Notes under the pieces: generated by a model
Told to the model about the DNA's origin: nothing
Database searches by the model: none
What the model saw: the letters and a program-made list of their open reading frames with translations, nothing else
Translations under genes and position numbers: made by a program
From: Bacteroidales bacterium UBA4788
GTDB taxonomy: Bacteria > Bacteroidota > Bacteroidia > Bacteroidales > VadinHA17
Assembly: GCA_002402965.1 (NCBI GenBank)
Contig: DHGW01000092.1
Span: 37,382 to 101,381, forward strand
Direction: 5' to 3'
Length of the DNA: 64,000 nt
Shown: positions 1-64,000 of the stretch, piece by piece
Position numbering within the stretch: the first letter of the stretch is position 1
Layout of the letters: each line of letters starts with the position of its first letter

Positions 1-759
1 ATCAATCTCTACCTGCATCTTCTGGTACCTCATACCGAAGGGCGTCTGAACAGGGTAGTCAGCATATCCCATACTCCCCACACCTACAGTATAAACCCTG
101 ATGCCGAAGGTTCTGGCAATCTCCGTCGCTGTCACCGGATCAATCGAGCCCATATTGTTAACGCCGTCAGTCAACAGGATTATCACCTTGCTTATGGCAT
201 CGGAGTCCTTTATCCTGTTTATGGCTGTGGCGAGGCCCACGCCTATGGCGGTTCCGTCCTCGATGATTCCGCTCTTAACCTCCCTGAGCAGGTTGATGAG
301 CACAGCATGGTCAGTGGTCAGAGGACACTGGGTGAAGCTCTCGCCGCTGAAGACTGTCAGCCCGATGCGGTCATACGGTCTGCCGCTGATAAACTCCGTG
401 GCAACATTCTTTGAGGCTTCAAGCCTGTCAGGATTGAAGTCGCGCGCCAGCATCGAGCCCGAGACGTCAAGTGCCATTATGATATCAATACCCTCCGTGG
501 TTGAGCTCTGCCACTTGTCGACATTCTGCGGCCTGGCGATAACAATGATCACCAGTGCGATGGTTGCCAGCCTCAGGGCGAAAATAAGGTGTCTCAGGTA
601 GTGGCGGAAGGTCTTCCTTCCCTCTGCAAGGAAACCGGCAGTTGATAGTTTTACCGGTGCATTGGCCTTGCCCTGACGGTAAAGGTAATAAGCCGTCAGC
701 AGAGGTATTACCAGCAGGAACCAGAGGAACCACCCGTTTTCGAAAGCGATGTTATGCAT
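1..759 (-). CDS. batA: BatA-like von Willebrand factor A (VWA) domain membrane protein, 3' end truncated by window edge
   Basis: Absent from the ORF track because it runs off the window. Manual minus-strand translation from the ATG at 757-759 gives MHNIAFENGWFLWFLLVIPLLTAYYLYRQGK (N-terminal TM), then IDIIMALDVSGSMLARDF (MIDAS DxSxS), then ILLTDGVNNMG. The ATGCATAA junction overlaps the stop of the upstream gene by 8 nt. It lies downstream of MoxR and DUF58, as in Bat operons. Confidence 0.85.
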   Translation of the reverse strand, partial: MHNIAFENGWFLWFLLVIPLLTAYYLYRQGKANAPVKLSTAGFLAEGRKTFRHYLRHLIFALRLATIALVIIVIARPQNVDKWQSSTTEGIDIIMALDVSGSMLARDFNPDRLEASKNVATEFISGRPYDRIGLTVFSGESFTQCPLTTDHAVLINLLREVKSGIIEDGTAIGVGLATAINRIKDSDAISKVIILLTDGVNNMGSIDPVTATEIARTFGIRVYTVGVGSMGYADYPVQTPFGMRYQKMQVEID

Positions 760-1801
760 GTTGCCCTCCTTTCTCCTTCTCCTTCGTCTTGCCGGCATTC
801 TCCGGGCCCGTCCCGGACTTGCCGCTCTGTCTCCTGTCAGCTTTTCCCCCATCGGCCTGCCCCTCAGGAGTCATAACTTCAGGTTCCCTCGTTTCTTCAA
901 CGAACCTGATTGCGTTGTCATGAGTGGCGTCATGGACCCCGCTGTCAGGCACATATTTGGCAAACTTGACCATATCAGAGAGCGACAGCACCTCCTTCAC
1001 AAGGGCCATCTGCCCGGTGGTTGTCACAGCTGCCTTGTGCAGCATTCTGACTGTCTCATCGGTTGTCAGCTCCGGTGAACTTATTCCATAACGGTTGTCA
1101 AGATACCTTCTGAGTATGTCCGATAACCTTGAATAGTACTCCTTTATCTCACCCTTCTGCCACAGCTCTGCCGCTTTGAGCTCCTGCAGATCACGCAGGG
1201 CGATCACATGTGCCGGCTCAGGCGGCGGGACAGGCTTCACGAACCTGCTCAGCGGATTCCTGGGAAGGAACCGTGCAAGGAGGTAGATCACCACCGCGGC
1301 TATCAACGCAAGTATGATCCACGGAAGGATCTCAGAGATAGTCACAGGAGCACTCCGGGGCGGAACGATGTCAAAGATTACGTCGGTGGTGTCCTGTGGG
1401 GTCACATCCGGCCGCAGTACCTTTATGGAAGAGTAATCCGAATAAAACCTTATCAGGCTGTCTCCCGATTCCCTTTCGGCGAAAAAGGGCGGAATAGTAT
1501 AAGATCCTGAATCAAATGATGTTATGAGATACCTGTCAGTGATTTTCAGGGTGCCGTCAGACAGGAGAGCGGTGTCACGCGGAGTCCTGCCCAGGATGAC
1601 GATCTTTCCTGCAAGGGTATCAGCGGCGTCGCTGATCTCAGCCGTTACGCCAGCGGGTATCGCTGCAGTTACGGTAAATCCTGTCTGATCACCTATCAGA
1701 ATGACGGAAGTGTCAGGCTGGGAAGTGACCTTTATCTCCTGTGCCTGAAGGGCCATGGAAAGAATAAAAGCAACCGCCGTTGTTGTGAATACCTTTTTCA
1801 T
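752..1801 (-). CDS. Bat-operon-associated membrane protein (signal peptide, one central TM, basic Gly/Lys-rich tail); function unknown
   Basis: 349-aa ORF. N-terminal signal MKKVFTTTAVAFILSMALQAQ and central TM ILPWIILALIAAVVIYLLARF. Translationally coupled on both sides between DUF58 and the VWA gene. The position matches the uncharacterised membrane protein that precedes BatA in Bacteroidota. Confidence 0.7.
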   Translation of the reverse strand: MKKVFTTTAVAFILSMALQAQEIKVTSQPDTSVILIGDQTGFTVTAAIPAGVTAEISDAADTLAGKIVILGRTPRDTALLSDGTLKITDRYLITSFDSGSYTIPPFFAERESGDSLIRFYSDYSSIKVLRPDVTPQDTTDVIFDIVPPRSAPVTISEILPWIILALIAAVVIYLLARFLPRNPLSRFVKPVPPPEPAHVIALRDLQELKAAELWQKGEIKEYYSRLSDILRRYLDNRYGISSPELTTDETVRMLHKAAVTTTGQMALVKEVLSLSDMVKFAKYVPDSGVHDATHDNAIRFVEETREPEVMTPEGQADGGKADRRQSGKSGTGPENAGKTKEKEKGGQHA

Positions 1802-1805
1802 ATTT

Positions 1806-2696
1806 CTACCTGTGCCTGAACAGTGATATCAGAGGTTTGATATAGTCTTCACCGGTATTGACAGATGCCACATCAACTCCGCAGTTTACAAAAGTACCTG
1901 CAATGGTCTCGTCATGCTTTCTCCATTGTGCCGCATACTCCTTCCTGATGGCTGTCGATGAGGTGTCAATCCAGAGCTCCTTTCCGGACTCAGGGTCTGT
2001 CACCTTCATAAAACCGACGTCAGGCAGCTCCTTCTCTCGCCTGTCGCTGATACGCAGGGCCACCACATCATGCTTACCCGACGCTACGCGCAGCGCCTCG
2101 GTAAAGGAGGGAGCCATGAAGTCAGAAAGGATAAAGGCTGTACAGCGCTTCCTGATGATGTTGGTGAGATATTTGAGGGGCTCAGACAGGGATGTCCCCG
2201 ATCCCTGAGGCTCATAACTGAGCATCTCCCTGATGATCCTTAGCATATGACTCCTTCCTTTCTTTGGCGGGATGTATTTTTCTACCCTGTCAGAGAAAAG
2301 CATCAGCCCCACCTTGTCATTGTTGGCGATCACGGAATAGGCCAGCACGGCTGCTATCTCGGTCATCATCTCTCTTTTTGTGGTGGCTACCGTGCCAAAG
2401 TCGCCGGAACGGCTCACATCGACAAGCAGCATTACTGTCAGTTCCCTCTCCTCCTCGAAGATCTTGACGTAGGGATGCCCGAAGCGGGCAGTGACGTTCC
2501 AGTCGATGCTGCGTATGTCATCGCCAAACTGGTATTCACGTACTTCGCTGAAGGCCATACCTCTCCCGCGGAAAGCGCTGTGATACTTCCCTGCAAAGAT
2601 CTGTTGAGTCAGGCCGCGCGACCGTATCTCGATCTTCCTTACCTTTTTAAGCAGTTCTGTTGTTTCCACTTCTTTAAAGATGCTGTAAGAGAACAT
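1806..2696 (-). CDS. DUF58 domain protein (MoxR-associated, VWA-like)
   Basis: 296 aa. The N-terminus ELLKKVRKIEIRSRGL and the motifs YQFGDDIRSIDWNVTAR and MLLVDVSRSGDFG are typical of DUF58 proteins encoded next to MoxR ATPases. Confidence 0.85.
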   Translation of the reverse strand: MFSYSIFKEVETTELLKKVRKIEIRSRGLTQQIFAGKYHSAFRGRGMAFSEVREYQFGDDIRSIDWNVTARFGHPYVKIFEEERELTVMLLVDVSRSGDFGTVATTKREMMTEIAAVLAYSVIANNDKVGLMLFSDRVEKYIPPKKGRSHMLRIIREMLSYEPQGSGTSLSEPLKYLTNIIRKRCTAFILSDFMAPSFTEALRVASGKHDVVALRISDRREKELPDVGFMKVTDPESGKELWIDTSSTAIRKEYAAQWRKHDETIAGTFVNCGVDVASVNTGEDYIKPLISLFRHR

Positions 2697-3087
2697 GTGT
2701 GACCGTAAAAAACCATTCGTCCCGCTTCAGTTTGACAGTTATCACATTCCATCCGGATCTGTAGCTCCATTCGTTGACACCTGCAGACTCGTATCTTTCA
2801 TTCAGTTCCTTAACCCTTGCATCATACCCGCTGATGCCATATGTAATCCTTACCCCGTTGCAGCGGTCCCTGTCGTCCAGGAAGATCAGCCATGTCTCAT
2901 TGTCGTCTCCCGAGTAGTACTTCAGGTACCTGTAAACCTCATTCCGTACCGAGTTGTCAGGGGTCAGGCCCGGATTATCCCTGGCCATGGTCTCCCTGAT
3001 GCTCTTCCCGGTCAGGCCGATGAACTCCTGTGCCTCTGCCGGAACCAGCACCAGCACGATGATTATTGACAGCAGCAGCTTTTTCAT
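2674..3087 (-). CDS. small secreted protein of unknown function inserted between MoxR and DUF58
   Basis: 137 aa with signal peptide MKKLLLSIIIVLVLVPAEAQ. It sits 3 nt downstream of the MoxR stop, and its 3' end overlaps the DUF58 start by 23 nt. I recognise no family. Confidence 0.55.
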   Translation of the reverse strand: MKKLLLSIIIVLVLVPAEAQEFIGLTGKSIRETMARDNPGLTPDNSVRNEVYRYLKYYSGDDNETWLIFLDDRDRCNGVRITYGISGYDARVKELNERYESAGVNEWSYRSGWNVITVKLKRDEWFFTVTHVLLQHL

Positions 3088-3090
3088 AGA

Positions 3091-4086
3091 CTACGGAACC
3101 TCGACCGTATTGAGAATCTCTGTAATTATCTGATCCTGTGTGATATTCTCGGCTTCTGCCTCATATGTCAGTCCAATGCGGTGGCGGAGCACGTCAGCGC
3201 ATAGCGAGCGCACATCTTCAGGAACCACGAATCCTCTGCGCCTGATGAAGGCGTATGCTTTGGCAGCCATTGCCAGGCTGATACCGGCCCTTGGCGAGGC
3301 ACCGTATGCAATCAGCGGGGTGAACTTCGAAAGGCCGAACTTATCCGGCTGGCGTGTGGCAAAGACTATATCAAGGATGTAGTTTTCGATCTTCTCATCA
3401 AGGTACACCTCCTTGACCACGCTCCTGGCGCGAATTATATCCTCTGGCTTCAGGATGGTTCTGGCTGTCGGGAACTCGCTTGCCAGGTTCTCACGGATGA
3501 TCATGCGCTCCTCCTCCTTTTCCGGGTAGGTTATCACCACCTTAAGCATAAACCTGTCAACCTGTGCCTCGGGAAGAGGATAGGTTCCCTCCTGCTCAAT
3601 GGGGTTCTGTGTTGCCAGTACCATAAATGGTTCATCAAGCCTGTACGTGTTGTCACCGATTGTCACCTGCCTCTCCTGCATGGCCTCCAGCAGCGCACTC
3701 TGCACCTTCGCCGGAGAACGGTTGATCTCATCGGCAAGAATGAAGTTGGCGAAGATGGGCCCCTTGCGCACCACGAACTCCTCCCTCTTCTGACTGTAGA
3801 TCATAGTACCGATGAGGTCGGCAGGCAGAAGATCGGGGGTGAATTGTATCCTGCTGAATTTAGTGTCAATTATCGAGGCGAGGGTCTTGATGGCAAGGGT
3901 CTTTGCCAGACCCGGCACACCCTCGAGAAGTATGTGACCATTTGACAGCAGCCCGATGAGCAGTGAGTCTGTCAGATGGCGCTGGCCTATTATCACCTTG
4001 TTGATCTCCTGCCTGACCAGGTCAACAAAAGCGCTCTCCTTTTCAATCTTCTCATTCAGGAGCCTGATGTCGGTTGTGTGTTCCAT
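3091..4086 (-). CDS. moxR: MoxR-family AAA+ ATPase
   Basis: 331 aa. Walker A GVPGLAKT, Walker B FILADEINR, and LATQNPIEQEGTYPLPEAQVDRF, which is characteristic of MoxR/AAA_3. Confidence 0.93.
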   Translation of the reverse strand: MEHTTDIRLLNEKIEKESAFVDLVRQEINKVIIGQRHLTDSLLIGLLSNGHILLEGVPGLAKTLAIKTLASIIDTKFSRIQFTPDLLPADLIGTMIYSQKREEFVVRKGPIFANFILADEINRSPAKVQSALLEAMQERQVTIGDNTYRLDEPFMVLATQNPIEQEGTYPLPEAQVDRFMLKVVITYPEKEEERMIIRENLASEFPTARTILKPEDIIRARSVVKEVYLDEKIENYILDIVFATRQPDKFGLSKFTPLIAYGASPRAGISLAMAAKAYAFIRRRGFVVPEDVRSLCADVLRHRIGLTYEAEAENITQDQIITEILNTVEVP

Positions 4087-4176
4087 ATACTGTTACATTG
4101 TTTATACTTCACTGAAAAGCTTCGCAAAGATCATTTCTGATATTAAAAATCCTTGTTAAATGTTGTTAAAGATGTG

Positions 4177-5331
4177 TTAAAGCTCCTTACTAAACCTGCA
4201 ATGACTGAAGAGCCTGACCATGATTGTCAGCACCAGCGGTATAAGTGCCGGGTTAATTCCCTGGCCTGCAATGAGTGATACCGGGAGCCAAAGGGTGGAG
4301 ATAGCAAAGGCCAGTCGGCTCATCTTCACAGCTTTACTGCGGGTGATGAGCATGACGAAGAGTATGGGAATTATAAAGTTGATTCCGAGAAAAAGCAGGT
4401 TCAGATGGAGGGCATCATGTTCTGAGAATATATTCGTAAATACAAGCACCAGGGCAAGAACCGAGTAAATGAGGTAGAGGATAAAGTCCGTCGCTTTTAC
4501 AAGACCTGGCTTTTTGAAGACGAAGGTCACAAGAACCACGAAGAGAAACAGCAGCCACAGGACTGTCTGGGGCATCCACGCCTTCGCTGCAGCAGGTGGT
4601 GAAGGCATATCAACCACAATCTCTGCAGGGCCTGCCAGCGGCTCCTGCTCTTTGTCATGAACGATGATTGCGTTTGCAAAGTTATCTCTCAGGAAGATGG
4701 GCAGGAACATCTCCCCGGACACAGAAGCCTTCAGGTCCGACTGCAGTCCCAGCAGCATGTCAGCACCAAAATCGAGCCATGGCAGAACCTTTTGATAAGG
4801 GTCGATGAGCTGCCGATAGCTCTGTTTCTCTTCCTTTGCCGGTACAATAATGGTGTCGGATGCCGCAGCCATCACTATGTCACGCACCCTTGTCGCACAG
4901 TTGTCAAAGAAGAAATCATACCGGTACTTCCTGTTCTCGGGCTTCAGGTTCTCATTGATAAGTTCAAAAAGCTTCTCCTTTTCCGCCGTTGTCAGATTGA
5001 GTTTCTGTGACCAGACAGACCTGCCCTCGGAGATATATTCCTGAAGGAATCTCTCATATGGGTATGCACCAAGCAAATAGTCAAGTTTGCCCTTCGCGAA
5101 GCGGTAGACAAAGTTGGGTGTTGAAAAGTCAAATATGCCCCAGTTATATGCCATATCGAATTCGGTTCCGCGTATGGCTATACGTATCGCCGTATGGCCA
5201 TAGATTGTGTAACTGGTGTTTCCGGGAGCGCAGGTGATCATATATACGTCGGCGCTGTCAGCCTGCTGCGTTTTTGCCTGCAGGTTCATGAGCGTTGCCA
5301 GAATAATAATCAGAAAAGCTGTTTTTTTCAT
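4177..5331 (-). CDS. DUF4105 (Lnb N-terminal periplasmic domain) membrane protein
   Basis: 384 aa. Signal peptide followed by YMITCAPGNTSYTIYGHTAIRI, typical of DUF4105, and several C-terminal TM helices. Confidence 0.7.
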   Translation of the reverse strand: MKKTAFLIIILATLMNLQAKTQQADSADVYMITCAPGNTSYTIYGHTAIRIAIRGTEFDMAYNWGIFDFSTPNFVYRFAKGKLDYLLGAYPYERFLQEYISEGRSVWSQKLNLTTAEKEKLFELINENLKPENRKYRYDFFFDNCATRVRDIVMAAASDTIIVPAKEEKQSYRQLIDPYQKVLPWLDFGADMLLGLQSDLKASVSGEMFLPIFLRDNFANAIIVHDKEQEPLAGPAEIVVDMPSPPAAAKAWMPQTVLWLLFLFVVLVTFVFKKPGLVKATDFILYLIYSVLALVLVFTNIFSEHDALHLNLLFLGINFIIPILFVMLITRSKAVKMSRLAFAISTLWLPVSLIAGQGINPALIPLVLTIMVRLFSHCRFSKEL

Positions 5332-5381
5332 TTTACGGAGTTATAAAATATCAGTCATATTGCATTCGCCCGGTTGTCAAT

Positions 5382-6920
5382 TCATTTTTCGGGGTCATCA
5401 GCCCAGGTGGAAGCGGCCCTGACAGCTCTTTGCCAGCCGCGAACAAGGGATTCCCTCTCTTCCGGCTTCATCCGCGGCGTAAATATACGGTCGACATGCC
5501 ACTGTCTCTTAACCTCTTCAACCCCGCTCCAGAACCCGGTGGCCAGGCCTGCCAGGAATGCAGCTCCGAGGGCTGTGGTCTCAGTTATTCCCGGGCGGAC
5601 GACATCGGCATTCAGCAGGTCAGCCTGAAATTGCATAAGACTGCCGTTGGCTGTGGCCCCGCCGTCTACCCTTAACTCACTAATATCCAAACCTGAATCC
5701 TTTTCCATCGCAAGCAGCACATCAAGTGTCTGGTAGGCAATGCTGTCAAGTGCAGCACGTGCTATGTGTGCAGCCGTGGCTCCCCGCGTGAGGCCGGTGA
5801 TTGTACCCCTTGCATGCTGATTCCAGTGAGGTGCACCCAGCCCGGCAAAGGCTGGCACAAAGTAAACCCCGTCTCGTGACTGAGCCTGAGAGGCAAGTTC
5901 CTCAACATCTGACGACTGCCGGATAATGCCCAGACCGTCCCGCAGCCACTGCACCACGGCACCGCCGATGAATATACTTCCCTCAAGGGCGTAAACGGTC
6001 TCACCACCTAACTTCCAGGCCACTGTGGCAAGCAGCTTGTTCTTTGACTCCGTCGGCCGGTTCCCGGTGTTCATCATCATGAAACAGCCTGTGCCGTAGG
6101 TGTTTTTAACCATGCCCTTCTCCACGCACATCTGCCCGAAGAGCGCAGCCTGCTGGTCGCCTGCTATACCTGCAACAGGAATCTGCGAGGTGAACGTGCC
6201 AGATGTCAGGCCATAAATCTCACTCGATGAGCGTACTTCAGGAAGAATCGATTCCGGAATATCAAAGAGTCTGAGCAGTTCCGGGTCCCACCTCAGGGTA
6301 TGAATATTAAAAAGCATGGTGCGCGAAGCATTCGAGACATCAGTCACGTGCAGCCTGCCGCCCGTCAGGTTCCATAACAGCCATGAATCGACGGTGCCGA
6401 AGGCCAGCTTGCCCTTACCCGCCATCTCCCGTGCACCCTGCACATTGTCAAGTATCCACTTTATCTTCGTGGCTGAGAAATAGGCGTCAATAATAAGCCC
6501 AGTCTTCGGGGTTATTGTACTGACGAGCCCATCCTCCCTTAGCCTGTCACAGTATTCTGCCGTTCGCCTGTCCTGCCAGACTATTGCATTGCAGACCGGC
6601 TTTCCGGTCTCCCTGTTCCATACCACCGTTGTCTCCCTCTGGTTGGTTATCCCAATTGCAGCAATATCCGTGCTTTCGACGCCGGCCCGGGTAAGAACCT
6701 CAATAGCCACACCCGCCTGGGTAGACCATATCTCCTCAGGGTCATGCTCAACCCATCCCGGGTGCGGAAAAATCTGGGTGAACTCCTTACGGGCAACGGC
6801 AACAGGCATTCCGTTCCTGTTAAAGAGGATGGCCCTCGAGCTGGTTGTTCCCTGATCCAGAGAGAGAATAAAACTGTTCTTCATCGTAAACGTGTGCTTT
6901 TCCTGATGAAAATCTGACAT
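5382..6920 (-). CDS. glpK: glycerol kinase
   Basis: [29 protein letters not shown] and [13 protein letters not shown] are canonical FGGY/GlpK motifs. The more likely start is MKNSF at 6884, which gives 500 aa; the longest ORF starts at 6920. Confidence 0.95.
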
Positions 6921-7048
6921 CTAAAGTAGTAATTTTTGCATTGCGGCAATGTAGTCGTCACCGCCATGGAGGATGCGCATTTGCTCCTCATAAGTTGCCT
7001 GGAATTAATTTAAAATGTAAATTTGAGTATGACAAAACCCGGCACTAC

Positions 7049-7687
7049 ATGACACAGAGATATGTTATCACAATAGGCAGGCAGCTCGGCAGCGGAGGGC
7101 GGGAGATTGGACAGAAGCTCTCCGACAGGCTGGGTATTGCCTTCTACGACAAGGAACTGATACGGATATCTTCGCAACAAAGCGGTCTGAAGGAGGAGTT
7201 TTTCGAGAGGGTGGATGAACAGAAGCACTTCAGCCTCTTCCCTGGCCTTTTAGGCATGCGCCCCAGCCTCACAGACGATTTCTTCTCGAATTATTACCTC
7301 AGCAACGAGTCACTCTTCAGAATCCAGAGCGACGTGATGAAAAGGCTTGCAGACGAGGGTTCCTGCATATTCGTGGGGAGATGTGCCGACTACGTCCTCA
7401 AGGATCTGCGTGACTGCCTTAATGTCTTCATAGGTGCAGATATGGATGACCGGATCCGGCGAATATCAGAGAGCCACAATATCACTGACAACAAGGCCAG
7501 GGATATGATTGAGAAGACCGACAAGGGCCGGTCAGGATATTACAATTATTTCAGTGGCAAAACATGGGGTGCTGCTGAATCATACCACCTCTGCATAAAC
7601 TCTTCGCTCCTGGGCATAGAAGAAACGGTGAATCTTCTCCATCATGTGGCCGAGGAGAGATTCAGACTTTCACCTGATTGTAAGTGA
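7049..7687 (+). CDS. cytidylate kinase-like family protein (P-loop NTPase)
   Basis: MTQRYVITIGRQLGSGGREIGQKLSDRLGIAFYDKELI matches the N-terminus of the cytidylate-kinase-like family. I chose the ATG at 7049 over the longest ORF, which starts at 6941. Confidence 0.75.
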   Translation: MTQRYVITIGRQLGSGGREIGQKLSDRLGIAFYDKELIRISSQQSGLKEEFFERVDEQKHFSLFPGLLGMRPSLTDDFFSNYYLSNESLFRIQSDVMKRLADEGSCIFVGRCADYVLKDLRDCLNVFIGADMDDRIRRISESHNITDNKARDMIEKTDKGRSGYYNYFSGKTWGAAESYHLCINSSLLGIEETVNLLHHVAEERFRLSPDCK

Positions 7688-7713
7688 ACTGGCAGCTCTT
7701 CACCTGAGAGTCA

Positions 7714-8150
7714 CTATGCTTTTTCAGCACAGTTGAACATCCACTGGGTGCCGAATCTGTCGCGGCAGCTGCCATAAAAGTCGCCCCAGAACATATCCTG
7801 AAGTTCCTGCTCAATTATCCCACCTTCAGAGAGGGCCATAAAGAGCCGCCTTGTCTCCTCCCTCGTATCAGGCATAACGTTAATGTAAACGCTGTTGCCG
7901 GAGCTGACCCGGAAGCCCATCGACTGCGGCGCATCGCTGCCCATAAGTTTGACCCGCCAGTAATTGGGAGCGAGACGTGCATTACGAGGTTCCTGTCCTC
8001 ATCCGGCAACGGAGGCATTTTCTCTGACGGCGGTACATCGCTGAAACGCATTATACCTCCTTCAAAATCACCACCAAAGATTCTTTTGTAAAAATTGAAC
8101 GCCTCTTCCGTCTCCCTTGTGAAATTAAGATAAATACTCACTGATGCCAT
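7714..8150 (-). pseudogene. frameshifted VOC/PhnB-like (glyoxalase-fold) protein
   Basis: Two overlapping ORFs lie in different frames (8150..7815 and 7944..7714). Joined, they read ...MHVSLPITGG / KLMGSDAPQSMGFRV...GDFYGSCRDRFGTQWMF, a single PhnB-like protein of about 145 aa. The frame change falls within about 7945-7956. Confidence 0.7.
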
Positions 8151-8575
8151 AGTCTTGTTTTTTAGTGTTCGGAATAAAAAAATCCCCTGATATTATACTT
8201 ATAACAAAAGTGACAGAGGGAATGCTTTTCCTTATTCATGGATTTCAGCACGATTTATTTTATTTTTATCCAAATTCATGAATTCATGGAAAGGACAATG
8301 GGGGTTCTTGCACCGGTCGTCATCATAGCCGGGGTCTTTATTCTGAATGCATATCTTTCCGCCCGACGGGTAACAGGCTATATTGCAAAGCCCGGTTCAA
8401 CAGAGAAGATGAGGTACCGGATCAGGAGCATGCATCCTCGGCCTGCTTCCGCCTGCTGCATCCGAACTGAATCTTAGTCCGCCACCATCAATAAGATCAA
8501 ACCGGAGATGATTCGGAGATCAGCATAAGGTTGATATTGCCGGCTATTCTCACGCTAATATGATCATTTTAAGTT

Positions 8576-8605
8576 AAAAAAAAGTCCCGCCGTTTCGGGC
8601 GGGAC
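8576..8605 (-). terminator. Rho-independent terminator of the csp gene
   Basis: An 8-bp GC-rich stem (GTCCCGCC 8584-8591 pairing with GGCGGGAC 8598-8605) with a 6-nt loop. On the minus strand it is followed by T8 (A8 at 8576-8583 on plus). It starts 32 nt downstream of the csp stop. Confidence 0.8.
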
Positions 8606-8636
8606 CAAGGTCATTAAATGTACATTATATTGTTAA

Positions 8637-8828
8637 CTATGCAAGTCTTACATTAACGGCATTTAAACCTTTCTTACCCTCCTGGAGGTCAAATGTTACT
8701 TCGTCATTCTCCTTGATCTTGTCGATCAGTCCTGTCGAATGTACAAAATACTCTTTCGATGAGTTGGCGTCTTTAATGAATCCAAAACCCTTGGAGACAT
8801 TGAAAAATTTAACAATTCCTTTATTCAT
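8637..8828 (-). CDS. cspA: cold-shock protein (CspA family)
   Basis: 63 aa. GIVKFFNVSKGFGFIK carries the RNP-1 motif KGFGFI, and YFVHSTG is RNP-2-like. Confidence 0.95.
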   Translation of the reverse strand: MNKGIVKFFNVSKGFGFIKDANSSKEYFVHSTGLIDKIKENDEVTFDLQEGKKGLNAVNVRLA

Positions 8829-8851
8829 AAATGATGATTTTTATTTGGGTA

Positions 8852-8859
8852 CAAATTTA
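8852..8859 (-). promoter_or_regulatory. candidate Bacteroidota -7 promoter box (TAAATTTG, consensus TAnnTTTG) for csp
   Basis: The minus strand reads TAAATTTG 24-31 nt upstream of the csp ATG. No well-spaced -33 TTG was found. Confidence 0.35.
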
Positions 8860-8923
8860 AACGAGTTTTTGAGATATTTATGTTTTTACAGGCAAAAAAA
8901 ATGTTTCCTTGAATAAATTGTGC

Positions 8924-10369
8924 CTACTTTTTCCAGAATGCTTTTGTAAAGAGAGCAATTATAGTAAAAATCTCCAGTCGGCCTACGATCATCAGTATCA
9001 CCATGGTCATCTTGGCCGTACTGTTAAAATGAGCATAATTGCCCATATTGCCGGAAGCACCCATTCCCGGTCCGACGCAGGCAAGGGATGAAGCGGAAGC
9101 GCCTGCAGCCTCAACGGCCGGTATGCCCGAGATGATCATGATGACCATCCCGATGATAAAAATGATCAGAAAAAGCTGAATGAATACTGTCATAAGGCTG
9201 TTTATGTTGTCAGGCACCACCTGTCCGTTAAGCTTGACAGGCATTATGGCATTGGGGTGCAGGAGCTTTACGCTGACGTTATGCAGGTTCTTGAGGGCAA
9301 TCAGATGACGGGCCATCTTTATGCCGCCGGTGGTTGAACCGGTGGATCCGCCGGAAAAGATCAGCAGGAAAATCAGGACCAGGGCTGCCTGGGGCCAAAC
9401 GGTATAATCGGTGGTTGCATAACCGGTAGTGGATATCGTGGAAACCACCTGGAAGAAGGCGTGCCTGAAGGCTTGCTCAAAGTTCCTTTCGGTTCCCGTG
9501 TATAAAATCATCGTCACAGTTACTACTGCGGCAGTAGTGAAGAATATATAAAACCAAAGCTCTTCATTCGATTTTACCCTGGAGAAATTTCTCTTCAGTA
9601 TGAAATAGAAGACCACGAAGCTGGCTGCAGAAAGGAACATGAATACTCCTATTACGTACTGTATATAAGCTGAATAACCTGAAATACTGGTATTCTTCGT
9701 TGAAAATCCCCCGGTGGCAACCGTACCGAACGCGTGACAGAAGCTGTCAAAAAGGTCCATGCCTCCGGCTGTCAGCATCAGAATCAGGACCACAGTCAGC
9801 AGCAGATAAATCATAAGGACAGCCAGGGCCACTGATTTGGTGCGGGGGAGCATCTTTTCCTTCAGGGATGATTCAAGCGAAAAGAGGCTGTAACCCCCCA
9901 CCTTTAGTGAAGGAAGAATGATAATCACCAGCAGAATGATGCCAATACCTCCAATCCAGTGGGTCAGGCTGCGCCAGAAAAGCACCGACTTTGACAGGAT
10001 CTCAATATTTGTAAGTGTTGAAGCCCCGGTTGTACTATAGCCAGAAACGCTCTCGAATATAATATTTATAATCCCCGTGATCTCACCGCTGAAAAAGTAA
10101 GGGAGTGTGCCTGACAGGCCAAGGGTTATCCACCCGAGTGTGACGCTCAGGTACCCCTCCCTCGCTGTCACTTTCTGGTGGAGAGGACTATGAGTCAGAA
10201 AGTAAAACAGACCACCCGGTATCATTGTCGTTACAAATGACAGCAGAAATGGCATTACAGGCTCTGAATAGACCAGTGCAACCGGTATGCATAGGAGAAA
10301 CGATGCGGCTGAGATCATCAGGATAAGCCCGATAATCTTTAATACGGATCTGAAATTGATGGTGTTCAT
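8924..10369 (-). CDS. trkH: TrkH/KtrB-family potassium uptake membrane protein
   Basis: 481 aa and polytopic. It has repeated selectivity-filter-like segments (SGYSTTGAS, ATGGFST, TTGYAT, GGSTGSTTGG) typical of TrkH. Confidence 0.9.
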   Translation of the reverse strand: MNTINFRSVLKIIGLILMISAASFLLCIPVALVYSEPVMPFLLSFVTTMIPGGLFYFLTHSPLHQKVTAREGYLSVTLGWITLGLSGTLPYFFSGEITGIINIIFESVSGYSTTGASTLTNIEILSKSVLFWRSLTHWIGGIGIILLVIIILPSLKVGGYSLFSLESSLKEKMLPRTKSVALAVLMIYLLLTVVLILMLTAGGMDLFDSFCHAFGTVATGGFSTKNTSISGYSAYIQYVIGVFMFLSAASFVVFYFILKRNFSRVKSNEELWFYIFFTTAAVVTVTMILYTGTERNFEQAFRHAFFQVVSTISTTGYATTDYTVWPQAALVLIFLLIFSGGSTGSTTGGIKMARHLIALKNLHNVSVKLLHPNAIMPVKLNGQVVPDNINSLMTVFIQLFLIIFIIGMVIMIISGIPAVEAAGASASSLACVGPGMGASGNMGNYAHFNSTAKMTMVILMIVGRLEIFTIIALFTKAFWKK

Positions 10370-10415
10370 ACCACCTTGTCTGTGTCAGACCGGGGCATGT
10401 AATCTCCGGTCGTCG

Positions 10416-10489
10416 TGATTCCGGAGCGACTCGAACGCTCGACCCACAGCTTAGAAGGCTGTTGCTCTATCCAACTGAGCTACGGAACC
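10416..10489 (-). tRNA. tRNA-Arg (anticodon TCT)
   Basis: Manual cloverleaf of GGTTCCG-TA-GCTC-AGTTGGATA-GAGC-A-ACAGC-CTTCTAA-GCTGT-GGGTC-GAGCG-TTCGAGT-CGCTC-CGGAATC-A. 74 nt, one G-U pair in the acceptor stem, T-loop TTCGAGT, no encoded CCA. Confidence 0.9.
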
Positions 10490-10630
10490 GTACCACGGTT
10501 TCTAAAAAACCGCCGCAAATATAATCAGATTTTTCCGTTTGACAACAGATTACTGCAGGTCTCGTGAGCTTCAGGCTATGTACACCGGGTTAACCGGTCA
10601 TTATGAGGCCGCACCTGTTCCAGACCACAA

Positions 10631-12406
10631 TCAGGCTGTCCTCATCCAGTTGACCAGCCCTTTCTTCACGATAATCTCCTTCAGTTCCGGTGGCAGCGGC
10701 TCGAAGGCGAACTGTTTATTCCCGACCTTCAGTGTGCCTTTGTCAAAGTCAATATCCACCCTGTCGCCCGGCTTATAGGCTTCCACAGCCTCCTTGTGGA
10801 CTATGAGCGGAAGACCCTGATTGATGGAGGAGCGATAAAAGATTCGGTTGACGGATTTAATTATCACCGCCTTGATTCCAAGTTGAGCCAGACCAACAGA
10901 AGGATGTTCTCGGGAGCTTCCGCAGCCGAAGTTGTCGCCGGCAATGATTATGTCACCTGGCTGGGCATTCTTGCTGAAGGAGGGGTCAAAATCGCCGAAC
11001 AGTAACGGTAGTATGGCAGCCGCATCCGAACTCATTACAGTGTAGGTGTGTTTCCCTGCAAACATCTGGTCAGTGTTCAGGTTATCCACATCGGCATAGT
11101 TCCATACGTTACCCTCTCTCCTGCTCTCACCCTCACTGATTGTGTTGGTTTTGCTCTGGGGCGGATTGAATGGGAAGAGTTCGTCGCCCTTCACAATCCT
11201 CGGATCAGTGATCACACCGGTAATTGCTGAGGCGGCGACTGTTGCCGGGGAGGCAAGATAGATTGAGGCTTCTTTGTTTCCCATCCTGCCAAGGAAATTG
11301 CGGTTGGCAGTTGATATCACCGTGTGCCCGGAAGCAGGAATTCCCTGGCCTGTGCCAAGGCAGGGTCCGCAGCTGGGACTGAGGATATTGGCTCCGGCCT
11401 CAATGAGGTCGGTGACTAGCCCCTCCCTGATGGCCTGCAGGTAGATATCCTTCGATGCAGGTATAATATGAAGCTGGAATCCGGGCTTTACCAATGCTCC
11501 CCGCAGAACTGCTGCTGCAGTCCTCAGATCTTCAATCCTTCCGTTGGTGCAGGTGCCAATGAGACCTTCGTGCACTACCGTACCGGCTACGGAGGCAACC
11601 GACTTGATATTATCCACATGGTGTGGTGCGGCAACCAGAGGGAAGACCTTTGCCAGGTCAATGGAGATGCGGCAGCGGTACTCAGCAGCTTCATCAGCCC
11701 ATAAGCCGCTCGTATCTGAGCCGATGTACTTCTGGAGAACCTCATCAGCCGGAAAGACAGCATTCTTTGCCCCCATCTCCGAAGCCAGGTTGGCAACAGT
11801 CATCCTATCGCTCACACTAAGGGTGGCAACGCCCTCACCGTGGAACTCAATGGACATGTAGTTGGCGCCGTCAGACCCCAGCATTCCGATAATCCACAGC
11901 GAAAGATCCTTGGCACTGACACCCGGACGAAGCTTGCCCTTAAGGTCGATCCTCATTGAAGGCGGCACCAGGAACCAGGTCTCACCCCTTTTCCATATTC
12001 CTGCTGCCTCTGTGCGGTCTATTCCTGCTGCAAGTGCGTTGAATGCCCCTGCAGTGCATGTGTGACTGTCGGACCCGACAATGATCATGCCCGGACGGGC
12101 GTGATGTGACATCATCTGGTGACAGATGCCCATGCCGGAATCATAAAACTTCCTGATGCCCTGTGCGGCAACAATGTTCCGGATGTCCTGGTATTGCGTC
12201 GCAAGTTTCGCGTCGGCGGGAGGCGCATTGTGATCGAGGACCACCACCATCTGTTCGGGATCGGAAACCTTCTCCCCTCCCATCTTGCGGAAAGTCTGGA
12301 AGATACTGGAGGTGTTGTCATGCGTCAGGATAAGATCAGGTTTCCTGAATACCACCGCTCCCTCGGGAGCGCCAAGCACCTTTTCAACAAATGTCATTGG
12401 TTTCAT
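10631..12406 (-). CDS. aconitase-family hydro-lyase, fused large (LeuC/HacA-like) and small (LeuD/HacB-like) domains, paralog 1
   Basis: 591 aa. Motifs LTHDNTSS, GSDSHTCTAGAF, and the cluster cysteines GTCTNGRIEDL and SCGPCLG. The C-terminal swivel domain has IIAGDNFGCGSSREH. Substrate unknown. Confidence 0.85.
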   Translation of the reverse strand: MKPMTFVEKVLGAPEGAVVFRKPDLILTHDNTSSIFQTFRKMGGEKVSDPEQMVVVLDHNAPPADAKLATQYQDIRNIVAAQGIRKFYDSGMGICHQMMSHHARPGMIIVGSDSHTCTAGAFNALAAGIDRTEAAGIWKRGETWFLVPPSMRIDLKGKLRPGVSAKDLSLWIIGMLGSDGANYMSIEFHGEGVATLSVSDRMTVANLASEMGAKNAVFPADEVLQKYIGSDTSGLWADEAAEYRCRISIDLAKVFPLVAAPHHVDNIKSVASVAGTVVHEGLIGTCTNGRIEDLRTAAAVLRGALVKPGFQLHIIPASKDIYLQAIREGLVTDLIEAGANILSPSCGPCLGTGQGIPASGHTVISTANRNFLGRMGNKEASIYLASPATVAASAITGVITDPRIVKGDELFPFNPPQSKTNTISEGESRREGNVWNYADVDNLNTDQMFAGKHTYTVMSSDAAAILPLLFGDFDPSFSKNAQPGDIIIAGDNFGCGSSREHPSVGLAQLGIKAVIIKSVNRIFYRSSINQGLPLIVHKEAVEAYKPGDRVDIDFDKGTLKVGNKQFAFEPLPPELKEIIVKKGLVNWMRTA

Positions 12407-12424
12407 GTTTGATGTATGTTTTTC

Positions 12425-14242
12425 TTAAACTTTGCCTAACAGACCGCCTCTTTTATATATTTCATACTGTGCGTCGTAGAAAGGATTAATTAAAGTCTTC
12501 ATTCCATTGCGCTCATTGACAGCCTCACCGGTAAGAAGGTTGACAGAGATGACATCCTGGTCTTTCAGATCGATGACATCAAGTGAGTTGCAGGTGAGCA
12601 CCGGGAATGCAGCGTTAATAGCATTGCGCTCGTAAATAGCCCCGAATGAGCGGGCAATCACTGCCTGAACACCCAGTGACACGAAGCAGTCGACCGCCTG
12701 CTGGCGTGAACTGCCGCTGCCGAAGTTCCTGCCGGCGACGATGAGGTCACCTGCCTGAGCCCTTTTTGCGAAGTCCTTGTATCCTTCCAGGTTATCGAGG
12801 GCATACTGCCCCATCTCGCGTATGTCGGTGATGGCCAGGTAACGGTTATGGAAGATCATGTCGGTATCAATGTTGTCACGGTCTATCAGCCATACTCTGC
12901 CCCTGATGAGGGTCGGCCTCTCTACTGTTCCGGTCATTTTAGGTGCGGAGGCAGCCAGCGGCTGTTCGGAGCTGTACCTGGTCTCAAGTGGTGAAGCCGG
13001 AACAGCGTCAGGCGTGGTTATGTATCCGGCAATTGCCGATGACGCCACCACTGAGGGGGATGCAAGGAAAACGCTTCCCTGCCCTTGTTTGCCGGGGAAA
13101 TTTCTGTTGCCAGTGGAGATGGTCACCTCTCCCTTGCCATTCTGTCCCACCTGTCCGGCGGCACAGCCTGCACAGCCTGCATTTGAGACCAGCGCGCCGG
13201 CATCCTTGAATACCACCATGAGTCCCTCGTCAAGGCACTGTTTCCAAATGGCATCCGTAGAGGGCACTATCTTGAGGACAACACCAGGAGCGACCTTCTT
13301 TCCCCTGAGTATCGCAGCCGTCATACGCATATCCTCGATCCGGCCATTGGTGCAGCTGCCGATGAAGGCCGAGTCAATCCTTGTAACAGGTAACTCCTTC
13401 ACTCCCACAGTGTCATGCGGTTCACCAGGGCGTGATACCATCGGTACAAATGTAGTGACGTCAATATCGGCCGTGATATCATACTTTGCATCCGCATCTG
13501 CATAAACAGGCTCAAAGGGCGACCTGGCTCGTGCCCTGCAATAATCGATAATCCCTGGTGTAGGCGGGAAGAGGATGATTATTCCGCCCATCTCCGTTGC
13601 CATGGAGGCGATGGTGATGCGCTCATCAAGGGTCATCTGTTCAGTGGCATCACCGTAGAGCTCAATACTGTATCCCAGCAGGGTATTGGCGCCATAGATG
13701 CGCAAAAGATTCAGGATGACATCCTTTGCTGTTACGCCCTCCGGCAGTGTGCCGTTAAGGGTCAGCTTCACCGAGGCCGGAACCTTAAACCATACACGAC
13801 CGCTGTTCCATGCCGCGGCGATGTCCATATCACCCATCCCCTGGCCGAAAGCTCCCACGGCTCCGAGAATGTTGGCATGCGAGTCGGTCGATACCGCCGT
13901 CGAACCCGGCCAGACATAACCCTCTTCCATGAGCAGGTGGGTGCCTATTCCGGCATTGATGTCGTAAACCTTTATGCCGTTGTTACGAGCATATTGCCTG
14001 CATATATGCTGGTTGACCGCATACTTCTGATCGGAGCCCGTGGGATTGCAGTCGAAGGTAAAGAGAGTCTTCTCCGGATCATCAACCTTCAGTCCGAAAT
14101 CGTTCAGGTTCTTCACCACATTTGCGCCGCCGAAGTCCCTGGCAGCGCGGGCGTCAATGGTTATGTCAACAATGTCACCCGGCTTAACTGTATCGTATCT
14201 GGAGTGAGCGGCAATGATTTTTTCAGTTATTGTCATTCCCAT
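12425..14242 (-). CDS. aconitase-family hydro-lyase, fused large and small domains, paralog 2
   Basis: About 605 aa from MGMTITEKIIAAH; the longest ORF starts at 14293. Motifs STDSHANILGA, GSCTNGRIEDM and GCAGCAAGQ, with C-terminal IVAGRNFGSGSSRQQA. It sits 18 nt upstream of paralog 1 and is clearly divergent from it. Confidence 0.85.
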   Translation of the reverse strand: MGMTITEKIIAAHSRYDTVKPGDIVDITIDARAARDFGGANVVKNLNDFGLKVDDPEKTLFTFDCNPTGSDQKYAVNQHICRQYARNNGIKVYDINAGIGTHLLMEEGYVWPGSTAVSTDSHANILGAVGAFGQGMGDMDIAAAWNSGRVWFKVPASVKLTLNGTLPEGVTAKDVILNLLRIYGANTLLGYSIELYGDATEQMTLDERITIASMATEMGGIIILFPPTPGIIDYCRARARSPFEPVYADADAKYDITADIDVTTFVPMVSRPGEPHDTVGVKELPVTRIDSAFIGSCTNGRIEDMRMTAAILRGKKVAPGVVLKIVPSTDAIWKQCLDEGLMVVFKDAGALVSNAGCAGCAAGQVGQNGKGEVTISTGNRNFPGKQGQGSVFLASPSVVASSAIAGYITTPDAVPASPLETRYSSEQPLAASAPKMTGTVERPTLIRGRVWLIDRDNIDTDMIFHNRYLAITDIREMGQYALDNLEGYKDFAKRAQAGDLIVAGRNFGSGSSRQQAVDCFVSLGVQAVIARSFGAIYERNAINAAFPVLTCNSLDVIDLKDQDVISVNLLTGEAVNERNGMKTLINPFYDAQYEIYKRGGLLGKV

Positions 14243-14353
14243 GGTCGTGAGGTTTTTTGTTGGTTCAGAGGCAAATTTAGCAATACGGATCAATCCCCGT
14301 TATGAAAAATATCATGCGTTGGATGCAGATTTAAGAGAGAATCCCCCGGAAAA

Positions 14354-15202
14354 TCAGTTCCTGTACTGCGCCCTGTAATCGCGGGCCGACATTCCGGCAT
14401 GCTTCCGGAACTGCTTATTGAAGTTTGAAACGGTGGCAAAGCCGCATTCGAATACTATTTCATTTATCTGGTGGTCTGTTTCACGAAGCAGGTAGCAGGC
14501 TTTGTTTGTCCGTACCTGGTTGACATAGTCGACGAAGCCGCTGCCGGTGCTTCTTGAGAAGAAACGGCTGAATGAGTGCGAACTCATTTTTACCACGGCA
14601 GCCACCTCCTTCACTGGTATTGCCCTGTAGAAATTGTCACTCACAAAGGAACATACTTCTGTCAGCCGGGTGTCAGTAATGGTGCTTTTTCCTTCCGGGC
14701 TCTCCCCTGAAAGGGTCTTGCTCCTTGGAGCGGAACAGAGTATGTCCAGAAGCCTGAAGAGACTTACCATTTTCTTCATTCCCGTTTCGGAGAGCAGCCT
14801 GCGCATCGGCTCTTCTGCCGCTTCGCCGGTCTCAGGCGGGAAGGCTATCCCCCTGGCTGATCCGTCGAGGAGCCGTCTCAGTTCCGCCAGTTCGAACTGC
14901 GAGAGAAGATTGTCACCGAAAGAATCGCGCCTGAAATGCACCATTATGGCGTGACGCCCCTTATCATTCTCATCCTGCCTGTGAAAATTCCAGAAATGCT
15001 TCAGATCTGGTCCGAACATCACAAGATCATAACGGTCAAAAATCTCAACCGAATCACCCGCCACACGGGTGCCGTTACCTGTAATGTTCAAAACTATCTC
15101 ATATTCAGGATGCAGATGGAGAAAACTGCTCTCGCTATCCATCCAGGCGGCCCTGAACCCCGATCCGTCGTCATGCCTGATGCTGATGATTTCAGGTATC
15201 AT
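14354..15202 (-). CDS. AraC-family transcriptional regulator (cupin-like N-domain plus C-terminal HTH)
   Basis: 282 aa. The C-terminus VKEVAAVVKMSSHSFSRFFSRSTGSGFVDYVNQVRTNKACYLL...ECGFATVSNFNKQFRKHAGMSARDYR is a typical AraC double HTH. Confidence 0.9.
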   Translation of the reverse strand: MIPEIISIRHDDGSGFRAAWMDSESSFLHLHPEYEIVLNITGNGTRVAGDSVEIFDRYDLVMFGPDLKHFWNFHRQDENDKGRHAIMVHFRRDSFGDNLLSQFELAELRRLLDGSARGIAFPPETGEAAEEPMRRLLSETGMKKMVSLFRLLDILCSAPRSKTLSGESPEGKSTITDTRLTEVCSFVSDNFYRAIPVKEVAAVVKMSSHSFSRFFSRSTGSGFVDYVNQVRTNKACYLLRETDHQINEIVFECGFATVSNFNKQFRKHAGMSARDYRAQYRN

Positions 15203-15553
15203 AGTAAAAGATTTAATGTCAGGATTATGAATGATCCAATATTCAGTTTAAAAGTAAACATTCCTGACCTAATTAACAACCGGTTAAATTGGACTGCATT
15301 TTTTTTTCAAAACATTTGCATAATATTTATTTATGTATTACATTTGTTCAAACGTGAAATAAAAGAGGAGAGTAAGGGTTACTTGTGGGAATCAATAGGA
15401 TTGTATTGCAGACATTGACTTTCACATGGACCTATAGGCTGACTACCATAGGTTACTTCCTTTTATCAGACAGTAGATTCCGGGATTATCTCATAAGCCC
15501 GTTCCTTAAAGTACCACGGTAGCCCTCTCCTCTTTTTTCTTTTGTATCTGCCG

Positions 15554-16255
15554 ATGAAAACTTTCCTCCGAAGATTTGAGAACAACAGGGATCTCGTTAT
15601 ACTCTTCGGCACCTGGGGAATAGATGAAAAAGCCTTCTCAAACCTTTGCACTGACAATCACGACTTCATACTGTTTTACAACTACTCAGCTGACGAGCCG
15701 CTGATCCTGCCGGAGATGAAGATCTACAGGCAGGTTACTGTCATCGGCTGGTCCCTTGGTGTCTGGGCGGCGGAATACTACAGCAGGAAACTCGGAATCA
15801 AGCCTGATCTTACAATTGCCATAAACGGTACTCCTGTTGCTGCTGACGATAAACATGGGATTCCCCTCAGGATCTTCGAGGCAACGCTTGACAATATCTC
15901 CAACTACAGCATGGCGAAGTTCTATCTCAGGCTTTTCGGCACCAGGAGCCGGTTTGAGTTAAACCGCAATCATATACCCACCCGCTCGGAAAAGTCGCTG
16001 CACGACGAGCTGAGATGGCTTTACAACCGGATGATGGAGCCAGTGCAGACCGGGTTCATCTGGGACTATTCGCTCATTGGCTCCGAGGACAGGGTCTTCA
16101 GGGCATCAAATCTTATAAACTACTGGTCTGAGCATCCCGAGACACGACAGATCATCGTGGAAGCACCACATTATCTCTTCGATAACTGGAATTCGCTCGA
16201 GCAGCTGATCAGGTACGTGAGACGCTTCCGCCTCTCGCCCTTTCGCAATAAATGA
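15554..16255 (+). CDS. bioG: DUF452 / BioG-like alpha/beta hydrolase (pimeloyl-ACP methyl ester esterase family)
   Basis: DLVILFGTWGIDEKAF, the nucleophile-elbow-like VIGWSLGVWAA, and AINGTPVAADDKHGIP...FYLRLFG resemble BioG/DUF452. ATG at 15554 chosen. Confidence 0.65.
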   Translation: MKTFLRRFENNRDLVILFGTWGIDEKAFSNLCTDNHDFILFYNYSADEPLILPEMKIYRQVTVIGWSLGVWAAEYYSRKLGIKPDLTIAINGTPVAADDKHGIPLRIFEATLDNISNYSMAKFYLRLFGTRSRFELNRNHIPTRSEKSLHDELRWLYNRMMEPVQTGFIWDYSLIGSEDRVFRASNLINYWSEHPETRQIIVEAPHYLFDNWNSLEQLIRYVRRFRLSPFRNK

Positions 16256-16259
16256 CGGG

Positions 16260-17594
16260 CTAAATATCCCTCAGAAGGACATTGGTTTCAGAAGTGGCAA
16301 TCAGGCTCTCAAATTTCGTAAGTGCAGCATCAATCTTTCTGTAATCGGAATTGTTAATTACCACCTTATGCTGCGATCCTGGTGAATCAATCTGTTCAAG
16401 TATGAATGAGAGTGTCATCCTGTTGATGTCAGTGGCAGGCTGGTAAACGTATTTTTCAAGCTCTTCATTCCATACTTCGGTAACGATCGATGATTCATGA
16501 AGGATATCGAGGCAGTCATGCACCGTCCTTACCGGCAGGCTGAGTTCAAGGGAAATCTCTTCAGGTGATCTCGGCTTGACCCCCTTTACAAAATCGTCTA
16601 TCAGCGAGTGCATTACCAGCAGCGAGAGTCTCTTCTTCTGCTTAGGTGAGACTGTCTGGACATCAAACTCAAACTCATACCTCGTGATGTTCTGCAGGTA
16701 GTAAGAGAGCTGAGCCCCCATCAGCAGAATCACCCAACTCATCTGGATCCATACCATCAGAAGCGGTATGGCTGCAAAGCTTCCGTAAAGAGCGCCAAGC
16801 CTTGTCAGTCCCATCTGTGATTCCACATAGACTATCTGGAGAACCTGCAGCGCAATACCTGCCACCAGGCCGGCCACAAGGGCAGTGCGGAACTTGACCC
16901 TGGTGTTTGGCATAGCAAGGAATGCCGCTGTGGCGAGCGTGCATAGCAGAATGAATGGAATGAGCTTAACAAGAAAGGAAACGACAGGCTTGAGCCCCTC
17001 CAGCATGTCCGAACTGCTCAGAAGTTCATTGAGCCGTGTCGTGGCAAGCACAGTGGCACTGCTTGATGCAATGAAAAGTGCTGGAACCAGGATGATGACT
17101 GCCAGATAATCTGTCACCTGGCGATACCATACCCTCGTCTCTCCAACCTTCCAGATTGAGTTGAAAGTATTCTCAACGTACCTGAGCAACTGACCGACGG
17201 TGGAAAACAGGAAGGCCACACCTATCCCGGCAAGCCATCCCCCGCTGGTCTGTTCAAGGGTGTTATTTGCGAAATCAAGAATCCAGTTCATCACCTGTTC
17301 CTGGTTGTGAAACTGCATGATTATCTGAGCTCTGAGCTCATCATGAAGCCCGAATCCCTTGGCTATGCCAAAGGCAAGGGCAACCATCGGAATGACGGAA
17401 AGTATTGTAAAGAAAGTGAGTGCGGAGGCTTTTATGTAAATGTTATCCCTGTTTATTCCCTTGTAAAGCAGATAAAAGATGCGCTTCTGACGAATCCAGA
17501 AAGGGACAGACCTCTTCAGTCTTTCTGCAAAAACCTTGCGGCTCAGGACTGCCCGTTCCTTTAGTGATTGTCTTATCGTTGATATGGGTCTCAT
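16260..17594 (-). CDS. YihY/BrkB-family inner-membrane protein with C-terminal soluble extension
   Basis: 444 aa. The N-terminal region IYIKASALTFFTILSVIPMVAL and the polytopic core are typical of YihY. The last roughly 130 aa (LSLLVMHSLIDDFVKG...EEISLELSLPVRTVHDCLDILHESSIV) look like a winged helix. Confidence 0.75.
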   Translation of the reverse strand: MRPISTIRQSLKERAVLSRKVFAERLKRSVPFWIRQKRIFYLLYKGINRDNIYIKASALTFFTILSVIPMVALAFGIAKGFGLHDELRAQIIMQFHNQEQVMNWILDFANNTLEQTSGGWLAGIGVAFLFSTVGQLLRYVENTFNSIWKVGETRVWYRQVTDYLAVIILVPALFIASSSATVLATTRLNELLSSSDMLEGLKPVVSFLVKLIPFILLCTLATAAFLAMPNTRVKFRTALVAGLVAGIALQVLQIVYVESQMGLTRLGALYGSFAAIPLLMVWIQMSWVILLMGAQLSYYLQNITRYEFEFDVQTVSPKQKKRLSLLVMHSLIDDFVKGVKPRSPEEISLELSLPVRTVHDCLDILHESSIVTEVWNEELEKYVYQPATDINRMTLSFILEQIDSPGSQHKVVINNSDYRKIDAALTKFESLIATSETNVLLRDI

Positions 17595-17679
17595 CAGACT
17601 CTTTGATTTTTACAGGAATACAAATTTAAGAAATGATCTTCAAACACTATTATTATATTCACACTTTGAAGAATACAAC

Positions 17680-18381
17680 ATGGACATCACAATAAAGGAG
17701 TTCATCAAAGGGGCGCAGGAGGCTCAGGGAGTGACGGTTATAATCGATGTCTTCCGGGCCTTCAGCACCGCATGCTATGCCTTCGATGGCGGTATCAGCC
17801 GCCTCATGGACGTTGCAACCCCCGCAGAGGCATTTGCACTAAAGGATAAACTGAAGGCTAATGTAATTATTGCTGGTGAACAGGATGAAAAGAGACCGGC
17901 AGGATTTGACTTAGGCAATAGTCCTACAGAGATGCTTACAGGCAGTCTGGCGGGAAAGACGATGATTCATTGTACCACCGCAGGCACCCGTGGCATCATG
18001 AATGCAACGAAAGCCTCGGAGATAATCGGTGCAGGACTTGTCAATGCAGGAGCAGTGGCCTCATACATCTCGATGCTCAGACCGGAGAAGGTCACCCTTG
18101 TTGCAATGGGGTACAGGGCAACAGAATCAGCCGAAGAGGACCTTCTCTGCGCCCGCTACATAAGAGACCTGCTTCAGGGCAGGGAGACGGAAATCACAAA
18201 AGAAACAGAAGCCCTCAGAACAGGTTCGGGTAGCAGGTTCTTCAAACAGGAAAACCTTGAATTCAGTCCTCCTACCGACTTCTTCCTCTGCACTGACCTG
18301 AACAGGTTCAATTTTGTCCTGAAGGCGGTAATAACGAATGCCGGATATGCCGAAATACTCAGGCTCGATATGGACCACTGA
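17680..18381 (+). CDS. comB: 2-phosphosulfolactate phosphatase (ComB) family protein
   Basis: 233 aa from the ATG at 17680. VTVIIDVFRAFSTACYAF and NSPTEM motifs are typical of the ComB family. Confidence 0.7.
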   Translation: MDITIKEFIKGAQEAQGVTVIIDVFRAFSTACYAFDGGISRLMDVATPAEAFALKDKLKANVIIAGEQDEKRPAGFDLGNSPTEMLTGSLAGKTMIHCTTAGTRGIMNATKASEIIGAGLVNAGAVASYISMLRPEKVTLVAMGYRATESAEEDLLCARYIRDLLQGRETEITKETEALRTGSGSRFFKQENLEFSPPTDFFLCTDLNRFNFVLKAVITNAGYAEILRLDMDH

Positions 18382-18426
18382 ATGGCAGGAAAATTGTATT
18401 ATGGTATTTCCTAAACAGATCCGAAC

Positions 18427-19854
18427 ATGAAAATCAGATATTCTGCCCTGGTACTCATTTTAGTGCTGGCCTTCATTCCGGCGCAGGCAACCGGACAGAC
18501 CGGTCACTCGATAACGGTAGCAGCAAAAGCAGGTCCTGAAACCAGTTTGAGACTTGCATATCACGTAGGCAATCAGCAATATGTCAAGGACAGCCTGACC
18601 ACGGATAAAGAAGGAAAGTGCCAGTTTTACGGCAGTGAGAAACTGCCTCAGGGAGTCTATATGATCGTCCTTCCGGATAACAGGTTCTTTGAGTTCCTTC
18701 TGGGGGAGGACCAGTATTTCGACATACAGTTTGACAAAAATGACCCGGCCGCAACCCTAACCTTCACCGGGTCGGATGAGAACAGCCGCTTCCTTGAGTA
18801 TCAGAGGAAATGGAAGTCTCTCCAGGAGGAGGCAATGAAGATCAGCAGCAGGCTTAACGGTTCCCTGCAGGGCAGCCCTGAAGCCGCAGCAATCAGGAAA
18901 GAACTCACGGATCAGGAGGCCAGGATGAAACAGTACCTCAGGGAGACAGCCGAGACAAACAGGGGAACCCTTCTCGGCGCCATCGCCAGGTCCGTGATAC
19001 CGGTGGACACCCCCGCCCCTGCAGTTCCTCCCGGCACCCACAATCCCGACTCTGTCGCACGCCTGCTCTCATACCTGTATTATAAGGATCATTTCTTTGA
19101 CAACATCGATTTTGCCGAATCCGGCCTCATACGCAGTCCCGTTCTCGGAGGCAGGCTCGACCAGTTCTTCAGACAGGTGGTGATACAGATGCCGGACTCA
19201 ATCATAATGGAGACAGACAGGCTGCTGGAGAGGAGCACCGTCAATGATGATGTCTTTCAGTATGTTGCAGTATGGCTCATGAACAAATATGGCTCCAGTG
19301 AGATAATGGGTCACGATGCCGTTGTGGTGCACATTGCCGACCGGGTTTACCTTGCCGGAAAAGCTCCCTGGGCTTCAGAGGAGTATCTCACCGACCTGAA
19401 GAACAGAATCGAACGACTGAGACCCAACCTTATAGGCGAAAAAGCTTCCGAGCTCCTCATGGGATCATTTGGCGGACAATATGTATCTCTCTATGACATT
19501 GATGCTGAGTTCACTATTGTCTACTTCTGGGAACCCGACTGCGGACACTGCAAGGAGGCTACTCCTATGCTGAAGGAATACTATGACAGGAATAAAGCCT
19601 CCGGCATTGAGGTCTTCGCGGTCTGCACCCAGAATGAGAAGGAAAAGTGGGAGAAATACATCGTTGACCACGGTCTGACCTGGATCAATGGCTGGGATCC
19701 GCAGAGGATGAGCAGGTTTGATTTCTATTACAATGTTGAATCCACGCCACTGATCTATATTCTAGACCGTGACAAGAAGATCATTGCCAAACGATTGGCT
19801 GTTGAGGATATAGCCTCATTCATTGAATCATACCGTAAGTTCCGGGCTCACTGA
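18427..19854 (+). CDS. TlpA/AhpC-like thioredoxin-fold thiol:disulfide oxidoreductase with long N-terminal domains
   Basis: 475 aa with a signal peptide. The C-terminal thioredoxin fold has the active site WEPDCGHCKE. Confidence 0.8.
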   Translation: MKIRYSALVLILVLAFIPAQATGQTGHSITVAAKAGPETSLRLAYHVGNQQYVKDSLTTDKEGKCQFYGSEKLPQGVYMIVLPDNRFFEFLLGEDQYFDIQFDKNDPAATLTFTGSDENSRFLEYQRKWKSLQEEAMKISSRLNGSLQGSPEAAAIRKELTDQEARMKQYLRETAETNRGTLLGAIARSVIPVDTPAPAVPPGTHNPDSVARLLSYLYYKDHFFDNIDFAESGLIRSPVLGGRLDQFFRQVVIQMPDSIIMETDRLLERSTVNDDVFQYVAVWLMNKYGSSEIMGHDAVVVHIADRVYLAGKAPWASEEYLTDLKNRIERLRPNLIGEKASELLMGSFGGQYVSLYDIDAEFTIVYFWEPDCGHCKEATPMLKEYYDRNKASGIEVFAVCTQNEKEKWEKYIVDHGLTWINGWDPQRMSRFDFYYNVESTPLIYILDRDKKIIAKRLAVEDIASFIESYRKFRAH

Positions 19855-20858
19855 TCCCCTGAAGGCAGGTGTGTTACGAGATCATAGAGTGATCTGTACC
19901 GTTCCACATTGACACCGTCGGTAACTGTCCACTCTGTTTCCCCTGCACTGTCCGCAACCTTCACGACAAGGAGTGCCTGAGGATCCGTTGTGTAACCGCA
20001 TCTGGCCAGTGCCCTGGCGGTCAGTTTTGCCGCCTTGCCTCTCCCCTCCAGGGCGATACCTGTCTGCCTGCTCCTGACGAAGCTGAATGTTCCGTCACTG
20101 AGGCTGAAGGATAGCAGCGGACTCTCGAAAGCCCTTGCCAACCGGCCGGTAAGCATCAGATCCTCAGGCGCTCCTTCGGTGACGCCATCACCTGTCATAA
20201 GCCAGATCCTGTCAGCCTCATTGATAGCTGTATCGAGGTCATGCGTGGAATAGATGACACATTTACCCTTTTCACGTGTAAGCTTACGGAGCAGGCTGAC
20301 TATCCCGTACCTCGAGGGCAGATCCAGAAAGGCTGTCGGCTCATCCATGACCAGCAGTCCTGTGTCCTGCGCCAGTGAACGGGCTATCAGTGTGCGCTGC
20401 CTCTCACCGTCAGAGATGCCGTCGATGCTTCTCCCGGAAAGACCGGAAAGACCGGTTGCCTCCATAGCTACCTTAACGGCTTCCTCATCTGCCGCCGAAA
20501 GAGTCCCGATCCAGTTGGTGTAGGGGAAACGGCCCAGGGAGACCACTTCGCGCACCTTTATATTGTGCATTAACACCGGCTCCGTGGAAACAAAACTTAC
20601 TATCCGCGGGAGTCTCGATAAGCTTATGTCATCCAGTGCATTGCCGTCAAGCATGATCTTGCCTCCCAGCGGCGGAAGCAGTCCCGTCAGCGTTCGCAGC
20701 AGCGTGCTCTTGCCAGTTCCGTTCCGGCCTATCAGTGCCACGAGTTCGCCCCTGCGAGCCTTCAGAGAGAGGCCCTGCATCACCTTAAAGATCCTGTCAC
20801 GGTTGCGGTAACCAATTGCCAGGTCTCTGGTCTCTGCTATGATTTCATCTATTCCCAT
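19848..20858 (-). CDS. btuD: ABC transporter ATP-binding protein (BtuD/FecE-like) with about 90-aa C-terminal extension
   Basis: Walker A GRNGTGKST, signature LSDGERQR, Walker B LLVMDEPTAFLD. I chose the start at 20858 (MGIDEI) because the TGATG junction overlaps the permease stop. The longest ORF starts at 20900. Confidence 0.85.
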   Translation of the reverse strand: MGIDEIIAETRDLAIGYRNRDRIFKVMQGLSLKARRGELVALIGRNGTGKSTLLRTLTGLLPPLGGKIMLDGNALDDISLSRLPRIVSFVSTEPVLMHNIKVREVVSLGRFPYTNWIGTLSAADEEAVKVAMEATGLSGLSGRSIDGISDGERQRTLIARSLAQDTGLLVMDEPTAFLDLPSRYGIVSLLRKLTREKGKCVIYSTHDLDTAINEADRIWLMTGDGVTEGAPEDLMLTGRLARAFESPLLSFSLSDGTFSFVRSRQTGIALEGRGKAAKLTARALARCGYTTDPQALLVVKVADSAGETEWTVTDGVNVERYRSLYDLVTHLPSGDQ

Positions 20859-21892
20859 CAGAATCTCCTCCCCAGTCCGGTCTTGCCAAGTATGATCCAA
20901 AGCACCACTGGTATGCCTATAAGTGAAGTGACAGTGTTTACAGGTATTATATGTCCGCCTCCGGGCGCATTGGAGATGATATCGCTGAGAAGCATTATAA
21001 CAGCTCCGCAGAGCGCCACACCTGGCATAAGAGTGCGGTGATCCGTGGTGCCAAAGAGCAGCCTTGCGATATGAGGAACAGCCACCCCTATGAAGGCAAT
21101 CGGGCCGCAGAATGCGGTGACACTCCCTGCAAGAATACTTGCCGATGCAAGCATTACTATCCTGGTTCTCTGCATCTTCACCCCCACCGTCCTGGAAAAG
21201 GTCTCTCCCATGAGCATGGCATTGAGCGGTTTAACCATAACAAATGCGATGACCAGCCCCGCCGCCGTGGCCAGTGAGAGGGCTCTTACCTGGGGATAGG
21301 ATATGTTACCGAGGTTTCCCATCGTCCAGATCACGTAAGTCCTGAGCATGGCTTCGTTGCTGAAATACTGCAGCAGGCTTACCACTGCCGAGATGGCGCT
21401 GGACAGCAGCAGTCCAACTATGAGCACGGTCATTATATCGCGCATGCGGGCTGATACGGCCATTATTACCAGCATCACGGCGCCGGCGCCGGCCCATGCC
21501 GCCAGTATCAGACCCCAACCCGCAAGCAGGCTTCCGGCAGGGAGGGTGAAGAGGGGTGTGAGCGTCAGCAGCGTCAGCGCCACTCCCAGACCGGCTCCGG
21601 AGCTGACACCAAGGACGTCAGGGCCGGCAAGAGGATTGCGAAACAGGGTCTGCATCAGTAATCCGCTTACCGACATGGCTGCCCCGGCAAGAATGGCAGT
21701 TATCGCTTTGGGAAGACGGAACTGCATGACTATAATCTCATCACCGGGGTTACTCTGCCCGAAAAGAGCTGCCATCACATCGGCGAAATTCATATGTGTG
21801 CTTCCCAGTAGCAGATCAGCCGTGAAGAGTAATATCATCAGCACTGTAATGCCTGCCATAATCAGCGTAACTCTTGTCCCTCCAGCACTCAT
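20858..21892 (-). CDS. btuC: FecCD-family ABC permease (BtuC-like)
   Basis: 344 aa and polytopic. RNPLAGPDVLGVSSGAGLG is typical of FecCD/BtuC. ATGA overlap with the upstream binding-protein gene. Confidence 0.9.
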   Translation of the reverse strand: MSAGGTRVTLIMAGITVLMILLFTADLLLGSTHMNFADVMAALFGQSNPGDEIIVMQFRLPKAITAILAGAAMSVSGLLMQTLFRNPLAGPDVLGVSSGAGLGVALTLLTLTPLFTLPAGSLLAGWGLILAAWAGAGAVMLVIMAVSARMRDIMTVLIVGLLLSSAISAVVSLLQYFSNEAMLRTYVIWTMGNLGNISYPQVRALSLATAAGLVIAFVMVKPLNAMLMGETFSRTVGVKMQRTRIVMLASASILAGSVTAFCGPIAFIGVAVPHIARLLFGTTDHRTLMPGVALCGAVIMLLSDIISNAPGGGHIIPVNTVTSLIGIPVVLWIILGKTGLGRRF

Positions 21893-23031
21893 TCCAGTTT
21901 CCTGTAATAGTATTGCACATAACCGGGCAAAAGTTCCGGGTGAATGATGGATACCAGGTCACTGAGCAGCAGATCAGGCCTCACCACAGCACTTTCCCAA
22001 TAGTCGTTCCCTCCCCCCGGAGTAATCCTTTTGCGGTTATTCCATACACGGCCACCCGTGAACAGCGGAAGTGCAGCCATCCTTTGATCCGAGGCGACTA
22101 TCTCTGACAACATGTCCGCAGTGCCGGGATTGATCCATATATCGGCCTCTGCTGCCTTGCGGAACACCGACTCCACAGAGAGAGGCACCGAATGAGCGCC
22201 GGACATGTCACTGTAGATGTAGTGTCCGCCGGCGTCTTCAATCAACCGGCCCATGTATGAGTTGCCGGGCGAGATATACCACACATCCTCCCAGGGGGCG
22301 CCTAAAAGCACTGAAGGTCTTGCTGCAGCTGACGAACTGACCATCGCCACAAGTTCACCGTATGCCTCTGAAACACTCCTGACAATACTGTCTGCCAGCG
22401 CCTCCTTTCCGGTAAGAAGGCCGAACAGACTCAGCCACCCACACCTTGCAAGAGGGTGCTCCTCAAGGTAGTCAGCATTGTATAAAACCTTCACCCCCGT
22501 ATCCGCCAGCCTCGCAGTACTTCCCGAGGAAGGATCAGCAACACCGTAGGCCATCAGAAGATCAGGATTCAATGAGATGATCAGCTCCCTGTTCAGGTTT
22601 CCCTCATAGCCGACATCCTCTATCCGGCCACTTTTAATGCCCTCAAGGATCAGGGAATCATAAACAAGTGAAGATCCGGATATACCCACGATCACACTCC
22701 CGGCATCAAGTGCCCGCAACATTGCAATGTGAGTGGTAGACATGCACACCATCCTGGAGACCGGTACACGGATTGTCTGATCCTCTCTTATGTCACCGGG
22801 AACAGCAGAGTCGCGAGGTACAAGGTACCATACAAGTTCTCTGCCAGCGGAATTCTGCCAGGGGTCCCTTATTGTAACCCTTGTGGCTCCCTCCACCTTT
22901 TCCAGTTTGAGCCTGCCCTCCGCTTTTACTGTTTTGTCAGCATACTGTCCGGCATCCGGAGGATTACCCCCGCGGCGGCACGAACAGAAAAGAAGTAAAA
23001 TTGCAATAATCAACTGAAGGATCCTGCTCAC
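21889..23031 (-). CDS. btuF: periplasmic-binding-protein lipoprotein of the ABC transporter (BtuF-like, class III PBP)
   Basis: 380 aa with lipoprotein signal LLLFCSC. A PBP-type fold is inferred from RMVCMSTTHIAML...IVGISG and from its position ahead of the FecCD permease and ATPase. Confidence 0.8.
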   Translation of the reverse strand: MSRILQLIIAILLLFCSCRRGGNPPDAGQYADKTVKAEGRLKLEKVEGATRVTIRDPWQNSAGRELVWYLVPRDSAVPGDIREDQTIRVPVSRMVCMSTTHIAMLRALDAGSVIVGISGSSLVYDSLILEGIKSGRIEDVGYEGNLNRELIISLNPDLLMAYGVADPSSGSTARLADTGVKVLYNADYLEEHPLARCGWLSLFGLLTGKEALADSIVRSVSEAYGELVAMVSSSAAARPSVLLGAPWEDVWYISPGNSYMGRLIEDAGGHYIYSDMSGAHSVPLSVESVFRKAAEADIWINPGTADMLSEIVASDQRMAALPLFTGGRVWNNRKRITPGGGNDYWESAVVRPDLLLSDLVSIIHPELLPGYVQYYYRKLE

Positions 23032-23033
23032 TG

Positions 23034-25196
23034 CTATTCGGTCTTTATGATGGTACCGGAATAAAAGACCGTGTCGGCGCGAAGACCGTAATGATAGATG
23101 CCCGGAGCCAGACCGGGCAGGTCAACGGGCAAGACACCCGGAAACACATCCCTGTACTCGGCGGCTGACACTGTCCTGCCTATGTTGTCATAGATCGTAA
23201 TAGTGACCGTATGCACACCTGTTTCCATCCTGAAATTAATACCGTTGCTGAAGGGATTTGGAAAAACCTCCAGAAACGCAGCACTCTGTCCCGGGTCCTC
23301 CAGTGTGTTCAGAACCGAGTTTTCAACCATCACAGCCTTGATCCCCAGTGAGACTGACATCGGGTAAGAGGGATGCAGGGTAAAAGGTTTCCAGGCCGAT
23401 CCGTCGTGAAAGTATGCTGTATTCTGAGCAGAAGTGGGCCACTGGGCGGAGTGCACCACGGCGAACTGCGGCTGAGGCTGGATGAGCGGACTCCTGTAGA
23501 AAACAGAATAGCCTGCGTAGAAGGGACCCGTTACCTTCACGGTCCTTCCGAAGTCAACCTCCAGGAGCTGACCACTTCGCGTCTCTGTCAGCCTTAGCTT
23601 TCTTGATGCCACAACTGCTCCAGGCTGTGTTCCTCCGCTCCAGATATAGAATCTCACCGAATCTGCTGTTGAGAGAAAAGATGAGGCTGAAATCTGCAAC
23701 CGGAGCCAGGCGATCTCTCCCGTACCGGAGAAGGGCATGTATTCAGCATATCTTATCAGACCGTCGGAGTTGTTTCCGGTCGAAAGTCCCCATCCGGGAG
23801 AGGAATAAGGATTTGTAGAGCCTGGATCTCCTGAAGACAAGCCGCCAAGGGTGTCCGATCTGGAGAGGTTGTAACCATACGGATCGCGACCGTTTACGAC
23901 TGTAGCGCCTAGTCCTGAAGGATCAAGCCATGAGCTCAGGTGGCTGGATGGTAAGGTGGTTATATTAAACATCCTTGAGAGCTTGGCGAAATAGTCGTTT
24001 GACGGATCACTGCATGTGGCGCCTCCGCCGGTGAGTGTTCCACGCAGCCTGCCGTTCTGATCATAGAGTGGCCCTCCCGATGAACCCGGCTCAGTGGTCC
24101 CTGTCTCCCACCTCAATATACGCCAGAAACCATTTGCAACGTATCCCAATGGGTAGGAGGCTGAAAGCGGAGGGTTATCATCAATAGTAATCTTCATCAT
24201 ATCGCCTTCAGGATGATGAACTGTATAGGTATTTGTGGGTGTGGTGGAGGTGATATCCCATCCTGAGAAGTATGGCCTCAAAACAAGAGAAGGAAACTGG
24301 TTCAGTTCCACAAGGGAAAAATCGATGTCAGGATTTTCAGCCCGGAGCAGTGAGCCCGTCAGGGTGTGCATGTTTGACATGTCCGGCCCGTCGCACCAGG
24401 GGCTCAGATAATTGAACACGAATATGGTGTTTTCGGCATGATCACCGGATTCAATGCAGTGGTTCGCTGTAATAATATAAGCCTTGTACTCGTTCCCGGT
24501 GTTGTTGACCATCACTCCCGTACAGAGTTCTGAGCCTGCAACGAGGAGCCGGACCGTTGAGCGGGAGGCTCTGATGTAATTGGGATTGGTTGAGCAGTTG
24601 AGGTCCACTTCACAGGCATCAGACCTTCCGTAGTAGAGATCTTTGATACCTTCGGGACCGAAGAACCCTGCGAAATCATGAGCCACCTGCCTGACTCCTA
24701 TGGAGTTCGGCGGGATACCTGTACCAGGGAAATGACATTCAAGAACAAGCCTCTCACCGGGCAGAGGCATGACGGGCATGGACCGCGTAATTGCCGTGCT
24801 CTCACGGGTAAAAGCGCCTCTGACTATCTGCCTCTGCAGATCATAAATATAGACATAGGCCCCGTCCGGAAGATTATAGGGCGAAAGAATGAGATTGAGG
24901 GAGAAGGCTCCTTTGGACGACACAGGCAGCACCCATACAGTCTCGCTGCCGTTTTTAACAATGAAACCAGAATTACCCGGATTTAGAGAGACCTCAACCG
25001 GTATGGCAAACTGCCATGGCTGACTCTTATCCTGTTTCACCGCACGCAATGCTGCTGCATGCTGTGGATCCACGCCGATCTCATGCCACCGTTCAATGGC
25101 CGGAAAGAGAGGATTTCCCATCGGGAACTCGGGCTGGCCGTGAATCAGAACCGTGGAAAGCAGAGAGAGGATGGATATGAGTATTCGTCCCTTCAA
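23034..25196 (-). CDS. secreted S1-family (trypsin-fold, lysyl/glutamyl-endopeptidase-like) serine peptidase with T9SS C-terminal sorting domain
   Basis: 720 aa with a signal peptide. Triad context: ITANHC (His), DFSLVEL (Asp), TEPGSSGGPLY (Ser). The C-terminal roughly 80 aa (LEVFPNPFSNGINF...GIYHYGL...) match the Por/T9SS type-A CTD pattern. Confidence 0.8.
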   Translation of the reverse strand: MKGRILISILSLLSTVLIHGQPEFPMGNPLFPAIERWHEIGVDPQHAAALRAVKQDKSQPWQFAIPVEVSLNPGNSGFIVKNGSETVWVLPVSSKGAFSLNLILSPYNLPDGAYVYIYDLQRQIVRGAFTRESTAITRSMPVMPLPGERLVLECHFPGTGIPPNSIGVRQVAHDFAGFFGPEGIKDLYYGRSDACEVDLNCSTNPNYIRASRSTVRLLVAGSELCTGVMVNNTGNEYKAYIITANHCIESGDHAENTIFVFNYLSPWCDGPDMSNMHTLTGSLLRAENPDIDFSLVELNQFPSLVLRPYFSGWDITSTTPTNTYTVHHPEGDMMKITIDDNPPLSASYPLGYVANGFWRILRWETGTTEPGSSGGPLYDQNGRLRGTLTGGGATCSDPSNDYFAKLSRMFNITTLPSSHLSSWLDPSGLGATVVNGRDPYGYNLSRSDTLGGLSSGDPGSTNPYSSPGWGLSTGNNSDGLIRYAEYMPFSGTGEIAWLRLQISASSFLSTADSVRFYIWSGGTQPGAVVASRKLRLTETRSGQLLEVDFGRTVKVTGPFYAGYSVFYRSPLIQPQPQFAVVHSAQWPTSAQNTAYFHDGSAWKPFTLHPSYPMSVSLGIKAVMVENSVLNTLEDPGQSAAFLEVFPNPFSNGINFRMETGVHTVTITIYDNIGRTVSAAEYRDVFPGVLPVDLPGLAPGIYHYGLRADTVFYSGTIIKTE

Positions 25197-25235
25197 TATT
25201 TTCGGGTTACAGCGCTAAAATTAGTCAAAAAGTGA

Positions 25236-26261
25236 TTAGTCATGCATATGGAGCATAAAACCGGGTATTATTCCTGCCTGCTCAGTGTCAAGAAGCTGTC
25301 CCAGACGGTCATACACAAGGAAATCGCCCTTCTGCATGTAATCTTTTGCATCGGTGACGGCGATATTCCCGCCGGGACAGACAATCAATCTGTAGAATCG
25401 CCTGTCATCCTCACCTATAAAAGCCTCCGACGGGAGAGCCGTCGCTGTCACCGGCATTCTCCTGACTCCTTCATCGAGGTAATACAGGGTGTCACCGGCA
25501 GCATTGATTGTCAGTGATGAGGGATTGTCATCAACCGTCCTGAAGAAGAACTCCGTCTCCTTCTCCAGCGTGACGGTATTGATCCTTGCCAGCCTGGGTA
25601 TCTCCTCTCCATTCCATCCTCCTGTGCAGAGAACCCATATCCTGCCGTTTTTGTCGAGAACCATGCCCTCCGGCTCCAGTCCTGTGGTGATTGAGGTGAT
25701 CACCTCCCCTGAAGCCAGATCACTTACAACAAGACTTCTTCCTCCCGACCAGTGCGCCGAGAAGAGCCTGCCTCCGGATATGATCATTGCCTCTGACGTA
25801 AAACCTATATCCATGCTGCCCGATTTCTCAATCCTGTCGAGATCAATAACCGTCACCTCCTGTGAATTCAGGCTGCTCACATAGCCTTTTCTTCCGTCAA
25901 TGACCATCTGCCTTGGGGAGCCGAGGCCGGTGATGGTGCCCAGGCTCTCCATGGTTCGGATATCCACAGCCTCCATGGTGCCGGAGTTATTGACAATGAT
26001 AAAGCCCCTGCTGCCGTCAACAGCTAAAAATGAGGGAATATCACCGAGAGCCCTCATGTTTACAGCCCTAAAAAGGTCATTGTATATCTGTTTCGTTGCG
26101 AAACTGTAAAACGAAACCGATCCGTTACCTGCATTGAAGTTACCTTCATTAAGGATGAATATGCCCTCTCCTTTCGGATAAAGCAGCGGATCATCCTGGG
26201 ATTCACAGGAAACGACAAACGTAAGGGCAAGAACTACGAGGATATTAATAAGGTTTTTCAT
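25236..26261 (-). CDS. surface lipoprotein, YncE-like beta-propeller (candidate BtuG-type corrinoid-binding accessory protein)
   Basis: 341 aa with lipobox LTFVVSC. Repeated blade-like segments are present. It sits immediately downstream of the TonB-dependent receptor with a 17-nt overlap, which is the position BtuG occupies in Bacteroides B12 loci. Confidence 0.6.
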   Translation of the reverse strand: MKNLINILVVLALTFVVSCESQDDPLLYPKGEGIFILNEGNFNAGNGSVSFYSFATKQIYNDLFRAVNMRALGDIPSFLAVDGSRGFIIVNNSGTMEAVDIRTMESLGTITGLGSPRQMVIDGRKGYVSSLNSQEVTVIDLDRIEKSGSMDIGFTSEAMIISGGRLFSAHWSGGRSLVVSDLASGEVITSITTGLEPEGMVLDKNGRIWVLCTGGWNGEEIPRLARINTVTLEKETEFFFRTVDDNPSSLTINAAGDTLYYLDEGVRRMPVTATALPSEAFIGEDDRRFYRLIVCPGGNIAVTDAKDYMQKGDFLVYDRLGQLLDTEQAGIIPGFMLHMHD

Positions 26262-28302
26262 CTTTTTTCTGATTATCTGACAATGTCAGGGTGAGTTTGA
26301 TTTTAAAAGTTCTCAGCGGCATAGGATAATTGCGGACGCTCTCAGTGGCAGTGCCGAAGATGTTGCTGGCTTCAAACTCCGTTCTCAATCTGACAGCTCC
26401 TGCTTGAAGATCAGCTCCGGCGGAGAGGTCAGCAAGGAATTCCTGGGGCAGCCATTCACTGTTATCGGATGTGGTATACCGTCTGCTTTCCCATGATACT
26501 GAAAGGCCTGTTCTGAACCATTTCCGGGTAGCGCTGAGGTTCAGGTTTGCATGATTGAGCGGTGCATAGATCAGCTGTCTGCCAACTGCATTGTCGTTGG
26601 CAACGGCATTCGATTCAGCGATAACCGATCGTGTATATGCGTAATTGAGTATGCCGCGCAGGTTCCAGTTGCGGATAAGCAGCTCAGTTCCGGCCCTGGC
26701 TTCCGCACCGGTTACATTCACATCCCTGACGTTCTCAGCATTCCATAACCCGGACGCTCCGGGCATCCACTGGATGAGATTGCTTACTGCCGATGCGTGG
26801 AGGGTAAGGTCCAGGCTGTTACGTGTACCTGACGGGGTCACCCTGAGGAAAGACCACGAGGTCTCTCCCCCAGCAGCGCTCTCCGGCATCAGGTCGGGAT
26901 TGCCGCCGGGGACCCAGTAAAGATCATTGAGGCAGGGGAGTTTGGTATTACGGCTCACACTCGCCTTGAGAAGATGTTCTCCGTTGTGTGAGAGCATCCA
27001 TGATGCTCCGGCAGTGAACTCCGGCGTCACCCTGATACCGGTTACGGCAGTCTGCCGTACCTGTAACAGCATGTTCAGCCTTGGCAGGGGATTCGATCTG
27101 CCTGCAACAGATAGCGAGAAGGTGTTTCTCTCTTCCTCTCCTTCGTAGCTGAGAGTACGTGCTTTCTCAAAAACATCGCCTGCCCGGATCTCCAGCGTGG
27201 TCTTACCTGAGAGTCGGTATCCCAGCCTTGCACTGATCATTGCGGTGGATGAGCTGTTGTCACCGTTGTTCGAAGGAACCTCGTGAAAATACCTGTTCAC
27301 ATCATATGATCCTCCGGTGGTGACATCAGCGGTGAGCTTCCGGTGACCAGATGAATACTTCATTACTCCCCTGAACGACTTGTCAGTCTGTCTCTCGCCG
27401 AAGTTCTGCTGAACAGTCGTCACCGGTCCCGGGAGTTCGCGGTCTGAGTCGTTGTACCAGAGGTGAAGACTTAGCTGAGAATCTTTCATGCGGTACGCCA
27501 TGTCACTCATGATGCCACCGGTGGAGAAAGCAGAGTTACTCCTCCTTTCATTCACCGGACCGCCGGGGGCGTCCCTGTTTTCGAAACGAAAATCATTGTG
27601 TGCCCTGCCTTGCCATGCTCCCAGCCTGGCATATGTGCGTTCCCCGCCGAATGCTACGGAGGCCGTCGAGGCATACTCGTTATAGCTCCCGGCACTCAGG
27701 CTTACGGAAGCCTCCTTACCCGTACCAAACAGCGGATCATTGTCAAGTTCAACCTTGCCGCCGATATAGCCGGTAAGATCGTCAAGATCAGAGCCCCCTG
27801 AAGTTATACGCACGGATGTTGAAGCCATCATCGGAATGATGGCGAAGTCGCTGTAACCGTTTCCGGGAGTATTGATTGTCAGTCCGTTCCATGTCACCAG
27901 CGTATGGCTGCCTGACATCCCTCTGACGGATACAGATGCCAGCCCGTGATTCCCGTAGCGTTTGACGTAAAGCAGGCTGGCCGTCTGCAGCAGGGTAGCG
28001 AGGTCGTCTCCCTCATGGAACGAGACAATATCCGGTTCAATCCTGACAACCGTGAAGGGTGAGAGGCGTGCAGCAGCCCGTGCCGTGACGGTGACGGCAG
28101 AAATGTTTATGGTGTCTTCAATAAAGCTGTCCTGAGCCGGGCTGCGGGCCGGGAGGATCAAAAAGAACAGCATGACAACCGCTGAAAGCGGCAGGCGGCT
28201 CAATGACGCACGGATAATATGGGCAGATGACCTTACAATCATTACTTTTATTCCCGAAAGCTCCTTGTTACAGGATACGTTCTGGCAGGTCTTCTGACTC
28301 AT
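26245..28302 (-). CDS. btuB: TonB-dependent outer-membrane receptor (BtuB-like)
   Basis: The plug domain includes LLYVKRYGNHGLASVSVRGMSGSHTLVTWNGLTIN, followed by a beta-barrel with a C-terminal aromatic residue. It lies directly downstream of a cobalamin riboswitch. An alternative start is MIVRSS at 28242. Confidence 0.88.
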   Translation of the reverse strand: MSQKTCQNVSCNKELSGIKVMIVRSSAHIIRASLSRLPLSAVVMLFFLILPARSPAQDSFIEDTINISAVTVTARAAARLSPFTVVRIEPDIVSFHEGDDLATLLQTASLLYVKRYGNHGLASVSVRGMSGSHTLVTWNGLTINTPGNGYSDFAIIPMMASTSVRITSGGSDLDDLTGYIGGKVELDNDPLFGTGKEASVSLSAGSYNEYASTASVAFGGERTYARLGAWQGRAHNDFRFENRDAPGGPVNERRSNSAFSTGGIMSDMAYRMKDSQLSLHLWYNDSDRELPGPVTTVQQNFGERQTDKSFRGVMKYSSGHRKLTADVTTGGSYDVNRYFHEVPSNNGDNSSSTAMISARLGYRLSGKTTLEIRAGDVFEKARTLSYEGEEERNTFSLSVAGRSNPLPRLNMLLQVRQTAVTGIRVTPEFTAGASWMLSHNGEHLLKASVSRNTKLPCLNDLYWVPGGNPDLMPESAAGGETSWSFLRVTPSGTRNSLDLTLHASAVSNLIQWMPGASGLWNAENVRDVNVTGAEARAGTELLIRNWNLRGILNYAYTRSVIAESNAVANDNAVGRQLIYAPLNHANLNLSATRKWFRTGLSVSWESRRYTTSDNSEWLPQEFLADLSAGADLQAGAVRLRTEFEASNIFGTATESVRNYPMPLRTFKIKLTLTLSDNQKKDEKPY

Positions 28303-28308
28303 CCCTAC

Positions 28309-28470
28309 TCGCCGGGCCTTCCCGTCCGCCAGATGGCGAACAGTGGCGGGAATTCCGGCTGTAATGAACCGCCTTTTGGCGGAACGGGCTTCACAGCAGC
28401 GGGTACTGTCCCTGATTCTGACAGGGTTCCCTTTTCACTGCCGGAGAAAACCGGCAGCACCAGAATGAGA
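28309..28470 (-). promoter_or_regulatory. cobalamin (B12) riboswitch
   Basis: The minus strand reads ...CTGGTGCTGCCGG..CCGGCAGTGAAAAGGGAACCCTGTCAGAATCAGGGACAGTACCCGCTGCTGTGAAGCCCG...AGCCGGAATTCCCGCCACTG...GGGAAGGCCCGGCGAG. It contains the conserved GGTGC, AAAAGGGAA and CCCGC..CTGT elements and the B12-box core GCCACTG (28341-28347). Boundaries are approximate. Confidence 0.8.
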
Positions 28471-28534
28471 CAAAGGTAATGATAAGGAGCGTCACTCCTC
28501 AATGATAATTATTAACAAATGGTTGCCAGGCTGT

Positions 28535-30727
28535 TTATTTCATCACGAACCGGAGCTCCCCTCCGGCCATAATCTCCTCATAGGTGATGTAGTTACGTCC
28601 TGGCTTCTCACCGTTGAGAAATAGTTCGGAAACATTCTTTTTGTAAGGTGAATTGCCTTCTGCAACAATCCTGAAGGTTTTTCCCCCGGGAAGCGAAAGT
28701 GACACTTCGTCCAGGACCGGGCTGCCTGTAATGAACCTGCCGTCAGCCGGATTGACAGGATAGAATCCCATGGCTGAAAAGACGTACCAGGCTGACATCT
28801 GGCCACAGTCTTCGTTGCCACAGATGCCGTCCCTTGCATCGGTGTACATCTCAGACATGATGCGGCGGACTGTCGATTCTGTCTTTTCCGGAGCACCTGC
28901 CATGGTGAAAAGGTAGGCGATATGGTGTGAAGGCTCATTGCCGTGTGCATACTGGCCTATGAGGCCGCTGATGTCGGGAGAGGCGTTTTCACCCTTTACC
29001 TCCTCTGACACCCTGAACAGCGAATCAAGCCTTTGCAGGAAGACCTCCCTGCTGCCGAAGAGTGATACCAGTCCGTCAACATCATGCGGTGCCAGCCATG
29101 AGTACTGCCACCCGTTCCCCTCGGTGAAATCCGAACGGGTATGGTGCGAATAGAGCGGGTCAAAGCCGGGGCGCCAGCTGCCGTCACTCATCCTGCCCCT
29201 CACGAAGAATATTGTGGTATCAAAAATGTTACGGTAGTTACGTGACCGTGCAAGAAATTGTTCAGCAAGCTCCGTCCTGCCCATATCGGAAGCCATCTGT
29301 GAGATGCACCAGTCATCGATTGAATACTCCATTGTCTTTGCCGCTGATTCATTCTCGAGCTCTGAAGGGATGTAACCATAATTGCGGTAATGATCCAGTC
29401 CCCTGAAATCGAGTGAAGCCGAATGGACTGCAGCCTCAAGTGCCGACTCGTAGTCAAATCCCGAGAATTTTTTGTGCATTGCATCGGCTATCACCGGTAC
29501 CGCATGGTAACCAATCATACAGTTGGTCTCGTTGCCGGCAAGAGACCAGACTGGCAGCTTCCCCTGCTGTTCCTTTATGGCAAGCATAGTGTTGATAAAA
29601 TCAGGTACCAGCTCAGGAACCGTGATTGTAAAAAGCGGATGGGCAGCACGGTAGGTGTCCCACAGTGAAAAGACGGTATAATTGGTAAAATCCCCGGCGG
29701 CATGAATTTTCCTGTCAGTGCCCCTGTACCTTCCGTCAGAATCACTGTAAAGATTGGGAGCAATCATTGTATGATATAGTGCCGTGTAGAAGACCCTGAG
29801 AAGAGAACTGTCTCGGGACTCAGCCCTGATCACTTCCAGACGCTTCTGCCACGCCTGGCGGGCCGAGGCGGCGACGCTTCCGAGGTCCCAACCCGGCATC
29901 TCTGAAGCCAGGTTGCCCTTCGCTCCAGCCTCATCCACCGCGGATATCCCGGTGCGCACGATAAGCTCCTCTCCCTTTTTAATATCAAATGAGAGAATAC
30001 ATGCAATGTTACGGCCTTCCGCTTCAGCAGTCCCGGTAACTGCTCCTGCTTTTACCATGGTTACTGACGCTGGTTCTGAGGAGAACTCCGAGAAGAAATG
30101 GACATACTGTTCCTCAGCCCATCCTGATGAGATGCGGCTGCCTGAAAGCGCCTTTCCGTCCCACGATAGCCGGCAGTCGACCGGCCTGTCCCAGTTGACG
30201 GCAAAGCCAAGGTCAATAAGAACATGCATGGTACCGTCAGTGACGGCGGTATATCTCTGAATGCCGCAGCGGGGCGTGGTTGAAAGCTCGACATTCACAC
30301 CGTTGGCAAGAGCCACGGCATAATAACCCGGCCGGGCCTGTTCTGCCTCATGTGAAAAGAGAGTCCTGTTGAGTTTTGCCAGTGAAGCGGTGCTGTCAGG
30401 CAGTGAAATGCTAAATTCACTCATCGATGGCAGAAAGAGAATGTCACACAGGTCACCGATACCTGTCCCGCTCAGGTGCGTGTGACTGAATCCGGCTATG
30501 AGGGAGTCGGAGTAGTTGTATCCTGAACACCAGTCCCATCCGGAGGTGCCGTTATCGGGACTGAGCTGCACCATCCCGAACGATGTTGTGGCTCCGGGAA
30601 AAACATGGCCATGGGCAGCAGTGCCGATGAAAGGATCAACAAAAACGGTGAGGTCGCCGTGTGAAGGGGCGGTGCATGACGCCACGGTCAGCATCGCTGC
30701 CGCAATAAACAGTAATACACTTTTCAT
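28535..30727 (-). CDS. GH92-family alpha-mannosidase lipoprotein
   Basis: 730 aa with lipobox TVASC. FVDPFIGTAAHGHVFPGATTSFGMVQLSPDN and GNEPSHHIAYLF are hallmark GH92 motifs. Confidence 0.9.
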   Translation of the reverse strand: MKSVLLFIAAAMLTVASCTAPSHGDLTVFVDPFIGTAAHGHVFPGATTSFGMVQLSPDNGTSGWDWCSGYNYSDSLIAGFSHTHLSGTGIGDLCDILFLPSMSEFSISLPDSTASLAKLNRTLFSHEAEQARPGYYAVALANGVNVELSTTPRCGIQRYTAVTDGTMHVLIDLGFAVNWDRPVDCRLSWDGKALSGSRISSGWAEEQYVHFFSEFSSEPASVTMVKAGAVTGTAEAEGRNIACILSFDIKKGEELIVRTGISAVDEAGAKGNLASEMPGWDLGSVAASARQAWQKRLEVIRAESRDSSLLRVFYTALYHTMIAPNLYSDSDGRYRGTDRKIHAAGDFTNYTVFSLWDTYRAAHPLFTITVPELVPDFINTMLAIKEQQGKLPVWSLAGNETNCMIGYHAVPVIADAMHKKFSGFDYESALEAAVHSASLDFRGLDHYRNYGYIPSELENESAAKTMEYSIDDWCISQMASDMGRTELAEQFLARSRNYRNIFDTTIFFVRGRMSDGSWRPGFDPLYSHHTRSDFTEGNGWQYSWLAPHDVDGLVSLFGSREVFLQRLDSLFRVSEEVKGENASPDISGLIGQYAHGNEPSHHIAYLFTMAGAPEKTESTVRRIMSEMYTDARDGICGNEDCGQMSAWYVFSAMGFYPVNPADGRFITGSPVLDEVSLSLPGGKTFRIVAEGNSPYKKNVSELFLNGEKPGRNYITYEEIMAGGELRFVMK

Positions 30728-30733
30728 AAATGA

Positions 30734-33355
30734 TTATTCTTTGATTTTTTTCAATATCTTCTGACCCGTCCCAATCCGGTATCCCTCTGAAGAGAAGAGG
30801 ACCTCTCCGGCACTGTTGCAGCACAGTACAACGGGCATAGGTCTCGCCTGAGAACCGGTGCCGGGAAGTGACCGCAACAACTCCAGCCCGGGATCAGTGG
30901 CAAAGATCGAATTCCCGGGAGTGCCGCCGACCGACTCCGGGGTGAAACCTTCCGGGGTCCTGTCAGGATCTGTAAGGAACACGAACCATCCTCCCCATGC
31001 GTCAAACTCCTCCTTCAGTACGGGCAGGTCGTTGAGCAGGTGTCGCGTAGGCTCACTGCCAGGCTCAATCCACACCAGGACCAGCCCTTTCCCGGAAAGA
31101 GAGCTGAGGCTGACTTTTTCGTCGCTGAGCAACTGTACTGTAGGCTCAAGGCTTATTTTCACACCTGTAAGAGTACTCTCAGGAAGGTCACGGAGGATGA
31201 CTTTCACCTCGAGTTCCTCACCCGGCTTCAGATCAAGGAATGAAACTGAGGCCATAACGTTTCCGTTCTCATCCCTGTCACCAGTGGTGAGCATGTATAG
31301 ACCGGGATCAAGCGGGATCCGCCCGGGAAGGTCGCTTATCCTGACACCGTAGCCGTAATCGAGAGTACTGAACCTTCCGTTTTCTACCCGTGCAAGAGTA
31401 AAATGAACGTGATATTCAGGTTCCAAACGCTTCCCGTCTTCATTGCCATCCATAAAGGTAACGTAAGCGGGAGTCCCGGATGGTTTTACTTCTCCCGTGA
31501 ACCACACATCGTGCCACTCGCCTTCAACGTGATACTGTGGTCTTCCTGTTCCCGGTGCCAGCCTTGCAGGGATGCCGGCGCCTCTGCAGAGAGCCACGAA
31601 AAAGATATCCCTGGAATGGCTGTCTGCCATGCGAAGCCTCAGCACAGCCCCGGGGATCAGGGGTACTGAATAGTGGTTTTCAGTTTCCGTTACAGCTATG
31701 GTGGTGTCAGTCCACCGGACGGCGGCCCCGGGATCTGTCCTGAACGACTCCATCAGATCGGCGGGGAGAGCTGCAAGGACACTTCTGAAGGGCGACAGCA
31801 ACTCGTTCGATATCCTCGGCGACAGTACATATCGGTCATACAGTGCTGTATCGGTCCCGGGAGCCTGAACAGGTGCATTGACCAGATGATCTGCAAGGAC
31901 CTCTGCCGGTGTGTCACGCAGGTCTTTTTCAGAGATGTTATCAAGGATGCGAAGCGCCAGCGCGGACTTTTCTCCGGCTCCCCGGATAAACCCGGTTATG
32001 GCCCTGTAGTTGCCCATGGACGATTTCATAATTCTTCCGACGGCTTCAGCAGGAAGTCCGGCCTCGCGGGCAATATCCTCAGCGCTGACATCTGCCATCC
32101 AGGTGCTTATATAGGCTTTTCGTATGCTGTCTCCCTTCTTCAGGAGCAGGTTGTTCATCTGCACCAGGCCGGGATCCGGGCCCGGGAAGGGCTCAGGAAC
32201 AACAGGTGCCTGCAGATCGGCCTCAACTATCCCTGCAGGTGCACCCATTGCAAGTGACACTTCCACCAGAGTGTCAGACGGAGAGGCCAGTGAAAAGCCG
32301 AATCTGTTTCCGTCGTCAGCCCAGATAAGCAGTGTGCCGTATCCTGTCATGAGGGAAGATTCGCCACGGCTGTCGCACTCCAGCCTTGAAAGGGGGTAGA
32401 ACTCCGCATAGTTGTAAAGCATATATTCCACTGAAGCACCCGGTACGGGAACTCCCGTTCCGTCTGTCACCCTTACCTTCAGTACTTTCGTCTCCGCATA
32501 CCTGTCGAGGGTGTTTATTTCAGTGAAAAGGGCTTCTCTCCTGATAACCTTTTCATTTCCCTCATACCTCCCGAATGCCTTGGTGTGGATAAGCATGGCA
32601 CGACGGGCAGGCTCAGTGAACCAGCCTCGGTCAGGCACCGGCTCGGGTTCGCATGCTCCCAGATAATGCCATGAACCGTCAACCCAGAACTCCACCCATG
32701 CATGGTTGTCATCGGTATGAGCCCACCGCGGGGTATAGACCTGCCTGGCAGGTATGCTAACCGCACGCAATGCTGATACGGTGAAGGTAGACTCCTCCCC
32801 GCATCGCCCGCGTGCTGAGAGAATGGTGGCAAGAGGCGACGAGGTACGGGAGTCGGCACCCTGGTATGCGACCTTCTCATGACACCAGCGGTTAACCTCC
32901 AGGGCAGCCTCCATGGCACCCAGTCCCCTGACACGTTCACTTAATTCACCATAACAGAGATTCCTGAAATTGTCTGGATTTTCATTATTGATTCTTGTCG
33001 GCAGTACAAAATTCAGGAATATGCCTGAAGGAATGGCCTCCCCCCAGGGCATCTCTCTCCTGGCACGCAGGGCTGCCGAAACATTTTCAGCCAGGTAACC
33101 CGGTTCACAGACGGCCATGTCACTCAGTGGCATGTATGCCATCAGGAAGGTCACGGCTTCACGCAGCGCCCTGTCACTGATGGTGTCAGCCATGCCAAAC
33201 AGGTCGCTGCGCGTGCCTCCATGGATATCAGACCTTGCACTGTAGTCTCTGACTACTGCTTTTCTCAAAGGTTTGTCATCAATAAGATGACCACTGCTGC
33301 AGGAGAGCAGCACTGCCATGAGCAAAAAAGCCGGCAGCCTGATGATCCATGTCAT
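30734..33355 (-). CDS. multidomain transglutaminase-fold (PNGase-like Cys-His-Asp core) lipoprotein with C-terminal thioredoxin-like domain lacking CxxC
   Basis: 873 aa with lipobox LLSCSS. The core is RGRCGEESTFTVSALRAVSIPARQVYTPRWAHTDDNHAWVEFWVDGSWHYLGACEP. A second degenerate segment reads FFVALCRGAGIPARL. The C-terminal GLVLVWIEPGSEPTRHLLNDLP...VVLCCNSAGEVLF resembles a TlpA fold without a redox cysteine pair. Confidence 0.7.
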   Translation of the reverse strand: MTWIIRLPAFLLMAVLLSCSSGHLIDDKPLRKAVVRDYSARSDIHGGTRSDLFGMADTISDRALREAVTFLMAYMPLSDMAVCEPGYLAENVSAALRARREMPWGEAIPSGIFLNFVLPTRINNENPDNFRNLCYGELSERVRGLGAMEAALEVNRWCHEKVAYQGADSRTSSPLATILSARGRCGEESTFTVSALRAVSIPARQVYTPRWAHTDDNHAWVEFWVDGSWHYLGACEPEPVPDRGWFTEPARRAMLIHTKAFGRYEGNEKVIRREALFTEINTLDRYAETKVLKVRVTDGTGVPVPGASVEYMLYNYAEFYPLSRLECDSRGESSLMTGYGTLLIWADDGNRFGFSLASPSDTLVEVSLAMGAPAGIVEADLQAPVVPEPFPGPDPGLVQMNNLLLKKGDSIRKAYISTWMADVSAEDIAREAGLPAEAVGRIMKSSMGNYRAITGFIRGAGEKSALALRILDNISEKDLRDTPAEVLADHLVNAPVQAPGTDTALYDRYVLSPRISNELLSPFRSVLAALPADLMESFRTDPGAAVRWTDTTIAVTETENHYSVPLIPGAVLRLRMADSHSRDIFFVALCRGAGIPARLAPGTGRPQYHVEGEWHDVWFTGEVKPSGTPAYVTFMDGNEDGKRLEPEYHVHFTLARVENGRFSTLDYGYGVRISDLPGRIPLDPGLYMLTTGDRDENGNVMASVSFLDLKPGEELEVKVILRDLPESTLTGVKISLEPTVQLLSDEKVSLSSLSGKGLVLVWIEPGSEPTRHLLNDLPVLKEEFDAWGGWFVFLTDPDRTPEGFTPESVGGTPGNSIFATDPGLELLRSLPGTGSQARPMPVVLCCNSAGEVLFSSEGYRIGTGQKILKKIKE

Positions 33356-33361
33356 TATTTA

Positions 33362-34402
33362 TTACTTTAGATAAGAGCCACAGCTGCTCCTGACAAGCAG
33401 TTCAGGAGTCATGTTGACCTGGCGCTTATATTTACTCTTGCCCTGGTTCTTGACCTCGGACCAGATGATGTTGGCCACCTTGAGTGACATGGCCGCGAGG
33501 GGCCTGCGCAGCCTGGTGACCGGTGTGGTCAGCAGATCAAAACCTATGCCGTCTTCCATTGATACCAGCGCCACATCCTGAGGGATACGTATGTTCTTTG
33601 CCTGAAGTGCGAGGTACAGAGGGAAGACAAGCGGTGAATTGAGCACGATGATTGCATCACTCCTGTGCGGCGGCCTGAGAAAATTCTCAATCGCGGCAAA
33701 ATCAAACTTCTCCCCTGCCTTGGGAAGACCGGCTACGGTGAAGTGTACCGAGTCGAAGTTTTTAGATTTCTTTGTCGAATTTCTGAGCTCCTCAAGCATC
33801 TCCTTATCATAGGAAGCTGTATCCTCGCCTGAAATTACCAGAAGGTTTTTCAGTCCCAGCGAGGTAAGATGCTGTGTCATGACAGCAGCGCCGGCTGTCC
33901 TGTCGGAACAGACGGTGTTCAGCCTCATTCTCTTAATACTCTTTTCCAGCAGGACAAGCGGGTATGAATCACGGTTCAGGGCCCTTACCATACTGTCATC
34001 GGCAGCGTTGCCAACAAGGATCATCCCACTGAAGAACTTCTTCAGAGAGGTTGTCAGCCTGTTGAAACGCATGTCATCCGGATCCCTGGTAAAGACTGAA
34101 AAGCCAAGACCTATACTTGAGAATGCCTTCTGAAGGTACGGAGTGATCTCGTAGATGAACGGATCATTCATCGAGGGAACCACCATACCGATGATTCCGG
34201 GTTTCTCCTCTGACGGCGCTGCCTCCCTCTTTTCGGCAACAGCATTGAAATACCCCATCTGCTTCGCAACCGCGAGCACCCTCTCCTGTGTCTCTTTCTT
34301 GATTCCGTGCTGATCAGCCTTACTGTTCAGCACTAACGATACTAATGTGCCCGAAAGACCTAGTCTTGCGGCAATGTCTTTGTTCTTAACCTTTTTCCCC
34401 AT
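33362..34402 (-). CDS. LacI-family transcriptional regulator
   Basis: 346 aa. N-terminal HTH KDIAARLGLSGTLVSLVLN followed by a periplasmic-binding-like effector domain. Confidence 0.88.
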   Translation of the reverse strand: MGKKVKNKDIAARLGLSGTLVSLVLNSKADQHGIKKETQERVLAVAKQMGYFNAVAEKREAAPSEEKPGIIGMVVPSMNDPFIYEITPYLQKAFSSIGLGFSVFTRDPDDMRFNRLTTSLKKFFSGMILVGNAADDSMVRALNRDSYPLVLLEKSIKRMRLNTVCSDRTAGAAVMTQHLTSLGLKNLLVISGEDTASYDKEMLEELRNSTKKSKNFDSVHFTVAGLPKAGEKFDFAAIENFLRPPHRSDAIIVLNSPLVFPLYLALQAKNIRIPQDVALVSMEDGIGFDLLTTPVTRLRRPLAAMSLKVANIIWSEVKNQGKSKYKRQVNMTPELLVRSSCGSYLK

Positions 34403-34501
34403 TTCATTTAAAATTAAAACTCAAAATTAGTTTTAATTTTTTAGTAAGCAGAGTTTTTTAGTGCAATAATGTTAAAAATGCTGAAAAGCATTTTTTTCAG
34501 G

Positions 34502-36481
34502 CTATTTTTTAGGCAGGGGCCGGCCGCTCTTTTTGGCTGCCGCTTCCAGCCGCAGCTGCCATTTCGTTTTCTTCACAGGCTTCTTCTTGTTCTCCTCCAT
34601 CTTCCTAAGTATCTCACCTTCATCAACAAAACGGCGAGAGACCTGGGTCTGGATGATTGTGATCACGTTAGCAAGGAAATAGTAATAGGTAAGACCTGCC
34701 GAGAAATTGTTCAGGATGAGCATGAACATAACAGGCATCATATACATCATTGTCTTCATTCCCGGCATCTGCTCCTGACCTCCTGCCGGACTGGTGATCT
34801 TGGTTGAAATGATTGTTGAGGCGGTCATGAGAAGCGTGAACAGGCTGACATGATCACCGTACATCGGAATGGTGAACGGCAGGTTAAATATGCTGTCATA
34901 GGTGGAGAGATCCTTGGCCCAGAGAAATGCCTGCTGCCTCAGCTCTATGGACGTCGGGAAGAAGCGGAACATGGCAAACAGGATTGGCATCTGGAGCAGC
35001 ATGGGCAGGCACCCGCCCATCGGGCTGACCCCCGCCTTCTTGTACAGATCCATTGTAGCCTGCTGTTTCTTCATCGCATCTTCCTGCTTGGGATACTTTT
35101 TAGCGAGTTCGTCGACCATAGGCTTCATCACCCTCATCTTTGCCTGGCTGGTGAACGATTTGTGAGTCAGTGGGAAGAGAACAATCTTTATAATCAGGGT
35201 AAGGATAAGGATTATCAGCCCGTAGCTGACGATGAAGTTATCAAGCAGGTTGAAGATCGGAATGATGACGAACTGGTTGATCCAGCGGATGATATTCCTG
35301 CCCAGGAAAACAAGCTCTTCAAGCTGCATGTCATACTTCTTCATGAGCGTGAAGCTGTTGGGGCCAAAATAGAACTGCATTTTCACGGTGCTTGTGTCAC
35401 CGTAGGTGAACGGTACACCTATTTCCGATTCGAAGAACCTGAGATACCTTGATGTAGGATCGGCATTTGTCGATGAGACTGCGGCATTGATGAAGAAGTC
35501 ATCGGCAATGATCACTGATGAGAAGAACTGATCCTTGAAAGCAATCCAGTCTGTCTTCATCAGGCTCTCTGACACCACATCCTTCTTCTGCCTCTGCATC
35601 CTGGTTCCTCCGAGGTCTTCAACACCCTCCTGGTAGACCTTGTACTTCAACCCGGCATACATGTCTTCATTCTGCCTGCCCTTCTCCTGTTGCGGGATAT
35701 ACATCCTCCAGTCAAGTGCGAGCGAAGTGGTGTTTGCCGGGATCACTGAGGCAAGCGAGCTGAACCGTGACTCAAAAGTGATCATGTAATCGTCAGGAAG
35801 AATCGTATATATGTAATCTATATATGCTCCGCCGGCAGCCTCAAGCCTCATCGTCAGGCTTGCCGGACCTCCGCTGGCAAGAATTGGCCCGGTGTAACCA
35901 ACAGGGGTGAAATAGAGCTCATCTGTTCTGACAGGTTTGTTGTCCACAGTAAAGAACTTGTACCCGAACACGGTGGAATCACCATCAAACAGTACGACAG
36001 GACGTCCGTCATGGGTGGTGTATTCCTTCAGCATTACAGAATATATCTTGCCTCCCCTGGCTGACATCTTCATGACCATCAGGTCGTTTTCAAGGGTATA
36101 GAACTCCTCCTCCCCGGTGACCCTTGCAGTGAAGACTCCATAGGCATTGCTGTCAGCTGCAACAGCAGGACGTGATGCCGGAGATGCCGTCAGACTGTCT
36201 GAAGGTACCGTCACGGTTGCCGGCTGGGGAGCCACGGTTCCAAGGCCGAGCTTGCTGTTCAGATCAATGACCTTATCTTTTGTGGCCTGGTCCTTGGGCC
36301 TGTAGTTGAGTGCCCTGATATATGCCTCGCGGGCTTCGTCATAATTGCCTGTTGCATAGAGAGAGTCGGCAAATTCTGTTTCAGCCTCGAAAAATTTTCC
36401 GGTCCTGTTATTATTGTAAAGACTGAATCCGAGAAAGATCAGAAAAATCAGAATAATGCCTGTTACTGTATTCCTATCCAT
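34502..36481 (-). CDS. yidC: membrane protein insertase YidC (long Bacteroidota form)
   Basis: 659 aa with an N-terminal TM, a large periplasmic domain and a C-terminal 60-kDa-IMP core containing GCLPMLLQMPILFAMFRFF. Confidence 0.93.
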   Translation of the reverse strand: MDRNTVTGIILIFLIFLGFSLYNNNRTGKFFEAETEFADSLYATGNYDEAREAYIRALNYRPKDQATKDKVIDLNSKLGLGTVAPQPATVTVPSDSLTASPASRPAVAADSNAYGVFTARVTGEEEFYTLENDLMVMKMSARGGKIYSVMLKEYTTHDGRPVVLFDGDSTVFGYKFFTVDNKPVRTDELYFTPVGYTGPILASGGPASLTMRLEAAGGAYIDYIYTILPDDYMITFESRFSSLASVIPANTTSLALDWRMYIPQQEKGRQNEDMYAGLKYKVYQEGVEDLGGTRMQRQKKDVVSESLMKTDWIAFKDQFFSSVIIADDFFINAAVSSTNADPTSRYLRFFESEIGVPFTYGDTSTVKMQFYFGPNSFTLMKKYDMQLEELVFLGRNIIRWINQFVIIPIFNLLDNFIVSYGLIILILTLIIKIVLFPLTHKSFTSQAKMRVMKPMVDELAKKYPKQEDAMKKQQATMDLYKKAGVSPMGGCLPMLLQMPILFAMFRFFPTSIELRQQAFLWAKDLSTYDSIFNLPFTIPMYGDHVSLFTLLMTASTIISTKITSPAGGQEQMPGMKTMMYMMPVMFMLILNNFSAGLTYYYFLANVITIIQTQVSRRFVDEGEILRKMEENKKKPVKKTKWQLRLEAAAKKSGRPLPKK

Positions 36482-36499
36482 TTGTGTATATTCCCCTTT

Positions 36500-40364
<3,865 letters not shown>

Positions 40365-40548
40365 TAATCCTTTTTCTTCAGTGCTTCATAAAAAGGCGGA
40401 TGGCATGCAGCTCACCCCCTTTTTTTCAAACCACGAAAATAATGGATTATTGGTAAAACTCAAACCATAACCTCATTTAAATGAAATGCCTCATCCGGCA
40501 ATTGTCAAAATGTTTAAATTTGTCGGCTAAGTTTCATGACAACGAAAA

Positions 40549-40740
40549 ATGGAAACTAAAGACATTATCATTTATTCTGCAGTTATTGCGCTTGTAGGTT
40601 ACTCTCTTTATCGCAAATATGTAAAGAAACAGGGTGAAGGCAGCCCTAAAAAGTCAACCGGAATTTTTACACCCAGGGGTAACCTCAGGGATCAGCCTGA
40701 TGATTACGAGCCCTATGGCGGGAAGAAGAACGGAGAATAA
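40549..40740 (+). CDS. small single-TM protein, unknown function
   Basis: 63 aa with TM IIIYSAVIALVGYSLY followed by a charged tail. Its stop abuts the stop of the convergent ABC exporter with no gap. No homology recognised. Confidence 0.35.
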   Translation: METKDIIIYSAVIALVGYSLYRKYVKKQGEGSPKKSTGIFTPRGNLRDQPDDYEPYGGKKNGE

Positions 40741-42927
40741 TCAACTGCCCAGTTCCAGCTGGTCTCTGATGAGACTGTAGTAGATCCCCTTAAGAGAGGT
40801 GAGTTCGGCGTGGGTACCTGATTCGGTCACTTTCCCGCCTTCCAGTACCACTATCCTGTCAGCATGACGCACCGTGCTAAGCCTGTGCGCAACAATTACC
40901 ACTGTCCTGCCAGCCAGGAATCCTGCAAGTTTTTCCACAACAAGTCTTTCGCTTGAGGCATCGAGGGAGCTGGTGGCTTCATCGAGCAGCACCAGCGCGG
41001 GTTGCTTGTAAACCACTCTGGCAATCAGTATTCGCTGTCTCTGTCCCTGGCTCAGACCGTGTCCTCCCTGTCCGATACGGGTCTGAATTCCTGATGGCAG
41101 CGTATCGAGCAGAGGTTTCAGACAGGCTGTCTCTGCGGCCGTGGCTACTCTTCCCATGTCGGGATTATCTTCCCCGGGTGCAATATTCCCCAGGATTGTA
41201 TCGGGGAAGATATAACCCTCCTGCATCACGGTGCCGGTATTCCTTCTCAATGAGGAAATACTGATATCATCCAGTCTCAGGCCTCCCATCTCCACCGAGC
41301 CTTCAGCAGGATGATAGAAGCCCATCAGGATCTTCAGCAAGGTTGTCTTTCCCGATCCGCTCTCTCCCACCACGGCGGTGATTCTGCCGGCAGGTATACT
41401 CAGGTTAAGGTTTCGCAGCACCCATGGTGACCCCGGACCCTCATACCTGAAAGAAAGATTCCTGATTTCAATGTCAGCGCGCGCCGGCAAGGGAGCTCCG
41501 GCATCGGGTCCGCCAGACTCCTCCGGATCCATGGCATGCACTTCGGACAGGCGCTCCAGGCTGATCCGCGCATCCTGTGTCGCCCTCATGAAACTGACAA
41601 TCTGGGATACCGGACCGTTGAGCTGCCCGGTTATGAACTGCACCGCCAGCATCATGCCAAGGGTCATAGAACCGTTTATAACCAGCGTGGCTGAGATGAC
41701 AGTGATGATTATGTTAACTGACTCGTGAATCAGGGTTCCTCCTGCCGTCTGGAACTGAAGTATCCTGAGCCCTCTGACCCGGGTGGCATAGATCTCCTTC
41801 TGCAGCATCTCCCATTCCCTCCTGTTGGTAGCTTCGTTTCCCGCCAGCTTGATCTCCTGCATGCCGTTCACGATGTTTATCATTCTGTTCCCGGCTTCGG
41901 ACATCTGCATGAACCGGATGTTGTCAAGTCGCTCACGTGCAGGCATGAAGAGTGTAACATACAATATGTAAAATGTCGTCCCGGACAGAAACACCATCAG
42001 GACCGGGATGCTGTAGATGCCAAGCACCACCCCGAAAACTATGAAATTGAATAGCGAAAAGAGGATGGCAAGACTCGACGAGGTAAGGTAACTCTCTATC
42101 CTGCTGTTGTCATCAATCCTCTGTAATATGTCGCCGTTCAGCTTCGTATCGAAGTAGGCTATTGGTAATCCCATCAGCCTTGCAAGGAAATCGGAAACGA
42201 TCCGGATATTCAGCCTGGATCCCACATGCAGCAGAATCCAACCCCTGCTGAATTCAACTGTCAGACGGCCGGCAATGAGAGCCAGCTGTCCAGCCAGGAT
42301 CAGGTATATTAACCTTACATCACTGTTGGCAATACCCCTGTCAATGATTGCCTGTGTCATGAAGGGGAAGAGGAGCTGGATGGCGCTTGACAGTATCAGA
42401 CCAGCGATAAGAAGCACTATCTTCTTTCTGTAAGGTCTAAGGTAGGGTGCCAGGAACTCAAATCCTCCCCTGGAAGGCGGATCATCCTTAAGTTCCGCAA
42501 ATGACGGGCCCGGTTCAACAAGCAGAGCCATCCCCGCCGGTTCACCACCTGTCTCTCCTGATAGCCATCCCTGCTTGAACTCTTCATGGCTCATCCTGAG
42601 ACTGCCGATGGCCGGGTCACTAACCCATACTGCCCTTTCGTTCACCCTGTTTACAACGATGAAGTGGTTCTGCCGCCAGTGCACTATACATGGAAGCGGA
42701 GCACCCTCTATCAGCCTGCTGAACGGAATCCTGACTCCTGCCGCCCTGAAACCAATACTCTCTGCAGCTGACTTTAATCCCAGCATGGAGACTCCCTCAC
42801 GTGTTATCCATGACCTCTTTCTGATGGTCTCCAGGGAGAGACGCTTACCATGACTGCGTGCTACCATGCTCAGGCATGCCGGTCCGCAATCCATTGCATC
42901 ATATTGCCTCACAAAAGGGTAGTTCAT
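40741..42927 (-). CDS. peptidase-C39-domain ABC transporter (double-glycine leader peptide processing/export, ComA/LagD-like)
   Basis: 728 aa. The N-terminal C39 domain has the catalytic Cys in QYDAMDCGPACLSM, His in HWRQNHFIVV and Asp in VSDPA. It is followed by a 6-TM domain and an NBD with GESGSGKTT, LSQGQRQR and LVLLDEATSSLD. Confidence 0.92.
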   Translation of the reverse strand: MNYPFVRQYDAMDCGPACLSMVARSHGKRLSLETIRKRSWITREGVSMLGLKSAAESIGFRAAGVRIPFSRLIEGAPLPCIVHWRQNHFIVVNRVNERAVWVSDPAIGSLRMSHEEFKQGWLSGETGGEPAGMALLVEPGPSFAELKDDPPSRGGFEFLAPYLRPYRKKIVLLIAGLILSSAIQLLFPFMTQAIIDRGIANSDVRLIYLILAGQLALIAGRLTVEFSRGWILLHVGSRLNIRIVSDFLARLMGLPIAYFDTKLNGDILQRIDDNSRIESYLTSSSLAILFSLFNFIVFGVVLGIYSIPVLMVFLSGTTFYILYVTLFMPARERLDNIRFMQMSEAGNRMINIVNGMQEIKLAGNEATNRREWEMLQKEIYATRVRGLRILQFQTAGGTLIHESVNIIITVISATLVINGSMTLGMMLAVQFITGQLNGPVSQIVSFMRATQDARISLERLSEVHAMDPEESGGPDAGAPLPARADIEIRNLSFRYEGPGSPWVLRNLNLSIPAGRITAVVGESGSGKTTLLKILMGFYHPAEGSVEMGGLRLDDISISSLRRNTGTVMQEGYIFPDTILGNIAPGEDNPDMGRVATAAETACLKPLLDTLPSGIQTRIGQGGHGLSQGQRQRILIARVVYKQPALVLLDEATSSLDASSERLVVEKLAGFLAGRTVVIVAHRLSTVRHADRIVVLEGGKVTESGTHAELTSLKGIYYSLIRDQLELGS

Positions 42928-43043
42928 TGAACAGGCATGATTGGGAGTTTTACAGCATAAATATATCCATTATTTACCCACTTCGGGTGCAGCTACTGAA
43001 AATGTGCCGGGTAGCATTTTTCAGAAATCGATTGCGGAAATTG

Positions 43044-43051
43044 TATATTTG
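43044..43051 (+). promoter_or_regulatory. candidate -7 promoter box TATATTTG (TAnnTTTG) upstream of the sigma-factor gene
   Basis: Exact match to the Bacteroidota -7 consensus, 18 nt upstream of the TTG start at 43069. No well-spaced -33 TTG. Confidence 0.35.
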
Positions 43052-43068
43052 CCAATTAAACCGCTTGT

Positions 43069-43635
43069 TTGGGATTATTCAGAAAGTATTCGGACACTGA
43101 CATCATAGATGGAATCAGGAAACAGGACAACAGGATTCTGAACTGGCTCTATGATTCCTGTTTTGAGATGATCCGTGATCACCTCAGAAAAAACAGCGGG
43201 TCGGATGATGACGTGCATGAAGTCCTCCAGGAGACTGTGGTGATATTGTACAAACAGGTTACCGGTGATGGGTTCAGTCTCACAACCGATCTGAAGGGAT
43301 ATGTCTACGGTGTGGCGCGCAATGTCTGGAATGCCCAATTGAGATACCGTTCGCGTCTGGTGGCTCTGGAATCCGATCCGGCAGATCATACGGCTGCGGA
43401 GGAGATGAACGATGCTATTCTTGAGAGGATTGTTGCCCGCTCCTTCGCTCTCCTCGGGGAAGACTGCCAGATGGTGCTAAACCTCTACGGCGAAGGTTCA
43501 TCCTATGAAGAGATAGCCCGAAGAATGGGATTCAGGAATGAGACCTACGCAAGAAGGAAAAAGTACCTCTGCAAGGAGGCTTTGATGGAAATCATCAAGA
43601 CTGATCCGGAATATCAGGATCTGGGTCCCTTATAG
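43069..43635 (+). CDS. sigma-70 family RNA polymerase sigma factor (ECF-like, regions 2 and 4 only)
   Basis: 188 aa. Region 2-like VHEVLQETVVILYKQV...YVYGVARNVWN and region 4 HTH CQMVLNLYGEGSSYEEIARRMGFRNETYARRKKYLCKEAL. There is no in-frame ATG near the N-terminus, so the TTG start at 43069 is assumed. Confidence 0.8.
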   Translation: MGLFRKYSDTDIIDGIRKQDNRILNWLYDSCFEMIRDHLRKNSGSDDDVHEVLQETVVILYKQVTGDGFSLTTDLKGYVYGVARNVWNAQLRYRSRLVALESDPADHTAAEEMNDAILERIVARSFALLGEDCQMVLNLYGEGSSYEEIARRMGFRNETYARRKKYLCKEALMEIIKTDPEYQDLGPL

Positions 43636-46600
43636 ACCAATCCCATAATAAGTGTTGCCACCAGCAGGAAGGCGAGCAGTCCTATGTACAGTTTCACCCT
43701 GTTAAACCAAAGTGGCGTGTCATCTCCGTATATCACCAGAGCCGACCAGTAGTATGGATGCGACCTGCCCTGGTAGGCAGTTCGGAGGTATTTCAACCGT
43801 GCGTTGCGCAGTGCGGAACTCTTTGTCTGGCCGCTTCTCATGTTCTTGTAAAAGGAGTGTATCACCTCTGATGCGGAGATGTCATCTACCGCCCACATCG
43901 ACATCACGGCCGAACGGCTTCCGGCATAGAGAAAGCCCCGTGCCAGGCTCAGTATTCCCTCTCCGCTCACAAGCATACCAGACCCGGTGTTGCAGGAGCT
44001 GAGCACAACCATCATTGCCTGAAGCGGGAGGCTGTAGACCTCGTAGGTATTGAGCATACCATCGTTGCTGCCGCCGCCGCCACCCGTAAAGAGCATCCTG
44101 GAGAAGGCAGGCCGGCTGTCGTCTACAAGTGTATGCATTGCCAGGTGAAGTATCTTGAAGTTCCCTGCTTCCCGCTTGAAGGCCTCTTCGCTTGCCCCTA
44201 CACCGATGTAGGCCTTCCCTCCGCACTGGTTGACTGCATCTTCGGCCTCCAGGATGGCATATGGCAGGTCACGGATCTCTCCCCTCAATGCAGGCCAGTC
44301 AATCAGCAGCGAATCATCAATCTGCACCCCTTCATAACTGGGTGCAAAGGCAACTAGCCTGTTGTTCAGACTCCTGCTCCTCTGAATGGTCTCCGACGAG
44401 AGAGTCACACTGTAGATATAAGAGAAACGGTATTTCTTAAGGGCAAAAGGAGCATCACGGTATAAAAGCCCGGGACTCCGGAACTCCTCCGTCACAAGGG
44501 CCTCGAACGGCAGGTATGAAAGGATGTTGTCAGGTGAGATCACTATCTTGTCACCGATGAGGTAAGGCTCAGCCGGCTCAATCAGAATCCGGTAAAGGCT
44601 GAGCGCCAGATCCATGTATTCATTGAATGGAGCACGTGAGCCACTTGTCGCCGGCGCAGTTGACAGCATGCTGCGGAATCGTTTCAGTGATGAGAAAAAG
44701 CTTGAATCGATGTCGCGGGTGATCACTTCACTCCTCCTGTGGTTGGCAACAAATATATACAGCCTTTCATCCGTCAGGACATAGCTTAAGAGGTTTGCCC
44801 TGCGGCCGATAACGCTGCTGACCTTGTTCAGAGGCGTCACCTCACTCCTGAATTTAAGGTTATAATAGGCCGGGTAATTATTCTCAAAGATTCGCACAAG
44901 AGAGTCACGCGATCTGAGCAGCCGGAAAGTCACTCCCTCCCAGGTGGCCAGTCTCTGAGTGTCAGGCACCGCTTTCAGCTTCTCCTTAAGCATAAGATCC
45001 TTGTAGAATCCAATCTCTCTTCTGATCTCTCCGTCAAGTTCTGTCAGCTCCCCGGGCAGGGAGAAGCGTGCGGCATTGAGCTCCCTCATGGAAGTAAGGA
45101 ACCCTGCCACCTTGCTCCTTTCTGAGAATTCAAAAAGGCCGGCAAGCGACTCGCGGTCATGGTCCGCCTCATATAGTTCTGCATAATTGTCAATGATGCC
45201 CGTATATATATCCCTGGAGTAGGAGCTGAAGCTTGTCCTGCTCTCCTCCTCGCTCATCTCCAGCCTGCGGCGGTCATACAGCGAGGTGATCCTGCTTCCG
45301 GCTGCAACAGCCTGCCTTAGGTAGTCCATATTTCTTTCTGACCGTGCAAGAGCGTTCAGGGCATCGTATCTCAATTCAAGAAGACGCAGGTCTTCTTCAG
45401 AGATGCCGTTGATCTCACCGTCATCACGGTTGCCCGGTTTGGCCGGCTCAGATGAAATGGCCATTCCCTCAGTGATAGCCAGCACCTCCTCATACCTGCC
45501 CGCATCTGTCAAAGCCTGGGCATACTTGACGGTTACAAATTTTCTCATCGAGACATCCCACGGATTTCTGCGCACATAACCGAGACACTCATCGTAAAGC
45601 GCAAGCGACCGGTCACTGTCACCAAGACTGTTGGTAATAAAGTCAGCGACCGAAACCAGCATAATGAAATATTCCCTGCTCTCCGGCCCGTAAGCGCTTC
45701 TCACCCTTTCCAGTCCTTCTTCCAGGACTTTTTCTCCTTCCTGTATCCTGCCGGCGTGAGCCAGAAAAGCTGAATAATTGATATGAAGCAGAAATTTGTC
45801 ATGAGTATTCTGCCCGTCCCTGATGGCCAGTCCCATCCTGAACTGCTCCTCTGCCTCCAACGGCTGATCAAGCCTGCGGTGCACCTGGGCCATGGTATTG
45901 TGCATCAGTATCCTTGAATCAACACTGGCGGCAGGATCCCTGTCATAGATTCTGAGTGCCTCCCTGCAGTAAACAAGTGATTTGTTGTACTCCAGCGTCC
46001 GATAGAGGCTCAGCCCTATCACGTGGTAGAGGTCAGCCTGTATCTTCGACGGAATCTCATCAGGGTATAGCCTTGAAATTTTCAGTCCTGACTCTGCCAG
46101 CTCAATTGCCTGGCCGGCGTCATTCAATTCAAGGCATATGCTGGCAAGATTGAGGTAGTTGGTTGCCAGCCCCGACGAGTCACTTCCTGAAACGGCCCTT
46201 TTGGCTTCCAGACCCCTGACTCCAAGCCCGTAGGCATGCGTATAATTCCCCAGCCTGTGGAGTGAGACAGCCATATTGCTGAGACCGTTGCCATACCTCC
46301 TGTCATAAAGAGAAAGCCTCTCCCGGAAGCTGGTGGAGACGCTGAAACAATCATAGGCACGATCGAACCTGTTCGACTGGTAATGCTGAACACCCACAAA
46401 ATAATAAGCATCCGAAAGCAGAAGGGTATCCATGATAAGTGTACCGTCAATGATTATTTCGATCTCCCCTGCCATCCTTTCCGCACCGGATGAATTTGCC
46501 CGGCGTTCAAGAAGAACGGCAAGTGAATCACTCAGCTCCCTGAGCCTCAATTCCCCCGAATCTTTCATTTCATTGCCCGCAGTGGCTTCTGAGCCAGATC

Positions 46601-46679
46601 CCCGGGCCAAACCAGGAGTTCCGCTGATAACCGCAAAAAACAGGTATGAAACAATGAGTATGTCTGCCCTCAGACTCAT
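43614..46679 (-). CDS. TPR-CHAT protein (caspase-fold CHAT peptidase domain), N-terminal signal/anchor and C-terminal TM
   Basis: 1021 aa. N-terminal hydrophobic ILIVSYLFFAVISGTPGLARG, then about 600 aa of TPR-like repeats. The C-terminal CHAT domain has His in FKILHLAMHTLVDD and Cys in MVVLSSCNTGSG. Terminal TM LYIGLLAFLLVATLIMGLVY. Confidence 0.85.
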   Translation of the reverse strand: MSLRADILIVSYLFFAVISGTPGLARGSGSEATAGNEMKDSGELRLRELSDSLAVLLERRANSSGAERMAGEIEIIIDGTLIMDTLLLSDAYYFVGVQHYQSNRFDRAYDCFSVSTSFRERLSLYDRRYGNGLSNMAVSLHRLGNYTHAYGLGVRGLEAKRAVSGSDSSGLATNYLNLASICLELNDAGQAIELAESGLKISRLYPDEIPSKIQADLYHVIGLSLYRTLEYNKSLVYCREALRIYDRDPAASVDSRILMHNTMAQVHRRLDQPLEAEEQFRMGLAIRDGQNTHDKFLLHINYSAFLAHAGRIQEGEKVLEEGLERVRSAYGPESREYFIMLVSVADFITNSLGDSDRSLALYDECLGYVRRNPWDVSMRKFVTVKYAQALTDAGRYEEVLAITEGMAISSEPAKPGNRDDGEINGISEEDLRLLELRYDALNALARSERNMDYLRQAVAAGSRITSLYDRRRLEMSEEESRTSFSSYSRDIYTGIIDNYAELYEADHDRESLAGLFEFSERSKVAGFLTSMRELNAARFSLPGELTELDGEIRREIGFYKDLMLKEKLKAVPDTQRLATWEGVTFRLLRSRDSLVRIFENNYPAYYNLKFRSEVTPLNKVSSVIGRRANLLSYVLTDERLYIFVANHRRSEVITRDIDSSFFSSLKRFRSMLSTAPATSGSRAPFNEYMDLALSLYRILIEPAEPYLIGDKIVISPDNILSYLPFEALVTEEFRSPGLLYRDAPFALKKYRFSYIYSVTLSSETIQRSRSLNNRLVAFAPSYEGVQIDDSLLIDWPALRGEIRDLPYAILEAEDAVNQCGGKAYIGVGASEEAFKREAGNFKILHLAMHTLVDDSRPAFSRMLFTGGGGGSNDGMLNTYEVYSLPLQAMMVVLSSCNTGSGMLVSGEGILSLARGFLYAGSRSAVMSMWAVDDISASEVIHSFYKNMRSGQTKSSALRNARLKYLRTAYQGRSHPYYWSALVIYGDDTPLWFNRVKLYIGLLAFLLVATLIMGLVYKGPRS

Positions 46680-46811
46680 CTGTATGGTTCTTCTTTCTTC
46701 CGCCGGTAAAAGTATAAAACAATCCGTTACAGTAACAGCAACTTTCCTGTCGTTATACAGCCCTGTTCTTCAGTATGTTGCATTTTTTTTGAAAAAAAGT
46801 CGATTTTTTCG

Positions 46812-46836
46812 TGTCACAAAAGGGCACTTTGTGACA
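46812..46836. promoter_or_regulatory. perfect 9-bp inverted repeat TGTCACAAA-N7-TTTGTGACA (candidate operator) upstream of the GG-peptide gene
   Basis: Read directly from the sequence: 46812-46820 TGTCACAAA and 46828-46836 TTTGTGACA. It lies 53 nt upstream of the peptide ATG in the divergent CHAT/peptide intergenic region. A T8-G-A7 palindrome sits at 46783-46798. Confidence 0.4.
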
Positions 46837-46888
46837 TGTACGGTATAAATGACAATTAAACCCTGATTCATTAATAAAACCCAAAAAA

Positions 46889-47026
46889 ATGAAAACCCTG
46901 AAAATTGAAAACTTCTCTGATTTTGTTCTTTCAAACGAGGAAATGATTAATGTACGCGGCGGAAACGGCGGCAAAAACGATTCGGTAACTGATCCAACCA
47001 GGCCTCCGGTGGTAATAGAGATCTGA
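46889..47026 (+). CDS. double-glycine (GG) leader peptide precursor, 45 aa
   Basis: Not in the ORF track because it is under 60 aa. Manual translation gives MKTLKIENFSDFVLSNEEMINVRGG/NGGKNDSVTDPTRPPVVIEI. The leader matches the Bacteroidota bacteriocin-type signal pattern MKxLKxxxxxxxLSxEEMxxxxGG. A C39 exporter lies 4 kb away. Confidence 0.75.
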   Translation: MKTLKIENFSDFVLSNEEMINVRGGNGGKNDSVTDPTRPPVVIEI

Positions 47027-47214
47027 ATTGAATGACAGAGCCGGTTTTTCCGGCCAGCATATATAGCATAACGGGGGCAGATCTGCGTTAAGCAGAGATA
47101 CCCTGTCATCCGGCAGCGTGCGCGCAAGCCGGTGCAGTGCCCGGAACGGCATGCAGATGATTGTCAGCAACTATTTGGTTGATAATTTATAAGTGTGAAA
47201 TAATAATATACAAG

Positions 47215-47961
47215 ATGAAAACAAGGAATGTTAACAATGCCATTGAGGATTGGCTCGGCGGTCAGACAGACAAGGCCGGGGAGGAATGGCTCATCAGAGA
47301 GATGAAAAAAGACCCGGCGCTGGCAAGGGAAATCACTCTCAGGAGAAAAACAGATGAAATCCTGGCTGAAAGGCAGGTGATTGATCTAAGGAATATGCTC
47401 ACGGCCATAGAGAGGAAAAAACGCTCTGCAGGCACACTCCGCAGAACTATGGTGAAGAGTGCGAAGTATGCAGCTGCAGTTGCGCTTGTTGCACTCATCT
47501 CATCAGCTCTATACCTGGGACTGAGGCCGGGTGCATCACCTGATGAACTGTACTCTTCCTATTATTCCCGGTACGAATCACCTGGTGCCGTGAGGTCCGC
47601 CGTCAGTCCGGGCAACACATTGATGGAGAATGCCATCGCCTCCTACTCTGCAAAAGAGTATGAAAAGGCTATCATGTACCTTGAACAGGTGATAAACACC
47701 GGACAGGAAGGAATGGAATCGGTCTTCATGCACGGTATGGCCAACATGGAGGTGAAGAATTATCCGGTGGCGAGCAGATCATTCACCCGCGTCATCGAAC
47801 ACAATGACAACCTGTACCTCGAAGATGCCGAATGGTACCTGGGCCTGTGCTACATGATGACCGGCAACAAGGAAAAGGCAACGAAACAGTTTGCTGCAAT
47901 AGCATCCTCCGGCAGCAGGTACAGCAAACAGGCTGTCAGACTGGCACGAAGGATTAAATAA
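47215..47961 (+). CDS. single-pass membrane protein: N-terminal cytoplasmic anti-sigma-like helix region, TM, periplasmic TPR domain
   Basis: 248 aa from the ATG at 47215. IEDWLGGQTDKAGEEWLIREMKKDPALAREI resembles the N-terminus of Bacteroidota anti-sigma factors. TM AAAVALVALISSALYLGL. C-terminal TPR-like repeats include YEKAIMYLEQVI and AEWYLGLCYMMTGNKEKA. Confidence 0.65.
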   Translation: MKTRNVNNAIEDWLGGQTDKAGEEWLIREMKKDPALAREITLRRKTDEILAERQVIDLRNMLTAIERKKRSAGTLRRTMVKSAKYAAAVALVALISSALYLGLRPGASPDELYSSYYSRYESPGAVRSAVSPGNTLMENAIASYSAKEYEKAIMYLEQVINTGQEGMESVFMHGMANMEVKNYPVASRSFTRVIEHNDNLYLEDAEWYLGLCYMMTGNKEKATKQFAAIASSGSRYSKQAVRLARRIK

Positions 47962-47987
47962 ATCCACAAACCGATAAAGACATTCAT

Positions 47988-48803
47988 ATGTTCGAGATTC
48001 TACGCAGTGCCTTCAAAGAGACGGGTATGACAGCAGCGACAGGCCATGAAAAACTGAACAAGATGATCAACAGACCAAATATACTTGCAGGCGTTTCTCA
48101 TGAGGTAAGAACTCAGATGAACTCAATCGTCGCCTTTTCATACCTGATGAACAATGAGAGGTTCAGTGACAACGAAAAGCGTGAGTTCTCAGAGCAGATA
48201 ATTTCATCATGCGAACAGCTGATCGGATTGTTTGAAAATTTCTTTGACACCGCCTCCCTTGAATCAGGGTCAACAAGGGAAAATCTCCGTGAGACAGACA
48301 TTACAAGACTTTTCGAGTCCCTTACCTCAGAATTCAGGGTTTTCATGAGGAAAAAGGGACATGATAATGTCGTTCTCATCCAGGAAGACAACCTCCCGGA
48401 CAAGCTGATGCTGAAGCTAGACGTGGCGAGGATAACAAGAATTATCAGCAATCTGTTCAGGGACGCACTCGACAGTACTTCTTCAGGGTTTATAAAAGTC
48501 GGGTGTACCTACAACGATGAGACAATAACATTTTACGTAAAAGATTCTGGCCAGGGTTTCCCAAGAAGTAGCAACCTGCTGCTTTCCGACAATCCTGAGA
48601 TCCAACATTCCGAAAGTCAGGATACCTATTCCGCTATGAATTTAATCCTGGCCAGAAATCTTATTCTCGCAATGGAGGGCAATATCAGGGTTGAGCCCAA
48701 CGATGCCGGAGGAACATCTGTATTCGTCTCTTTACCTGCCAGGGAGTGCTCTGGCTTGAAAATACTCACCGGTACCTCTTCAGAGAGTAAAATCGCAATC
48801 TGA
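47988..48803 (+). CDS. minimal soluble histidine-kinase core (HisKA + HATPase_c), no sensor domain, no TM
   Basis: 271 aa. H-box ILAGVSHEVRTQMNSIVAF about 35 aa from the N-terminus. N-box-like IISNLFRDALDS, G1 KDSGQGF and G2-like GGTSVFVSLP. Confidence 0.75.
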   Translation: MFEILRSAFKETGMTAATGHEKLNKMINRPNILAGVSHEVRTQMNSIVAFSYLMNNERFSDNEKREFSEQIISSCEQLIGLFENFFDTASLESGSTRENLRETDITRLFESLTSEFRVFMRKKGHDNVVLIQEDNLPDKLMLKLDVARITRIISNLFRDALDSTSSGFIKVGCTYNDETITFYVKDSGQGFPRSSNLLLSDNPEIQHSESQDTYSAMNLILARNLILAMEGNIRVEPNDAGGTSVFVSLPARECSGLKILTGTSSESKIAI

Positions 48804-48839
48804 TTTTCTGAAGGTTATGACTGTCTGATGTGAAAAGTC

Positions 48840-48869
48840 AGGAGGGTGGCCCAGGGCTCCCTCCTTTTT
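48840..48869 (+). terminator. Rho-independent terminator after the histidine-kinase gene
   Basis: Stem AGGAGGG (48840-48846) pairs with CCCTCCT (48859-48865) and is followed by TTTT. It starts 37 nt after the stop codon. Confidence 0.6.
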
Positions 48870-48917
48870 CCGGTTTTCCGGCGAGCCAGCTCAGGCTATC
48901 CTGTTAAACACTTGTTG

Positions 48918-50873
48918 TTACTTGTGTATCCCTTCTGACAGGACGGTGATCTCAGTGCGCCTGTTGAGTCTTTTGCCGGCAGGGGTGATATTGTCAGCCA
49001 CTGGCGAGGTTTCGCCGTAGCCGTGTGAGAAGATACGGTCTTTGCCAATGCCTCTCTTTATCAGATACTCCCTTACCGAATTTGCTCTTCTTTCAGAAAG
49101 CCGCTGGTTATGTTCCTCACTGCCGTCTGAATCGGTATGACCGCCTATTTCAATTACCACTGAAGGATTGATCTGCATGAATTCCAGCAGTTGCTCAAGT
49201 TCAGGCATTGATGATTCAAGCAACTCCCAGGAGTCGGTGTCATAGAAGACGTTGTACATCCTCATGAACTCCCCTACTCTTACCCTGTTCAGTGGAATGG
49301 TCTTCATGAAAGGTTCCGAAGAATCGTAACCCTCTGCAAAATCAAAGTTTTCCGAGAATATCATGTAGCCGCTGGCGGTAACATTCAGTCCGTAGCTGCT
49401 GCCCTGGGGCAGGCAGACGAAAAACTCTCCCCCGCTGTCAGTGACAGAACTGATGACATCCACTCTGTTTGTGAGATCACTCAGCTCATATTTTGCAGTG
49501 ATCGGCTGCCCGGATGCCTTATCGATTACAGTGCCCTTGAAGTACAGGACAGGCTCCGGCTGAACGACCTCCGGCAGGTCAAGATAAAAGATATCCTTTC
49601 CCTTTTCCTTATCCCGGACCGAAGAGAAGTAAGCTCGTTTGCCGGATGACTCAATGACGAGTCCTGTTTCATCCGCAGGCGTATTCACAGGTGGACCCAG
49701 GTTCTCAGGGGTGCTCCATGTGGAATCACGGTTCATTGTTGTGACGTAGATATCATGCCCGCCAAATGATTCCCTGCCATTGGAGGAGAAATAGAGTGTT
49801 TTCCCGTTGAAATAGATGAATGGCGAAAACTCATCGCCAGCTGTATTGACAGCCTTTCCCGGGTTAACCGGTTTGCGCCATTTTCCGTCGTTGCTGCGTG
49901 TGGAATACCAGATATCCATCCCTCCCAGGCCCCCGGGCCTGTTACTCACAAAGAAAAGCATCCTTCCGTTCGGGCTGATGGAGGGTTGAGATTCCCAGTA
50001 TGTTGAATTCAAAGGTGTGCCGAGGTTTATCCCCGGTGACCACCGGTTGCCGTCATATGATGAGAAATAAATGTCACATCTTCCCTGCCCGTCACTCCGG
50101 TCACATGCCGTGAAATACATGTATCTTCCATCGGATGAGATGGACTGTGCTCCTTCGTTTCCGGCTGTGTTAAGGGGTGCTCCGGCATTGCGGGCTGTTC
50201 TCCAGTACCCGTTGACGGCCCAGTTGCTGATATAGAAATCCTCCTGACGGTCGCGGCCGTAATCCCTTCCATAACCGGTGGCTCTCTTTACTTCGCGCGT
50301 AAAAATCAGCTGTTGGCCGTCACCTGTTACCGAAGGCCAGTATTCGTCAAGAAGGGTGTTTACCGAATCGCCTGCACTGACCGGGTCAGCATCAAAGAGG
50401 GAACGCGGAAAAGAAAGTGCAAAACGGCAGCTGACGATCATCTTTTCCGCCTCGCTTCGCAGCCTCGCCGTGGCTCCCTGCTGGCTCAGGTAGGCCTCAA
50501 GATGCTTCATTGCTTCGAAATATCTTCCCATCCTCATCTCAGCCTTTCCAAGACTGAAAAGAGCTGGCGGAAAGTAGAGTGAATCGATTTCCACTGCTGC
50601 ACGGTAATGGGTCACCGACTTCTCCCAGTCGCCAGTGTCAGAATAGAGCTGGCCAAGCAGTATATGTGCCTCGTAAAACCTGCTGTCTTCCCTTACTGCC
50701 AGCCTTAAGTTGCTCTCCGCCCTGTCGTAATAGAGCAACTCGTAATCCCTCTTTCCCTGATCATAGTATTTAAGTGCCCTGTTGGAACGGGTGTGCAGTG
50801 ACTGGCCCGTGACTACGCACTGGCTCAGAATGATCATCAAAAGCAGGACTGTAATGTTTGTTCTTACTCTCAT
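48918..50873 (-). CDS. OmpA-family protein with N-terminal TPR and TolB-like (PD40/WD40-like) beta-propeller repeats
   Basis: 651 aa. TPR-like N-terminus, repeated PD40-like segments (SPDGRxLYF type: ISSDGRYMYFT, ISPNGRMLFFVS, FNGKTLYFSS) and a C-terminal OmpA domain (IGGHTDSDGSEEHNQRLSERRANSV). Confidence 0.85.
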   Translation of the reverse strand: MRVRTNITVLLLMIILSQCVVTGQSLHTRSNRALKYYDQGKRDYELLYYDRAESNLRLAVREDSRFYEAHILLGQLYSDTGDWEKSVTHYRAAVEIDSLYFPPALFSLGKAEMRMGRYFEAMKHLEAYLSQQGATARLRSEAEKMIVSCRFALSFPRSLFDADPVSAGDSVNTLLDEYWPSVTGDGQQLIFTREVKRATGYGRDYGRDRQEDFYISNWAVNGYWRTARNAGAPLNTAGNEGAQSISSDGRYMYFTACDRSDGQGRCDIYFSSYDGNRWSPGINLGTPLNSTYWESQPSISPNGRMLFFVSNRPGGLGGMDIWYSTRSNDGKWRKPVNPGKAVNTAGDEFSPFIYFNGKTLYFSSNGRESFGGHDIYVTTMNRDSTWSTPENLGPPVNTPADETGLVIESSGKRAYFSSVRDKEKGKDIFYLDLPEVVQPEPVLYFKGTVIDKASGQPITAKYELSDLTNRVDVISSVTDSGGEFFVCLPQGSSYGLNVTASGYMIFSENFDFAEGYDSSEPFMKTIPLNRVRVGEFMRMYNVFYDTDSWELLESSMPELEQLLEFMQINPSVVIEIGGHTDSDGSEEHNQRLSERRANSVREYLIKRGIGKDRIFSHGYGETSPVADNITPAGKRLNRRTEITVLSEGIHK

Positions 50874-51500
50874 TCAGGGAATATGCATGAATTTATGTGC
50901 CTGAAGGGAAACTCTCCATCCGGGGTTTTTCTTTACGTATTCTGTTATTTCCGCAATTATCTCACTGTAACGGCTCCACTCAGGTTGCAGTAGAAGCTGG
51001 CAGCCTGGCTTCACCTTCTCTTTATATATCTCGGCATCCTCAAAATCAGTGCCACCCTGTATTACCACCTTTAGCTCATCTGCCAGGGGCAATATCCCCG
51101 GGAGCGGAGGAGAGCCCCTTTTAGGCGACAGGGTGATCCAGTCCCATGATCCCGTAAGGGGGAATGCACCGGAAGTCTCAAGGTATGTCTTGATTCCCTT
51201 TGATCTAAGCAGTTCGCATAACGGACCCATATCCCACATCAGAGGTTCACCGCCGGTGACCACAACCGAATCGGCCCCTGCCGCAAGGACGTTCGACGCT
51301 ATGACATCTATCCCCACCATAGGGTGCAATCCGGCATCCCATGAATATTTGGTATCACACCAGCTGCAGCATATGTCGCATCCGCCAACCCTGATGAAAT
51401 AAGCGGCCTTGCCAGTGTTGCACCCCTCGCCCTGGATGGAGTAGAATTCCTCCACAAGTGGCAGCCTGTGCCCGTCAGTAACCGGACTACTTCTTTTCAT
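50874..51500 (-). CDS. queE: 7-carboxy-7-deazaguanine synthase (radical SAM)
   Basis: 208 aa. FYSIQGEGCNTGKAAYFIRVGGCDICCSWCDTKYSW is the QueE-type cluster and substrate motif. Confidence 0.88.
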   Translation of the reverse strand: MKRSSPVTDGHRLPLVEEFYSIQGEGCNTGKAAYFIRVGGCDICCSWCDTKYSWDAGLHPMVGIDVIASNVLAAGADSVVVTGGEPLMWDMGPLCELLRSKGIKTYLETSGAFPLTGSWDWITLSPKRGSPPLPGILPLADELKVVIQGGTDFEDAEIYKEKVKPGCQLLLQPEWSRYSEIIAEITEYVKKNPGWRVSLQAHKFMHIP

Positions 51501-52621
51501 CTTTTCTTTTTATCTAGTGAAAGCAGCCTGTAGAAATTGTAAAACAGTTCCGTATTCTCCTGTATTCCCGTGAATGTCATGGCTCCGGGCCCGTATGCAA
51601 ACACCGGGACCATTACGCCTGAGTGTCCGGTGAAGCTGAAGGCTCCCTTAACCTCCCTCTTTTCAAGATCGCCTCCTGTTATGCTCATCCCCCCTGTCTC
51701 GTGATCAGCGGTGACAACAATCAATGTTTTACCGTCTTTATCCGCGAATTCACGGGCCACAGCTACAGCCCTGTCCATATCGAGCACCTCGTCGGTAACC
51801 ATCTTCGTTTCATTGCTGTGACCGGCATCGTCAACCTCCGATCCTTCAACCATCAGCACAAAACCCTTTCGGTTGCGTGACAGCACTTCAATGGCCTTTG
51901 CTGTTGCCTTCGCAAGGTATTGAGGATCTCTCCCCTCAAACAGCCTGGGCATGTCATCCTGCGACATGAGTCCCGCAATACGGGTTGCCTCTGATGCTAC
52001 GAACGATTCAAGGTCATAGGTGACATCATAACCTGCCCGTGACAGCATCGAAACCACATCCTCCGACCGTTTAAAGCTGCCTGCAGAATCTAATTGCGCC
52101 TCGAAATACTTCCTGCCGCCGCCTATGAAGACTTCTGCGGTTCCGCCTGCATACCAGGCTGCAATGGCACTGTAATCATAGCGCTGAGGGACGTGCGCAG
52201 AGAAGGCTGCAGGAGTGGCATCAGTAAGAGAACTGGTGCAGACTATGCCGGTTGATTTTCCCGCAGTACAGGCATGTTCAAGAAGAGTCACCAGGACAGT
52301 GCTGTCAGGTCTCACTGAAATCATCTTGTTGTTGGTCTTCTCACCCGTGGCCAGCGCAGTGCCGCCGGCCGCCGAGTCAGTGGAGTAGCTGTTGGCCGAA
52401 TGTGTCCTGCTGAAGCCTGTAACCGGGAAGGCGGGGAAGGTCATACTGTTACCTGAGACGGTCATCGCCGCATAAACATGTGACACACCCATGCCATCAC
52501 CAATGAACAATATCAGGTTAAGGGGCTTCTTCCTTACACTGCCAGCCGATGTCAGTGTCAGAATGACAAGTAAAACGGCAGTAAATCTTAAAAATATCTT
52601 CATACGAAACAATCGGTTCAT
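51497..52621 (-). CDS. alkaline phosphatase (PhoA family)
   Basis: 374 aa. LFIGDGMGVSH, active-site context TDSAAGGTALATGEKT, and VEGSEVDDAGH...TADHETGG. Confidence 0.9.
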   Translation of the reverse strand: MNRLFRMKIFLRFTAVLLVILTLTSAGSVRKKPLNLILFIGDGMGVSHVYAAMTVSGNSMTFPAFPVTGFSRTHSANSYSTDSAAGGTALATGEKTNNKMISVRPDSTVLVTLLEHACTAGKSTGIVCTSSLTDATPAAFSAHVPQRYDYSAIAAWYAGGTAEVFIGGGRKYFEAQLDSAGSFKRSEDVVSMLSRAGYDVTYDLESFVASEATRIAGLMSQDDMPRLFEGRDPQYLAKATAKAIEVLSRNRKGFVLMVEGSEVDDAGHSNETKMVTDEVLDMDRAVAVAREFADKDGKTLIVVTADHETGGMSITGGDLEKREVKGAFSFTGHSGVMVPVFAYGPGAMTFTGIQENTELFYNFYRLLSLDKKKR

Positions 52622-54348
52622 TAATTGCCAAAAAGAAGCTTTCTCTCGCGCTTCTCTGCCTCCGCAGCCCAGTCAGCCGGAACAATGCTCCATTCACTCA
52701 TGGGAGCGGGACTGATCGTTCCCTTTGTCCGTATCCACTCAGTCATATAATGCCGCAGGTCGCGTTCGGTTGCAGAGATGATTCTTCTCTCCAGCTCCTT
52801 CCCGGTTATGCCGGCTGCGGGGAAATGCCCGCCACCGCCGTTTGCCCTGTAAGAGTTCACTGCCACGGTGTAGGTGGCACTGTGGCTGAAAGGTGTGCCG
52901 TCACTGAGAGATGTGATATTCACCCTTGCGCCCTGGGGTTTGCTTACATCAACCGTATAACGAATACCCATTGCGGATTCGAAGTTATAGGAGGGGTTCC
53001 GGAGCCTGGCCGTACCGTTGATCATGACGGGCGAGCCGCTGTCATCAAATCTGTAATTCAGCATGTAGTCACTGCTTTTCGACATGGTCCCGAACCACTG
53101 CACTGCTGCATGCTCCAGGTGACGGTCAATCTCCCCGCCCGTCATGTTCACGGTGTAGAGAAAATTCTCAAACCGGTAGAGGCGATACATATCCCTGATC
53201 CTCAGGTCACCCTTATCTATGCTCTGGTCAAAGGAGAGCGGGGCGGCCATTGATATCTGCGCACCGGTTAACTCGATCTGCATGAGATGGATCAGATCAA
53301 CGAAGGCCGAAGGTCCAAAGAATGCATCACGTGTTGTGGCCGTGGCTGTTGAACGGCCGATGACCTCCGAGGTGTACTCGCTGAGCCTGTCAGAAACACC
53401 CCTGTACTTCTTAAGGAAGGCAGCCGATTCAGGCAGGGTGTTCATTGGTATGATCCTTCCGCTTAATTCCGGATTGAGACTTCCGTCTTCCTGCTTCTCA
53501 AAATTTACCGTAACATTCATCAGTGCACCGGCACGGCTGCCGCCGTCAAGAACCAGAACATTCTCCCCGGCGCTGTTGGTTACCTCTTTAACCTCTTCCC
53601 TGTGGTCATGGCCGCAGAAGATAACATCAAACCCTGGCACATTCATAGCCACGGAGAGGGTGCTGTTCTCATCATCCCCCCTGTCTCTCTCATCACCCAT
53701 GCCCGAGTGAAAGAGACCGATAACCAGGTCTGGCTCCTCACCAAGCATGACCGGCATCCACTTACTGGCAGTGGAGACCATATTCTCAAACCTGATACCC
53801 CGGTAGAGTGATTCGGGCAGCCAGCGGGGGACTGACGGAGTGATCAGGCCGAATACCACTACCTTAATTCCCTTCCTTTCAATCACAGTGTAGGGCTCGA
53901 AGTACGGTTCTCCGGTTCTGATATCGACAGCATTGGCGGCCAGCATCGGGAATCTGTACTCCTTTCTTACACGGTCATAGACCTCGTGGCCTGCCTCAAT
54001 ATCATGATTACCAACGGTGGCTGCATCATAGCTAAGATGGTTCAGAATATCAGCAATAATATGGGGTTCCGAGGTCTCAACGAAGTTATAGTAGTATGCA
54101 AGGGGATCACCCTGCAGTATATCGCCATTATCAAGAAGGATCATATTTTCCTTGCCGCCGGCCTCCACAATTGATGCAAGATTGGCAAGCGACCGGTCTG
54201 TGGCTTCACCCTCCGTGTTATCGAAGGGAAGCAGCATACCGTGAAGATCGGTGGTGGCATAGATCTCCAGCTTGTTCTCATTACTTACGCATGACAGGGT
54301 CAGCAGGCCGGCCAGCACAGCAATCAAAAAATGAGGTGAATATTTCAT
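52621..54348 (-). CDS. bifunctional metallophosphatase / 5'-nucleotidase (UshA/CpdB-like)
   Basis: 575 aa. Metallophosphoesterase motifs TTDLHG, NGDILQGDP, GNHDIEAG and GHDH, followed by a 5'-nucleotidase C-terminal domain. Confidence 0.88.
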   Translation of the reverse strand: MKYSPHFLIAVLAGLLTLSCVSNENKLEIYATTDLHGMLLPFDNTEGEATDRSLANLASIVEAGGKENMILLDNGDILQGDPLAYYYNFVETSEPHIIADILNHLSYDAATVGNHDIEAGHEVYDRVRKEYRFPMLAANAVDIRTGEPYFEPYTVIERKGIKVVVFGLITPSVPRWLPESLYRGIRFENMVSTASKWMPVMLGEEPDLVIGLFHSGMGDERDRGDDENSTLSVAMNVPGFDVIFCGHDHREEVKEVTNSAGENVLVLDGGSRAGALMNVTVNFEKQEDGSLNPELSGRIIPMNTLPESAAFLKKYRGVSDRLSEYTSEVIGRSTATATTRDAFFGPSAFVDLIHLMQIELTGAQISMAAPLSFDQSIDKGDLRIRDMYRLYRFENFLYTVNMTGGEIDRHLEHAAVQWFGTMSKSSDYMLNYRFDDSGSPVMINGTARLRNPSYNFESAMGIRYTVDVSKPQGARVNITSLSDGTPFSHSATYTVAVNSYRANGGGGHFPAAGITGKELERRIISATERDLRHYMTEWIRTKGTISPAPMSEWSIVPADWAAEAEKRERKLLFGN

Positions 54349-54358
54349 ATTGTACAGT

Positions 54359-55657
54359 TCATTTTGTTTTTACAGCTGCAGGAACACTCATCATCTTCCT
54401 GCCGTTTTTCATCCTGGTAAGCATAAACTGGTCGGCCAGTTTACCCGAAGCGTCGTAAGCACTGTACTTAAGCCTGGTCCCGTCTACTGTCACTACCTGC
54501 CACAGCTGGGTGTTTGTAAGACCGACCTGCCACCATTGCTTCGCATCCTGCTGATACTGCTTGGAACCGCTTACGGAGACCACATAGACAGGGCCTGCCT
54601 CGTTGCCCCTCATTTCCCTGCCTTCAGGCATGATCATTCCCCTGGCATATGTATGGTCGTGCCCCGTTAGTACCAGGTCTACCCCGTACATGTCAAAGAG
54701 CGGCTTGAGATTCTCCCTGATTACCTTGTTGTCTCTCCTGGCTGATGTCGAAAAGACCGGGTGATGGAACATTGCCACGGTCCAGTTGCATGGATTGTTA
54801 CGCAGAAGTCCTTCCACCCATTCCGTCTGAGCCCGGGCAATTGCTTCATTTCTGATCATCTTATCAGAATTGATAATTATGAATCTCACTCCCTGATAGT
54901 CCACTGTATATGCCGTCTCCTCCAATCCTGCCGGGCCGTTTTCGGGGAGAGTGAATCCTGCTCTCCAGTACCTGTTAAGATCTCTCTTCTCCCTGTCCGC
55001 AGGGTCATAAAACTCATGATTCCCCGGTGTGGCCAGCACTGGCAGTACCGAGGTGATGAATCCTGCTGCGGCATGCCAGTCGCCCCACTCATCGTTATGT
55101 AGTGTTCTTCCCGATCCGCCGTCAACAAGGTCTCCGGCAAAAAGCATCAGGGCTGCATCAGGTGTTGACCTGAAAGCCTGTCTGATCACCCTGGCGTAGA
55201 GCGATTTGCTTCCAATCTGGGAATCGCCGAAATATAGAAATGTTAATGGAGCGGCGCCTGTCTCTGCTGTTTTGAAGGTGAACCACTCGCTGGCGTCCGG
55301 GACTGAACCGACGCGGTATGCATAGGTTGTCCCTGGTGTCAGCCCGGTAAACCGGACGGAATGAAACCTTCCCGTAACTCCGTCACCTTCTGCATCCTGC
55401 CACGTGCCTGCCACAGTAGTAGCTGAGTCGGCAAGGAATATTGTCGGCAGATTGACCGTGATCTGTGCCAGGCTCTCCATCACTGTTGTGTCCGTCCTCC
55501 AGGTAACGGCCATTGATGTGGCCGGGTCTCCGTTGAGGTTCAATACAATCCTGTCAGGTTCAGGTGACGGAATATACTTTGTTGTCCTTTCCTGCGCAGT
55601 TGCCCGGAGGCTGAACAGTGCAACAACAATAAAAGTTATGCTTAAAAAATGCTTCAT
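54359..55657 (-). CDS. purple-acid-phosphatase-like metallophosphoesterase
   Basis: 432 aa with a signal peptide. N-terminal FN3/PAP-N-like domain (MAVTWRT...TTYAYRVG), then GDSQ, GDLVDGG, GNHEF, HHPVFS and GHDHTYAR. Confidence 0.85.
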   Translation of the reverse strand: MKHFLSITFIVVALFSLRATAQERTTKYIPSPEPDRIVLNLNGDPATSMAVTWRTDTTVMESLAQITVNLPTIFLADSATTVAGTWQDAEGDGVTGRFHSVRFTGLTPGTTYAYRVGSVPDASEWFTFKTAETGAAPLTFLYFGDSQIGSKSLYARVIRQAFRSTPDAALMLFAGDLVDGGSGRTLHNDEWGDWHAAAGFITSVLPVLATPGNHEFYDPADREKRDLNRYWRAGFTLPENGPAGLEETAYTVDYQGVRFIIINSDKMIRNEAIARAQTEWVEGLLRNNPCNWTVAMFHHPVFSTSARRDNKVIRENLKPLFDMYGVDLVLTGHDHTYARGMIMPEGREMRGNEAGPVYVVSVSGSKQYQQDAKQWWQVGLTNTQLWQVVTVDGTRLKYSAYDASGKLADQFMLTRMKNGRKMMSVPAAVKTK

Positions 55658-55776
55658 AATGTTTTTTCAACGTTAACAAACTACCGGCAGCGGAGGCTGT
55701 AAATATATTGAATATTTCCTTGCTGTATTGTAACGAGCCCTTGCAGCCGCCGCTCTTTTAACTATTTTTGCATTGT

Positions 55777-56955
55777 ATGAAAGTGCTTTCCGGACTAGAT
55801 GTTATCTCCCGCAGTCTGCCTTCAGAACTCCGGGGCAAAAGGACAGGCCTTCTGTGCCACTCCTCAAGCATCGCTTCAGATTACAGACATATAACCGAGA
55901 TCTTCGCTGACGGTGCCGGTTGCGAGCTCGCTGCTCTTTTCGGACCACAGCATGGCCTTTCCGGCCAGACGCAGGACAACATGATAGAGTGGGAAGGCAA
56001 GGTTGATCCTCATCTGCAAATTCCCGTCTACAGCCTTTACGGATTGCACCGTAAGCCGACGCCATCAATGCTGAACGGGATCGAGGCCCTGGTAATTGAC
56101 CTGCAGGATGTTGGAGCCAGGCTCTATACATATATCTGGACTGTAAAGCTTTGCATGGAGGCATGCGTCGAAGCGGGCATCGCTGTGTGGATTCTCGACA
56201 GGCCAAACCCTATTGGGCGGATACAGGTTGACGGACCGCTCCTGAGGGAAGAGTACTTCACCTTCGTGGGAGGAGCATGCATACCCCTCTGTCACCGCAT
56301 GACCATCGGTGAGATGGCCCTCTGGATAAAGGAAAAATATTTCCCCCGCTGCGAGCTTCATGTTATCAGGGCCGAAGGCTGGAGACGTAACTCTTTCTAC
56401 AGCGAAACAGGACTGCCATGGGTTCTCCCCTCTCCAAACATGCCTACGCAACAGACTGCTGTAGTCTACCCGGGAACAGTACTCGCAGAAGCCCTGAACC
56501 TCTCGGAGGGAAGAGGTACTGTCATTCCGTTCGAACTGATCGGGGCTCCCTGGATAGACGGCCGGAGACTGCTCGGAGAGATGCGCAGCCGGAACCTGCC
56601 GGGGTGCCGGTTCCGGATGCACGACTTCATTCCCACGTTCAACAAATATGCAGGGGAATACTGCAGGGGAATCCAGATTCATGTCACAGATTATTCAGTT
56701 TTCAGACCAGTGGCTACGGCGCTGCACCTCTTTGACGCAATCATCCGCACATCGCCTGAAGGCTCCCTGAAATTCAACCCTCCCCCCTACGAGTACGAAT
56801 ACAATCTCATGCCCTTTGACATCCTGTCAGGCGACGACCGCATGCGCGAAGTGCTGACGAAGGGGCTCTCCATCACGGAAGAGACAGAACGCTGGGAGGC
56901 ATCGGCATCAGTCTTCAAATCCGAATTCAGGCAGATTGCTCTATACGAAGAATAG
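55777..56955 (+). CDS. DUF1343 family protein (NamZ-like exo-beta-N-acetylmuramidase family)
   Basis: About 392 aa. LFGPQHGLSGQTQDNM, IDLQDVGARLYTYIWT and LDRPNPIG are characteristic of DUF1343. Confidence 0.8.
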   Translation: MKVLSGLDVISRSLPSELRGKRTGLLCHSSSIASDYRHITEIFADGAGCELAALFGPQHGLSGQTQDNMIEWEGKVDPHLQIPVYSLYGLHRKPTPSMLNGIEALVIDLQDVGARLYTYIWTVKLCMEACVEAGIAVWILDRPNPIGRIQVDGPLLREEYFTFVGGACIPLCHRMTIGEMALWIKEKYFPRCELHVIRAEGWRRNSFYSETGLPWVLPSPNMPTQQTAVVYPGTVLAEALNLSEGRGTVIPFELIGAPWIDGRRLLGEMRSRNLPGCRFRMHDFIPTFNKYAGEYCRGIQIHVTDYSVFRPVATALHLFDAIIRTSPEGSLKFNPPPYEYEYNLMPFDILSGDDRMREVLTKGLSITEETERWEASASVFKSEFRQIALYEE

Positions 56956-56956
56956 G

Positions 56957-57706
56957 ATGCTTACCCCCATAAATATAATTGCACTCTCATTAATCATCTT
57001 CATCGCATCCATTGTCAGGGGGTTTACCGGATTCGGGCTGGCGCTGGTTGCTGTGCCACTGATACAGTTCTTCATGCCGGTTTCAGACACAGCGGTATTT
57101 ATCGCCTTTATAAACGCAATCTTCTCAATAATCTATTTTCGCAGGTCCAGGGAGATAGTGAGGGATCAGCCCCTTGGCAGGATGGCGTTATGGACCGGTA
57201 TAGGCGTGGCATCCGGCACTCTGATTCTGAAGTTCACTAATCCGGTATATATTCAGCTGGTGTGGGGTGTGCTCATAATCTTTATTGTGATAGCGCTGGT
57301 CAGGGGTGTCGACTTCAGGATCAGATCCGATACCTCCGCCATGACCCTGAGTGGTCTGCTCGGCGGTCTGCTAGCCGGAGCAACCGGCATTACCGGACCT
57401 CCCGTGGCAATAATTCTCTCCTCACTAAAGACTCCGAAGGAGAAATTCAATGCCCTGATCTCTGTCTTCATCCTCTTTGCAGTCTCATATGCACTGGTGT
57501 TTTACCTGATATCAGGACTCGTCAGGACCGAAACCTTTCTGCTTTCGCTATGCTCTGTGCCCGCACTTCTGGCAGGACTCTATACGGGTGACAGACTGGT
57601 TTCAAGGATAAGCCAGCAGACTTTCACCCGCGTGGTTTACATCGTTCTGATCCTGATGGGAGTAATCACACTCTTCAAGGGTGTGAAGGCGCTTATTATA
57701 AATTAA
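56957..57706 (+). CDS. TauE/SafE-family (sulfite exporter-like) membrane protein
   Basis: 249 aa from the ATG at 56957. Polytopic with GFTGFGLALVAVPL and GATGITGPPVAI repeats typical of TauE/SafE. Confidence 0.8.
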   Translation: MLTPINIIALSLIIFIASIVRGFTGFGLALVAVPLIQFFMPVSDTAVFIAFINAIFSIIYFRRSREIVRDQPLGRMALWTGIGVASGTLILKFTNPVYIQLVWGVLIIFIVIALVRGVDFRIRSDTSAMTLSGLLGGLLAGATGITGPPVAIILSSLKTPKEKFNALISVFILFAVSYALVFYLISGLVRTETFLLSLCSVPALLAGLYTGDRLVSRISQQTFTRVVYIVLILMGVITLFKGVKALIIN

Positions 57707-57729
57707 GACACTATATCTTCGTTGACGTA

Positions 57730-58347
57730 ATGCTCTTTTCAGATACATACAAAACAATTGACAATGAGGCGAAAGGACTCTTCAAGGACCGTGGAAGCAG
57801 GTTTATTTCACTTGCCATCCCGGTTTCTTCTCAGGAGGAGATAAAAATCAGGCTTGCCGGGCTGAGAAAGGAGTATCACGATGCCAGGCACCACTGCTAT
57901 GCATGGGTGCTTTCACCCGACAGGCAGATATGGCGTGTCAATGATGACGGAGAACCGTCAGGAACTGCAGGAAGACCTATCCTGGGGCAGATCAACTCGC
58001 GCGAACTGACGAATGTACTTGTTGTGGTCATAAGATATTTCGGCGGAACCCTTCTCGGTGTGAGCGGGCTGATAAACGCCTACCGGTCCGCCGCCGCCGA
58101 TGCTCTGGACCACGCTCAGATGGTGGAGAGACACATCATGGAAAGATGGCTTCTCACGTTTCCCTATATTTCAATGAATGACGTGATGAAGGTCCTAAGG
58201 GATGACTCATGCAAACAGACGGAACACAACTACAGCGGCAGCGATGTCACACTTGAGATTTCCTTCAGGTCCTCCTCATCCGGACAGGTGACAGGAAGGC
58301 TGAACAAAATACCCGGCCTGAAGATGAAATGGCTGGCAACAGTATGA
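57730..58347 (+). CDS. yigZ: YigZ / IMPACT-family protein
   Basis: 205 aa. RGSRFISLA...ARHHCYAWVL...DDGEPSGTAGRPIL is the UPF0029/IMPACT signature. Confidence 0.88.
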   Translation: MLFSDTYKTIDNEAKGLFKDRGSRFISLAIPVSSQEEIKIRLAGLRKEYHDARHHCYAWVLSPDRQIWRVNDDGEPSGTAGRPILGQINSRELTNVLVVVIRYFGGTLLGVSGLINAYRSAAADALDHAQMVERHIMERWLLTFPYISMNDVMKVLRDDSCKQTEHNYSGSDVTLEISFRSSSSGQVTGRLNKIPGLKMKWLATV

Positions 58348-58443
58348 GCCGGCTATTTTTTTAAATAGTTTTAAACATGCGGGAAATTGCAGGGGCACTT
58401 ATAATAACTTTGTCTCAGTTCAGGTACCTAAAAACACAACTTA

Positions 58444-59352
58444 ATGAAGACCAAAAGCTTAGTCTCAATTGATGATCTCTCCACGGAGGAGATCACAAAG
58501 ATTCTCAAGCTTGCCGCTGAATTTGAAGAGAACCCAATCCAGGACATTTTGCACGGCAAGGTTGTGGCAACACTGTTTTTTGAACCGTCAACCCGCACGC
58601 GGCTCAGCTTCGAAAGCGCCGTCAACAAACTCGAAGGCAGGGTAATTGGTTTCACCGACTCTTCCAGTTCGAGCGTCACCAAGGGTGAGACGCTGAATGA
58701 CACTATCAGAACAGTGAACAACTATGTTGACCTGATAGTCATGCGCCATCCAATTGAGGGCAGTGCACGCTATGCAAGTGAGATATCTGCAGTGCCGGTG
58801 ATAAACGCAGGTGACGGTGCCAACCAGCATCCCACACAAACTCTGCTTGATCTCTATTCCATACTCAAGACGCAGGGCACGCTGGATAATCTGAACATCT
58901 GCATGGTGGGCGACCTGAAATATGGCCGTACGGTTCACTCGCTGCTGATGGCAATGTCCCGATGGAAAACATCATTCAACTTTGTCGCTCCGGAAGAGCT
59001 GAAGATGCCTGATGAGTACAAGCTCTACCTCAGGAACCTGGGCCTGGATTACTATGAGACAGCCGACCTGAACGAAGTGATCAACATGGCTGACATAATT
59101 TATATGACTCGGGTACAGCGCGAACGCTTCTCAGACCCGATGGAGTATGAAAAGGTAAAGAACGCATACGTCCTGCATTACCATATGCTGGCGGATACAA
59201 AACCGGGAATGAAGATCCTTCATCCCCTGCCACGCGTAAATGAGATCAGCACAGATGTCGACTCCAACACGAAGGCATACTATTTCGAACAGGCTCTTAA
59301 CGGTGTATATACAAGGCAGGCAATCATCTGCTCCTTACTCGGATTAAAATAA
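58444..59352 (+). CDS. pyrB: aspartate carbamoyltransferase catalytic subunit
   Basis: 302 aa with [17 protein letters not shown] and HPLPR motifs. Confidence 0.95.
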
Positions 59353-59358
59353 ACGACC

Positions 59359-59826
59359 ATGAAAAATATAAATGACCCGAAGCAGTTGCTCGTCAGCGCC
59401 ATCGAAAGCGGAACAGTTATAGACCATATCCCTGCAAGTACCCTCTTCAAGGTTATTAAAATACTCGGCCTCGACAAAATCAGGAACCAGATTACATTCG
59501 GCACCAACCTCGACAGCAAGACCGACGGCAAAAAAGCAATCATAAAGATCGCCGGAATTTTTTTCGAGGATGATGACATAAACAGGATCGCCCTCGTGGC
59601 GCCTAACGCAAAGCTTAACATCATCCGTGATTATAAGGTTATAGAGAAGCGTGTGGTGGAGGTTCCGGATACAATCACAGCCATCGCCAAGTGCATGAAT
59701 CCCAAATGCATAACAAACTTCGAGAAGGTGACAACCCGCTTCAGGGTCATCTCAAAGAAACCGGTGGCGCTAAAGTGCCAGTATTGCGAGAAAATTACTG
59801 ATCAGGAGAGGCTCGAGATCATCTGA
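59359..59826 (+). CDS. pyrI: aspartate carbamoyltransferase regulatory subunit
   Basis: 155 aa. GTVIDHIP and the C-terminal zinc site CxNPxC...CxYC (CMNPKC...CQYC). It starts 6 nt after pyrB. Confidence 0.93.
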   Translation: MKNINDPKQLLVSAIESGTVIDHIPASTLFKVIKILGLDKIRNQITFGTNLDSKTDGKKAIIKIAGIFFEDDDINRIALVAPNAKLNIIRDYKVIEKRVVEVPDTITAIAKCMNPKCITNFEKVTTRFRVISKKPVALKCQYCEKITDQERLEII

Positions 59827-60274
59827 GCCGGTCATACGACCTTACCCTGATCTCATCCTTCAGTATGGCACGGTTTGCAAGCCATGCAAGGATTGAGCAG
59901 ATAAGCGGGAACACCGCTTTGATCTTCCAGACCACCGTAACGTCTATCTTACGGTCAAACGTCAGGATATAAAATGCTCCCAGGATAATTGTGCCGAGGG
60001 AGAGTAACAGTACAAGCATTGTCAGCCTCATCTGAAGCGATCTCTTTTTGTAGAAAAAGATCGCCACAAGCGCCAGCACCGGCACCAGTGCCAGAATAAC
60101 CGCCAACGGCCAGATACGCTGGATCACCTCTCCTCCATTTTCAGTCAATCCCCGAAAACCGAGGCTGAAGACAGTCCCGCCTTCAGTGTTGAGACTGATC
60201 AGGTCGCCGGTCAGTAAGAGTCCCGAAAGAATCGCCACTGCCAGGAGAAACAATGTCTGTATTCTCTGTATCAT
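59819..60274 (-). CDS. DUF4293 membrane protein
   Basis: 151 aa. The MIQRIQTLFLLAVAIL start and 4 TM helices are typical of DUF4293. Confidence 0.7.
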   Translation of the reverse strand: MIQRIQTLFLLAVAILSGLLLTGDLISLNTEGGTVFSLGFRGLTENGGEVIQRIWPLAVILALVPVLALVAIFFYKKRSLQMRLTMLVLLLSLGTIILGAFYILTFDRKIDVTVVWKIKAVFPLICSILAWLANRAILKDEIRVRSYDRLR

Positions 60275-60286
60275 TTTGGTTTTTAA

Positions 60287-62815
60287 TTAATTGGTCTTGA
60301 ACAACTTTCTGAAATTCTGGTAGTCAAGGTAGTATAAAATTTTCAGAGAAATGCTGTTTGTCTGGGGGTTCGACAGGAGGTCACCGAAATTCTCAAATCC
60401 GTCACTGATAATTACCTCCCCTTCCGACCAGATGGCGTTCTTCCATACCAGTGACAGCTCACTTCCCGGGGCAAAGCGCCAGGTGTACACCATATCAATA
60501 TTCAGGAAGTTGGTGTTCACGTCGCTGTTGTTCACCGGGGTGGAATAAATCCTGTCAAGGAGACTGCCGTCAGACTGCAGCGTCAGGTAGTTACCATCAT
60601 AGTCAGCCCTTGACCAGTAGTGTCTTCCGCGCAGTGTAAGGTAAGAATTGGCTGAGAAGATGAAGGCTCCCGAGACGGTGTTCGTGATAGTTGTCAGATC
60701 ACGTTCACCGAATGTAATTCCCTCAGTTGGATGTGCCATCACGAAACCGATGTCGTTGAAAATCTTCTCCACACCAATTGAGTAATCAAACGAAAAGCGC
60801 CTGTTTACCTTGAACTCAGGCTGGACAGACCACATGTAACCGTGTTGCCCGTAGTCAGACCAGGCCTTCATGTATTCTGCATTTCCCTCGATATAGAACC
60901 TCTTGCTCTTGTCGGTATCGCCCCTGAAACCCACTTCCACAGCCGGCGGGCGGTGATAAAACATGGACATGTCCGGAGTGCGGGGCTCAAAATAGTCATC
61001 CTCGCCCCACGGTGTGAACTCCAGATCAAGTGAAAGCGACCAGTAATTCATCAGGATGAGCATGGCGTCAAGCTGTATTCCGGCTGTGGTGAACGCCCTC
61101 GGTCTGAAGAGCTGACCGTAGCTTAAATCGAGTGATGTCCTTGTGGACATGATATTACCGAAAGGCTCGTAGGTGTTGTAGGAGATGTCCAGTGAGTGGC
61201 TTATGCCATTGTTTCTCCTGAGATAACCCATGTCATTGGGATCATACGTATCACTCAACAGGGAGAAGTTGTAGTCGGTTCTGAACTTACCTCCTGTCCT
61301 GCCGGCATTGAAACCCAGCGAGTGGCCCAGTCCCGTCTGCGCGGAGTTGTAGTATTTCTGGCTCAGCGAAGCTCCAGCAGATGCTGACCAGAGCCTGTCG
61401 GCGGTCTTTATCATGGCCTCGAAACCGGTAACGTTTGCCGTGTAAAAGTTTTCATCCTTCTCTGCAGCCCTGATGACACTTGTGTTCATAAGGCTGACGT
61501 ATGAGTCGTTCTTAAGGGTCTGATCCAGTACCAGCATATTGTAATTAGTAAGGGGCTCAGTCATGATTTGCCTCCTCTCCCCGGTGACCGTATTCTCTAC
61601 CTGTGCCCAGGTGGTATTGGTCACGGCGTTGAAAAGGCCGATGCCAAGTCCTCCGCCCGTCCTGCCTGATATCTTCGTGGCGTTAATCAGGCTAACCTCC
61701 GCCGGGTTATTGGTAATAACCTCATTATCACCAATCATTGAGTGAACACTCCTGACAAGGTGAGGAGTGCCGCCAATTCGTCTGGAGTAAAATATGTCAC
61801 CCTTGTTGAATAACTCCGTCCCCTCCATGAAGAACGGCCTCTTCTCATTGTATTTGACCTCATACGGGGAGAGGTTCAGGACATGGTCGTCTGACTGAAC
61901 CTGCCCGAAGTCAGGGATGAGGGTGGCGTCAAGGGTGAAACTCTCAGTAAGTCCTACCTTGAGATCCAGCCCCCCGTTGTATGCCGTGCCCACACCCGGC
62001 TCATCCGTGACATGCTCAAGATAGCCTGAGACATATGGCACCAGCGAAAGCCTCAGCGGGGGCTTCACATCACGTATCCCGGACAACTCTCCCATATGGG
62101 CAATTGTGGCTCCGAACTCCTTGGTTACGAAGTTCCATGATGATGTCTCCCTGACACGTCTCACCTCACGCCAGAAGTTAATACCCCAGAGCTGGGCGGC
62201 CGACCGGGGAAAGCGAAGTGCGGAATAAGGTATCTTAATCTCGGCAATCCACCCCTCCCCGTTTACAGAGGTACGGCTCTCCCAGACTGCATCCCAGGTG
62301 TCATCATGGCCCCAGTCGTCTCCGGTGGAGAGCTTGTTGTCTATCTGTACATTTGATGCGGAAACCTTGAACATCTCCCCGTTCAGTCCGTCATTGAAAG
62401 GCGAAATCTCCACCCAGAAATGGTCGGCATTGATGTCCCCCTCATCCCGCTGGCCAAGCTCAGTGAAGATGCTGTCAGGAGAATTGTCATACATTATTGC
62501 ACCAATATACAGTGCATCATCATCATAGAGAAGACGAACATCTGTCCTGTAATAGGAAGGCACCCCGTTGCGGGGGTTATAGATTATGAAGTCGCCTGCA
62601 GGAGAGGCATTCTGCCATGACTGTTCATCAAGTTTACCGTCAATACGAATATTTTCAGGAGTCCGTACAGCCTCCGCCCTCTTCTTATCCTGCGCTGAAC
62701 CCCGGAGAGCACCCGGGCTGAGAAAAAGAATCAGTGTCAGTAAGAGCAGGCTCCTGAGAGCTTTTTTGTTGCGGACCAGGTTATGCATCAGTCTATTTTT
62801 CACGTCTGAAGGCAA
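60287..62815 (-). CDS. DUF5916 / CBM9-like domain outer-membrane protein
   Basis: 842 aa with a signal peptide. The N-terminal CBM9-like region is IDGKLDEQSWQNASP...DDALYIGA. The long beta-rich C-terminus ends in an aromatic-rich segment. Confidence 0.65.
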   Translation of the reverse strand: MPSDVKNRLMHNLVRNKKALRSLLLLTLILFLSPGALRGSAQDKKRAEAVRTPENIRIDGKLDEQSWQNASPAGDFIIYNPRNGVPSYYRTDVRLLYDDDALYIGAIMYDNSPDSIFTELGQRDEGDINADHFWVEISPFNDGLNGEMFKVSASNVQIDNKLSTGDDWGHDDTWDAVWESRTSVNGEGWIAEIKIPYSALRFPRSAAQLWGINFWREVRRVRETSSWNFVTKEFGATIAHMGELSGIRDVKPPLRLSLVPYVSGYLEHVTDEPGVGTAYNGGLDLKVGLTESFTLDATLIPDFGQVQSDDHVLNLSPYEVKYNEKRPFFMEGTELFNKGDIFYSRRIGGTPHLVRSVHSMIGDNEVITNNPAEVSLINATKISGRTGGGLGIGLFNAVTNTTWAQVENTVTGERRQIMTEPLTNYNMLVLDQTLKNDSYVSLMNTSVIRAAEKDENFYTANVTGFEAMIKTADRLWSASAGASLSQKYYNSAQTGLGHSLGFNAGRTGGKFRTDYNFSLLSDTYDPNDMGYLRRNNGISHSLDISYNTYEPFGNIMSTRTSLDLSYGQLFRPRAFTTAGIQLDAMLILMNYWSLSLDLEFTPWGEDDYFEPRTPDMSMFYHRPPAVEVGFRGDTDKSKRFYIEGNAEYMKAWSDYGQHGYMWSVQPEFKVNRRFSFDYSIGVEKIFNDIGFVMAHPTEGITFGERDLTTITNTVSGAFIFSANSYLTLRGRHYWSRADYDGNYLTLQSDGSLLDRIYSTPVNNSDVNTNFLNIDMVYTWRFAPGSELSLVWKNAIWSEGEVIISDGFENFGDLLSNPQTNSISLKILYYLDYQNFRKLFKTN

Positions 62816-62945
62816 AGATATCTCTCCAAACCTTTCGATAACCCTGCAAATATCAAATTAACAATTATTAACTGCATTCAGTCTGTTGCACGGGCATGAC
62901 TTGCAGATGACATTTTTTGTATTTTTGCAGCTTATTATTCAGGTC

Positions 62946-63809
62946 ATGAAAAAAACAGAATTAATTACCAACCCGGACGGGTCAGTGTTCCACCTGCACC
63001 TTCTGCCCGGTGAGATTGCCGACAATATAATTATTGTAGGAGACCCCGGAAGGGTTGAGATGATAGGTGAGATGCTCGATTCGGTGCGCGTGCGGAAGAG
63101 CAACAGGGAGTTCAGCACCGTCACGGGAAGCTACCGTGACGCGGAGGTGACAATTATATCATCAGGGATAGGTACCGATAATATAGACATACTGGTCAAT
63201 GAGCTTGATGCTCTTGCAAATATTAACCTGAAGACGGGTGAGATTGCTGAAGAGCCGCATTCACTCTCCTTCATCCGTCTTGGAACTTCCGGCGGTCTGC
63301 AGGATGATCTGCCCGTTGGTTCCTTCATCGCAACGTCGAAGGCGGTCGGTTTTGATGGTGTGCTTCATTTCTATGAAGGATATGAATGGTGTCTTGACCA
63401 TATGCTTGCCGATGCCCTGGCTTCCCATCTCGAATGGCCTGACGTGCTTGCATACCCCTATGCTGTTGATGCTGACGCCTATCTTCTCGAGAGGCTGGCC
63501 TCAGGAATTACAAAGGGTATCACCATCTCCACACCCGGGTTTTACGCTCCGCAGGGACGACGCCTCAGGCTCGAACCATTTGACAGCGACATCAATGAAA
63601 ACATCACATCCTTCCGTTTCAGGGGAGAGAGAGTCACCAATTATGAGATGGAGAGTTCAGCCATCTACGGACTGGCAAAACTTATGGACCACAAGGCACT
63701 GACAATATGTGTGGTGATAGGCAACCGGGTGACTGGCGAATTTCTGAACGACTATAAGCCTGCAGTAAGGATTCTGGCAAAACAGGTACTTGACGGGCTC
63801 AGCTCCTGA
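62946..63809 (+). CDS. nucleoside phosphorylase (PNP/UDP-1 family, uridine-phosphorylase-like)
   Basis: 287 aa from the ATG at 62946. Motifs IIVGDPGRV, IRLGTSGGLQ and NYEMESSAIYGLA. Confidence 0.85.
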   Translation: MKKTELITNPDGSVFHLHLLPGEIADNIIIVGDPGRVEMIGEMLDSVRVRKSNREFSTVTGSYRDAEVTIISSGIGTDNIDILVNELDALANINLKTGEIAEEPHSLSFIRLGTSGGLQDDLPVGSFIATSKAVGFDGVLHFYEGYEWCLDHMLADALASHLEWPDVLAYPYAVDADAYLLERLASGITKGITISTPGFYAPQGRRLRLEPFDSDINENITSFRFRGERVTNYEMESSAIYGLAKLMDHKALTICVVIGNRVTGEFLNDYKPAVRILAKQVLDGLSS

Positions 63810-64000
63810 AGACTGCCAGTATCTCCTTCATTATCGTTATTGCCGCCTTGCCGTCTCCGTAAAACCCGGGATACTGCAGTTCACTGCCGTTGGTCATGAA
63901 ATATTTCCAGGCCTCCCTGATCTTAACAGGGTCAGCATCAGCAAGCTTCACAGTTCCGTTCCTGACAAGTTCAATCCATTCTGTCTCCTTCCGCAGAACA
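63799..64000 (-). CDS. C-terminal fragment of a UDP-N-acetylglucosamine 2-epimerase-like protein, 5' end outside the window
   Basis: Absent from the ORF track because it is truncated by the window edge. Manual minus-strand translation gives VLRKETEWIELVRNGTVKLADADPVKIREAWKYFMTNGSELQYPGFYGDGKAAITIMKEILAVFRS*. The TE(R/W)xE...GT.KLVG...YGDGKA pattern resembles the WecB C-terminus. It overlaps the convergent phosphorylase gene by 11 nt. Confidence 0.5.
   Translation of the reverse strand, partial: VLRKETEWIELVRNGTVKLADADPVKIREAWKYFMTNGSELQYPGFYGDGKAAITIMKEILAVFRS

Follow-up and report, generated by a model that had tools for sequence, protein, structure and literature searches.

A six-gene block in a Bacteroidales genome is tentatively interpreted here, by analogy, as a split, DdvA-like envelope-signaling switch, in which a sigma factor, an anti-sigma-like membrane protein and a CHAT protease would be joined to an exported peptide that feeds back through periplasmic TPR domains to give an autoinducing loop. 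The original prediction had described six open reading frames with particular domains, and an ORF check together with profile searches found all of them intact and carrying those domains. The genes, a promoter-like motif and a hairpin are as follows:

40741..42927, minus strand: C39 ABC exporter (PCAT), 728 aa, comprising a C39 domain, a six-helix TMD and an NBD (Pfam Peptidase_C39, ABC_membrane and ABC_tran)
43069..43635, plus strand: ECF-type (group 4) sigma factor, 188 aa, TTG start (TIGR02937)
43614..46679, minus strand: TPR-CHAT protease, predicted periplasmic and membrane-anchored, 1021 aa (Pfam CHAT and TPR_12)
46812..46839, plus strand: bipartite promoter-like motif TGTCACAAA-N11-YGACATG(TA), some 50 nt ahead of the peptide start codon (ATG)
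46889..47026, plus strand: GG-leader peptide precursor, 45 aa, with a canonical double-glycine leader
47040..47054, plus strand: hairpin GCCGG-TTTTT-CCGGC, just 3′ of the peptide stop codon
47215..47961, plus strand: single-pass TM-TPR protein, 248 aa, TM helix 85−103, start fixed by conservation
47988..48803, plus strand: soluble histidine-kinase (HK) core, 271 aa (Pfam HisKA and HATPase_c)

The window, meaning the whole 64-kb stretch of DNA that was analyzed, comes from the genome of an uncultured Bacteroidales.

Recurrence of the gene set

The block is common to all 80 of the retrieved Bacteroidales genome loci, with the peptide gene present in most of them where the contig covers the region. 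Since the flanking housekeeping genes (yidC, pyrG, DUF349, porE-like, queE and phosphatases) keep the same order in 80/80 loci and are as syntenic as the six genes themselves, this main clade carries little independent weight. Relatives of the module at 26−30% identity occur in seven other neighborhoods with unrelated flanks and rearranged gene order, so that the neighborhood conservation on which the original prediction could be checked extends beyond shared surroundings. Across these independent contexts TPR-CHAT adjoins the TM-TPR gene without exception (7/7), the sigma gene is found in six of the seven, the GG peptide gene diverges from CHAT in 6/7 (L083, L085, L089, L091, L092 and L093), and the HK, PCAT and an HlyD adaptor accompany the module in 3/7 (L085, L091 and L092). 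L089 combines CHAT with peptide/TM-TPR pairs and has no sigma gene within 10 kb, and L214 carries the sigma/TM-TPR/CHAT triad with no GG ORF beside CHAT. The latter locus, which like L089 weighs against our preferred reading, implies that the peptide is either not obligatory or encoded elsewhere; the triad can stand with none of the peptide, HK and PCAT genes next to it (L214/L215). The predicted lack of a nearby maturase or immunity gene was borne out, a PADLOC search returned no defense-system match, and no response regulator lies within the 64-kb window. A nearby radical-SAM gene encodes QueE.

Protein components

PCAT matches Peptidase_C39 at 121 bits, and its C39 catalytic residues are intact as predicted, with Q8, C14, H88 and D104 invariant in 69/69 orthologs; matches to bacteriocin-type ABC models (NCBIfam) fall under their cut-offs. 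Unlike its sister subclade and other contexts, the window's subclade has no HlyD adaptor, a point against our preferred reading as regards how far the peptide would travel. TPR-CHAT (CHAT domain, 177 bits) consists of a signal-like N-terminus, a TPR array, the CHAT domain, a C-terminal TM helix and a basic tail. Its His/Cys dyad is likewise intact (H845, H849 and C896 invariant in 73/73 orthologs), and the hydropathy and tails agree with the proposed periplasmic facing of both the CHAT and TPR domains. Foldseek searches with its AF2 model (pLDDT 82) gave Csx29, separase and Myxococcus DdvA as best matches, at E values of about 1e-12 to 1e-13.

The sigma factor, whose gene shares 22 bp at its 3′ end with the 3′ end of the CHAT gene, exceeds the TIGR02937 cut-off (45.8 versus 42.9 bits), which upholds its assignment as a sigma-70 factor, although the Pfam region 2 and region 4 matches remain under their gathering scores. 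Its top PDB sequence matches are ECF SigE/SigH, and its relatives number 1161, mostly 188 aa long among the matches listed.

The TM-TPR protein, one of a family of 206 representatives at E ≤ 1e-30, comprises an 84-aa helical N-terminus predicted to be cytoplasmic, the TM helix with a basic N-terminal side, a juxtamembrane Y..YY..Y(7)RS motif and a periplasmic three-repeat TPR domain, which in the AF2 model (pLDDT 73) matches YbgF, BamD and Hsp70/90-tail-binding TPRs. The anti-sigma role originally proposed for this protein gains indirect support from genomic context: in L083 and L093 the sigma and TM-TPR genes overlap within a single operon, and in L214 they abut, overlapping or abutting genes being the classic layout of a sigma/anti-sigma pair. 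Weak zf-HC2 matches in 29/130 family members, the sole recurring non-TPR Pfam family there, also favor the role, and one member bears the JGI label "anti-sigma factor RsiW". On the other side, neither Pfam nor PDB sequences gave a significant match to the N-terminus itself, which also lacks an HxxxCxxC zinc motif, and relatives of about 500 aa carry this N-terminal module in three to four repeats, an unusual trait in an anti-sigma domain.

The HK core lies downstream of TM-TPR in the window clade, L085, L090, L091, L092 and the P0447 contig. It was described as sensor-less, and neither a TM segment nor a sensor domain is present; among its kinase motifs, H38 and the G1 box show conservation. 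The kinase core itself is less canonical than first supposed: the family lacks a G2 box (TYSAMNLI instead), the ATP lid is atypical, and the window copy has Asp in place of the second N-box Asn (N159D).

The peptide and its candidate promoter

The precursor, the single double-glycine-leader ORF in the window, is composed of the leader MKTLKIENFSDFVLSNEEMINVRGG and a predicted 20-aa core NGGKNDSVTDPTRPPVVIEI. All 119 distinct leaders display GG at −1/−2, V/I/L at −4, M/L at −7 and L/I at −12; the match to TIGR04149 is weak, restricted to the leader and under cut-off. The distinct cores number 138; 133 have I/L/F/V as their last residue, and only six contain Cys. Such short, linear, Pro-rich, slightly acidic and nearly Cys-free cores fit signaling better than a bacteriocin, as had been suggested. 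The C-terminal PPxΦxΦ-COOH motif is kept while the middle of the core varies, as would be expected for a ligand whose receptor is conserved.

The bipartite motif upstream of this gene is a candidate promoter of the alternative-sigma type for the peptide, TM-TPR and HK genes. It occurs once in the window and is exact, with fixed spacing, in 65/80 genome loci, including the subclade at 34−37% identity; in those 65 loci it is found at the peptide-operon position only, and in one more locus a looser match lies elsewhere by chance. On metagenome contigs, about 90 of 121 motif matches precede GG-peptide ORFs, and others have recurrent unrelated genes downstream at a fixed distance; genes behind the motif there include those for secreted proteins, a metalloprotease and tail-fiber-like proteins. 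A single motif, GGGTwACCTTTT-N8-9-rGAATwAA, stands ahead of the sigma operon and again ahead of the peptide gene in L083 and L093. Housekeeping-type TAnnTTTG/A boxes mark the sigma, ABC and CHAT genes, with a sigmaA-like TAnnTTTA box upstream of PCAT and a box GGAAAT..TATATTTG kept upstream of the sigma gene. Given its position behind a candidate promoter of the dedicated alternative-sigma type, the peptide appears to serve, at a minimum, as circuit output. The hairpin, found in both MFE and centroid folds, is kept in an alignment of 50 close loci, whereas the distant subclade has another hairpin in its place; it may act as an attenuator or terminator and so determine how much peptide transcript is made relative to downstream transcript.

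Proposed circuit and competing readings

Myxococcus DdvA is a transmembrane anti-sigma factor with a fused periplasmic TPR-CHAT portion, for which self-cleavage ahead of RseP action has been proposed; it is thought to sense a protein signal, with a phage or envelope protein put forward (PMC11506125). In the circuit that we favor, the sigma factor would be made constitutively from its housekeeping-type promoter and held at the membrane by the zinc-less, anti-sigma-like N-terminus of TM-TPR. TPR-CHAT would be an inner-membrane protein with a tail anchor, its protease domain probably membrane-proximal on the periplasmic side. It would serve as a signal-gated site-1 protease that, by analogy with DdvA, cuts TM-TPR in the conserved juxtamembrane linker, and subsequent intramembrane proteolysis would liberate the sigma factor. 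Free sigma may then act on the TGTCAC...GACATG promoter to drive the GG-peptide gene, new TM-TPR and the HK core; the presence of the motif ahead of further gene families in metagenomes speaks against so direct a tie between sigma and motif. PCAT would cleave the 25-aa leader after Gly-Gly and export a 20-aa linear, Pro-rich peptide ending ...PPVVIEI-COOH, which most likely binds a periplasmic TPR domain and so feeds back on CHAT activity. Because of this proposed feedback, the circuit would be autoinducing and quorum-sensing-like.

It is less likely, if still a serious contender, that the same sigma/TM-TPR/CHAT switch has the peptide only as its output and is tripped at CHAT by another envelope signal, such as a phage or envelope protein or stress. 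The promoter position of the peptide gene, the triads without an adjacent peptide (L214/L215) and the protein signal presumed for DdvA are all compatible with this arrangement, as are the HlyD adaptors beside PCAT in relatives, which point to export out of the cell, and the secreted proteins, metalloprotease and tail-fiber-like proteins behind the motif, which suggest a broader envelope regulon. However, the short, slightly acidic, Pro-rich, unstructured-looking cores are unlike known class II bacteriocins or microcins, neither an immunity gene nor a PADLOC match was found, and the conserved C-terminal motif together with the peptide/CHAT/TM-TPR pairing (6/7 contexts) suggests a receptor−ligand relation inside the module. 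As an output only, the exported peptide would be an effector, for example an antimicrobial, a peptide that modulates the surface or an alarm signal for neighbors.

Securin holds separase as a pseudosubstrate, and the CHAT model belongs to the separase/Csx29 type. The peptide could by the same logic be a CHAT substrate or securin-like pseudosubstrate that, in the periplasm, fills the CHAT/TPR cleft to inhibit the protease or is trimmed by it, giving negative feedback on sigma release, a reading that we consider improbable. The divergent peptide and CHAT genes in 6/7 independent contexts would suit it, and the adaptor-less state of the window's subclade fits periplasm-only delivery, but the PCAT/HlyD pairing in relatives implies secretion past the periplasm, the cores differ strongly between subfamilies and the core sequence offers no evidence of a cleavage site.

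Similarly doubtful is that TM-TPR is a transmembrane co-sensor of the HK core rather than an anti-sigma factor, in a ComD/BlpH-like split pheromone pathway in which the peptide, bound to the TPR domain of TM-TPR, would modulate the HK toward an unlinked response regulator, with sigma and CHAT functioning separately. A GG peptide, PCAT and HK do form the classic Gram-positive pheromone set (PMC7595303), the sensor-less HK always lies directly 3′ of TM-TPR in type-A layouts, and the TM-TPR N-terminus lacks a significant anti-sigma match. Nevertheless, no such HK lies beside TM-TPR in L083, L093, L214 and L089, and in the first three TM-TPR overlaps or abuts the sigma gene instead; the window has no response regulator, the ATP lid of the kinase is degenerate, and the window copy has the N-box Asn-to-Asp change. 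That the six genes are mere neighbors through lineage-wide synteny, as the 80/80 flanks might suggest, is very improbable and effectively refuted by the independent contexts, given the recurrence of the set at 26−30% identity in at least seven rearranged neighborhoods with unrelated flanks and the promoter motif shared by sigma operon and peptide gene in two of them.

The original prediction presumed that no CHAT-gated sigma circuit with a GG peptide had been characterized. CHAT gating of a sigma factor does have a precedent, and the closest is Myxococcus DdvA/DdvS, not Craspase; to our knowledge, DdvA/DdvS is the one known protease-gated sigma switch. Whereas DdvA fuses TPR-CHAT to the anti-sigma factor, here the two are split into TM-TPR and TPR-CHAT, and a peptide is added. 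With its function inferred, the module looks like an undescribed, peptide-connected version of DdvA/DdvS.

Gene content, topology, and a candidate anti-sigma factor

The observations on the module concern its gene content, catalytic residues, predicted topology, linkage in multiple contexts, promoter architecture, and fold relations. Open reading frame calls and Pfam/NCBIfam searches recovered all six genes, with their domains, where the original prediction had placed them:

40741-42927, minus strand: C39 peptidase ABC exporter (PCAT), 728 aa; Peptidase_C39 (PF03412, 121 bits), ABC_membrane, and ABC_tran
43069-43635, plus strand: sigma factor, 188 aa; TIGR02937 at 45.8 bits against a cut-off of 42.9
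43614-46679, minus strand: TPR-CHAT protein, 1021 aa; CHAT (PF12770, 177 bits) and TPR_12
46889-47026, plus strand: GG-leader peptide, 45 aa, with a canonical double-glycine leader
47215-47961, plus strand: single-pass TM-TPR protein, 248 aa; the ATG at 47215 is supported by conservation
47988-48803, plus strand: histidine kinase (HK) core, 271 aa; HisKA and HATPase_c

The exporter has the features of its class: a transmembrane domain, C39 catalytic residues (Q8/C14/H88/D104) unchanged in 69 of 69 aligned orthologs, a nucleotide-binding domain with GESGSGKT (Walker A), LSQGQ (signature), LLDEAT (Walker B), and AHRL (H-loop) motifs, and a gene for a candidate GG-leader substrate nearby. A HlyD-family adaptor (429 aa; TIGR01843, 79 bits) lies 3′ of the PCAT gene in a sister subclade (21 loci; L054-L080), occupies 2048-3337 of locus L090, and adjoins PCAT in L085, L091, and L092. 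The window's subclade lacks the adaptor, and no homolog was found anywhere within the 64-kb window. The sigma factor falls in the ECF class (group 4) by its above-cut-off TIGR02937 score, and its best PDB sequence matches are the ECF factors SigE and SigH; its Pfam r2 and r4_2 matches are under their gathering scores.

The putative protease carries H845, H849, and C896, unchanged in 73 of 73 orthologs. By hydropathy and charge, the N-terminus is signal-like and the C-terminus holds a TM helix ahead of a basic tail, a pattern by which the bulk of the protein is predicted to face the periplasm with its CHAT domain near the membrane. Close-clade homologs all end in an invariant ...GPRS tail. The AF2 model (pLDDT 82) has the separase/Csx29/DdvA architecture, a TPR array joined to a His/Cys CHAT domain, and Foldseek matched it best to Csx29 of Craspase, human separase, and Myxococcus DdvA (E 2e-13 to 1e-12). 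These relations came from the fold search, the sequence search against the PDB having returned no match.

TM-TPR, named 'hypothetical' or 'TPR repeat protein' in databases, comprises a basic 84-aa N-terminal side, a TM helix (85-103), and a C-terminal TPR domain. Because the basic side precedes the single TM helix, the protein is predicted to be oriented N-in/TPR-out; the TPR domains of both TM-TPR and TPR-CHAT are thus predicted to be periplasmic. Foldseek of the TM-TPR model returned generic TPR domains only, the fold resembling YbgF, BamD, and TPRs that bind Hsp70/90 C-terminal tails at generic significance.

We infer that TM-TPR holds the sigma factor as a zinc-less anti-sigma factor. This role is favored indirectly by the overlap or abutment of the two genes in three independent contexts (L083, L093, and L214), by the recurrence of zf-HC2 in the family, by the RsiW label given by JGI to one member, and by the three helices that precede the TM helix in an AF2 model of moderate confidence. 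The zf-HC2 signal (PF13490) is weak, reaching E ≤ 1 in 29 of the 130 members scanned with a best value of 6e-4, and is the sole non-TPR Pfam family that recurs among them. The window copy lacks the zf-HC2-type HxxxCxxC motif, its anti-sigma-like region has no Pfam match at E ≤ 1, and the protein has no non-TPR Pfam/NCBIfam match at E ≤ 0.01. A 22-sequence profile of the N-terminus gave, against PDB sequences, chance matches to ribosomal protein L29 only. Relatives of ∼500 aa (P0367, P0376, P0391, and P0402, among others; loci L089 and L093) bear three to four tandem N-terminal modules before the TM helix, with the consensus 'IExYLxGELxxxExxxFExEL..N..L'. A juxtamembrane Y..YY..Y(7)RS motif (47530-47600, residues ∼106-128) is kept family-wide down to 25% identity, and one may speculate that it is a cleavage or docking site.

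Taken together, the best-supported reading of the module is a split form of the switch proposed for DdvA, the sole characterized anti-sigma factor with a periplasmic TPR-CHAT (PMC11506125). The sigma factor would be held by TM-TPR, and the tail-anchored, periplasmic TPR-CHAT would act as a gated site-1 protease with TM-TPR as its presumed substrate. Freed sigma would then transcribe the peptide, TM-TPR, and HK genes, presumably being the factor that reads the promoter motif. PCAT would mature and export the peptide, which would feed back, in a direction likewise presumed, via a periplasmic TPR domain. Since protease and anti-sigma-like partner are separate proteins, the proposed cleavage is testable in trans.

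The GG peptide and its promoters

The peptide gene is the sole open reading frame in the 64-kb window with a GG motif and hydrophobic residues at -4, -7, and -12. The leader follows the canonical pattern throughout the 145 distinct precursors (GG at -1/-2, V/I/L at -4, M/L at -7, and L/I at -12). Cleavage after the first GG is predicted to leave a 20-aa peptide, NGGKNDSVTDPTRPPVVIEI; a second GG (NGG) within this core is not conserved. Most of the 138 distinct cores span 15-20 aa. Overall they contain 23% proline and have a mean charge of -1; Cys occurs in 6, and I/L/F/V is terminal in 133. A C-terminal PPxΦxΦ motif is kept while the middle varies. Cores of other subfamilies are different, yet short, mostly acidic, and often Pro-rich. 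Locus L089 carries two identical peptide/TM-TPR pairs in tandem.

The original prediction saw no maturase or immunity gene nearby, and indeed none is present. The nearby radical-SAM gene (50874-51500) was considered as a RiPP maturase and rejected, as every best match is QueE and the gene is absent from the non-syntenic contexts. Assignment to the rSAM-modified GG RiPP precursors (TIGR04149) was likewise rejected: the peptide scores 18.8 bits against a cut-off of 25, over the leader only, and has no adjacent maturase.

A bipartite motif, TGTCACAAA-N11-YGACATG(TA), lies at 46812-46839, ∼50 nt 5′ of the peptide ATG, its sole occurrence within the 64-kb window. Exact copies are found in 65 of the 80 main-clade loci, including a distant subclade, and in each at this one position; the flanks are invariant and the spacer is fixed in length and variable in sequence. 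The motif lacks symmetry and does not resemble the housekeeping promoter of Bacteroidota. The sigma, ABC, and CHAT genes instead have TAnnTTTG/A boxes upstream, and the window sigma gene stands alone behind a sigmaA-type box, not cotranscribed with TM-TPR. Just past the stop codon of the peptide gene lies a conserved hairpin. A scan for E. coli-type promoters and terminators was discarded, as counts did not exceed those in shuffled sequence and the E. coli consensus is ill-suited to Bacteroidota.

More distant loci display a second motif class, GGGTwACCTTTT-N8-9-rGAATwAA, which in L083 (9360, 14256, 14819) and L093 (9388, 14825) stands ahead of the sigma/TM-TPR operon as well as the peptide gene. 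It also occurs 5′ of the peptide genes of L089 (7255, 9580) and L092 (9490), and a near variant, AGGTAACC, lies 5′ of the L214 sigma operon (∼9392). A third copy in L083 is found ∼280 nt 5′ of split Response_reg/LytTR genes. The main reason for assigning the peptide to the sigma regulon is that sigma operon and peptide gene share one bipartite promoter of non-housekeeping type in L083 and L093; the peptide gene would then belong to this regulon, as expected of an autoregulated ECF sigma.

A metagenome scan for the window-type motif, with a pattern derived from and hence biased to the peptide promoter, gave at least 121 matches; among those listed, about 90 lie directly 5′ of GG-peptide open reading frames and about 20 at a fixed distance 5′ of other recurrent genes. 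Among the latter listed matches, the exact motif GTGTCACAAA-N11-YGACATGTA precedes unrelated genes at L100, L102, L124, L133, L134, L162, L101, L120, L139, L181, L184, L209, L146, L152, L159, L188, and L172. The products, again among the matches listed, include ∼320-aa secreted proteins with tail-fiber/S74-chaperone-like C-termini, a ∼247-aa 'MASxSETGHAKNVANFD' family, 76-83-aa HTH-like proteins, a 752-aa HEFTH metalloprotease, and a lipoprotein. Its placement ahead of other recurrent genes argues that the window-type motif is a genuine type of promoter whose regulon extends beyond the peptide gene and suggests that its sites form the regulon of one alternative sigma factor.

In its fullest form, the proposal is a peptide quorum-sensing circuit in Gram-negative Bacteroidota: the exported linear GG peptide would be read by periplasmic TPRs, the separase-like CHAT protein would act as site-1 protease on a zinc-less, split anti-sigma factor, and the freed ECF-type sigma would re-transcribe the peptide gene. 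This version is possible but less likely than not. It is also possible, if doubtful, that the peptide, placed by its promoters in the putative regulon and predicted to be exported, is an output or effector only. A securin-like peptide that binds CHAT and exerts negative feedback is improbable; human separase does figure among the fold matches of TPR-CHAT.

Gene neighborhoods and the accessory kinase

Described in the original prediction as a sensor-less kinase core, the HK protein indeed has no TM segment or sensor, but its G2 box is missing: TYSAMNLI stands throughout the family where GxGLGL is expected. H38 and the G1 box (DxGxG) are conserved; the second, Mg-binding Asn of the N-box is Asp in the window copy and Asn in 61 of 65 orthologs. 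Possibly the HK core is a pseudokinase or a protein of the phosphatase type.

Conservation of the neighborhood, proposed as a check on the original prediction, carried little weight in the main clade and more outside it. Among the 218 relatives found, the genome scan covered 80 syntenic loci from Bacteroidales MAGs, all carrier organisms being uncultured. The whole six-gene block is present wherever a contig reaches far enough. The flanks (yidC, pyrG, DUF349, porE-like, queE, and phosphatases) are equally syntenic, so main-clade conservation alone cannot show functional coupling. Within this clade CHAT and TM-TPR drop to about 34% identity, and PyrG stays near 77%.

The flanks include a DUF349 protein (38154-40364, minus strand) with a ∼150-aa highly acidic, Glu/Val/Ala-rich, low-complexity N-terminal region. 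A 63-aa membrane open reading frame (40549-40740, plus strand) has one hydrophobic segment and a DDYEPY tail and ends one base before the convergent ABC stop codon; as it tracks the flanking synteny and is missing from L083-L086, it was rejected as a member and probably lies outside the module. Elsewhere in the window, two adjoining aconitase-family paralogs (10631-12406 and 12425-14293, minus strand) and a BatA-type MoxR AAA ATPase/DUF58-VWA cluster (752-4086, minus strand) are ordinary genes of metabolism or the envelope, unrelated to it.

An exhaustive TM-TPR profile search retrieved 206 representative clusters at E ≤ 1e-30. Inspection of the genes around distant members (26-30% identity) yielded a small sample of seven neighborhoods with unrelated flanks.

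Gene order in the seven non-syntenic neighborhoods (arrowheads give direction)
L085/L086, L091: sigma> <CHAT peptide> TM-TPR> HK> PCAT> HlyD>
L092: PCAT> HlyD> sigma> <CHAT peptide> TM-TPR> HK>
L083/L084, L093: sigma>TM-TPR> overlapping, then <CHAT peptide>
L214/L215: sigma>TM-TPR> <CHAT; no GG open reading frame adjoins CHAT
L089: <CHAT, then two peptide>TM-TPR> pairs; no sigma within 10 kb

CHAT accompanies TM-TPR in all seven, sigma in six, a GG peptide in six, and HK with PCAT and HlyD in three. The sigma/TM-TPR/TPR-CHAT triad is the core unit, with the peptide as a near-constant companion; HK, PCAT, and adaptor are an accessory set. That TM-TPR serves instead as a co-sensor for HK is unlikely, although the sensor-less kinase directly follows TM-TPR in the window; contexts free of HK occur as well. 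Pure synteny as the reason for the six genes being together is effectively excluded by the recurrence of the same gene set in independent contexts with unrelated flanks.

Other searches were less productive. Distant TPR-CHAT homologs (P0107 and P0120) have no consistent partners in their contexts, so generic TPR-CHAT proteins say little about the module. Among the 120 matches listed for sigma, CHAT, and TM-TPR homologs, nearly all belong to the same clade, and no informative new contexts appeared.

Relation to known systems and significance

The closest counterpart to the proposed split switch is DdvA/DdvS. Both combine an ECF-type sigma with a membrane-bound, periplasm-facing TPR-CHAT bearing a His/Cys dyad, and the window CHAT model matches DdvA structures 8rw5 and 8rot at E about 1e-12. 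In the model proposed for DdvA, the protein cleaves its own juxtamembrane linker in trans, and RseP acts thereafter (PMC11506125); here too, the first cut would likely fall in a flexible juxtamembrane linker, with intramembrane proteolysis as the next step. The architectures differ. DdvA unites a zinc-binding anti-sigma domain and TPR-CHAT in one polypeptide, whereas the window CHAT protein has a signal-like N-terminus and C-terminal anchor only, its putative partner being the separate, zinc-less 248-aa TM-TPR. DdvA controls a CBASS/CRISPR island; the genes linked here are GG peptide, PCAT, and HK, without defense genes, and PADLOC returned no defense system in the window, its sole match being generic ATPase similarity. 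DdvA-like proteins are reported only from Myxococcota and one Comamonas, with no ligand reported (PMC11506125), whereas this module is found in Bacteroidales.

Release of a sigma factor by CHAT cleavage of its inhibitor is also the theme of type III-E Craspase, in which Cas7-11/Csx29 cuts Csx30, itself linked to an RpoE-like sigma, and of the type III-B SAVED-CHAT cascade (PMC10028731; bioRxiv 10.1101/2023.06.23.546230). The TPR-CHAT fold is the same, Csx29 being the top Foldseek match (E 2e-13). Those proteases, however, are cytoplasmic and triggered by RNA or cyclic oligoadenylate via CRISPR effectors, whereas the present one is predicted to be periplasmic and has no CRISPR gene beside it. 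A Pfam scan of most large window open reading frames found no Cas7-11/gRAMP or Csx30/Csx31 genes, and the sigma factor only weakly resembles the III-E sigma model, at 21 bits against a cut-off of 100.

Gram-positive GG pheromone systems (ComC/ComAB/ComDE and BlpC/BlpAB/BlpHR) likewise place GG precursor, C39 exporter, and HK in one locus, with the peptide gene controlled, here putatively, by its linked pathway. Their ComD/BlpH-type receptor is a polytopic HK paired with a LytTR response regulator; here the kinase is a soluble protein whose ATP lid is atypical, and a response regulator was not seen near it in the window. The transcription factor is here likely a sigma, with two periplasmic TPR proteins and a CHAT protease in between, in a Gram-negative host.

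In the DegS/RseP/RseA/sigmaE system of E. coli, as proposed here, a single-pass membrane anti-sigma factor is freed by a periplasmic site-1 protease. DegS is activated by C-terminal peptide motifs with a hydrophobic last residue, and the peptide cores here nearly always end in I/L/F/V. DegS, however, is a PDZ serine protease that senses misfolded porins, whereas a caspase-fold TPR-CHAT would sense a dedicated, ribosomally made peptide after its export; RseA-type and zinc-type anti-sigma domains are undetectable in the window copy of TM-TPR. Peptide quorum sensing of the RRNPP type (Rap/NprR/PlcR/PrgX) was rejected. Those TPR receptors are cytoplasmic, fused to effectors, and reached by Opp re-import, whereas the TPRs here are predicted to be periplasmic, and Pfam scans of the window gave no HTH/phosphatase fusion and no opp genes nearby. 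A thematic likeness is offered by heterocyst patterning in Nostoc (PMC10986499), a developmental pathway that relies on HetC (PCAT), HetF (CHAT protease), and the small peptides PatS and HetN, with dispersed genes, other peptides, and no ECF sigma or TM-TPR partner; the literature searched showed no further setting joining PCAT, signaling peptides, and a membrane CHAT.

The claim that a CHAT-gated sigma circuit with a cognate GG peptide was uncharacterized stands in part. Literature found on CHAT with sigma/anti-sigma factors or GG-peptide export comprises DdvA, Craspase, and the type III-B cascade only, and CHAT-gated sigma release as such has precedent; among the papers listed, none tied CHAT to GG peptides or to Bacteroidota. 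Three features are undescribed: the splitting of the architecture, a dedicated GG peptide whose gene lies behind a sigma-type promoter, and the accessory set formed by PCAT and HK.

With this module, the DdvA-type principle, previously regarded as confined to Myxococcota, would reach hundreds of Bacteroidales species. For regulon mapping and reporter assays, handles are available in the two promoter motifs and in the C-terminal motif of the peptide. For the missing TPR-CHAT signal, an obvious candidate is the genetically linked, putatively sigma-dependent peptide with its predicted export. Were the quorum-sensing version true, a TPR-CHAT-gated sigma pathway would have its first ligand, and the phylum Bacteroidota its first dedicated peptide autoinducer system. 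If the peptide is the cue, it would represent a new type of peptide cell-cell signaling in Gram-negative bacteria that are commonly encountered in anaerobic digesters, sediments, and wetlands.

What the first reader, a model, noticed from the sequence alone, without database searches (positions are those of the whole stretch)
43614..46679. TPR-CHAT caspase-fold protein predicted to be extracytoplasmic, convergently overlapping the sigma-factor gene
Seen in sequence: there is an N-terminal hydrophobic signal/anchor and a C-terminal TM helix followed by a short KGPRS tail, so the TPR array and the CHAT domain should lie outside the cytoplasm. The CHAT His (LHLAMH) and Cys (LSSCNTGSG) are intact. 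The 3' end overlaps the 3' end of the convergent sigma gene by 22 nt (43614-43635). Transcription of one gene therefore reads antisense into the other, which gives scope for mutual transcriptional interference.

Established knowledge: CHAT domains are caspase-like proteases (separase relatives, Csx29). Most characterised bacterial examples are cytoplasmic.

Inference: this may be a periplasmic or membrane-tethered regulatory protease acting on the neighbouring TM-TPR protein or on the exported peptide.
Basis: partly seen in the sequence, partly recalled or inferred. Interest (0 to 1): 0.6.

Follow-up and report, generated by a model that had tools for sequence, protein, structure and literature searches.

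The report
Periplasmic caspase-like protease beside sigma switch
This gene encodes a caspase-like (CHAT) protease that is anchored in the inner membrane and almost certainly faces the periplasm; across many Bacteroidia it stays next to an alternative sigma factor and that factor's membrane-bound inhibitor, which points to an untested protease-gated gene switch whose only studied relative is the fused DdvA protein of Myxococcus.

Summary
Every sequence observation holds. The ORF is 43614-46679(-) and encodes 1021 aa. It has an N-terminal signal-type segment, a TPR array, a CHAT domain, one C-terminal TM helix and a YKGPRS tail. Its 3' end overlaps the convergent sigma gene by 22 nt.

The catalytic dyad is H849/C896. 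It is invariant in homologues and aligns with the catalytic residues of DdvA and Craspase TPR-CHAT. The signal segment, the C-terminal TM helix and the K/R-rich tail are features of the whole family: 115 of 124 diverse full-length representatives have the TM helix plus a positive tail. A periplasmic TPR-CHAT is therefore well supported, though no experiment shows it.

The gene travels with an ECF-like sigma and a TM-TPR anti-sigma-like protein. This holds in 80/80 species of its lineage and through rearrangements in other families (22/29 class-wide loci). Presence and absence of the two genes also track each other.

The best structural match is DdvA, a Myxococcus anti-sigma with a fused periplasmic TPR-CHAT. 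This protein looks like a split DdvA.

Cleavage of the anti-sigma is inferred, with a candidate site at the conserved R127-S128. It is not shown.

The 3' overlap is conserved in 80/80 species, but its length is not unusual for this genome.

The parts
43614..46679 (-). TPR-CHAT gene, 1021 aa, the only CHAT gene in this genome
   Evidence: ORF. Pfam CHAT and TPR matches. One match in G000.
46605..46679 (-). Residues 1-25: signal-peptide-like N-terminus. R4 lies in the n-region, the h-region is I7-S19, and the c-region reads PGLA|RG.
   Evidence: Hydropathy scan. An h-region is present in 105/120 close homologues; the rest are shorter than the typical ~1020 aa (808-1038 aa) and so may have truncated or miscalled N-termini, which was not checked. 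It is present in 112/124 distant representatives. Some homologues carry a lipobox.
45450..46544 (-). Residues ~46-410: TPR array, a high-confidence helical-hairpin solenoid. It is the fastest-evolving part of the protein, with ~51% mean pairwise identity against 75% in the CHAT core.
   Evidence: Pfam TPR matches. AF2 block pLDDT mostly 75-94. Region-wise identity.
44820..45398 (-). Residues 428-620: long-helix midrib/scaffold between the TPR array and the CHAT domain
   Evidence: AF2 secondary structure.
43716..44807 (-). Residues 625-988: CHAT module (Pfam match 693-986; the catalytic residues H849 and C896 lie in its C-terminal part, after residue 801)
   Evidence: Pfam match 693-986. AF2 fragment model: pLDDT 81.9, pTM 0.80. 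Foldseek hits: Craspase TPR-CHAT 5e-13, DdvA 7e-12, separase 1e-8.
44133..44135 (-). Codon of the catalytic His, H849
   Evidence: Invariant. Aligns with DdvA H862. Codon position checked.
43992..43994 (-). Codon of the catalytic Cys, C896
   Evidence: Invariant. Aligns with the catalytic Cys of DdvA and of Scalindua TPR-CHAT. Codon position checked.
43635..43691 (-). Residues 997-1015: the single C-terminal TM helix. It starts only ~10 residues after the end of the CHAT domain.
   Evidence: Hydropathy scan. Conserved in 119/120 and 115/124 homologues.
43617..43634 (-). Residues 1016-1021: basic tail YKGPRS, inferred to be cytoplasmic. It is encoded entirely within the overlap with the sigma gene.
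   Evidence: Net charge is +2 in 112/120 orthologues. The tail is K/R-rich in all distant homologues inspected.
43614..43635 (.). 22-nt convergent 3' overlap of the CHAT and sigma genes
   Evidence: An overlap of 16-31 nt is kept in 80/80 species.
43069..43635 (+). ECF-like sigma-70 family factor, 188 aa
   Evidence: TIGR02937: 45.8 bits against a cut-off of 42.9. Weak Pfam sigma-2 and sigma-4 matches.
47215..47961 (+). TM-TPR anti-sigma-like protein, 248 aa. It has a ~80-aa cytoplasmic N-domain, one TM helix, a juxtamembrane linker with invariant R127-S128 (nt 47593-47598) and a periplasmic 3-TPR domain.
   Evidence: The gene lies directly downstream of sigma in at least 20 of 29 class-wide loci.
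46889..47026 (+). 45-codon GG-leader peptide gene, MKTLKIENFSDFVLSNEEMINVRGG|NGGKNDSVTDPTRPPVVIEI. It is divergent from the CHAT gene.
   Evidence: Sequence. Found in nearly all loci with that flank present; the leader and the C-terminal PT[RK]PP[VI]IIE[ILF] are conserved in the main clade.
40741..42927 (-). C39-peptidase ABC exporter (PCAT), divergent from the sigma gene
   Evidence: Pfam Peptidase_C39, ABC_membrane and ABC_tran. NCBIfam matches to bacteriocin-exporter models, all below their curated cut-offs, e.g. TIGR03796 at 423 bits against 853.
47988..48803 (+). Histidine-kinase core (HisKA + HATPase_c) with no hydrophobic (TM) segment and no other Pfam domain, downstream of the TM-TPR gene
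   Evidence: Syntenic in 80 species.

Best explanation
The gene encodes an inner-membrane-anchored cysteine protease of the CHAT (separase/Craspase) fold that faces the periplasm.

Proposed topology: an N-terminal Sec-type signal sequence exports the TPR array and the CHAT domain. A single C-terminal TM helix then holds the catalytic domain within about 10 residues of the outer face of the inner membrane. A 6-residue basic tail stays in the cytoplasm.

Proposed role: it is a dedicated partner of the adjacent ECF-like sigma factor and of the single-pass TM-TPR anti-sigma-like protein. It is in effect a split version of Myxococcus DdvA, where anti-sigma and periplasmic TPR-CHAT are one polypeptide.

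Most likely mechanism (inferred, not shown): the TPR array senses a periplasmic ligand, which in this lineage may be the co-encoded PCAT-exported peptide. This activates the His849/Cys896 dyad. The protease then cuts the juxtamembrane linker of the anti-sigma, with the conserved R127-S128 as candidate site. That cut opens the anti-sigma to the RseP-type site-2 protease and frees the sigma factor.

Confidence by step: about 0.8 for the periplasmic topology, about 0.75 for membership of the sigma/anti-sigma module, and about 0.3 for the specific cleavage of the anti-sigma.
For: Topology. There are only two hydrophobic segments, at 1-25 and 997-1015. The C-terminal TM helix plus a net-positive tail is found in 119/120 close homologues and 115/124 distant full-length representatives. 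An N-terminal h-region is found in 105/120 and 112/124. The 30 residues after the N-terminal h-region have zero or negative net charge in 106/120. Some homologues carry lipoprotein-type signal peptides, such as LLTLGC in L013. Their tails are strongly basic, for example RRKKTK and KRFKRRGK.

Protease. The Pfam CHAT match scores 177 bits. H849 and C896 are invariant across families. They align with the catalytic residues of DdvA (H862/C907) and of Craspase TPR-CHAT. The AF2 model of the CHAT module (pLDDT 81.9) matches Craspase TPR-CHAT, DdvA and separase. The full-length model's best PDB match is DdvA, 8rot/8rw5.

Partnership. The same module order is found in 11 + 80 species, including a clade where CHAT identity is only 34-37%. 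In other families the order is sigma then anti-sigma as an operon, with CHAT adjacent but differently arranged. Class-wide, 22 of 29 TM-TPR loci have a CHAT gene within about 7 kb. Nine of these lie tail-to-tail with the anti-sigma gene. Across 16 other families of the order, a full-length TM-TPR occurs only in genomes with a strong CHAT hit: 4 of 4 such genomes, against 0 of 9 genomes with no CHAT match.

Geometry and site. The CHAT domain ends about 10 residues before its own TM helix. The anti-sigma linker keeps an R-[GS] pair in about 32 of 41 class-wide sequences. Clan CD peptidases such as separase cut after Arg (PMC11506125). The genome has one RseP-type M50 protease.

Precedent. In DdvA a periplasmic TPR-CHAT gates an ECF sigma through RseP. 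Craspases cleave putative anti-sigma factors (PMC11506125).
Against: There is no experimental or dedicated-predictor evidence for the topology. SignalP and DeepTMHMM were not available.

No cleavage has been demonstrated, even for DdvA, where autoproteolysis is only proposed.

Seven of 29 sigma/TM-TPR loci have no CHAT gene within about 7-8 kb. In G028 the two genes lie on different contigs. The protease is therefore not obligatory for every sigma/anti-sigma pair of this type.

The N-terminal domain of the TM-TPR protein matches no anti-sigma model. Its anti-sigma role rests on gene order and topology only.

The conserved R-[GS] could be structural, for example a cap on the TPR domain.

Synteny within the close lineage partly reflects general genome collinearity, because housekeeping neighbours are conserved as well.

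An earlier in-scan check priced the 'protease cuts anti-sigma' step low.
Confidence: 0.5

Rival explanations
1. The TPR-CHAT protein is periplasmic and active but is an output or accessory of the module, not its trigger. It might process or degrade the exported GG-leader peptide, whose core contains PT[RK]|PP. It might instead act on other envelope proteins, while the anti-sigma's own periplasmic 3-TPR domain senses the signal.
For: The anti-sigma has its own peptide-binding-type TPR domain. Its profile hits consensus TPRs, PEX5, Hop and FKBP51, which bind C-terminal peptides. The peptide has a strongly conserved C-terminus. Seven of 29 sigma/TM-TPR loci have no CHAT gene nearby. In L014 (G028) a CHAT gene sits without a sigma/anti-sigma neighbour.
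Against: The peptide and the PCAT exporter are absent from the sigma/anti-sigma/CHAT triads of the other families examined. Peptide processing therefore cannot be the ancestral role. No ECF-type promoter was recognised upstream of the CHAT gene; only housekeeping-like TAnnTTT(G/A) boxes were seen. The CHAT domain sits tightly against the membrane, which suits a membrane-proximal substrate.
Confidence: 0.22
2. The protein is a periplasmic sensor or co-receptor that controls the anti-sigma without cutting it. The TPR-CHAT binds the anti-sigma's periplasmic domain, either shielding it from other proteases or relaying a conformational change. Any CHAT activity would be limited to autoprocessing.
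For: In the DdvA structure the dyad is in a resting, misaligned state and substrate cleavage has not been shown. Both partners carry TPR modules that suit protein-protein contacts.
Against: H849 and C896 are invariant, and 123 of 124 distant representatives keep the H...H/C motif. This argues for retained catalysis. The CHAT core is the most conserved region, at 75% mean identity.
Confidence: 0.15
3. The CHAT domain is cytoplasmic. The N-terminal hydrophobic stretch is not an export signal, and the protein is tail-anchored by its C-terminal helix with the 6-residue tail outside.
For: No dedicated predictor or experiment was available. In this protein the n-region is weakly charged (R4, D5). 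The 10 residues before the TM helix also carry +1 to +2.
Against: The N-terminal h-region is conserved family-wide. Relatives have strongly basic n-regions such as KKNRIR and RRKKRLR. Some homologues have lipoprotein-type signals. Tails after the TM helix are K/R-rich throughout. The closest solved structure is a periplasmic domain.
Confidence: 0.04
4. The conserved convergent 3' overlap is itself regulatory. Read-through from each gene produces antisense RNA or polymerase collisions, making sigma and CHAT expression mutually antagonistic.
For: An overlap of 16-31 nt is kept in 80/80 species, including a clade with 34-37% CHAT identity. In other families the CHAT gene is again tail-to-tail with the sigma/anti-sigma unit. 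In 9 class-wide loci the spacing runs from a 46-nt gap to a 39-nt overlap, and in L015 the overlap is 11 nt. No intrinsic terminator fits between the genes.
Against: Convergent overlaps are common in this compact genome. Of 358 convergent pairs, 49 overlap, 23 by 16 nt or more and 17 by 22 nt or more. The region forms no unusual RNA structure (z = 0.03). Conservation can be explained passively, by dual-coding constraint on two conserved tails. Other arrangements exist: divergent in L013 and co-directional in L108, L123, L136 and L144. No RNA data could be obtained.
Confidence: 0.15

Closest known systems
[quoted passage not shown]
   Same: Both have a periplasmic TPR + midrib + CHAT architecture with an intact His-Cys dyad. 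DdvA is the best full-length structural match (E 1.6e-10), and the CHAT module also matches (7e-12). The dyads align. Both are genetically coupled to an ECF-type sigma. In DdvA an RseP-type site-2 protease acts on the truncated anti-sigma, and this genome also has an RseP-type protease.
   Different: DdvA is a single polypeptide: an N-terminal cytoplasmic zinc-binding anti-sigma domain, then a TM helix, a long linker and the TPR-CHAT. Here the TPR-CHAT is a separate protein with a signal peptide and a C-terminal TM anchor. The anti-sigma-like function sits on a second single-pass protein that has its own small periplasmic TPR domain. DdvA-like fusions were reported only in Myxococcota and one Comamonas, whereas this family is very large in Bacteroidia. 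The DdvA regulon is a CBASS/CRISPR defence island. No defence genes were detected here.
Craspase: the type III-E Cas7-11/gRAMP complex with TPR-CHAT (Csx29), which cleaves Csx30 in an RpoE-linked circuit (PMC10028731; PDB 7y8t, 8eex, 8d9h)
   Same: It is the best structural match of the CHAT module (E 5e-13, TMq 0.55-0.57). The catalytic His and Cys align. The logic is the same: a TPR-CHAT protease upstream of an ECF-type sigma factor.
   Different: Craspase is cytoplasmic, activated by RNA and bound to Cas7-11. This protein has export and anchor signals. None of the module proteins scanned against Pfam is Cas-like, and the four scanned against PADLOC have no hit.
Separase (clan CD, family C50)
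   Same: Both have a helical-repeat N-terminal region plus a pseudo-caspase and an active caspase-like domain. Foldseek E-values are 1e-8 to 2e-9. Separase cuts after Arg, which fits the candidate R127-S128 site.
   Different: Separase is a eukaryotic soluble protein regulated by securin and phosphorylation. It has no membrane or sigma-factor context.
Regulated intramembrane proteolysis of anti-sigma factors, for example DegS/RseP acting on RseA-sigmaE
   Same: The proposed logic is the same: a periplasm-facing, membrane-anchored site-1 protease removes the anti-sigma's periplasmic domain, and an M50 site-2 protease then acts.
   Different: DegS is a PDZ-regulated serine protease of an unrelated fold. 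Here the candidate site-1 enzyme has a caspase fold and a TPR sensor. The analogy is functional and untested.

Membership tests
CHAT domain / clan CD caspase-hemoglobinase-fold peptidases (Pfam PF12770) | Match to the family HMM above the curated threshold | tested here: met
   PF12770: 177.3 bits against a cut-off of 24, residues 693-986, covering profile positions 5-289 of 289.
CHAT domain / clan CD caspase-hemoglobinase-fold peptidases (Pfam PF12770) | His-Cys catalytic dyad at the canonical strand ends | tested here: met
   H849 and C896 are invariant. They align with DdvA H862/C907 and with the Scalindua TPR-CHAT dyad, which has the expected 42-residue spacing.
CHAT domain / clan CD caspase-hemoglobinase-fold peptidases (Pfam PF12770) | Separase/Craspase-type fold | tested here: met
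   The AF2 fragment model (pLDDT 81.9) has as its top 37 PDB hits (E <= 0.001) TPR-CHAT, DdvA, separase and SAVED-CHAT chains plus four ciliary central-apparatus chains.
CHAT domain / clan CD caspase-hemoglobinase-fold peptidases (Pfam PF12770) | Peptidase activity | not testable with these tools
   This needs a biochemical assay comparing wild type with C896A.
DdvA-type transmembrane anti-sigma factor with periplasmic TPR-CHAT | TPR-CHAT located in the periplasm | tested here: inconclusive
   Sequence features and their conservation strongly favour it. No topology predictor or experiment was available.
DdvA-type transmembrane anti-sigma factor with periplasmic TPR-CHAT | N-terminal cytoplasmic (zinc-binding) anti-sigma domain in the same polypeptide, followed by the TM helix | tested here: not met
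   The N-terminus is a 25-residue signal-type segment. The only other TM helix is C-terminal. The anti-sigma-like N-domain lies on the separate 248-aa TM-TPR protein.
DdvA-type transmembrane anti-sigma factor with periplasmic TPR-CHAT | Cognate ECF sigma encoded alongside | tested here: met
   The sigma gene is adjacent in 80/80 lineage loci and in other families. TIGR02937 scores above its cut-off.
Craspase TPR-CHAT (Csx29) | Encoded with, and bound to, Cas7-11/gRAMP of a type III-E CRISPR locus | tested here: not met
   None of the seven flanking proteins scanned has a Cas domain in Pfam, and the four scanned against PADLOC have no match. The whole genome was not scanned for cas7-11.
Craspase TPR-CHAT (Csx29) | Soluble cytoplasmic protein | tested here: not met
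   A signal-type N-terminus and a C-terminal TM anchor are conserved across the family.
Site-1 proteases of anti-sigma RIP pathways (a functional class) | Signal-dependent cleavage of the anti-sigma's periplasmic part, followed by RseP cleavage | not testable with these tools
   Only indirect support is available: linkage, co-occurrence, membrane-proximal geometry, the conserved R-[GS] in the linker, and the presence of RseP.

The most novel reading that the evidence does not exclude
A very large family of stand-alone, membrane-anchored periplasmic caspase-fold proteases serves as the dedicated site-1 protease of a Bacteroidia-wide ECF sigma pathway. In this lineage the protease would be switched on when its TPR array, or that of the anti-sigma, binds the conserved C-terminus of a self-made, PCAT-exported linear peptide. 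That would be a peptide-autoinducer circuit read out by a caspase-like protease. No such signalling principle has been described in Gram-negative bacteria.
Probability: 0.15. Interest if true: 0.85.

Novelty: new variant of a known kind. Interest (0 to 1): 0.55.

Why it matters
CHAT proteases are known from eukaryotic separase and from cytoplasmic CRISPR-associated Craspase. Only one periplasmic case, DdvA, has been studied. Its trigger and substrate are unknown, and fusions of its type are rare.

This gene belongs to a very large uncharacterised family. A search of cluster representatives found 12,216 at E <= 1e-30. In this family the same TPR-CHAT module is a separate, C-terminally anchored periplasmic protein genetically tied to a sigma/anti-sigma pair.

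Because protease and anti-sigma are separate polypeptides, the question left open for DdvA becomes directly testable by co-expression and point mutants: does the CHAT domain cut the anti-sigma, and what switches it on?

In this lineage a co-encoded exported peptide offers a concrete candidate ligand. A positive result would define a new route of envelope signalling in a dominant environmental and gut phylum.

Tried and rejected
- A sequence-profile search of the PDB with the orthologue alignment found only generic TPR proteins and no CHAT structures. Fold comparison was needed to find those.
- A PADLOC scan of CHAT, sigma, TM-TPR and the kinase gave no hits, so the module is not a catalogued defence system.
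- NCBIfam has no specific model for the protein; only weak TPR matches appeared.
- The terminator scan and RNA folding across the overlap found nothing above background.
- I looked for a shared ECF-type promoter upstream of sigma, CHAT and the peptide gene by footprinting 35-53 orthologous intergenic regions. Only housekeeping-like TAnnTTT(G/A) boxes and one palindrome stood out. The regulon question stays open.
- The literature link between ECF54 and CHAT (PMC8999054) concerns Actinobacteria without anti-sigma factors, so it is not the same system.
- The profile of the TM-TPR N-domain found no solved anti-sigma domain.

Full report
**Observation**

The minus-strand ORF 43614-46679 encodes 1021 aa. 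The plus-strand ORF 43069-43635 encodes a 188-aa sigma-70-family protein. Their stop codons give a 22-nt convergent overlap at 43614-43635.

Pfam places a CHAT domain at residues 693-986 (E 6.3e-52). It places TPR repeats within residues 133-330.

A hydropathy scan finds only two hydrophobic segments. One is at residues 1-25. The other is L997-V1015, which is followed by the tail YKGPRS.

The sigma protein passes the NCBIfam ECF superfamily model. TIGR02937 scores 45.8 bits against a cut-off of 42.9.

One refinement: of the two histidines in LHLAMH, the catalytic one is the second, H849.

**Catalytic residues and fold**

H845, H849 and C896 are invariant in 55 orthologues with 51-85% identity. 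They are also invariant in a 46-sequence set that adds a clade whose CHAT proteins are 34-37% identical to the full-length query and three other families of the order.

A phmmer search against PDB sequences aligns H849 with H862 of DdvA. It aligns C896 with the DdvA catalytic Cys. It gives the same correspondence with the dyad of Scalindua TPR-CHAT, which has the expected 42-residue spacing. The DdvA dyad is H862/C907 according to PMC11506125, section 8.

The full-length AF2 model has mean pLDDT 72.7 and a high-confidence TPR part. Its best PDB matches are DdvA (8rot_A at 1.6e-10, and 8rw5), then human separase, then Csx29.

A second model of residues 560-990, built from a more diverse alignment, reaches pLDDT 81.9 and pTM 0.80. 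It matches Craspase TPR-CHAT (5e-13, TMq 0.55-0.57), DdvA (7e-12), separases (about 1e-8) and SAVED-CHAT.

The protein is a bona fide CHAT-fold protein with an intact dyad.

**Topology**

No topology predictor was available, so I relied on conservation.

- Among 120 close homologues, 119 keep the C-terminal TM helix. The tail has net charge +2 in 112 of them.
- An N-terminal h-region is detected in 105 of the 120. The 15 exceptions are shorter than the typical ~1020 aa and so may have truncated or miscalled starts, which I did not check.
- The 30 residues after the h-region have zero or negative net charge in 106 of 120.
- The divergent clade has strongly basic n-regions, such as MIKKNRIRW and MNRRKKRLRFF, and basic tails.
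- Homologues in other families carry lipoprotein-type signals, such as LLTLGC in L013. Their tails include RRKKTK and KRFKRRGK.

A library-wide HMMER search finds 12,216 cluster representatives at E <= 1e-30. Of the 124 full-length representatives among the best 150 hits:

- 115 have a C-terminal TM helix with a net-positive tail
- 112 have an N-terminal h-region
- 103 have both
- 123 keep the dyad motif
- at least four have canonical lipoboxes

The closest solved structure is an experimentally periplasmic domain.

The most parsimonious topology puts the N-terminal signal sequence in the membrane or cleaved off. The TPR array and CHAT domain lie in the periplasm. One C-terminal helix anchors the protein and a short basic tail sits in the cytoplasm. 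The CHAT domain ends only about 10 residues before the helix, so the catalytic lobe sits on the membrane surface.

**Genomic context**

The window comes from an uncultured Bacteroidales MAG of 3.1 Mb. This is its only CHAT gene.

The gene order is:

- PCAT exporter (-)
- sigma (+)
- CHAT (-)
- 45-codon GG-leader peptide (+)
- TM-TPR protein (+)
- kinase core with no TM segment or other recognised domain (+)

This order is identical in 11 genus relatives and in 80 species fetched from GTDB representatives. That set includes a clade with only 34-37% CHAT identity. Housekeeping neighbours are conserved too, so this synteny alone is weak evidence.

Stronger evidence comes from other families. In L013 and L015, sigma and TM-TPR form an overlapping sigma-then-anti-sigma operon. 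The CHAT gene is divergent in one locus and convergent in the other.

In a 401-genome sample of the phylum, 88 genomes (52 of 180 genera) have a match to the TM-TPR profile; some of these cover only its TPR part. In 29 loci from this sample:

- sigma lies directly upstream in at least 20
- a CHAT gene lies within 1.5 kb in 11, of which 9 are tail-to-tail with the anti-sigma gene
- a CHAT gene lies within about 7 kb in 11 more, giving 22 of 29 in total

Across the 16 other families sampled in the order, a full-length TM-TPR occurs only in four genomes (G027, G028, G031, G035). All four are among the five with strong CHAT hits. None of the nine genomes with no CHAT match has one.

The sigma/anti-sigma/CHAT triad is thus a rearrangement-robust, co-inherited unit. 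The peptide and the PCAT exporter were seen only in the window's lineage.

**The TM-TPR partner**

The TM-TPR protein has four parts:

- a cytoplasmic N-domain of about 80 aa whose pattern recalls class I anti-sigma domains; no HMM or PDB profile hit supports this
- one TM helix preceded by a K/R cluster
- a linker of about 30 residues
- a periplasmic 3-TPR domain; its profile matches consensus TPRs and the C-terminal-peptide binders PEX5, Hop and FKBP51

Within the otherwise variable linker, R127-S128 is invariant across three families. An R-[GS] pair is kept in about 32 of 41 class-wide sequences.

Clan CD peptidases have strict P1 specificity, and separase cuts after Arg. This makes R127-S128 a concrete candidate cleavage site. 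It is only a candidate.

The genome encodes one RseP-type M50 protease.

**Mechanism**

I propose a split-DdvA model.

1. The membrane-anchored periplasmic TPR-CHAT senses a ligand through its TPR array. This array is the fastest-evolving part of the protein, with about 51% identity against 75% in the CHAT core.
2. The dyad becomes active.
3. The protease cuts the anti-sigma's juxtamembrane linker.
4. RseP completes the release of the sigma factor.

What is shown is the architecture, the intact dyad, the fold, the linkage and the co-occurrence. The periplasmic location is well supported but not shown; it rests on conserved sequence features. The anti-sigma role, the cleavage, the site and the ligand are inferred.

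In this lineage the ligand may be the exported peptide. Its conserved C-terminus, PT[RK]PP[VI]IIE[ILF], suits a TPR groove.

Rivals:

- The CHAT protein is an output or a peptide-processing enzyme.
- It is a non-cleaving co-receptor.
- It is a cytoplasmic tail-anchored protein, which is unlikely.

An earlier in-scan check priced the cleavage step low. I have kept my confidence in that step at about 0.3.

**The 3' overlap**

A convergent sigma/CHAT overlap is present in 80 of 80 species. Its length is 22 nt in 61, 16 nt in 3, 19 nt in 6, 28 nt in 7 and 31 nt in 3.

Only the CHAT cytoplasmic tail is dual-coded, with the last seven sigma codons. In other families the CHAT gene is again tail-to-tail, but with the anti-sigma gene. 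Spacing there runs from a 46-nt gap to a 39-nt overlap in the nine class-wide loci, and in L015 the overlap is 11 nt.

A crude ORF census of this genome puts this in context. Of 358 convergent pairs, 49 overlap, 23 by 16 nt or more and 17 by 22 nt or more. No terminator-like site or unusual RNA structure lies at the junction.

The tail-to-tail habit is notable. A regulatory role for the overlap is unproven.

**Comparison and novelty**

The closest known system is DdvA/DdvS (PMC11506125). It shares the periplasmic TPR-CHAT and the ECF partner. It differs in being one polypeptide with an N-terminal zinc anti-sigma domain, in its narrow distribution and in its defence-island regulon.

Craspase shares the fold and the logic of a protease upstream of a sigma factor. 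It is cytoplasmic and bound to Cas.

The four library searches I ran returned no paper describing the Bacteroidia triad. PADLOC and NCBIfam have no model for it.

I class it as a new variant of a known kind. It is worth experimental follow-up mainly because the split architecture makes the open DdvA question testable.

Noticed in passing
window 46812-46836: The palindrome GTGTCACAAA-N7-TTTGTGACA lies upstream of the GG-peptide gene. Across 35 species its arms are conserved and its spacer is variable, as expected for the site of a dimeric DNA-binding protein. No such regulator is encoded in the module.
   Followed up: partly
window 47593-47598 (R127-S128 of the TM-TPR protein): An Arg followed by a small residue is invariant in the juxtamembrane linker of the anti-sigma-like protein. 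An R-[GS] pair is kept in about 32 of 41 class-wide homologues, within an otherwise variable stretch. This is a candidate protease site.
   Followed up: partly
window 46964-47026 (core of the GG peptide): The mature peptide has a variable N-half and a strongly conserved C-terminus. That C-terminus is PT[RK]PP[VI]IIE[ILF] in the main clade and a Pro-rich [LVR]P.PP..[KRQLV]I-type ending in the divergent clade. This looks like a TPR-type C-terminal ligand.
   Followed up: partly
window 40549-40740: A 63-aa ORF (METKDIIIYSAVIALVGYSLYRKY...) with a hydrophobic N-terminal stretch abuts the PCAT gene's 3' end in convergent orientation. It is detected at that position in most of the 80 loci (34-78% identity) and has no Pfam match.
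   Followed up: no
window 43043-43050, 42957-42969 and 46703-46723: Conserved TAnnTTT(G/A)-type boxes, resembling the Bacteroidetes housekeeping -7 motif, lie upstream of sigma, the PCAT gene and CHAT. No ECF-type -35/-10 pair was recognisable.
   Followed up: partly
G039 (same order), several contigs, e.g. C235:274-2091, C652:595-1788, C531:8088-8615: This 5.7-Mb genome has 17 CHAT-like matches. Eight of them contain in-frame stop codons (TAA, TAG or TGA). They could be pseudogenes, assembly errors or something else.
   Followed up: no
L015 6668-6678; L106, L109, L114: In other families the CHAT gene's 3' end overlaps the 3' end of the anti-sigma gene (not sigma) by 4-21 nt. The tail-to-tail arrangement is older than the window's own gene order.
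   Followed up: yes
window 19848-19854 and 59819-59826: Two further convergent ORF pairs in the window overlap at their 3' ends, by 7 and 8 nt. Genome-wide, about 14% of convergent ORF pairs overlap.
   Followed up: partly
L112 (G227:C6:189973-190692) and G011:C20:41897-42637: TM-TPR homologues with a single in-frame stop (TAA in one, TAG in the other). They may be decaying copies.
   Followed up: no

Follow-up and report, generated by a model that had tools for sequence, protein, structure and literature searches.

The streptococcal competence circuit consists of ComC, ComAB, ComDE, and the alternative sigma factor ComX. Competence and bacteriocin systems use HPK10-type membrane kinases, and in the three-component systems ComCDE and PlnABCD a polytopic membrane histidine kinase receptor and a LytTR response regulator are found beside the peptide. 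In E. coli, OMP C-terminal peptides activate DegS via PDZ, and DegS then cleaves RseA and frees σE. To our knowledge, peptide-based signalling in Bacteroidota is essentially uncharacterised, and DdvA is the only characterised ECF-sigma system under the control of a TPR-CHAT protease. Our literature search on peptide-based signalling in Bacteroidota returned nothing, and searches on CHAT with ECF sigma, GG peptides with anti-sigma, TIGR04149, CHAT with C39, and Bacteroidota PCAT precursors returned no description of the module reported here; CHAT is absent from the main text of the ECF reclassification paper.

In Myxococcus xanthus, the periplasmic TPR-CHAT domain of the anti-sigma factor DdvA controls the ECF sigma factor DdvS, where a signal is proposed to induce proteolysis by CHAT, after which intramembrane proteolysis would set the sigma factor free (PMC11506125). 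DdvA carries a zinc-binding anti-sigma domain, a TM segment, and TPR-CHAT in one protein, has no associated peptide, peptidase-containing ABC exporter (PCAT), or kinase, and regulates CBASS/CRISPR genes (PMC11506125). In the type III-E CRISPR craspase, the TPR-CHAT protein Csx29 cleaves Csx30, a protein associated with the ECF sigma RpoE (PMC10028731). Heterocyst patterning in Anabaena, a developmental process that involves peptide signalling, also combines a C39-ABC protein (the PCAT HetC) with a CHAT protein (HetF), along with the PatS/HetN peptides (PMC10986499, PMC9457339, PMC4133259). Unlike the genes described below, those of the cyanobacterium are scattered, HetF acts on PatU3 and is a cytoplasmic protein, there is no ECF sigma, and the heterocyst peptides have no sequence relationship to our peptide. 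PatS is not known to bear a canonical GG leader.

Composition and conservation of the module

The window, i.e., the whole 64-kb stretch of DNA analysed, carries a module of uncultured Bacteroidales composed of a C39-ABC exporter, an ECF sigma factor, a TPR-CHAT protease, a peptide, a TM-TPR protein, and a soluble histidine kinase (Table 1). The window sequence is identical to a contig in SRR5324157.

Table 1. Features of the module and of the peptide gene in the window
Feature	Position	Strand	Basis or remark
Peptidase-containing ABC exporter (PCAT), 728 aa	40741..42927	-	Peptidase_C39, ABC_membrane, ABC_tran
ECF-type sigma factor, 188 aa	43069..43635	+	TIGR02937 sigma70-ECF, 45.8 bits (cut-off 42.9)
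TPR-CHAT protease, 1021 aa, predicted periplasmic	43614..46679	-	CHAT 6.3e-52, TPR_12; divergent from peptide gene
Bipartite promoter-like element TGTCACAAA-N15-ATGTA	46812..46840	+	49 nt upstream of peptide ATG; conserved
5'-UTR element AACCCTGA(A/T)T	46859..46866	+	Between promoter element and ATG; conserved in most loci
Peptide ORF, 45 codons, MKTLKIENFSDFVLSNEEMINVRGGNGGKNDSVTDPTRPPVVIEI	46889..47026	+	ATG 46889, TGA 47024-47026
Leader peptide, residues 1-25, MKTLKIENFSDFVLSNEEMINVRGG	46889..46963	+	Alignment, PCAT consensus, dN/dS 0.15, sub-threshold TIGR04149
Predicted mature peptide NGGKNDSVTDPTRPPVVIEI, 20 aa	46964..47023	+	Alignments, dN/dS
Stem-loop GCCGG-TTTTT-CCGGC	47040..47054	+	14 nt past peptide stop codon
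TM-TPR protein, 248 aa	47215..47961	+	Weak Pfam TPR matches; single TM
Soluble histidine-kinase core, 271 aa	47988..48803	+	HisKA + HATPase_c (Pfam); starts 26 nt past TM-TPR gene

The module shares a GG leader of about 25 residues, with L(-12), E(-8), and hydrophobic residues at -7 and -4, with ComC/ComAB, class II bacteriocins, and LahA/LahT, and it resembles GG-leader/PCAT systems in its adjacent C39-ABC exporter and in a small core predicted to be unmodified (PMC6363468, PMC7018657). Unlike those systems, it belongs to a Gram-negative Bacteroidales host, its core is acidic, Pro-rich, and 15–20 aa long with a conserved PP-Φ-x-I end (Φ, hydrophobic), and it contains no immunity gene, membrane peptide-sensing kinase, or LytTR response regulator. 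The logic of the streptococcal competence circuit, a GG-leader peptide with a PCAT, a kinase, and an alternative sigma factor, is the same, and the predicted dedicated non-housekeeping promoter of the peptide gene may point to autoinduction. However, the kinase of the module is soluble with no TM sensor or linked response regulator, sensing is proposed to occur via periplasmic TPRs, a CHAT protease is included, and the sigma factor is of the ECF type, with its gene under a housekeeping-type promoter.

As in DdvA-DdvS, an ECF sigma gene is coupled to a membrane-anchored, predicted periplasmic TPR-CHAT protein with a His-Cys dyad (PMC11506125). The TPR-CHAT protein of the module differs from DdvA in having a signal peptide and a C-terminal anchor and neither an anti-sigma domain in the same polypeptide nor any cytoplasmic domain; TM-TPR would supply the cytoplasmic part. 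The proposed activation of a site-1 protease by a hydrophobic C-terminal periplasmic peptide, with cleavage of a single-pass anti-sigma and release of an ECF sigma, would parallel DegS-RseA-σE. However, the ligand here would be dedicated, gene-encoded, exported, and bound by TPRs, the protease would be caspase-like, and the sigma factor is the only homologous protein. Coupling of a TPR-CHAT protease to an ECF-type sigma is likewise seen in craspase (PMC10028731), which is cytoplasmic and RNA-activated, whereas the module has no cas genes, is predicted to be periplasmic, and offers a peptide as the candidate ligand.

The gene order is identical in 80 species-level genomes, with sigma identity down to 52%, and the module is also kept in a more distant locus (L094), whose sigma and TM-TPR proteins are 43% and 28% identical to those of the window and whose left flank differs, carrying Nramp and 5-oxoprolinase genes. 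The exporter gene lies about 4 kb from the peptide gene in every scorable locus, this one included, and the peptide and CHAT genes diverge from one intergenic region in every locus. The preliminary description had placed the peptide first in a plus-strand trio, and the order peptide, TM-TPR, kinase is indeed kept, including in distant loci; the kinase gene follows TM-TPR in nearly all loci reaching that far and was undetected in L078 and L082. All loci belong to one lineage, and conservation extends to an unrelated neighbour, a PorE-like OmpA gene, which the distant locus L096 retains as well, so synteny alone over-states the functional linkage.

The sigma factor showed weak matches to the Pfam sigma regions 2 and 4 and a match to NF041236, the type III-E CRISPR-associated RpoE-like sigma, that was below the cut-off (E=2.4e-4). 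Relatives of this protein occur in 165 species-representative genomes. Searching with a profile of the sigma alignment yielded 1780 matches, and the 120 matches listed all belong to one family, with no out-group context among them. The sigma gene is convergent with the CHAT gene, overlapping it by 22 bp.

The TPR-CHAT protein has two hydrophobic segments, an N-terminal signal or TM segment (residues 1–25) and a C-terminal TM anchor (residues 992–1019), beyond which the window protein has only two residues (R-S). Among 83 CHAT ORFs scanned, the His motif LHLAMHT (from residue 844) is present in 81 and the Cys motif VLSSCNT (from residue 892) in 77; the C-terminal TM is likewise conserved. We therefore predict a periplasmic protease with an intact His-Cys dyad. 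TM-TPR consists of a predicted cytoplasmic helical domain (residues 1–84), a TM segment (85–105), and a periplasmic TPR domain, so it is predicted to share the periplasmic compartment with TPR-CHAT. Its start, MKT, is conserved, and its family is narrow (143 matches). The N-terminus forms four helices in a low-confidence AF2 model (pLDDT about 52). A recognisable anti-sigma domain was sought there, and neither Pfam at E<=10 nor a profile search of PDB sequences gave a known anti-sigma match. TM-TPR is a candidate peptide receptor and/or anti-sigma factor. The kinase has no hydrophobic or TM segment and no sensor domain, and no response-regulator gene was found in the module in any locus.

The exporter matches Peptidase_C39 at 3.8e-35 in addition to the two ABC domains, and TIGR03796 and TIGR01193 span nearly its whole length below their cut-offs. 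The catalytic-Cys motif Q..DCG is present in all 71 orthologues, and the His motif in 52 of the 71 under a strict regular expression. These domains and motifs agree with the earlier suggestion that the peptide is a likely substrate of this protein, which is predicted to remove the leader and export the peptide. An HlyD (type-I-secretion adaptor) gene beside the exporter is found in none of the 48 loci of the window's clade and in all 18 loci of the sister clade (clade B), where it lies immediately downstream of the exporter; the retained adaptor implies secretion out of the cell in that clade.

The peptide gene, its leader, and its predicted mature product

A 535-bp gap separates the start of the minus-strand TPR-CHAT gene (46679) from the ATG of the TM-TPR gene (47215), and the peptide ORF lies within it. 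The bounds and translation of the ORF given in the preliminary description were exact, and so was its AT-rich intergenic setting, the GC content being 0.37 around the ORF versus 0.51 window-wide. It had also called the ORF hidden and missed by the ORF track; however, the ORF is in the mechanical ORF list at a length threshold of at least 30 aa, and public gene callers already carry it as a hypothetical protein (it is also called in locus L001). A search for similar small ORFs beside sigma and CHAT genes in other genomes, and a comparison of synonymous with non-synonymous change, had both been proposed. Public data contain 74 homologues, nearly all of 44–45 aa, and the ORF is present in all 74 non-redundant related loci having both flanking genes. 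Pooled dN/dS is 0.21 in the annotated frame, as opposed to 1.42 and 1.82 when the two alternative frames are read, the codon-position entropies are 0.45, 0.41, and 1.05 at positions 1, 2, and 3, and the amino-acid motifs are retained at about 50% identity. Judged by these comparisons, the ORF is confirmed as a genuine translated gene for a 45-aa precursor. Purifying selection, as estimated from the alignments, is strong and is strongest over the last ten residues: dN/dS is 0.15 for the leader codons, 0.33 for the linker (residues 26–35; pN 0.49), and 0.065 for the last ten codons, where synonymous sites are near-saturated. The gene is single copy per locus, at a fixed chromosomal position in the related genomes examined. 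The family comprises 95 clusters among 1.84 billion proteins, and it attained the threshold of no curated model, including the curated bacteriocin and RiPP models; by these searches, it is a small, sharply defined family that current curated models miss.

The ComA/PCAT recognition consensus is L(-12)-x3-E(-8)-L(-7)...GG (PMC6363468). In a 66-sequence alignment, L14, N16, E18, M19, R23, G24, and G25 of the leader are invariant, and L14, E18, M19, G24, and G25 occupy positions -12, -8, -7, -2, and -1; V22 (-4) is hydrophobic. The leader thus follows the rule L(-12)-x3-E(-8)-[L/M](-7)...GG, Leu being found at -7 in some of the fetched loci. The double-glycine leader recognised in the preliminary description is accordingly supported, and the leader end, the recognition consensus, and the nearby C39 exporter place the peptide, as far as sequence can tell, in the GG-leader class. 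Cleavage after a second GG (G27-G28) had been offered as an alternative. G24-G25 is invariant in all 66 aligned homologues and across loci, whereas residue 28 varies among G, A, E, V, T, R, and P. This leaves G25 as the one supported cleavage site, and the mature product is predicted to be the 20-mer. TIGR01847, the model suggested earlier for checking the leader, gave no match to the window peptide at E<=1, and a relative in L080 scored 13.9 bits against a cut-off of 15.7. Among curated models the best match was to TIGR04149 (GG_sam_targ_CFB), a family of RiPP precursors that shares the Bacteroidota-type leader MK.L...LS.EEM..V.GG and that aligned with residues 1–27 only and below its cut-off (18.8 bits, E=1.1e-3; cut-off 25 bits). 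Unlike those precursors, the peptide has an unrelated core and no adjacent rSAM/SPASM maturase.

The predicted mature peptide, with a monoisotopic mass of 2107.09 Da if unmodified, consists of the variable linker and a conserved C-terminal motif, P-T-[RK]-P-P-[VI]-[IV]-I-E-[ILF]. Across the family the core ends in PP-[VI]-x-I(-E-[ILF]), i.e., PP-Φ-x-I, extended to -E-Φ in the window's clade; conservation of R/K38 is limited to clade A. The 68 unique cores are 15–20 aa long, have a net charge of -2 to +1, and contain about 19% Pro. Cys occurs in only three of them, and the homologue alignments show no core position at which Cys, Ser, or Thr is conserved. Where the mature peptide is most conserved it is invariant, with no diversification into 'pherotypes', which is atypical for a cell-cell signal.

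Promoter-like element and hairpin of the peptide gene

The canonical Bacteroidetes promoter box is TAnnTTTG, and the sigma gene has a housekeeping-type -7 box of this form, TATATTTG, at 43044–43051; a conserved element upstream of the exporter gene resembles it. The bipartite element upstream of the peptide gene differs from this box and is preceded by a T-rich tract. Its stricter form, TGTCACAA-N13-GACATGT, occurs once in the window, where none is expected by chance, and once per related locus, at a constant position and with a fixed spacing. No second copy of the element was found in the window with two mismatches allowed or in the 20-kb loci. A TGTCA...TGACA palindrome was considered as an operator and is less likely, since distant loci lose the palindrome and retain both boxes of TGTCACAAA-N15-ATGTA. 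From this conserved element we predict that the peptide gene has its own dedicated, non-housekeeping promoter. Many ECF sigmas are autoregulated; the upstream region of the sigma gene lacks the peptide promoter motif, which argues against such autoregulation here.

The octamer of the 5'-UTR element reappears in peptide codons 2–5 (46894–46901). A hairpin is present after the stop codon in all clades, with a differing stem sequence, compensatory changes in four of the five pairs, and a median MFE of -9.35 kcal/mol over 74 loci. A canonical intrinsic terminator was rejected, a T-run following the hairpin in only 7 of the 74 loci; the hairpin may terminate transcription partially or stabilise the 3' end. 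Its conservation suggests that the peptide gene is transcribed largely on its own. Rfam gave no match in the region 46600–47300.

Proposed role of the peptide and alternative explanations

Taken together, the data suggest a peptide-signalling circuit rather than an antibiotic, and we lean, with modest confidence, towards the peptide being an exported signalling ligand for an envelope sensor/ECF-sigma module. The neighbouring PCAT would cleave the precursor after G25 and move the unmodified 20-mer across the inner membrane. In the window's clade, where the HlyD adaptor gene has been lost beside the exporter, the peptide would probably remain largely periplasmic, and in the sister clade with the adaptor it would probably exit the cell. 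The conserved C-terminus (PP-Φ-x-I) would bind the periplasmic TPR domain of the TPR-CHAT protease or of TM-TPR and turn the module on, the likeliest route being that CHAT cleaves TM-TPR as an anti-sigma-like tether and/or that the partner kinase is activated. Either event would free the ECF sigma, which would transcribe the peptide's TGTCACAAA-N15-ATGTA promoter and create positive feedback; we infer the assignment of this promoter to the module's sigma. The complete pathway, in which a PCAT-exported ligand of 15–20 aa activates periplasmic TPR-CHAT, TM-TPR is cut, and the freed ECF sigma drives the peptide promoter for quorum or envelope sensing in a Gram-negative phylum, is a tentative and rather doubtful proposal. 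If it exists, it could be viewed, just as tentatively and by analogy, as a 'split DdvA' with a DegS/RseA-like mechanism and a ComC-like autoinducer.

The module supplies a candidate ligand that can be synthesised (2107.09 Da), a defined candidate for the target promoter, and a natural 'split' DdvA architecture. With few recombinant parts it opens two questions to testing: which trigger periplasmic CHAT proteases respond to, and whether Gram-negatives signal with GG-leader peptides. It also adds a small peptide family of about 95 clusters that current curated models miss.

Alternatively, the peptide may act only in the producer cell, as a substrate, pseudosubstrate, or securin-like inhibitor of TPR-CHAT or as a periplasmic cofactor of the module; we consider this unlikely, though worth keeping in view. 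The invariant C-terminus means that an intracellular or periplasmic role as cofactor or substrate fits equally well, and the divergence of the peptide and CHAT genes from one intergenic region in every locus, the intact catalytic dyad, and the lack of the HlyD adaptor needed for outer-membrane crossing in the window's clade (0/48 versus 18/18 in the sister clade) all point in this direction. However, the adaptor directly downstream of the exporter in the sister clade implies secretion, and no CHAT cleavage motif could be defined, R/K38 being conserved in clade A only. This explanation overlaps with the signalling reading, and the main difference is whether the signal is shared between cells.

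An unmodified antimicrobial of the class II bacteriocin or microcin kind, exported by the PCAT while the sigma, kinase, and TPR genes merely regulate production, appears improbable. A GG leader with a PCAT, and with HlyD in clade B, is the classical export set of bacteriocins and microcins (PMC6363468). The fast-varying linker (pN 0.49) and the leader-only, sub-threshold matches to TIGR04149, NF046113, and TIGR01847 also fit such a role. Class II bacteriocins and microcins have a cationic or amphiphilic mature peptide of about 25–60 aa and a linked immunity gene, and bacteriocin islands are usually strain-variable. The mature part here, in contrast, is short, acidic to neutral, and Pro-rich, so that no amphipathic helix is possible, its C-terminus is under very strong purifying selection, and in all related genomes examined the locus is single copy and keeps a fixed position within the core genome. 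The composition of the core, with no curated model at threshold, agrees with the preliminary description, which had found it unlike class II bacteriocins and lanthipeptide or sactipeptide precursors. In the loci compared, the module has no immunity-like gene, and no small membrane protein co-varies with it. The sole small TM ORF, orf63 (40549–40740), was considered as an immunity protein and rejected: it belongs to the DUF349 flank, stays with that flank in clade B at about 1.3 kb from the exporter, and is uncalled in L094.

A RiPP precursor whose modifying enzyme, a radical-SAM or a proline/C-terminal modifier, is encoded elsewhere in the genome is very improbable. The best curated match, TIGR04149, is indeed an 'rSAM-modified RiPP' family, and an enzyme could recognise or modify the peptide at the invariant PP and the conserved C-terminus; however, that match covers the leader only and falls short of the cut-off, and the core has no conserved Cys, Ser, or Thr position. 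Pairing with the nearby radical-SAM gene (50874–51500) was rejected, as that gene is QueE (TIGR04322, 1.3e-32; TIGR04508, 1.1e-25). QueE is the only radical-SAM gene in the 10 kb to each side, and none of the loci showed a maturase within that distance. On the evidence of QueE, the absence of any family at threshold, the Pro-rich cores of 15–20 aa, and the single fixed copy, the locus appears to be neither a RiPP nor a bacteriocin locus.

Finally, the explanation that the peptide ORF is a chance reading frame within a regulatory intergenic region, suggested by its short length, its AT-rich position between divergent promoters, and the lack of a Shine-Dalgarno sequence, has practically no probability left and is already refuted by the selection test, as the frame is intact in 74/74 loci, its codon-position entropy is frame-specific, dN/dS exceeds 1.4 only off-frame, and the amino-acid motifs survive at about 50% identity.

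A conserved small gene with a PCAT-type leader

The ORF at 46889-47026 (ATG...TGA) translates from the window as MKTLKIENFSDFVLSNEEMINVRGGNGGKNDSVTDPTRPPVVIEI, exactly reproducing the coordinates and product of the preliminary description. It lies between a minus-strand gene starting at 46679 and a plus-strand gene with a conserved ATG at 47215, and the GC content of this gap (0.37 versus 0.51 window-wide) agrees with the AT-rich setting described. When all small ORFs in the 64 kb were crudely scanned for the leader pattern, this peptide was the only one returned.

A search of 5.8 billion proteins gave 74 homologues. Nearly all have 44-45 aa, originate in uncultured Bacteroidales and carry a hypothetical-protein label from public gene callers. 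Eighty species-level loci were retrieved via the neighbouring sigma factor, and more were added by exact-protein look-up. The similar small ORFs sought beside sigma/CHAT genes in other genomes were found in 74/74 non-redundant loci with both flanking genes, with strand and place unchanged. Pooled Nei-Gojobori dN/dS for 46 ungapped peptide genes was 0.21 over the whole ORF in the annotated frame, 0.15 for the leader (codons 1-25), 0.33 for the linker (codons 26-35) and 0.065 for the last ten codons, where synonymous sites are near saturation; the same region read in frames +1 and +2 gave 1.42 and 1.82. The synonymous versus non-synonymous comparison proposed earlier thus gives a purifying, frame-specific pattern, which together with the presence of the ORF in every such locus excludes a chance ORF and identifies a selected small gene.

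L14, N16, E18, M19, R23, G24 and G25 are invariant in the peptide alignment. Relative to G25, the positions are L(-12), E(-8), M/L(-7), V(-4) and GG(-2/-1), so that the proposed double-glycine leader matches the Leu(-12)-x3-Glu(-8)-Leu(-7) consensus recognized by PCAT peptidase domains (PMC6363468). The second GG, suggested as an alternative cleavage site, is not conserved among homologues; cleavage after G25 is therefore the supported site, with a predicted 20-mer of 2107.09 Da.

The mature part consists of a rapidly varying linker and a conserved C-terminus, P-T-[RK]-P-P-[VI]-[IV]-I-E-[ILF] in the window's clade (clade A); peptides of the sister clade B end at PP-[VI]-[KRI]-I, the -E-[ILF] extension being restricted to clade A. 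The 68 distinct cores have 15-20 aa, a net charge of -2 to +1, about 19% Pro and nearly no Cys. One member, at L065:6385-6522 in a related locus (MKTLNLKKIEEFILTDEEMINVRGGNGILSSGPGQNGGDVIVIKI), lacks the near-universal PP motif and keeps a hydrophobic -IKI end; the homologous peptide P0247 resembles it, and the two may represent a divergent sub-type.

Just 95 clusters turned up when 1.84 billion representative proteins were searched with a profile, and nearly all of them matched over the full length, at 40-50 aa. The family is under threshold for every curated Pfam/NCBIfam model scanned: the sole curated match of the window peptide was TIGR04149, to the leader part (18.8 bits against a 25-bit cut-off), and TIGR01847, the model named earlier for a check, does not detect it.

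Composition and conservation of the module

Module genes, clade-B adaptor genes and flanking genes
Feature	Position	Strand
C39-peptidase ABC exporter (PCAT)	40741-42927	-
ECF-type sigma factor	43069-43635	+
TPR-CHAT protein, 1021 aa; N-terminal signal/TM segment, C-terminal TM anchor	43614-46679	-
Peptide gene	46889-47026	+
TM-TPR protein, 248 aa; predicted 84-residue cytoplasmic helical domain, one TM, periplasmic TPR domain	47215-47961	+
Kinase core (HisKA + HATPase_c), 271 aa, no TM	47988-48803	+
HlyD-family type-I-secretion adaptor, 429-437 aa	L009:2472-3761, L012:1845-3134, L094:2535-3848	-
PorE / CHU_0125-like TPR-PD40-OmpA protein	48918-50873	-
QueE (radical-SAM gene)	50874-51500	-
Conserved ORF, 58-63 aa, hydrophobic N-terminus (METKDIIIYSAVIALVGYSLY...)	40549-40740	+
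Five-repeat DUF349 protein, 736 aa	38154-40364	-

The order exporter, sigma, CHAT, peptide, TM-TPR, kinase was the same in 80/80 species-level loci, in which sigma identity to the window ranges from 85% down to 52%; the peptide thus holds the place first ascribed to it, at the head of the plus-strand trio. The ECF sigma and kinase genes travel with those of the peptide, PCAT, CHAT and TM-TPR. The distant locus L094 (peptide P0221; 43% sigma and 28% TM-TPR identity to the window) has a complete module (HlyD, ABC, sigma, CHAT, peptide, TM-TPR, kinase) and a different left flank of Nramp and 5-oxoprolinase genes, and the trio is also found in two further distant members on short contigs. The PorE-like right-hand neighbour is kept in another distant locus, L096, too, so inherited synteny contributes to the conservation pattern.

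The predicted PCAT is catalytically intact, with the C39 catalytic-Cys motif in 71/71 exporter orthologues. Given its terminal membrane segments, the bulk of the CHAT protein is predicted to be periplasmic; its predicted protease dyad is intact, the His motif occurring in 81/83 and the Cys motif in 77/83 of the CHAT ORFs scanned. TM-TPR is a predicted periplasmic receptor-like protein, and Pfam and PDB sequence searches gave no support for an anti-sigma domain in its N-terminal region. No response regulator was linked to the module in the loci examined. The convergent sigma and CHAT genes share 22 bp at their 3' ends (43614-43635). Every locus keeps the overlap, at about 28 bp in clade B, and it may permit antisense coupling of the two genes or interference between their transcription.

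The exporter gene is followed by that of the HlyD-family adaptor in 18/18 scorable clade-B loci, against 0/48 in clade A, window included. Loss of the adaptor and the -E-[ILF] extension coincide, probably as a single evolutionary event; even so, the adaptor-free exporter suggests delivery of the peptide no further than the periplasm in clade A.

Regulatory signals

Upstream of the peptide gene, a T-rich tract is followed by TGTCACAAA-N15-ATGTA (46812-46840). In its stricter form, TGTCACAA-N13-GACATGT, the element is found a single time in the window (0 expected by chance) and once per related locus, always upstream of the peptide gene at fixed spacing, and no second copy was found in the window with up to 2 mismatches allowed; the peptide promoter is thus private. 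Because distant loci retain both boxes and lose the palindromic symmetry, a bipartite alternative-sigma promoter is favoured over an operator. Its candidate assignment to the ECF sigma is based on exclusivity and adjacency.

The Bacteroidetes housekeeping -7 box is TAnnTTTG, to which TATATTTG, preceding the sigma gene at 43044-43051, is a perfect match. On the divergent exporter side of the 42928-43068 spacer, a conserved GTAAATATATCCA element resembles the same box. The two boxes thus suggest constitutive expression of both genes, not autoregulation by the sigma factor.

A stem-loop lies 3' of the peptide stop codon in all clades, with differing stem sequences and compensatory changes; as a U-tract rarely follows, it may serve as a stabilizer or terminate transcription only in part. 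Rfam gave no match in the peptide-gene region. The octamer AACCCTGA in the 5' UTR (46859-46866) is conserved in most loci, recurs in the window within codons 2-5 (46894-46901), and might act in translation initiation or as an element of the leader RNA. More GC-rich hairpins occur at 47070-47160. Just upstream of the TM-TPR start, the stretch 47169-47205 contains an imperfect inverted repeat (AACTATTTGGTTGATAATT; AACTAT...ATAGTT in relatives) followed by TATAAGTGTGAAATAATA, conserved across clade A; together they may form a separate promoter/operator for the TM-TPR/kinase pair.

A proposed signalling pathway and its alternatives

In the proposed pathway, the PCAT would cut the precursor after G25 and export an unmodified 20-mer, whose invariant C-terminus would bind a periplasmic TPR domain of the module. 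The CHAT protease, the TM-TPR/kinase pair or both would thereby be activated and so free the ECF sigma; transcription from the peptide promoter by this sigma would close a feed-forward loop. As one precedent, hydrophobic C-terminal peptides activate DegS. A second is DdvA-DdvS, which likewise combines a periplasmic TPR-CHAT domain with an ECF sigma; the DdvA domain is proposed to self-cleave, whereupon intramembrane proteolysis frees DdvS (PMC11506125).

A plausible alternative, which overlaps this signalling model, is that the peptide is a CHAT substrate or inhibitor with a purely cell-internal role. The peptide's size, charge and Pro content speak against a bacteriocin, as do the absence of an immunity gene from the module and the constant position in the core genome. 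A RiPP precursor is also disfavoured, as a maturase is absent from the loci and the core has no conserved modifiable residues.

The pairing of leader and exporter is of the textbook kind and already known. What appears new is the predicted wiring: the literature searched describes no co-conserved periplasmic TPR-CHAT protease, TM-TPR, orphan kinase and ECF sigma wired to a GG-leader peptide. The evidence for the system is purely comparative.

Two right-hand neighbours were ruled out as peptide maturases, being QueE and the PorE-like OmpA protein. Both flank every locus extending that far, which points to ancestral synteny or, alternatively, hints at a connection with outer-membrane integrity. 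On the left, the DUF349 protein gene, between pyrG and the module, is a conserved neighbour in most loci. The small ORF beside it terminates one base short of the exporter stop codon. In clade B, this ORF adjoins the DUF349 gene, and the HlyD adaptor gene separates it from the exporter; it is therefore a flank gene outside the module.
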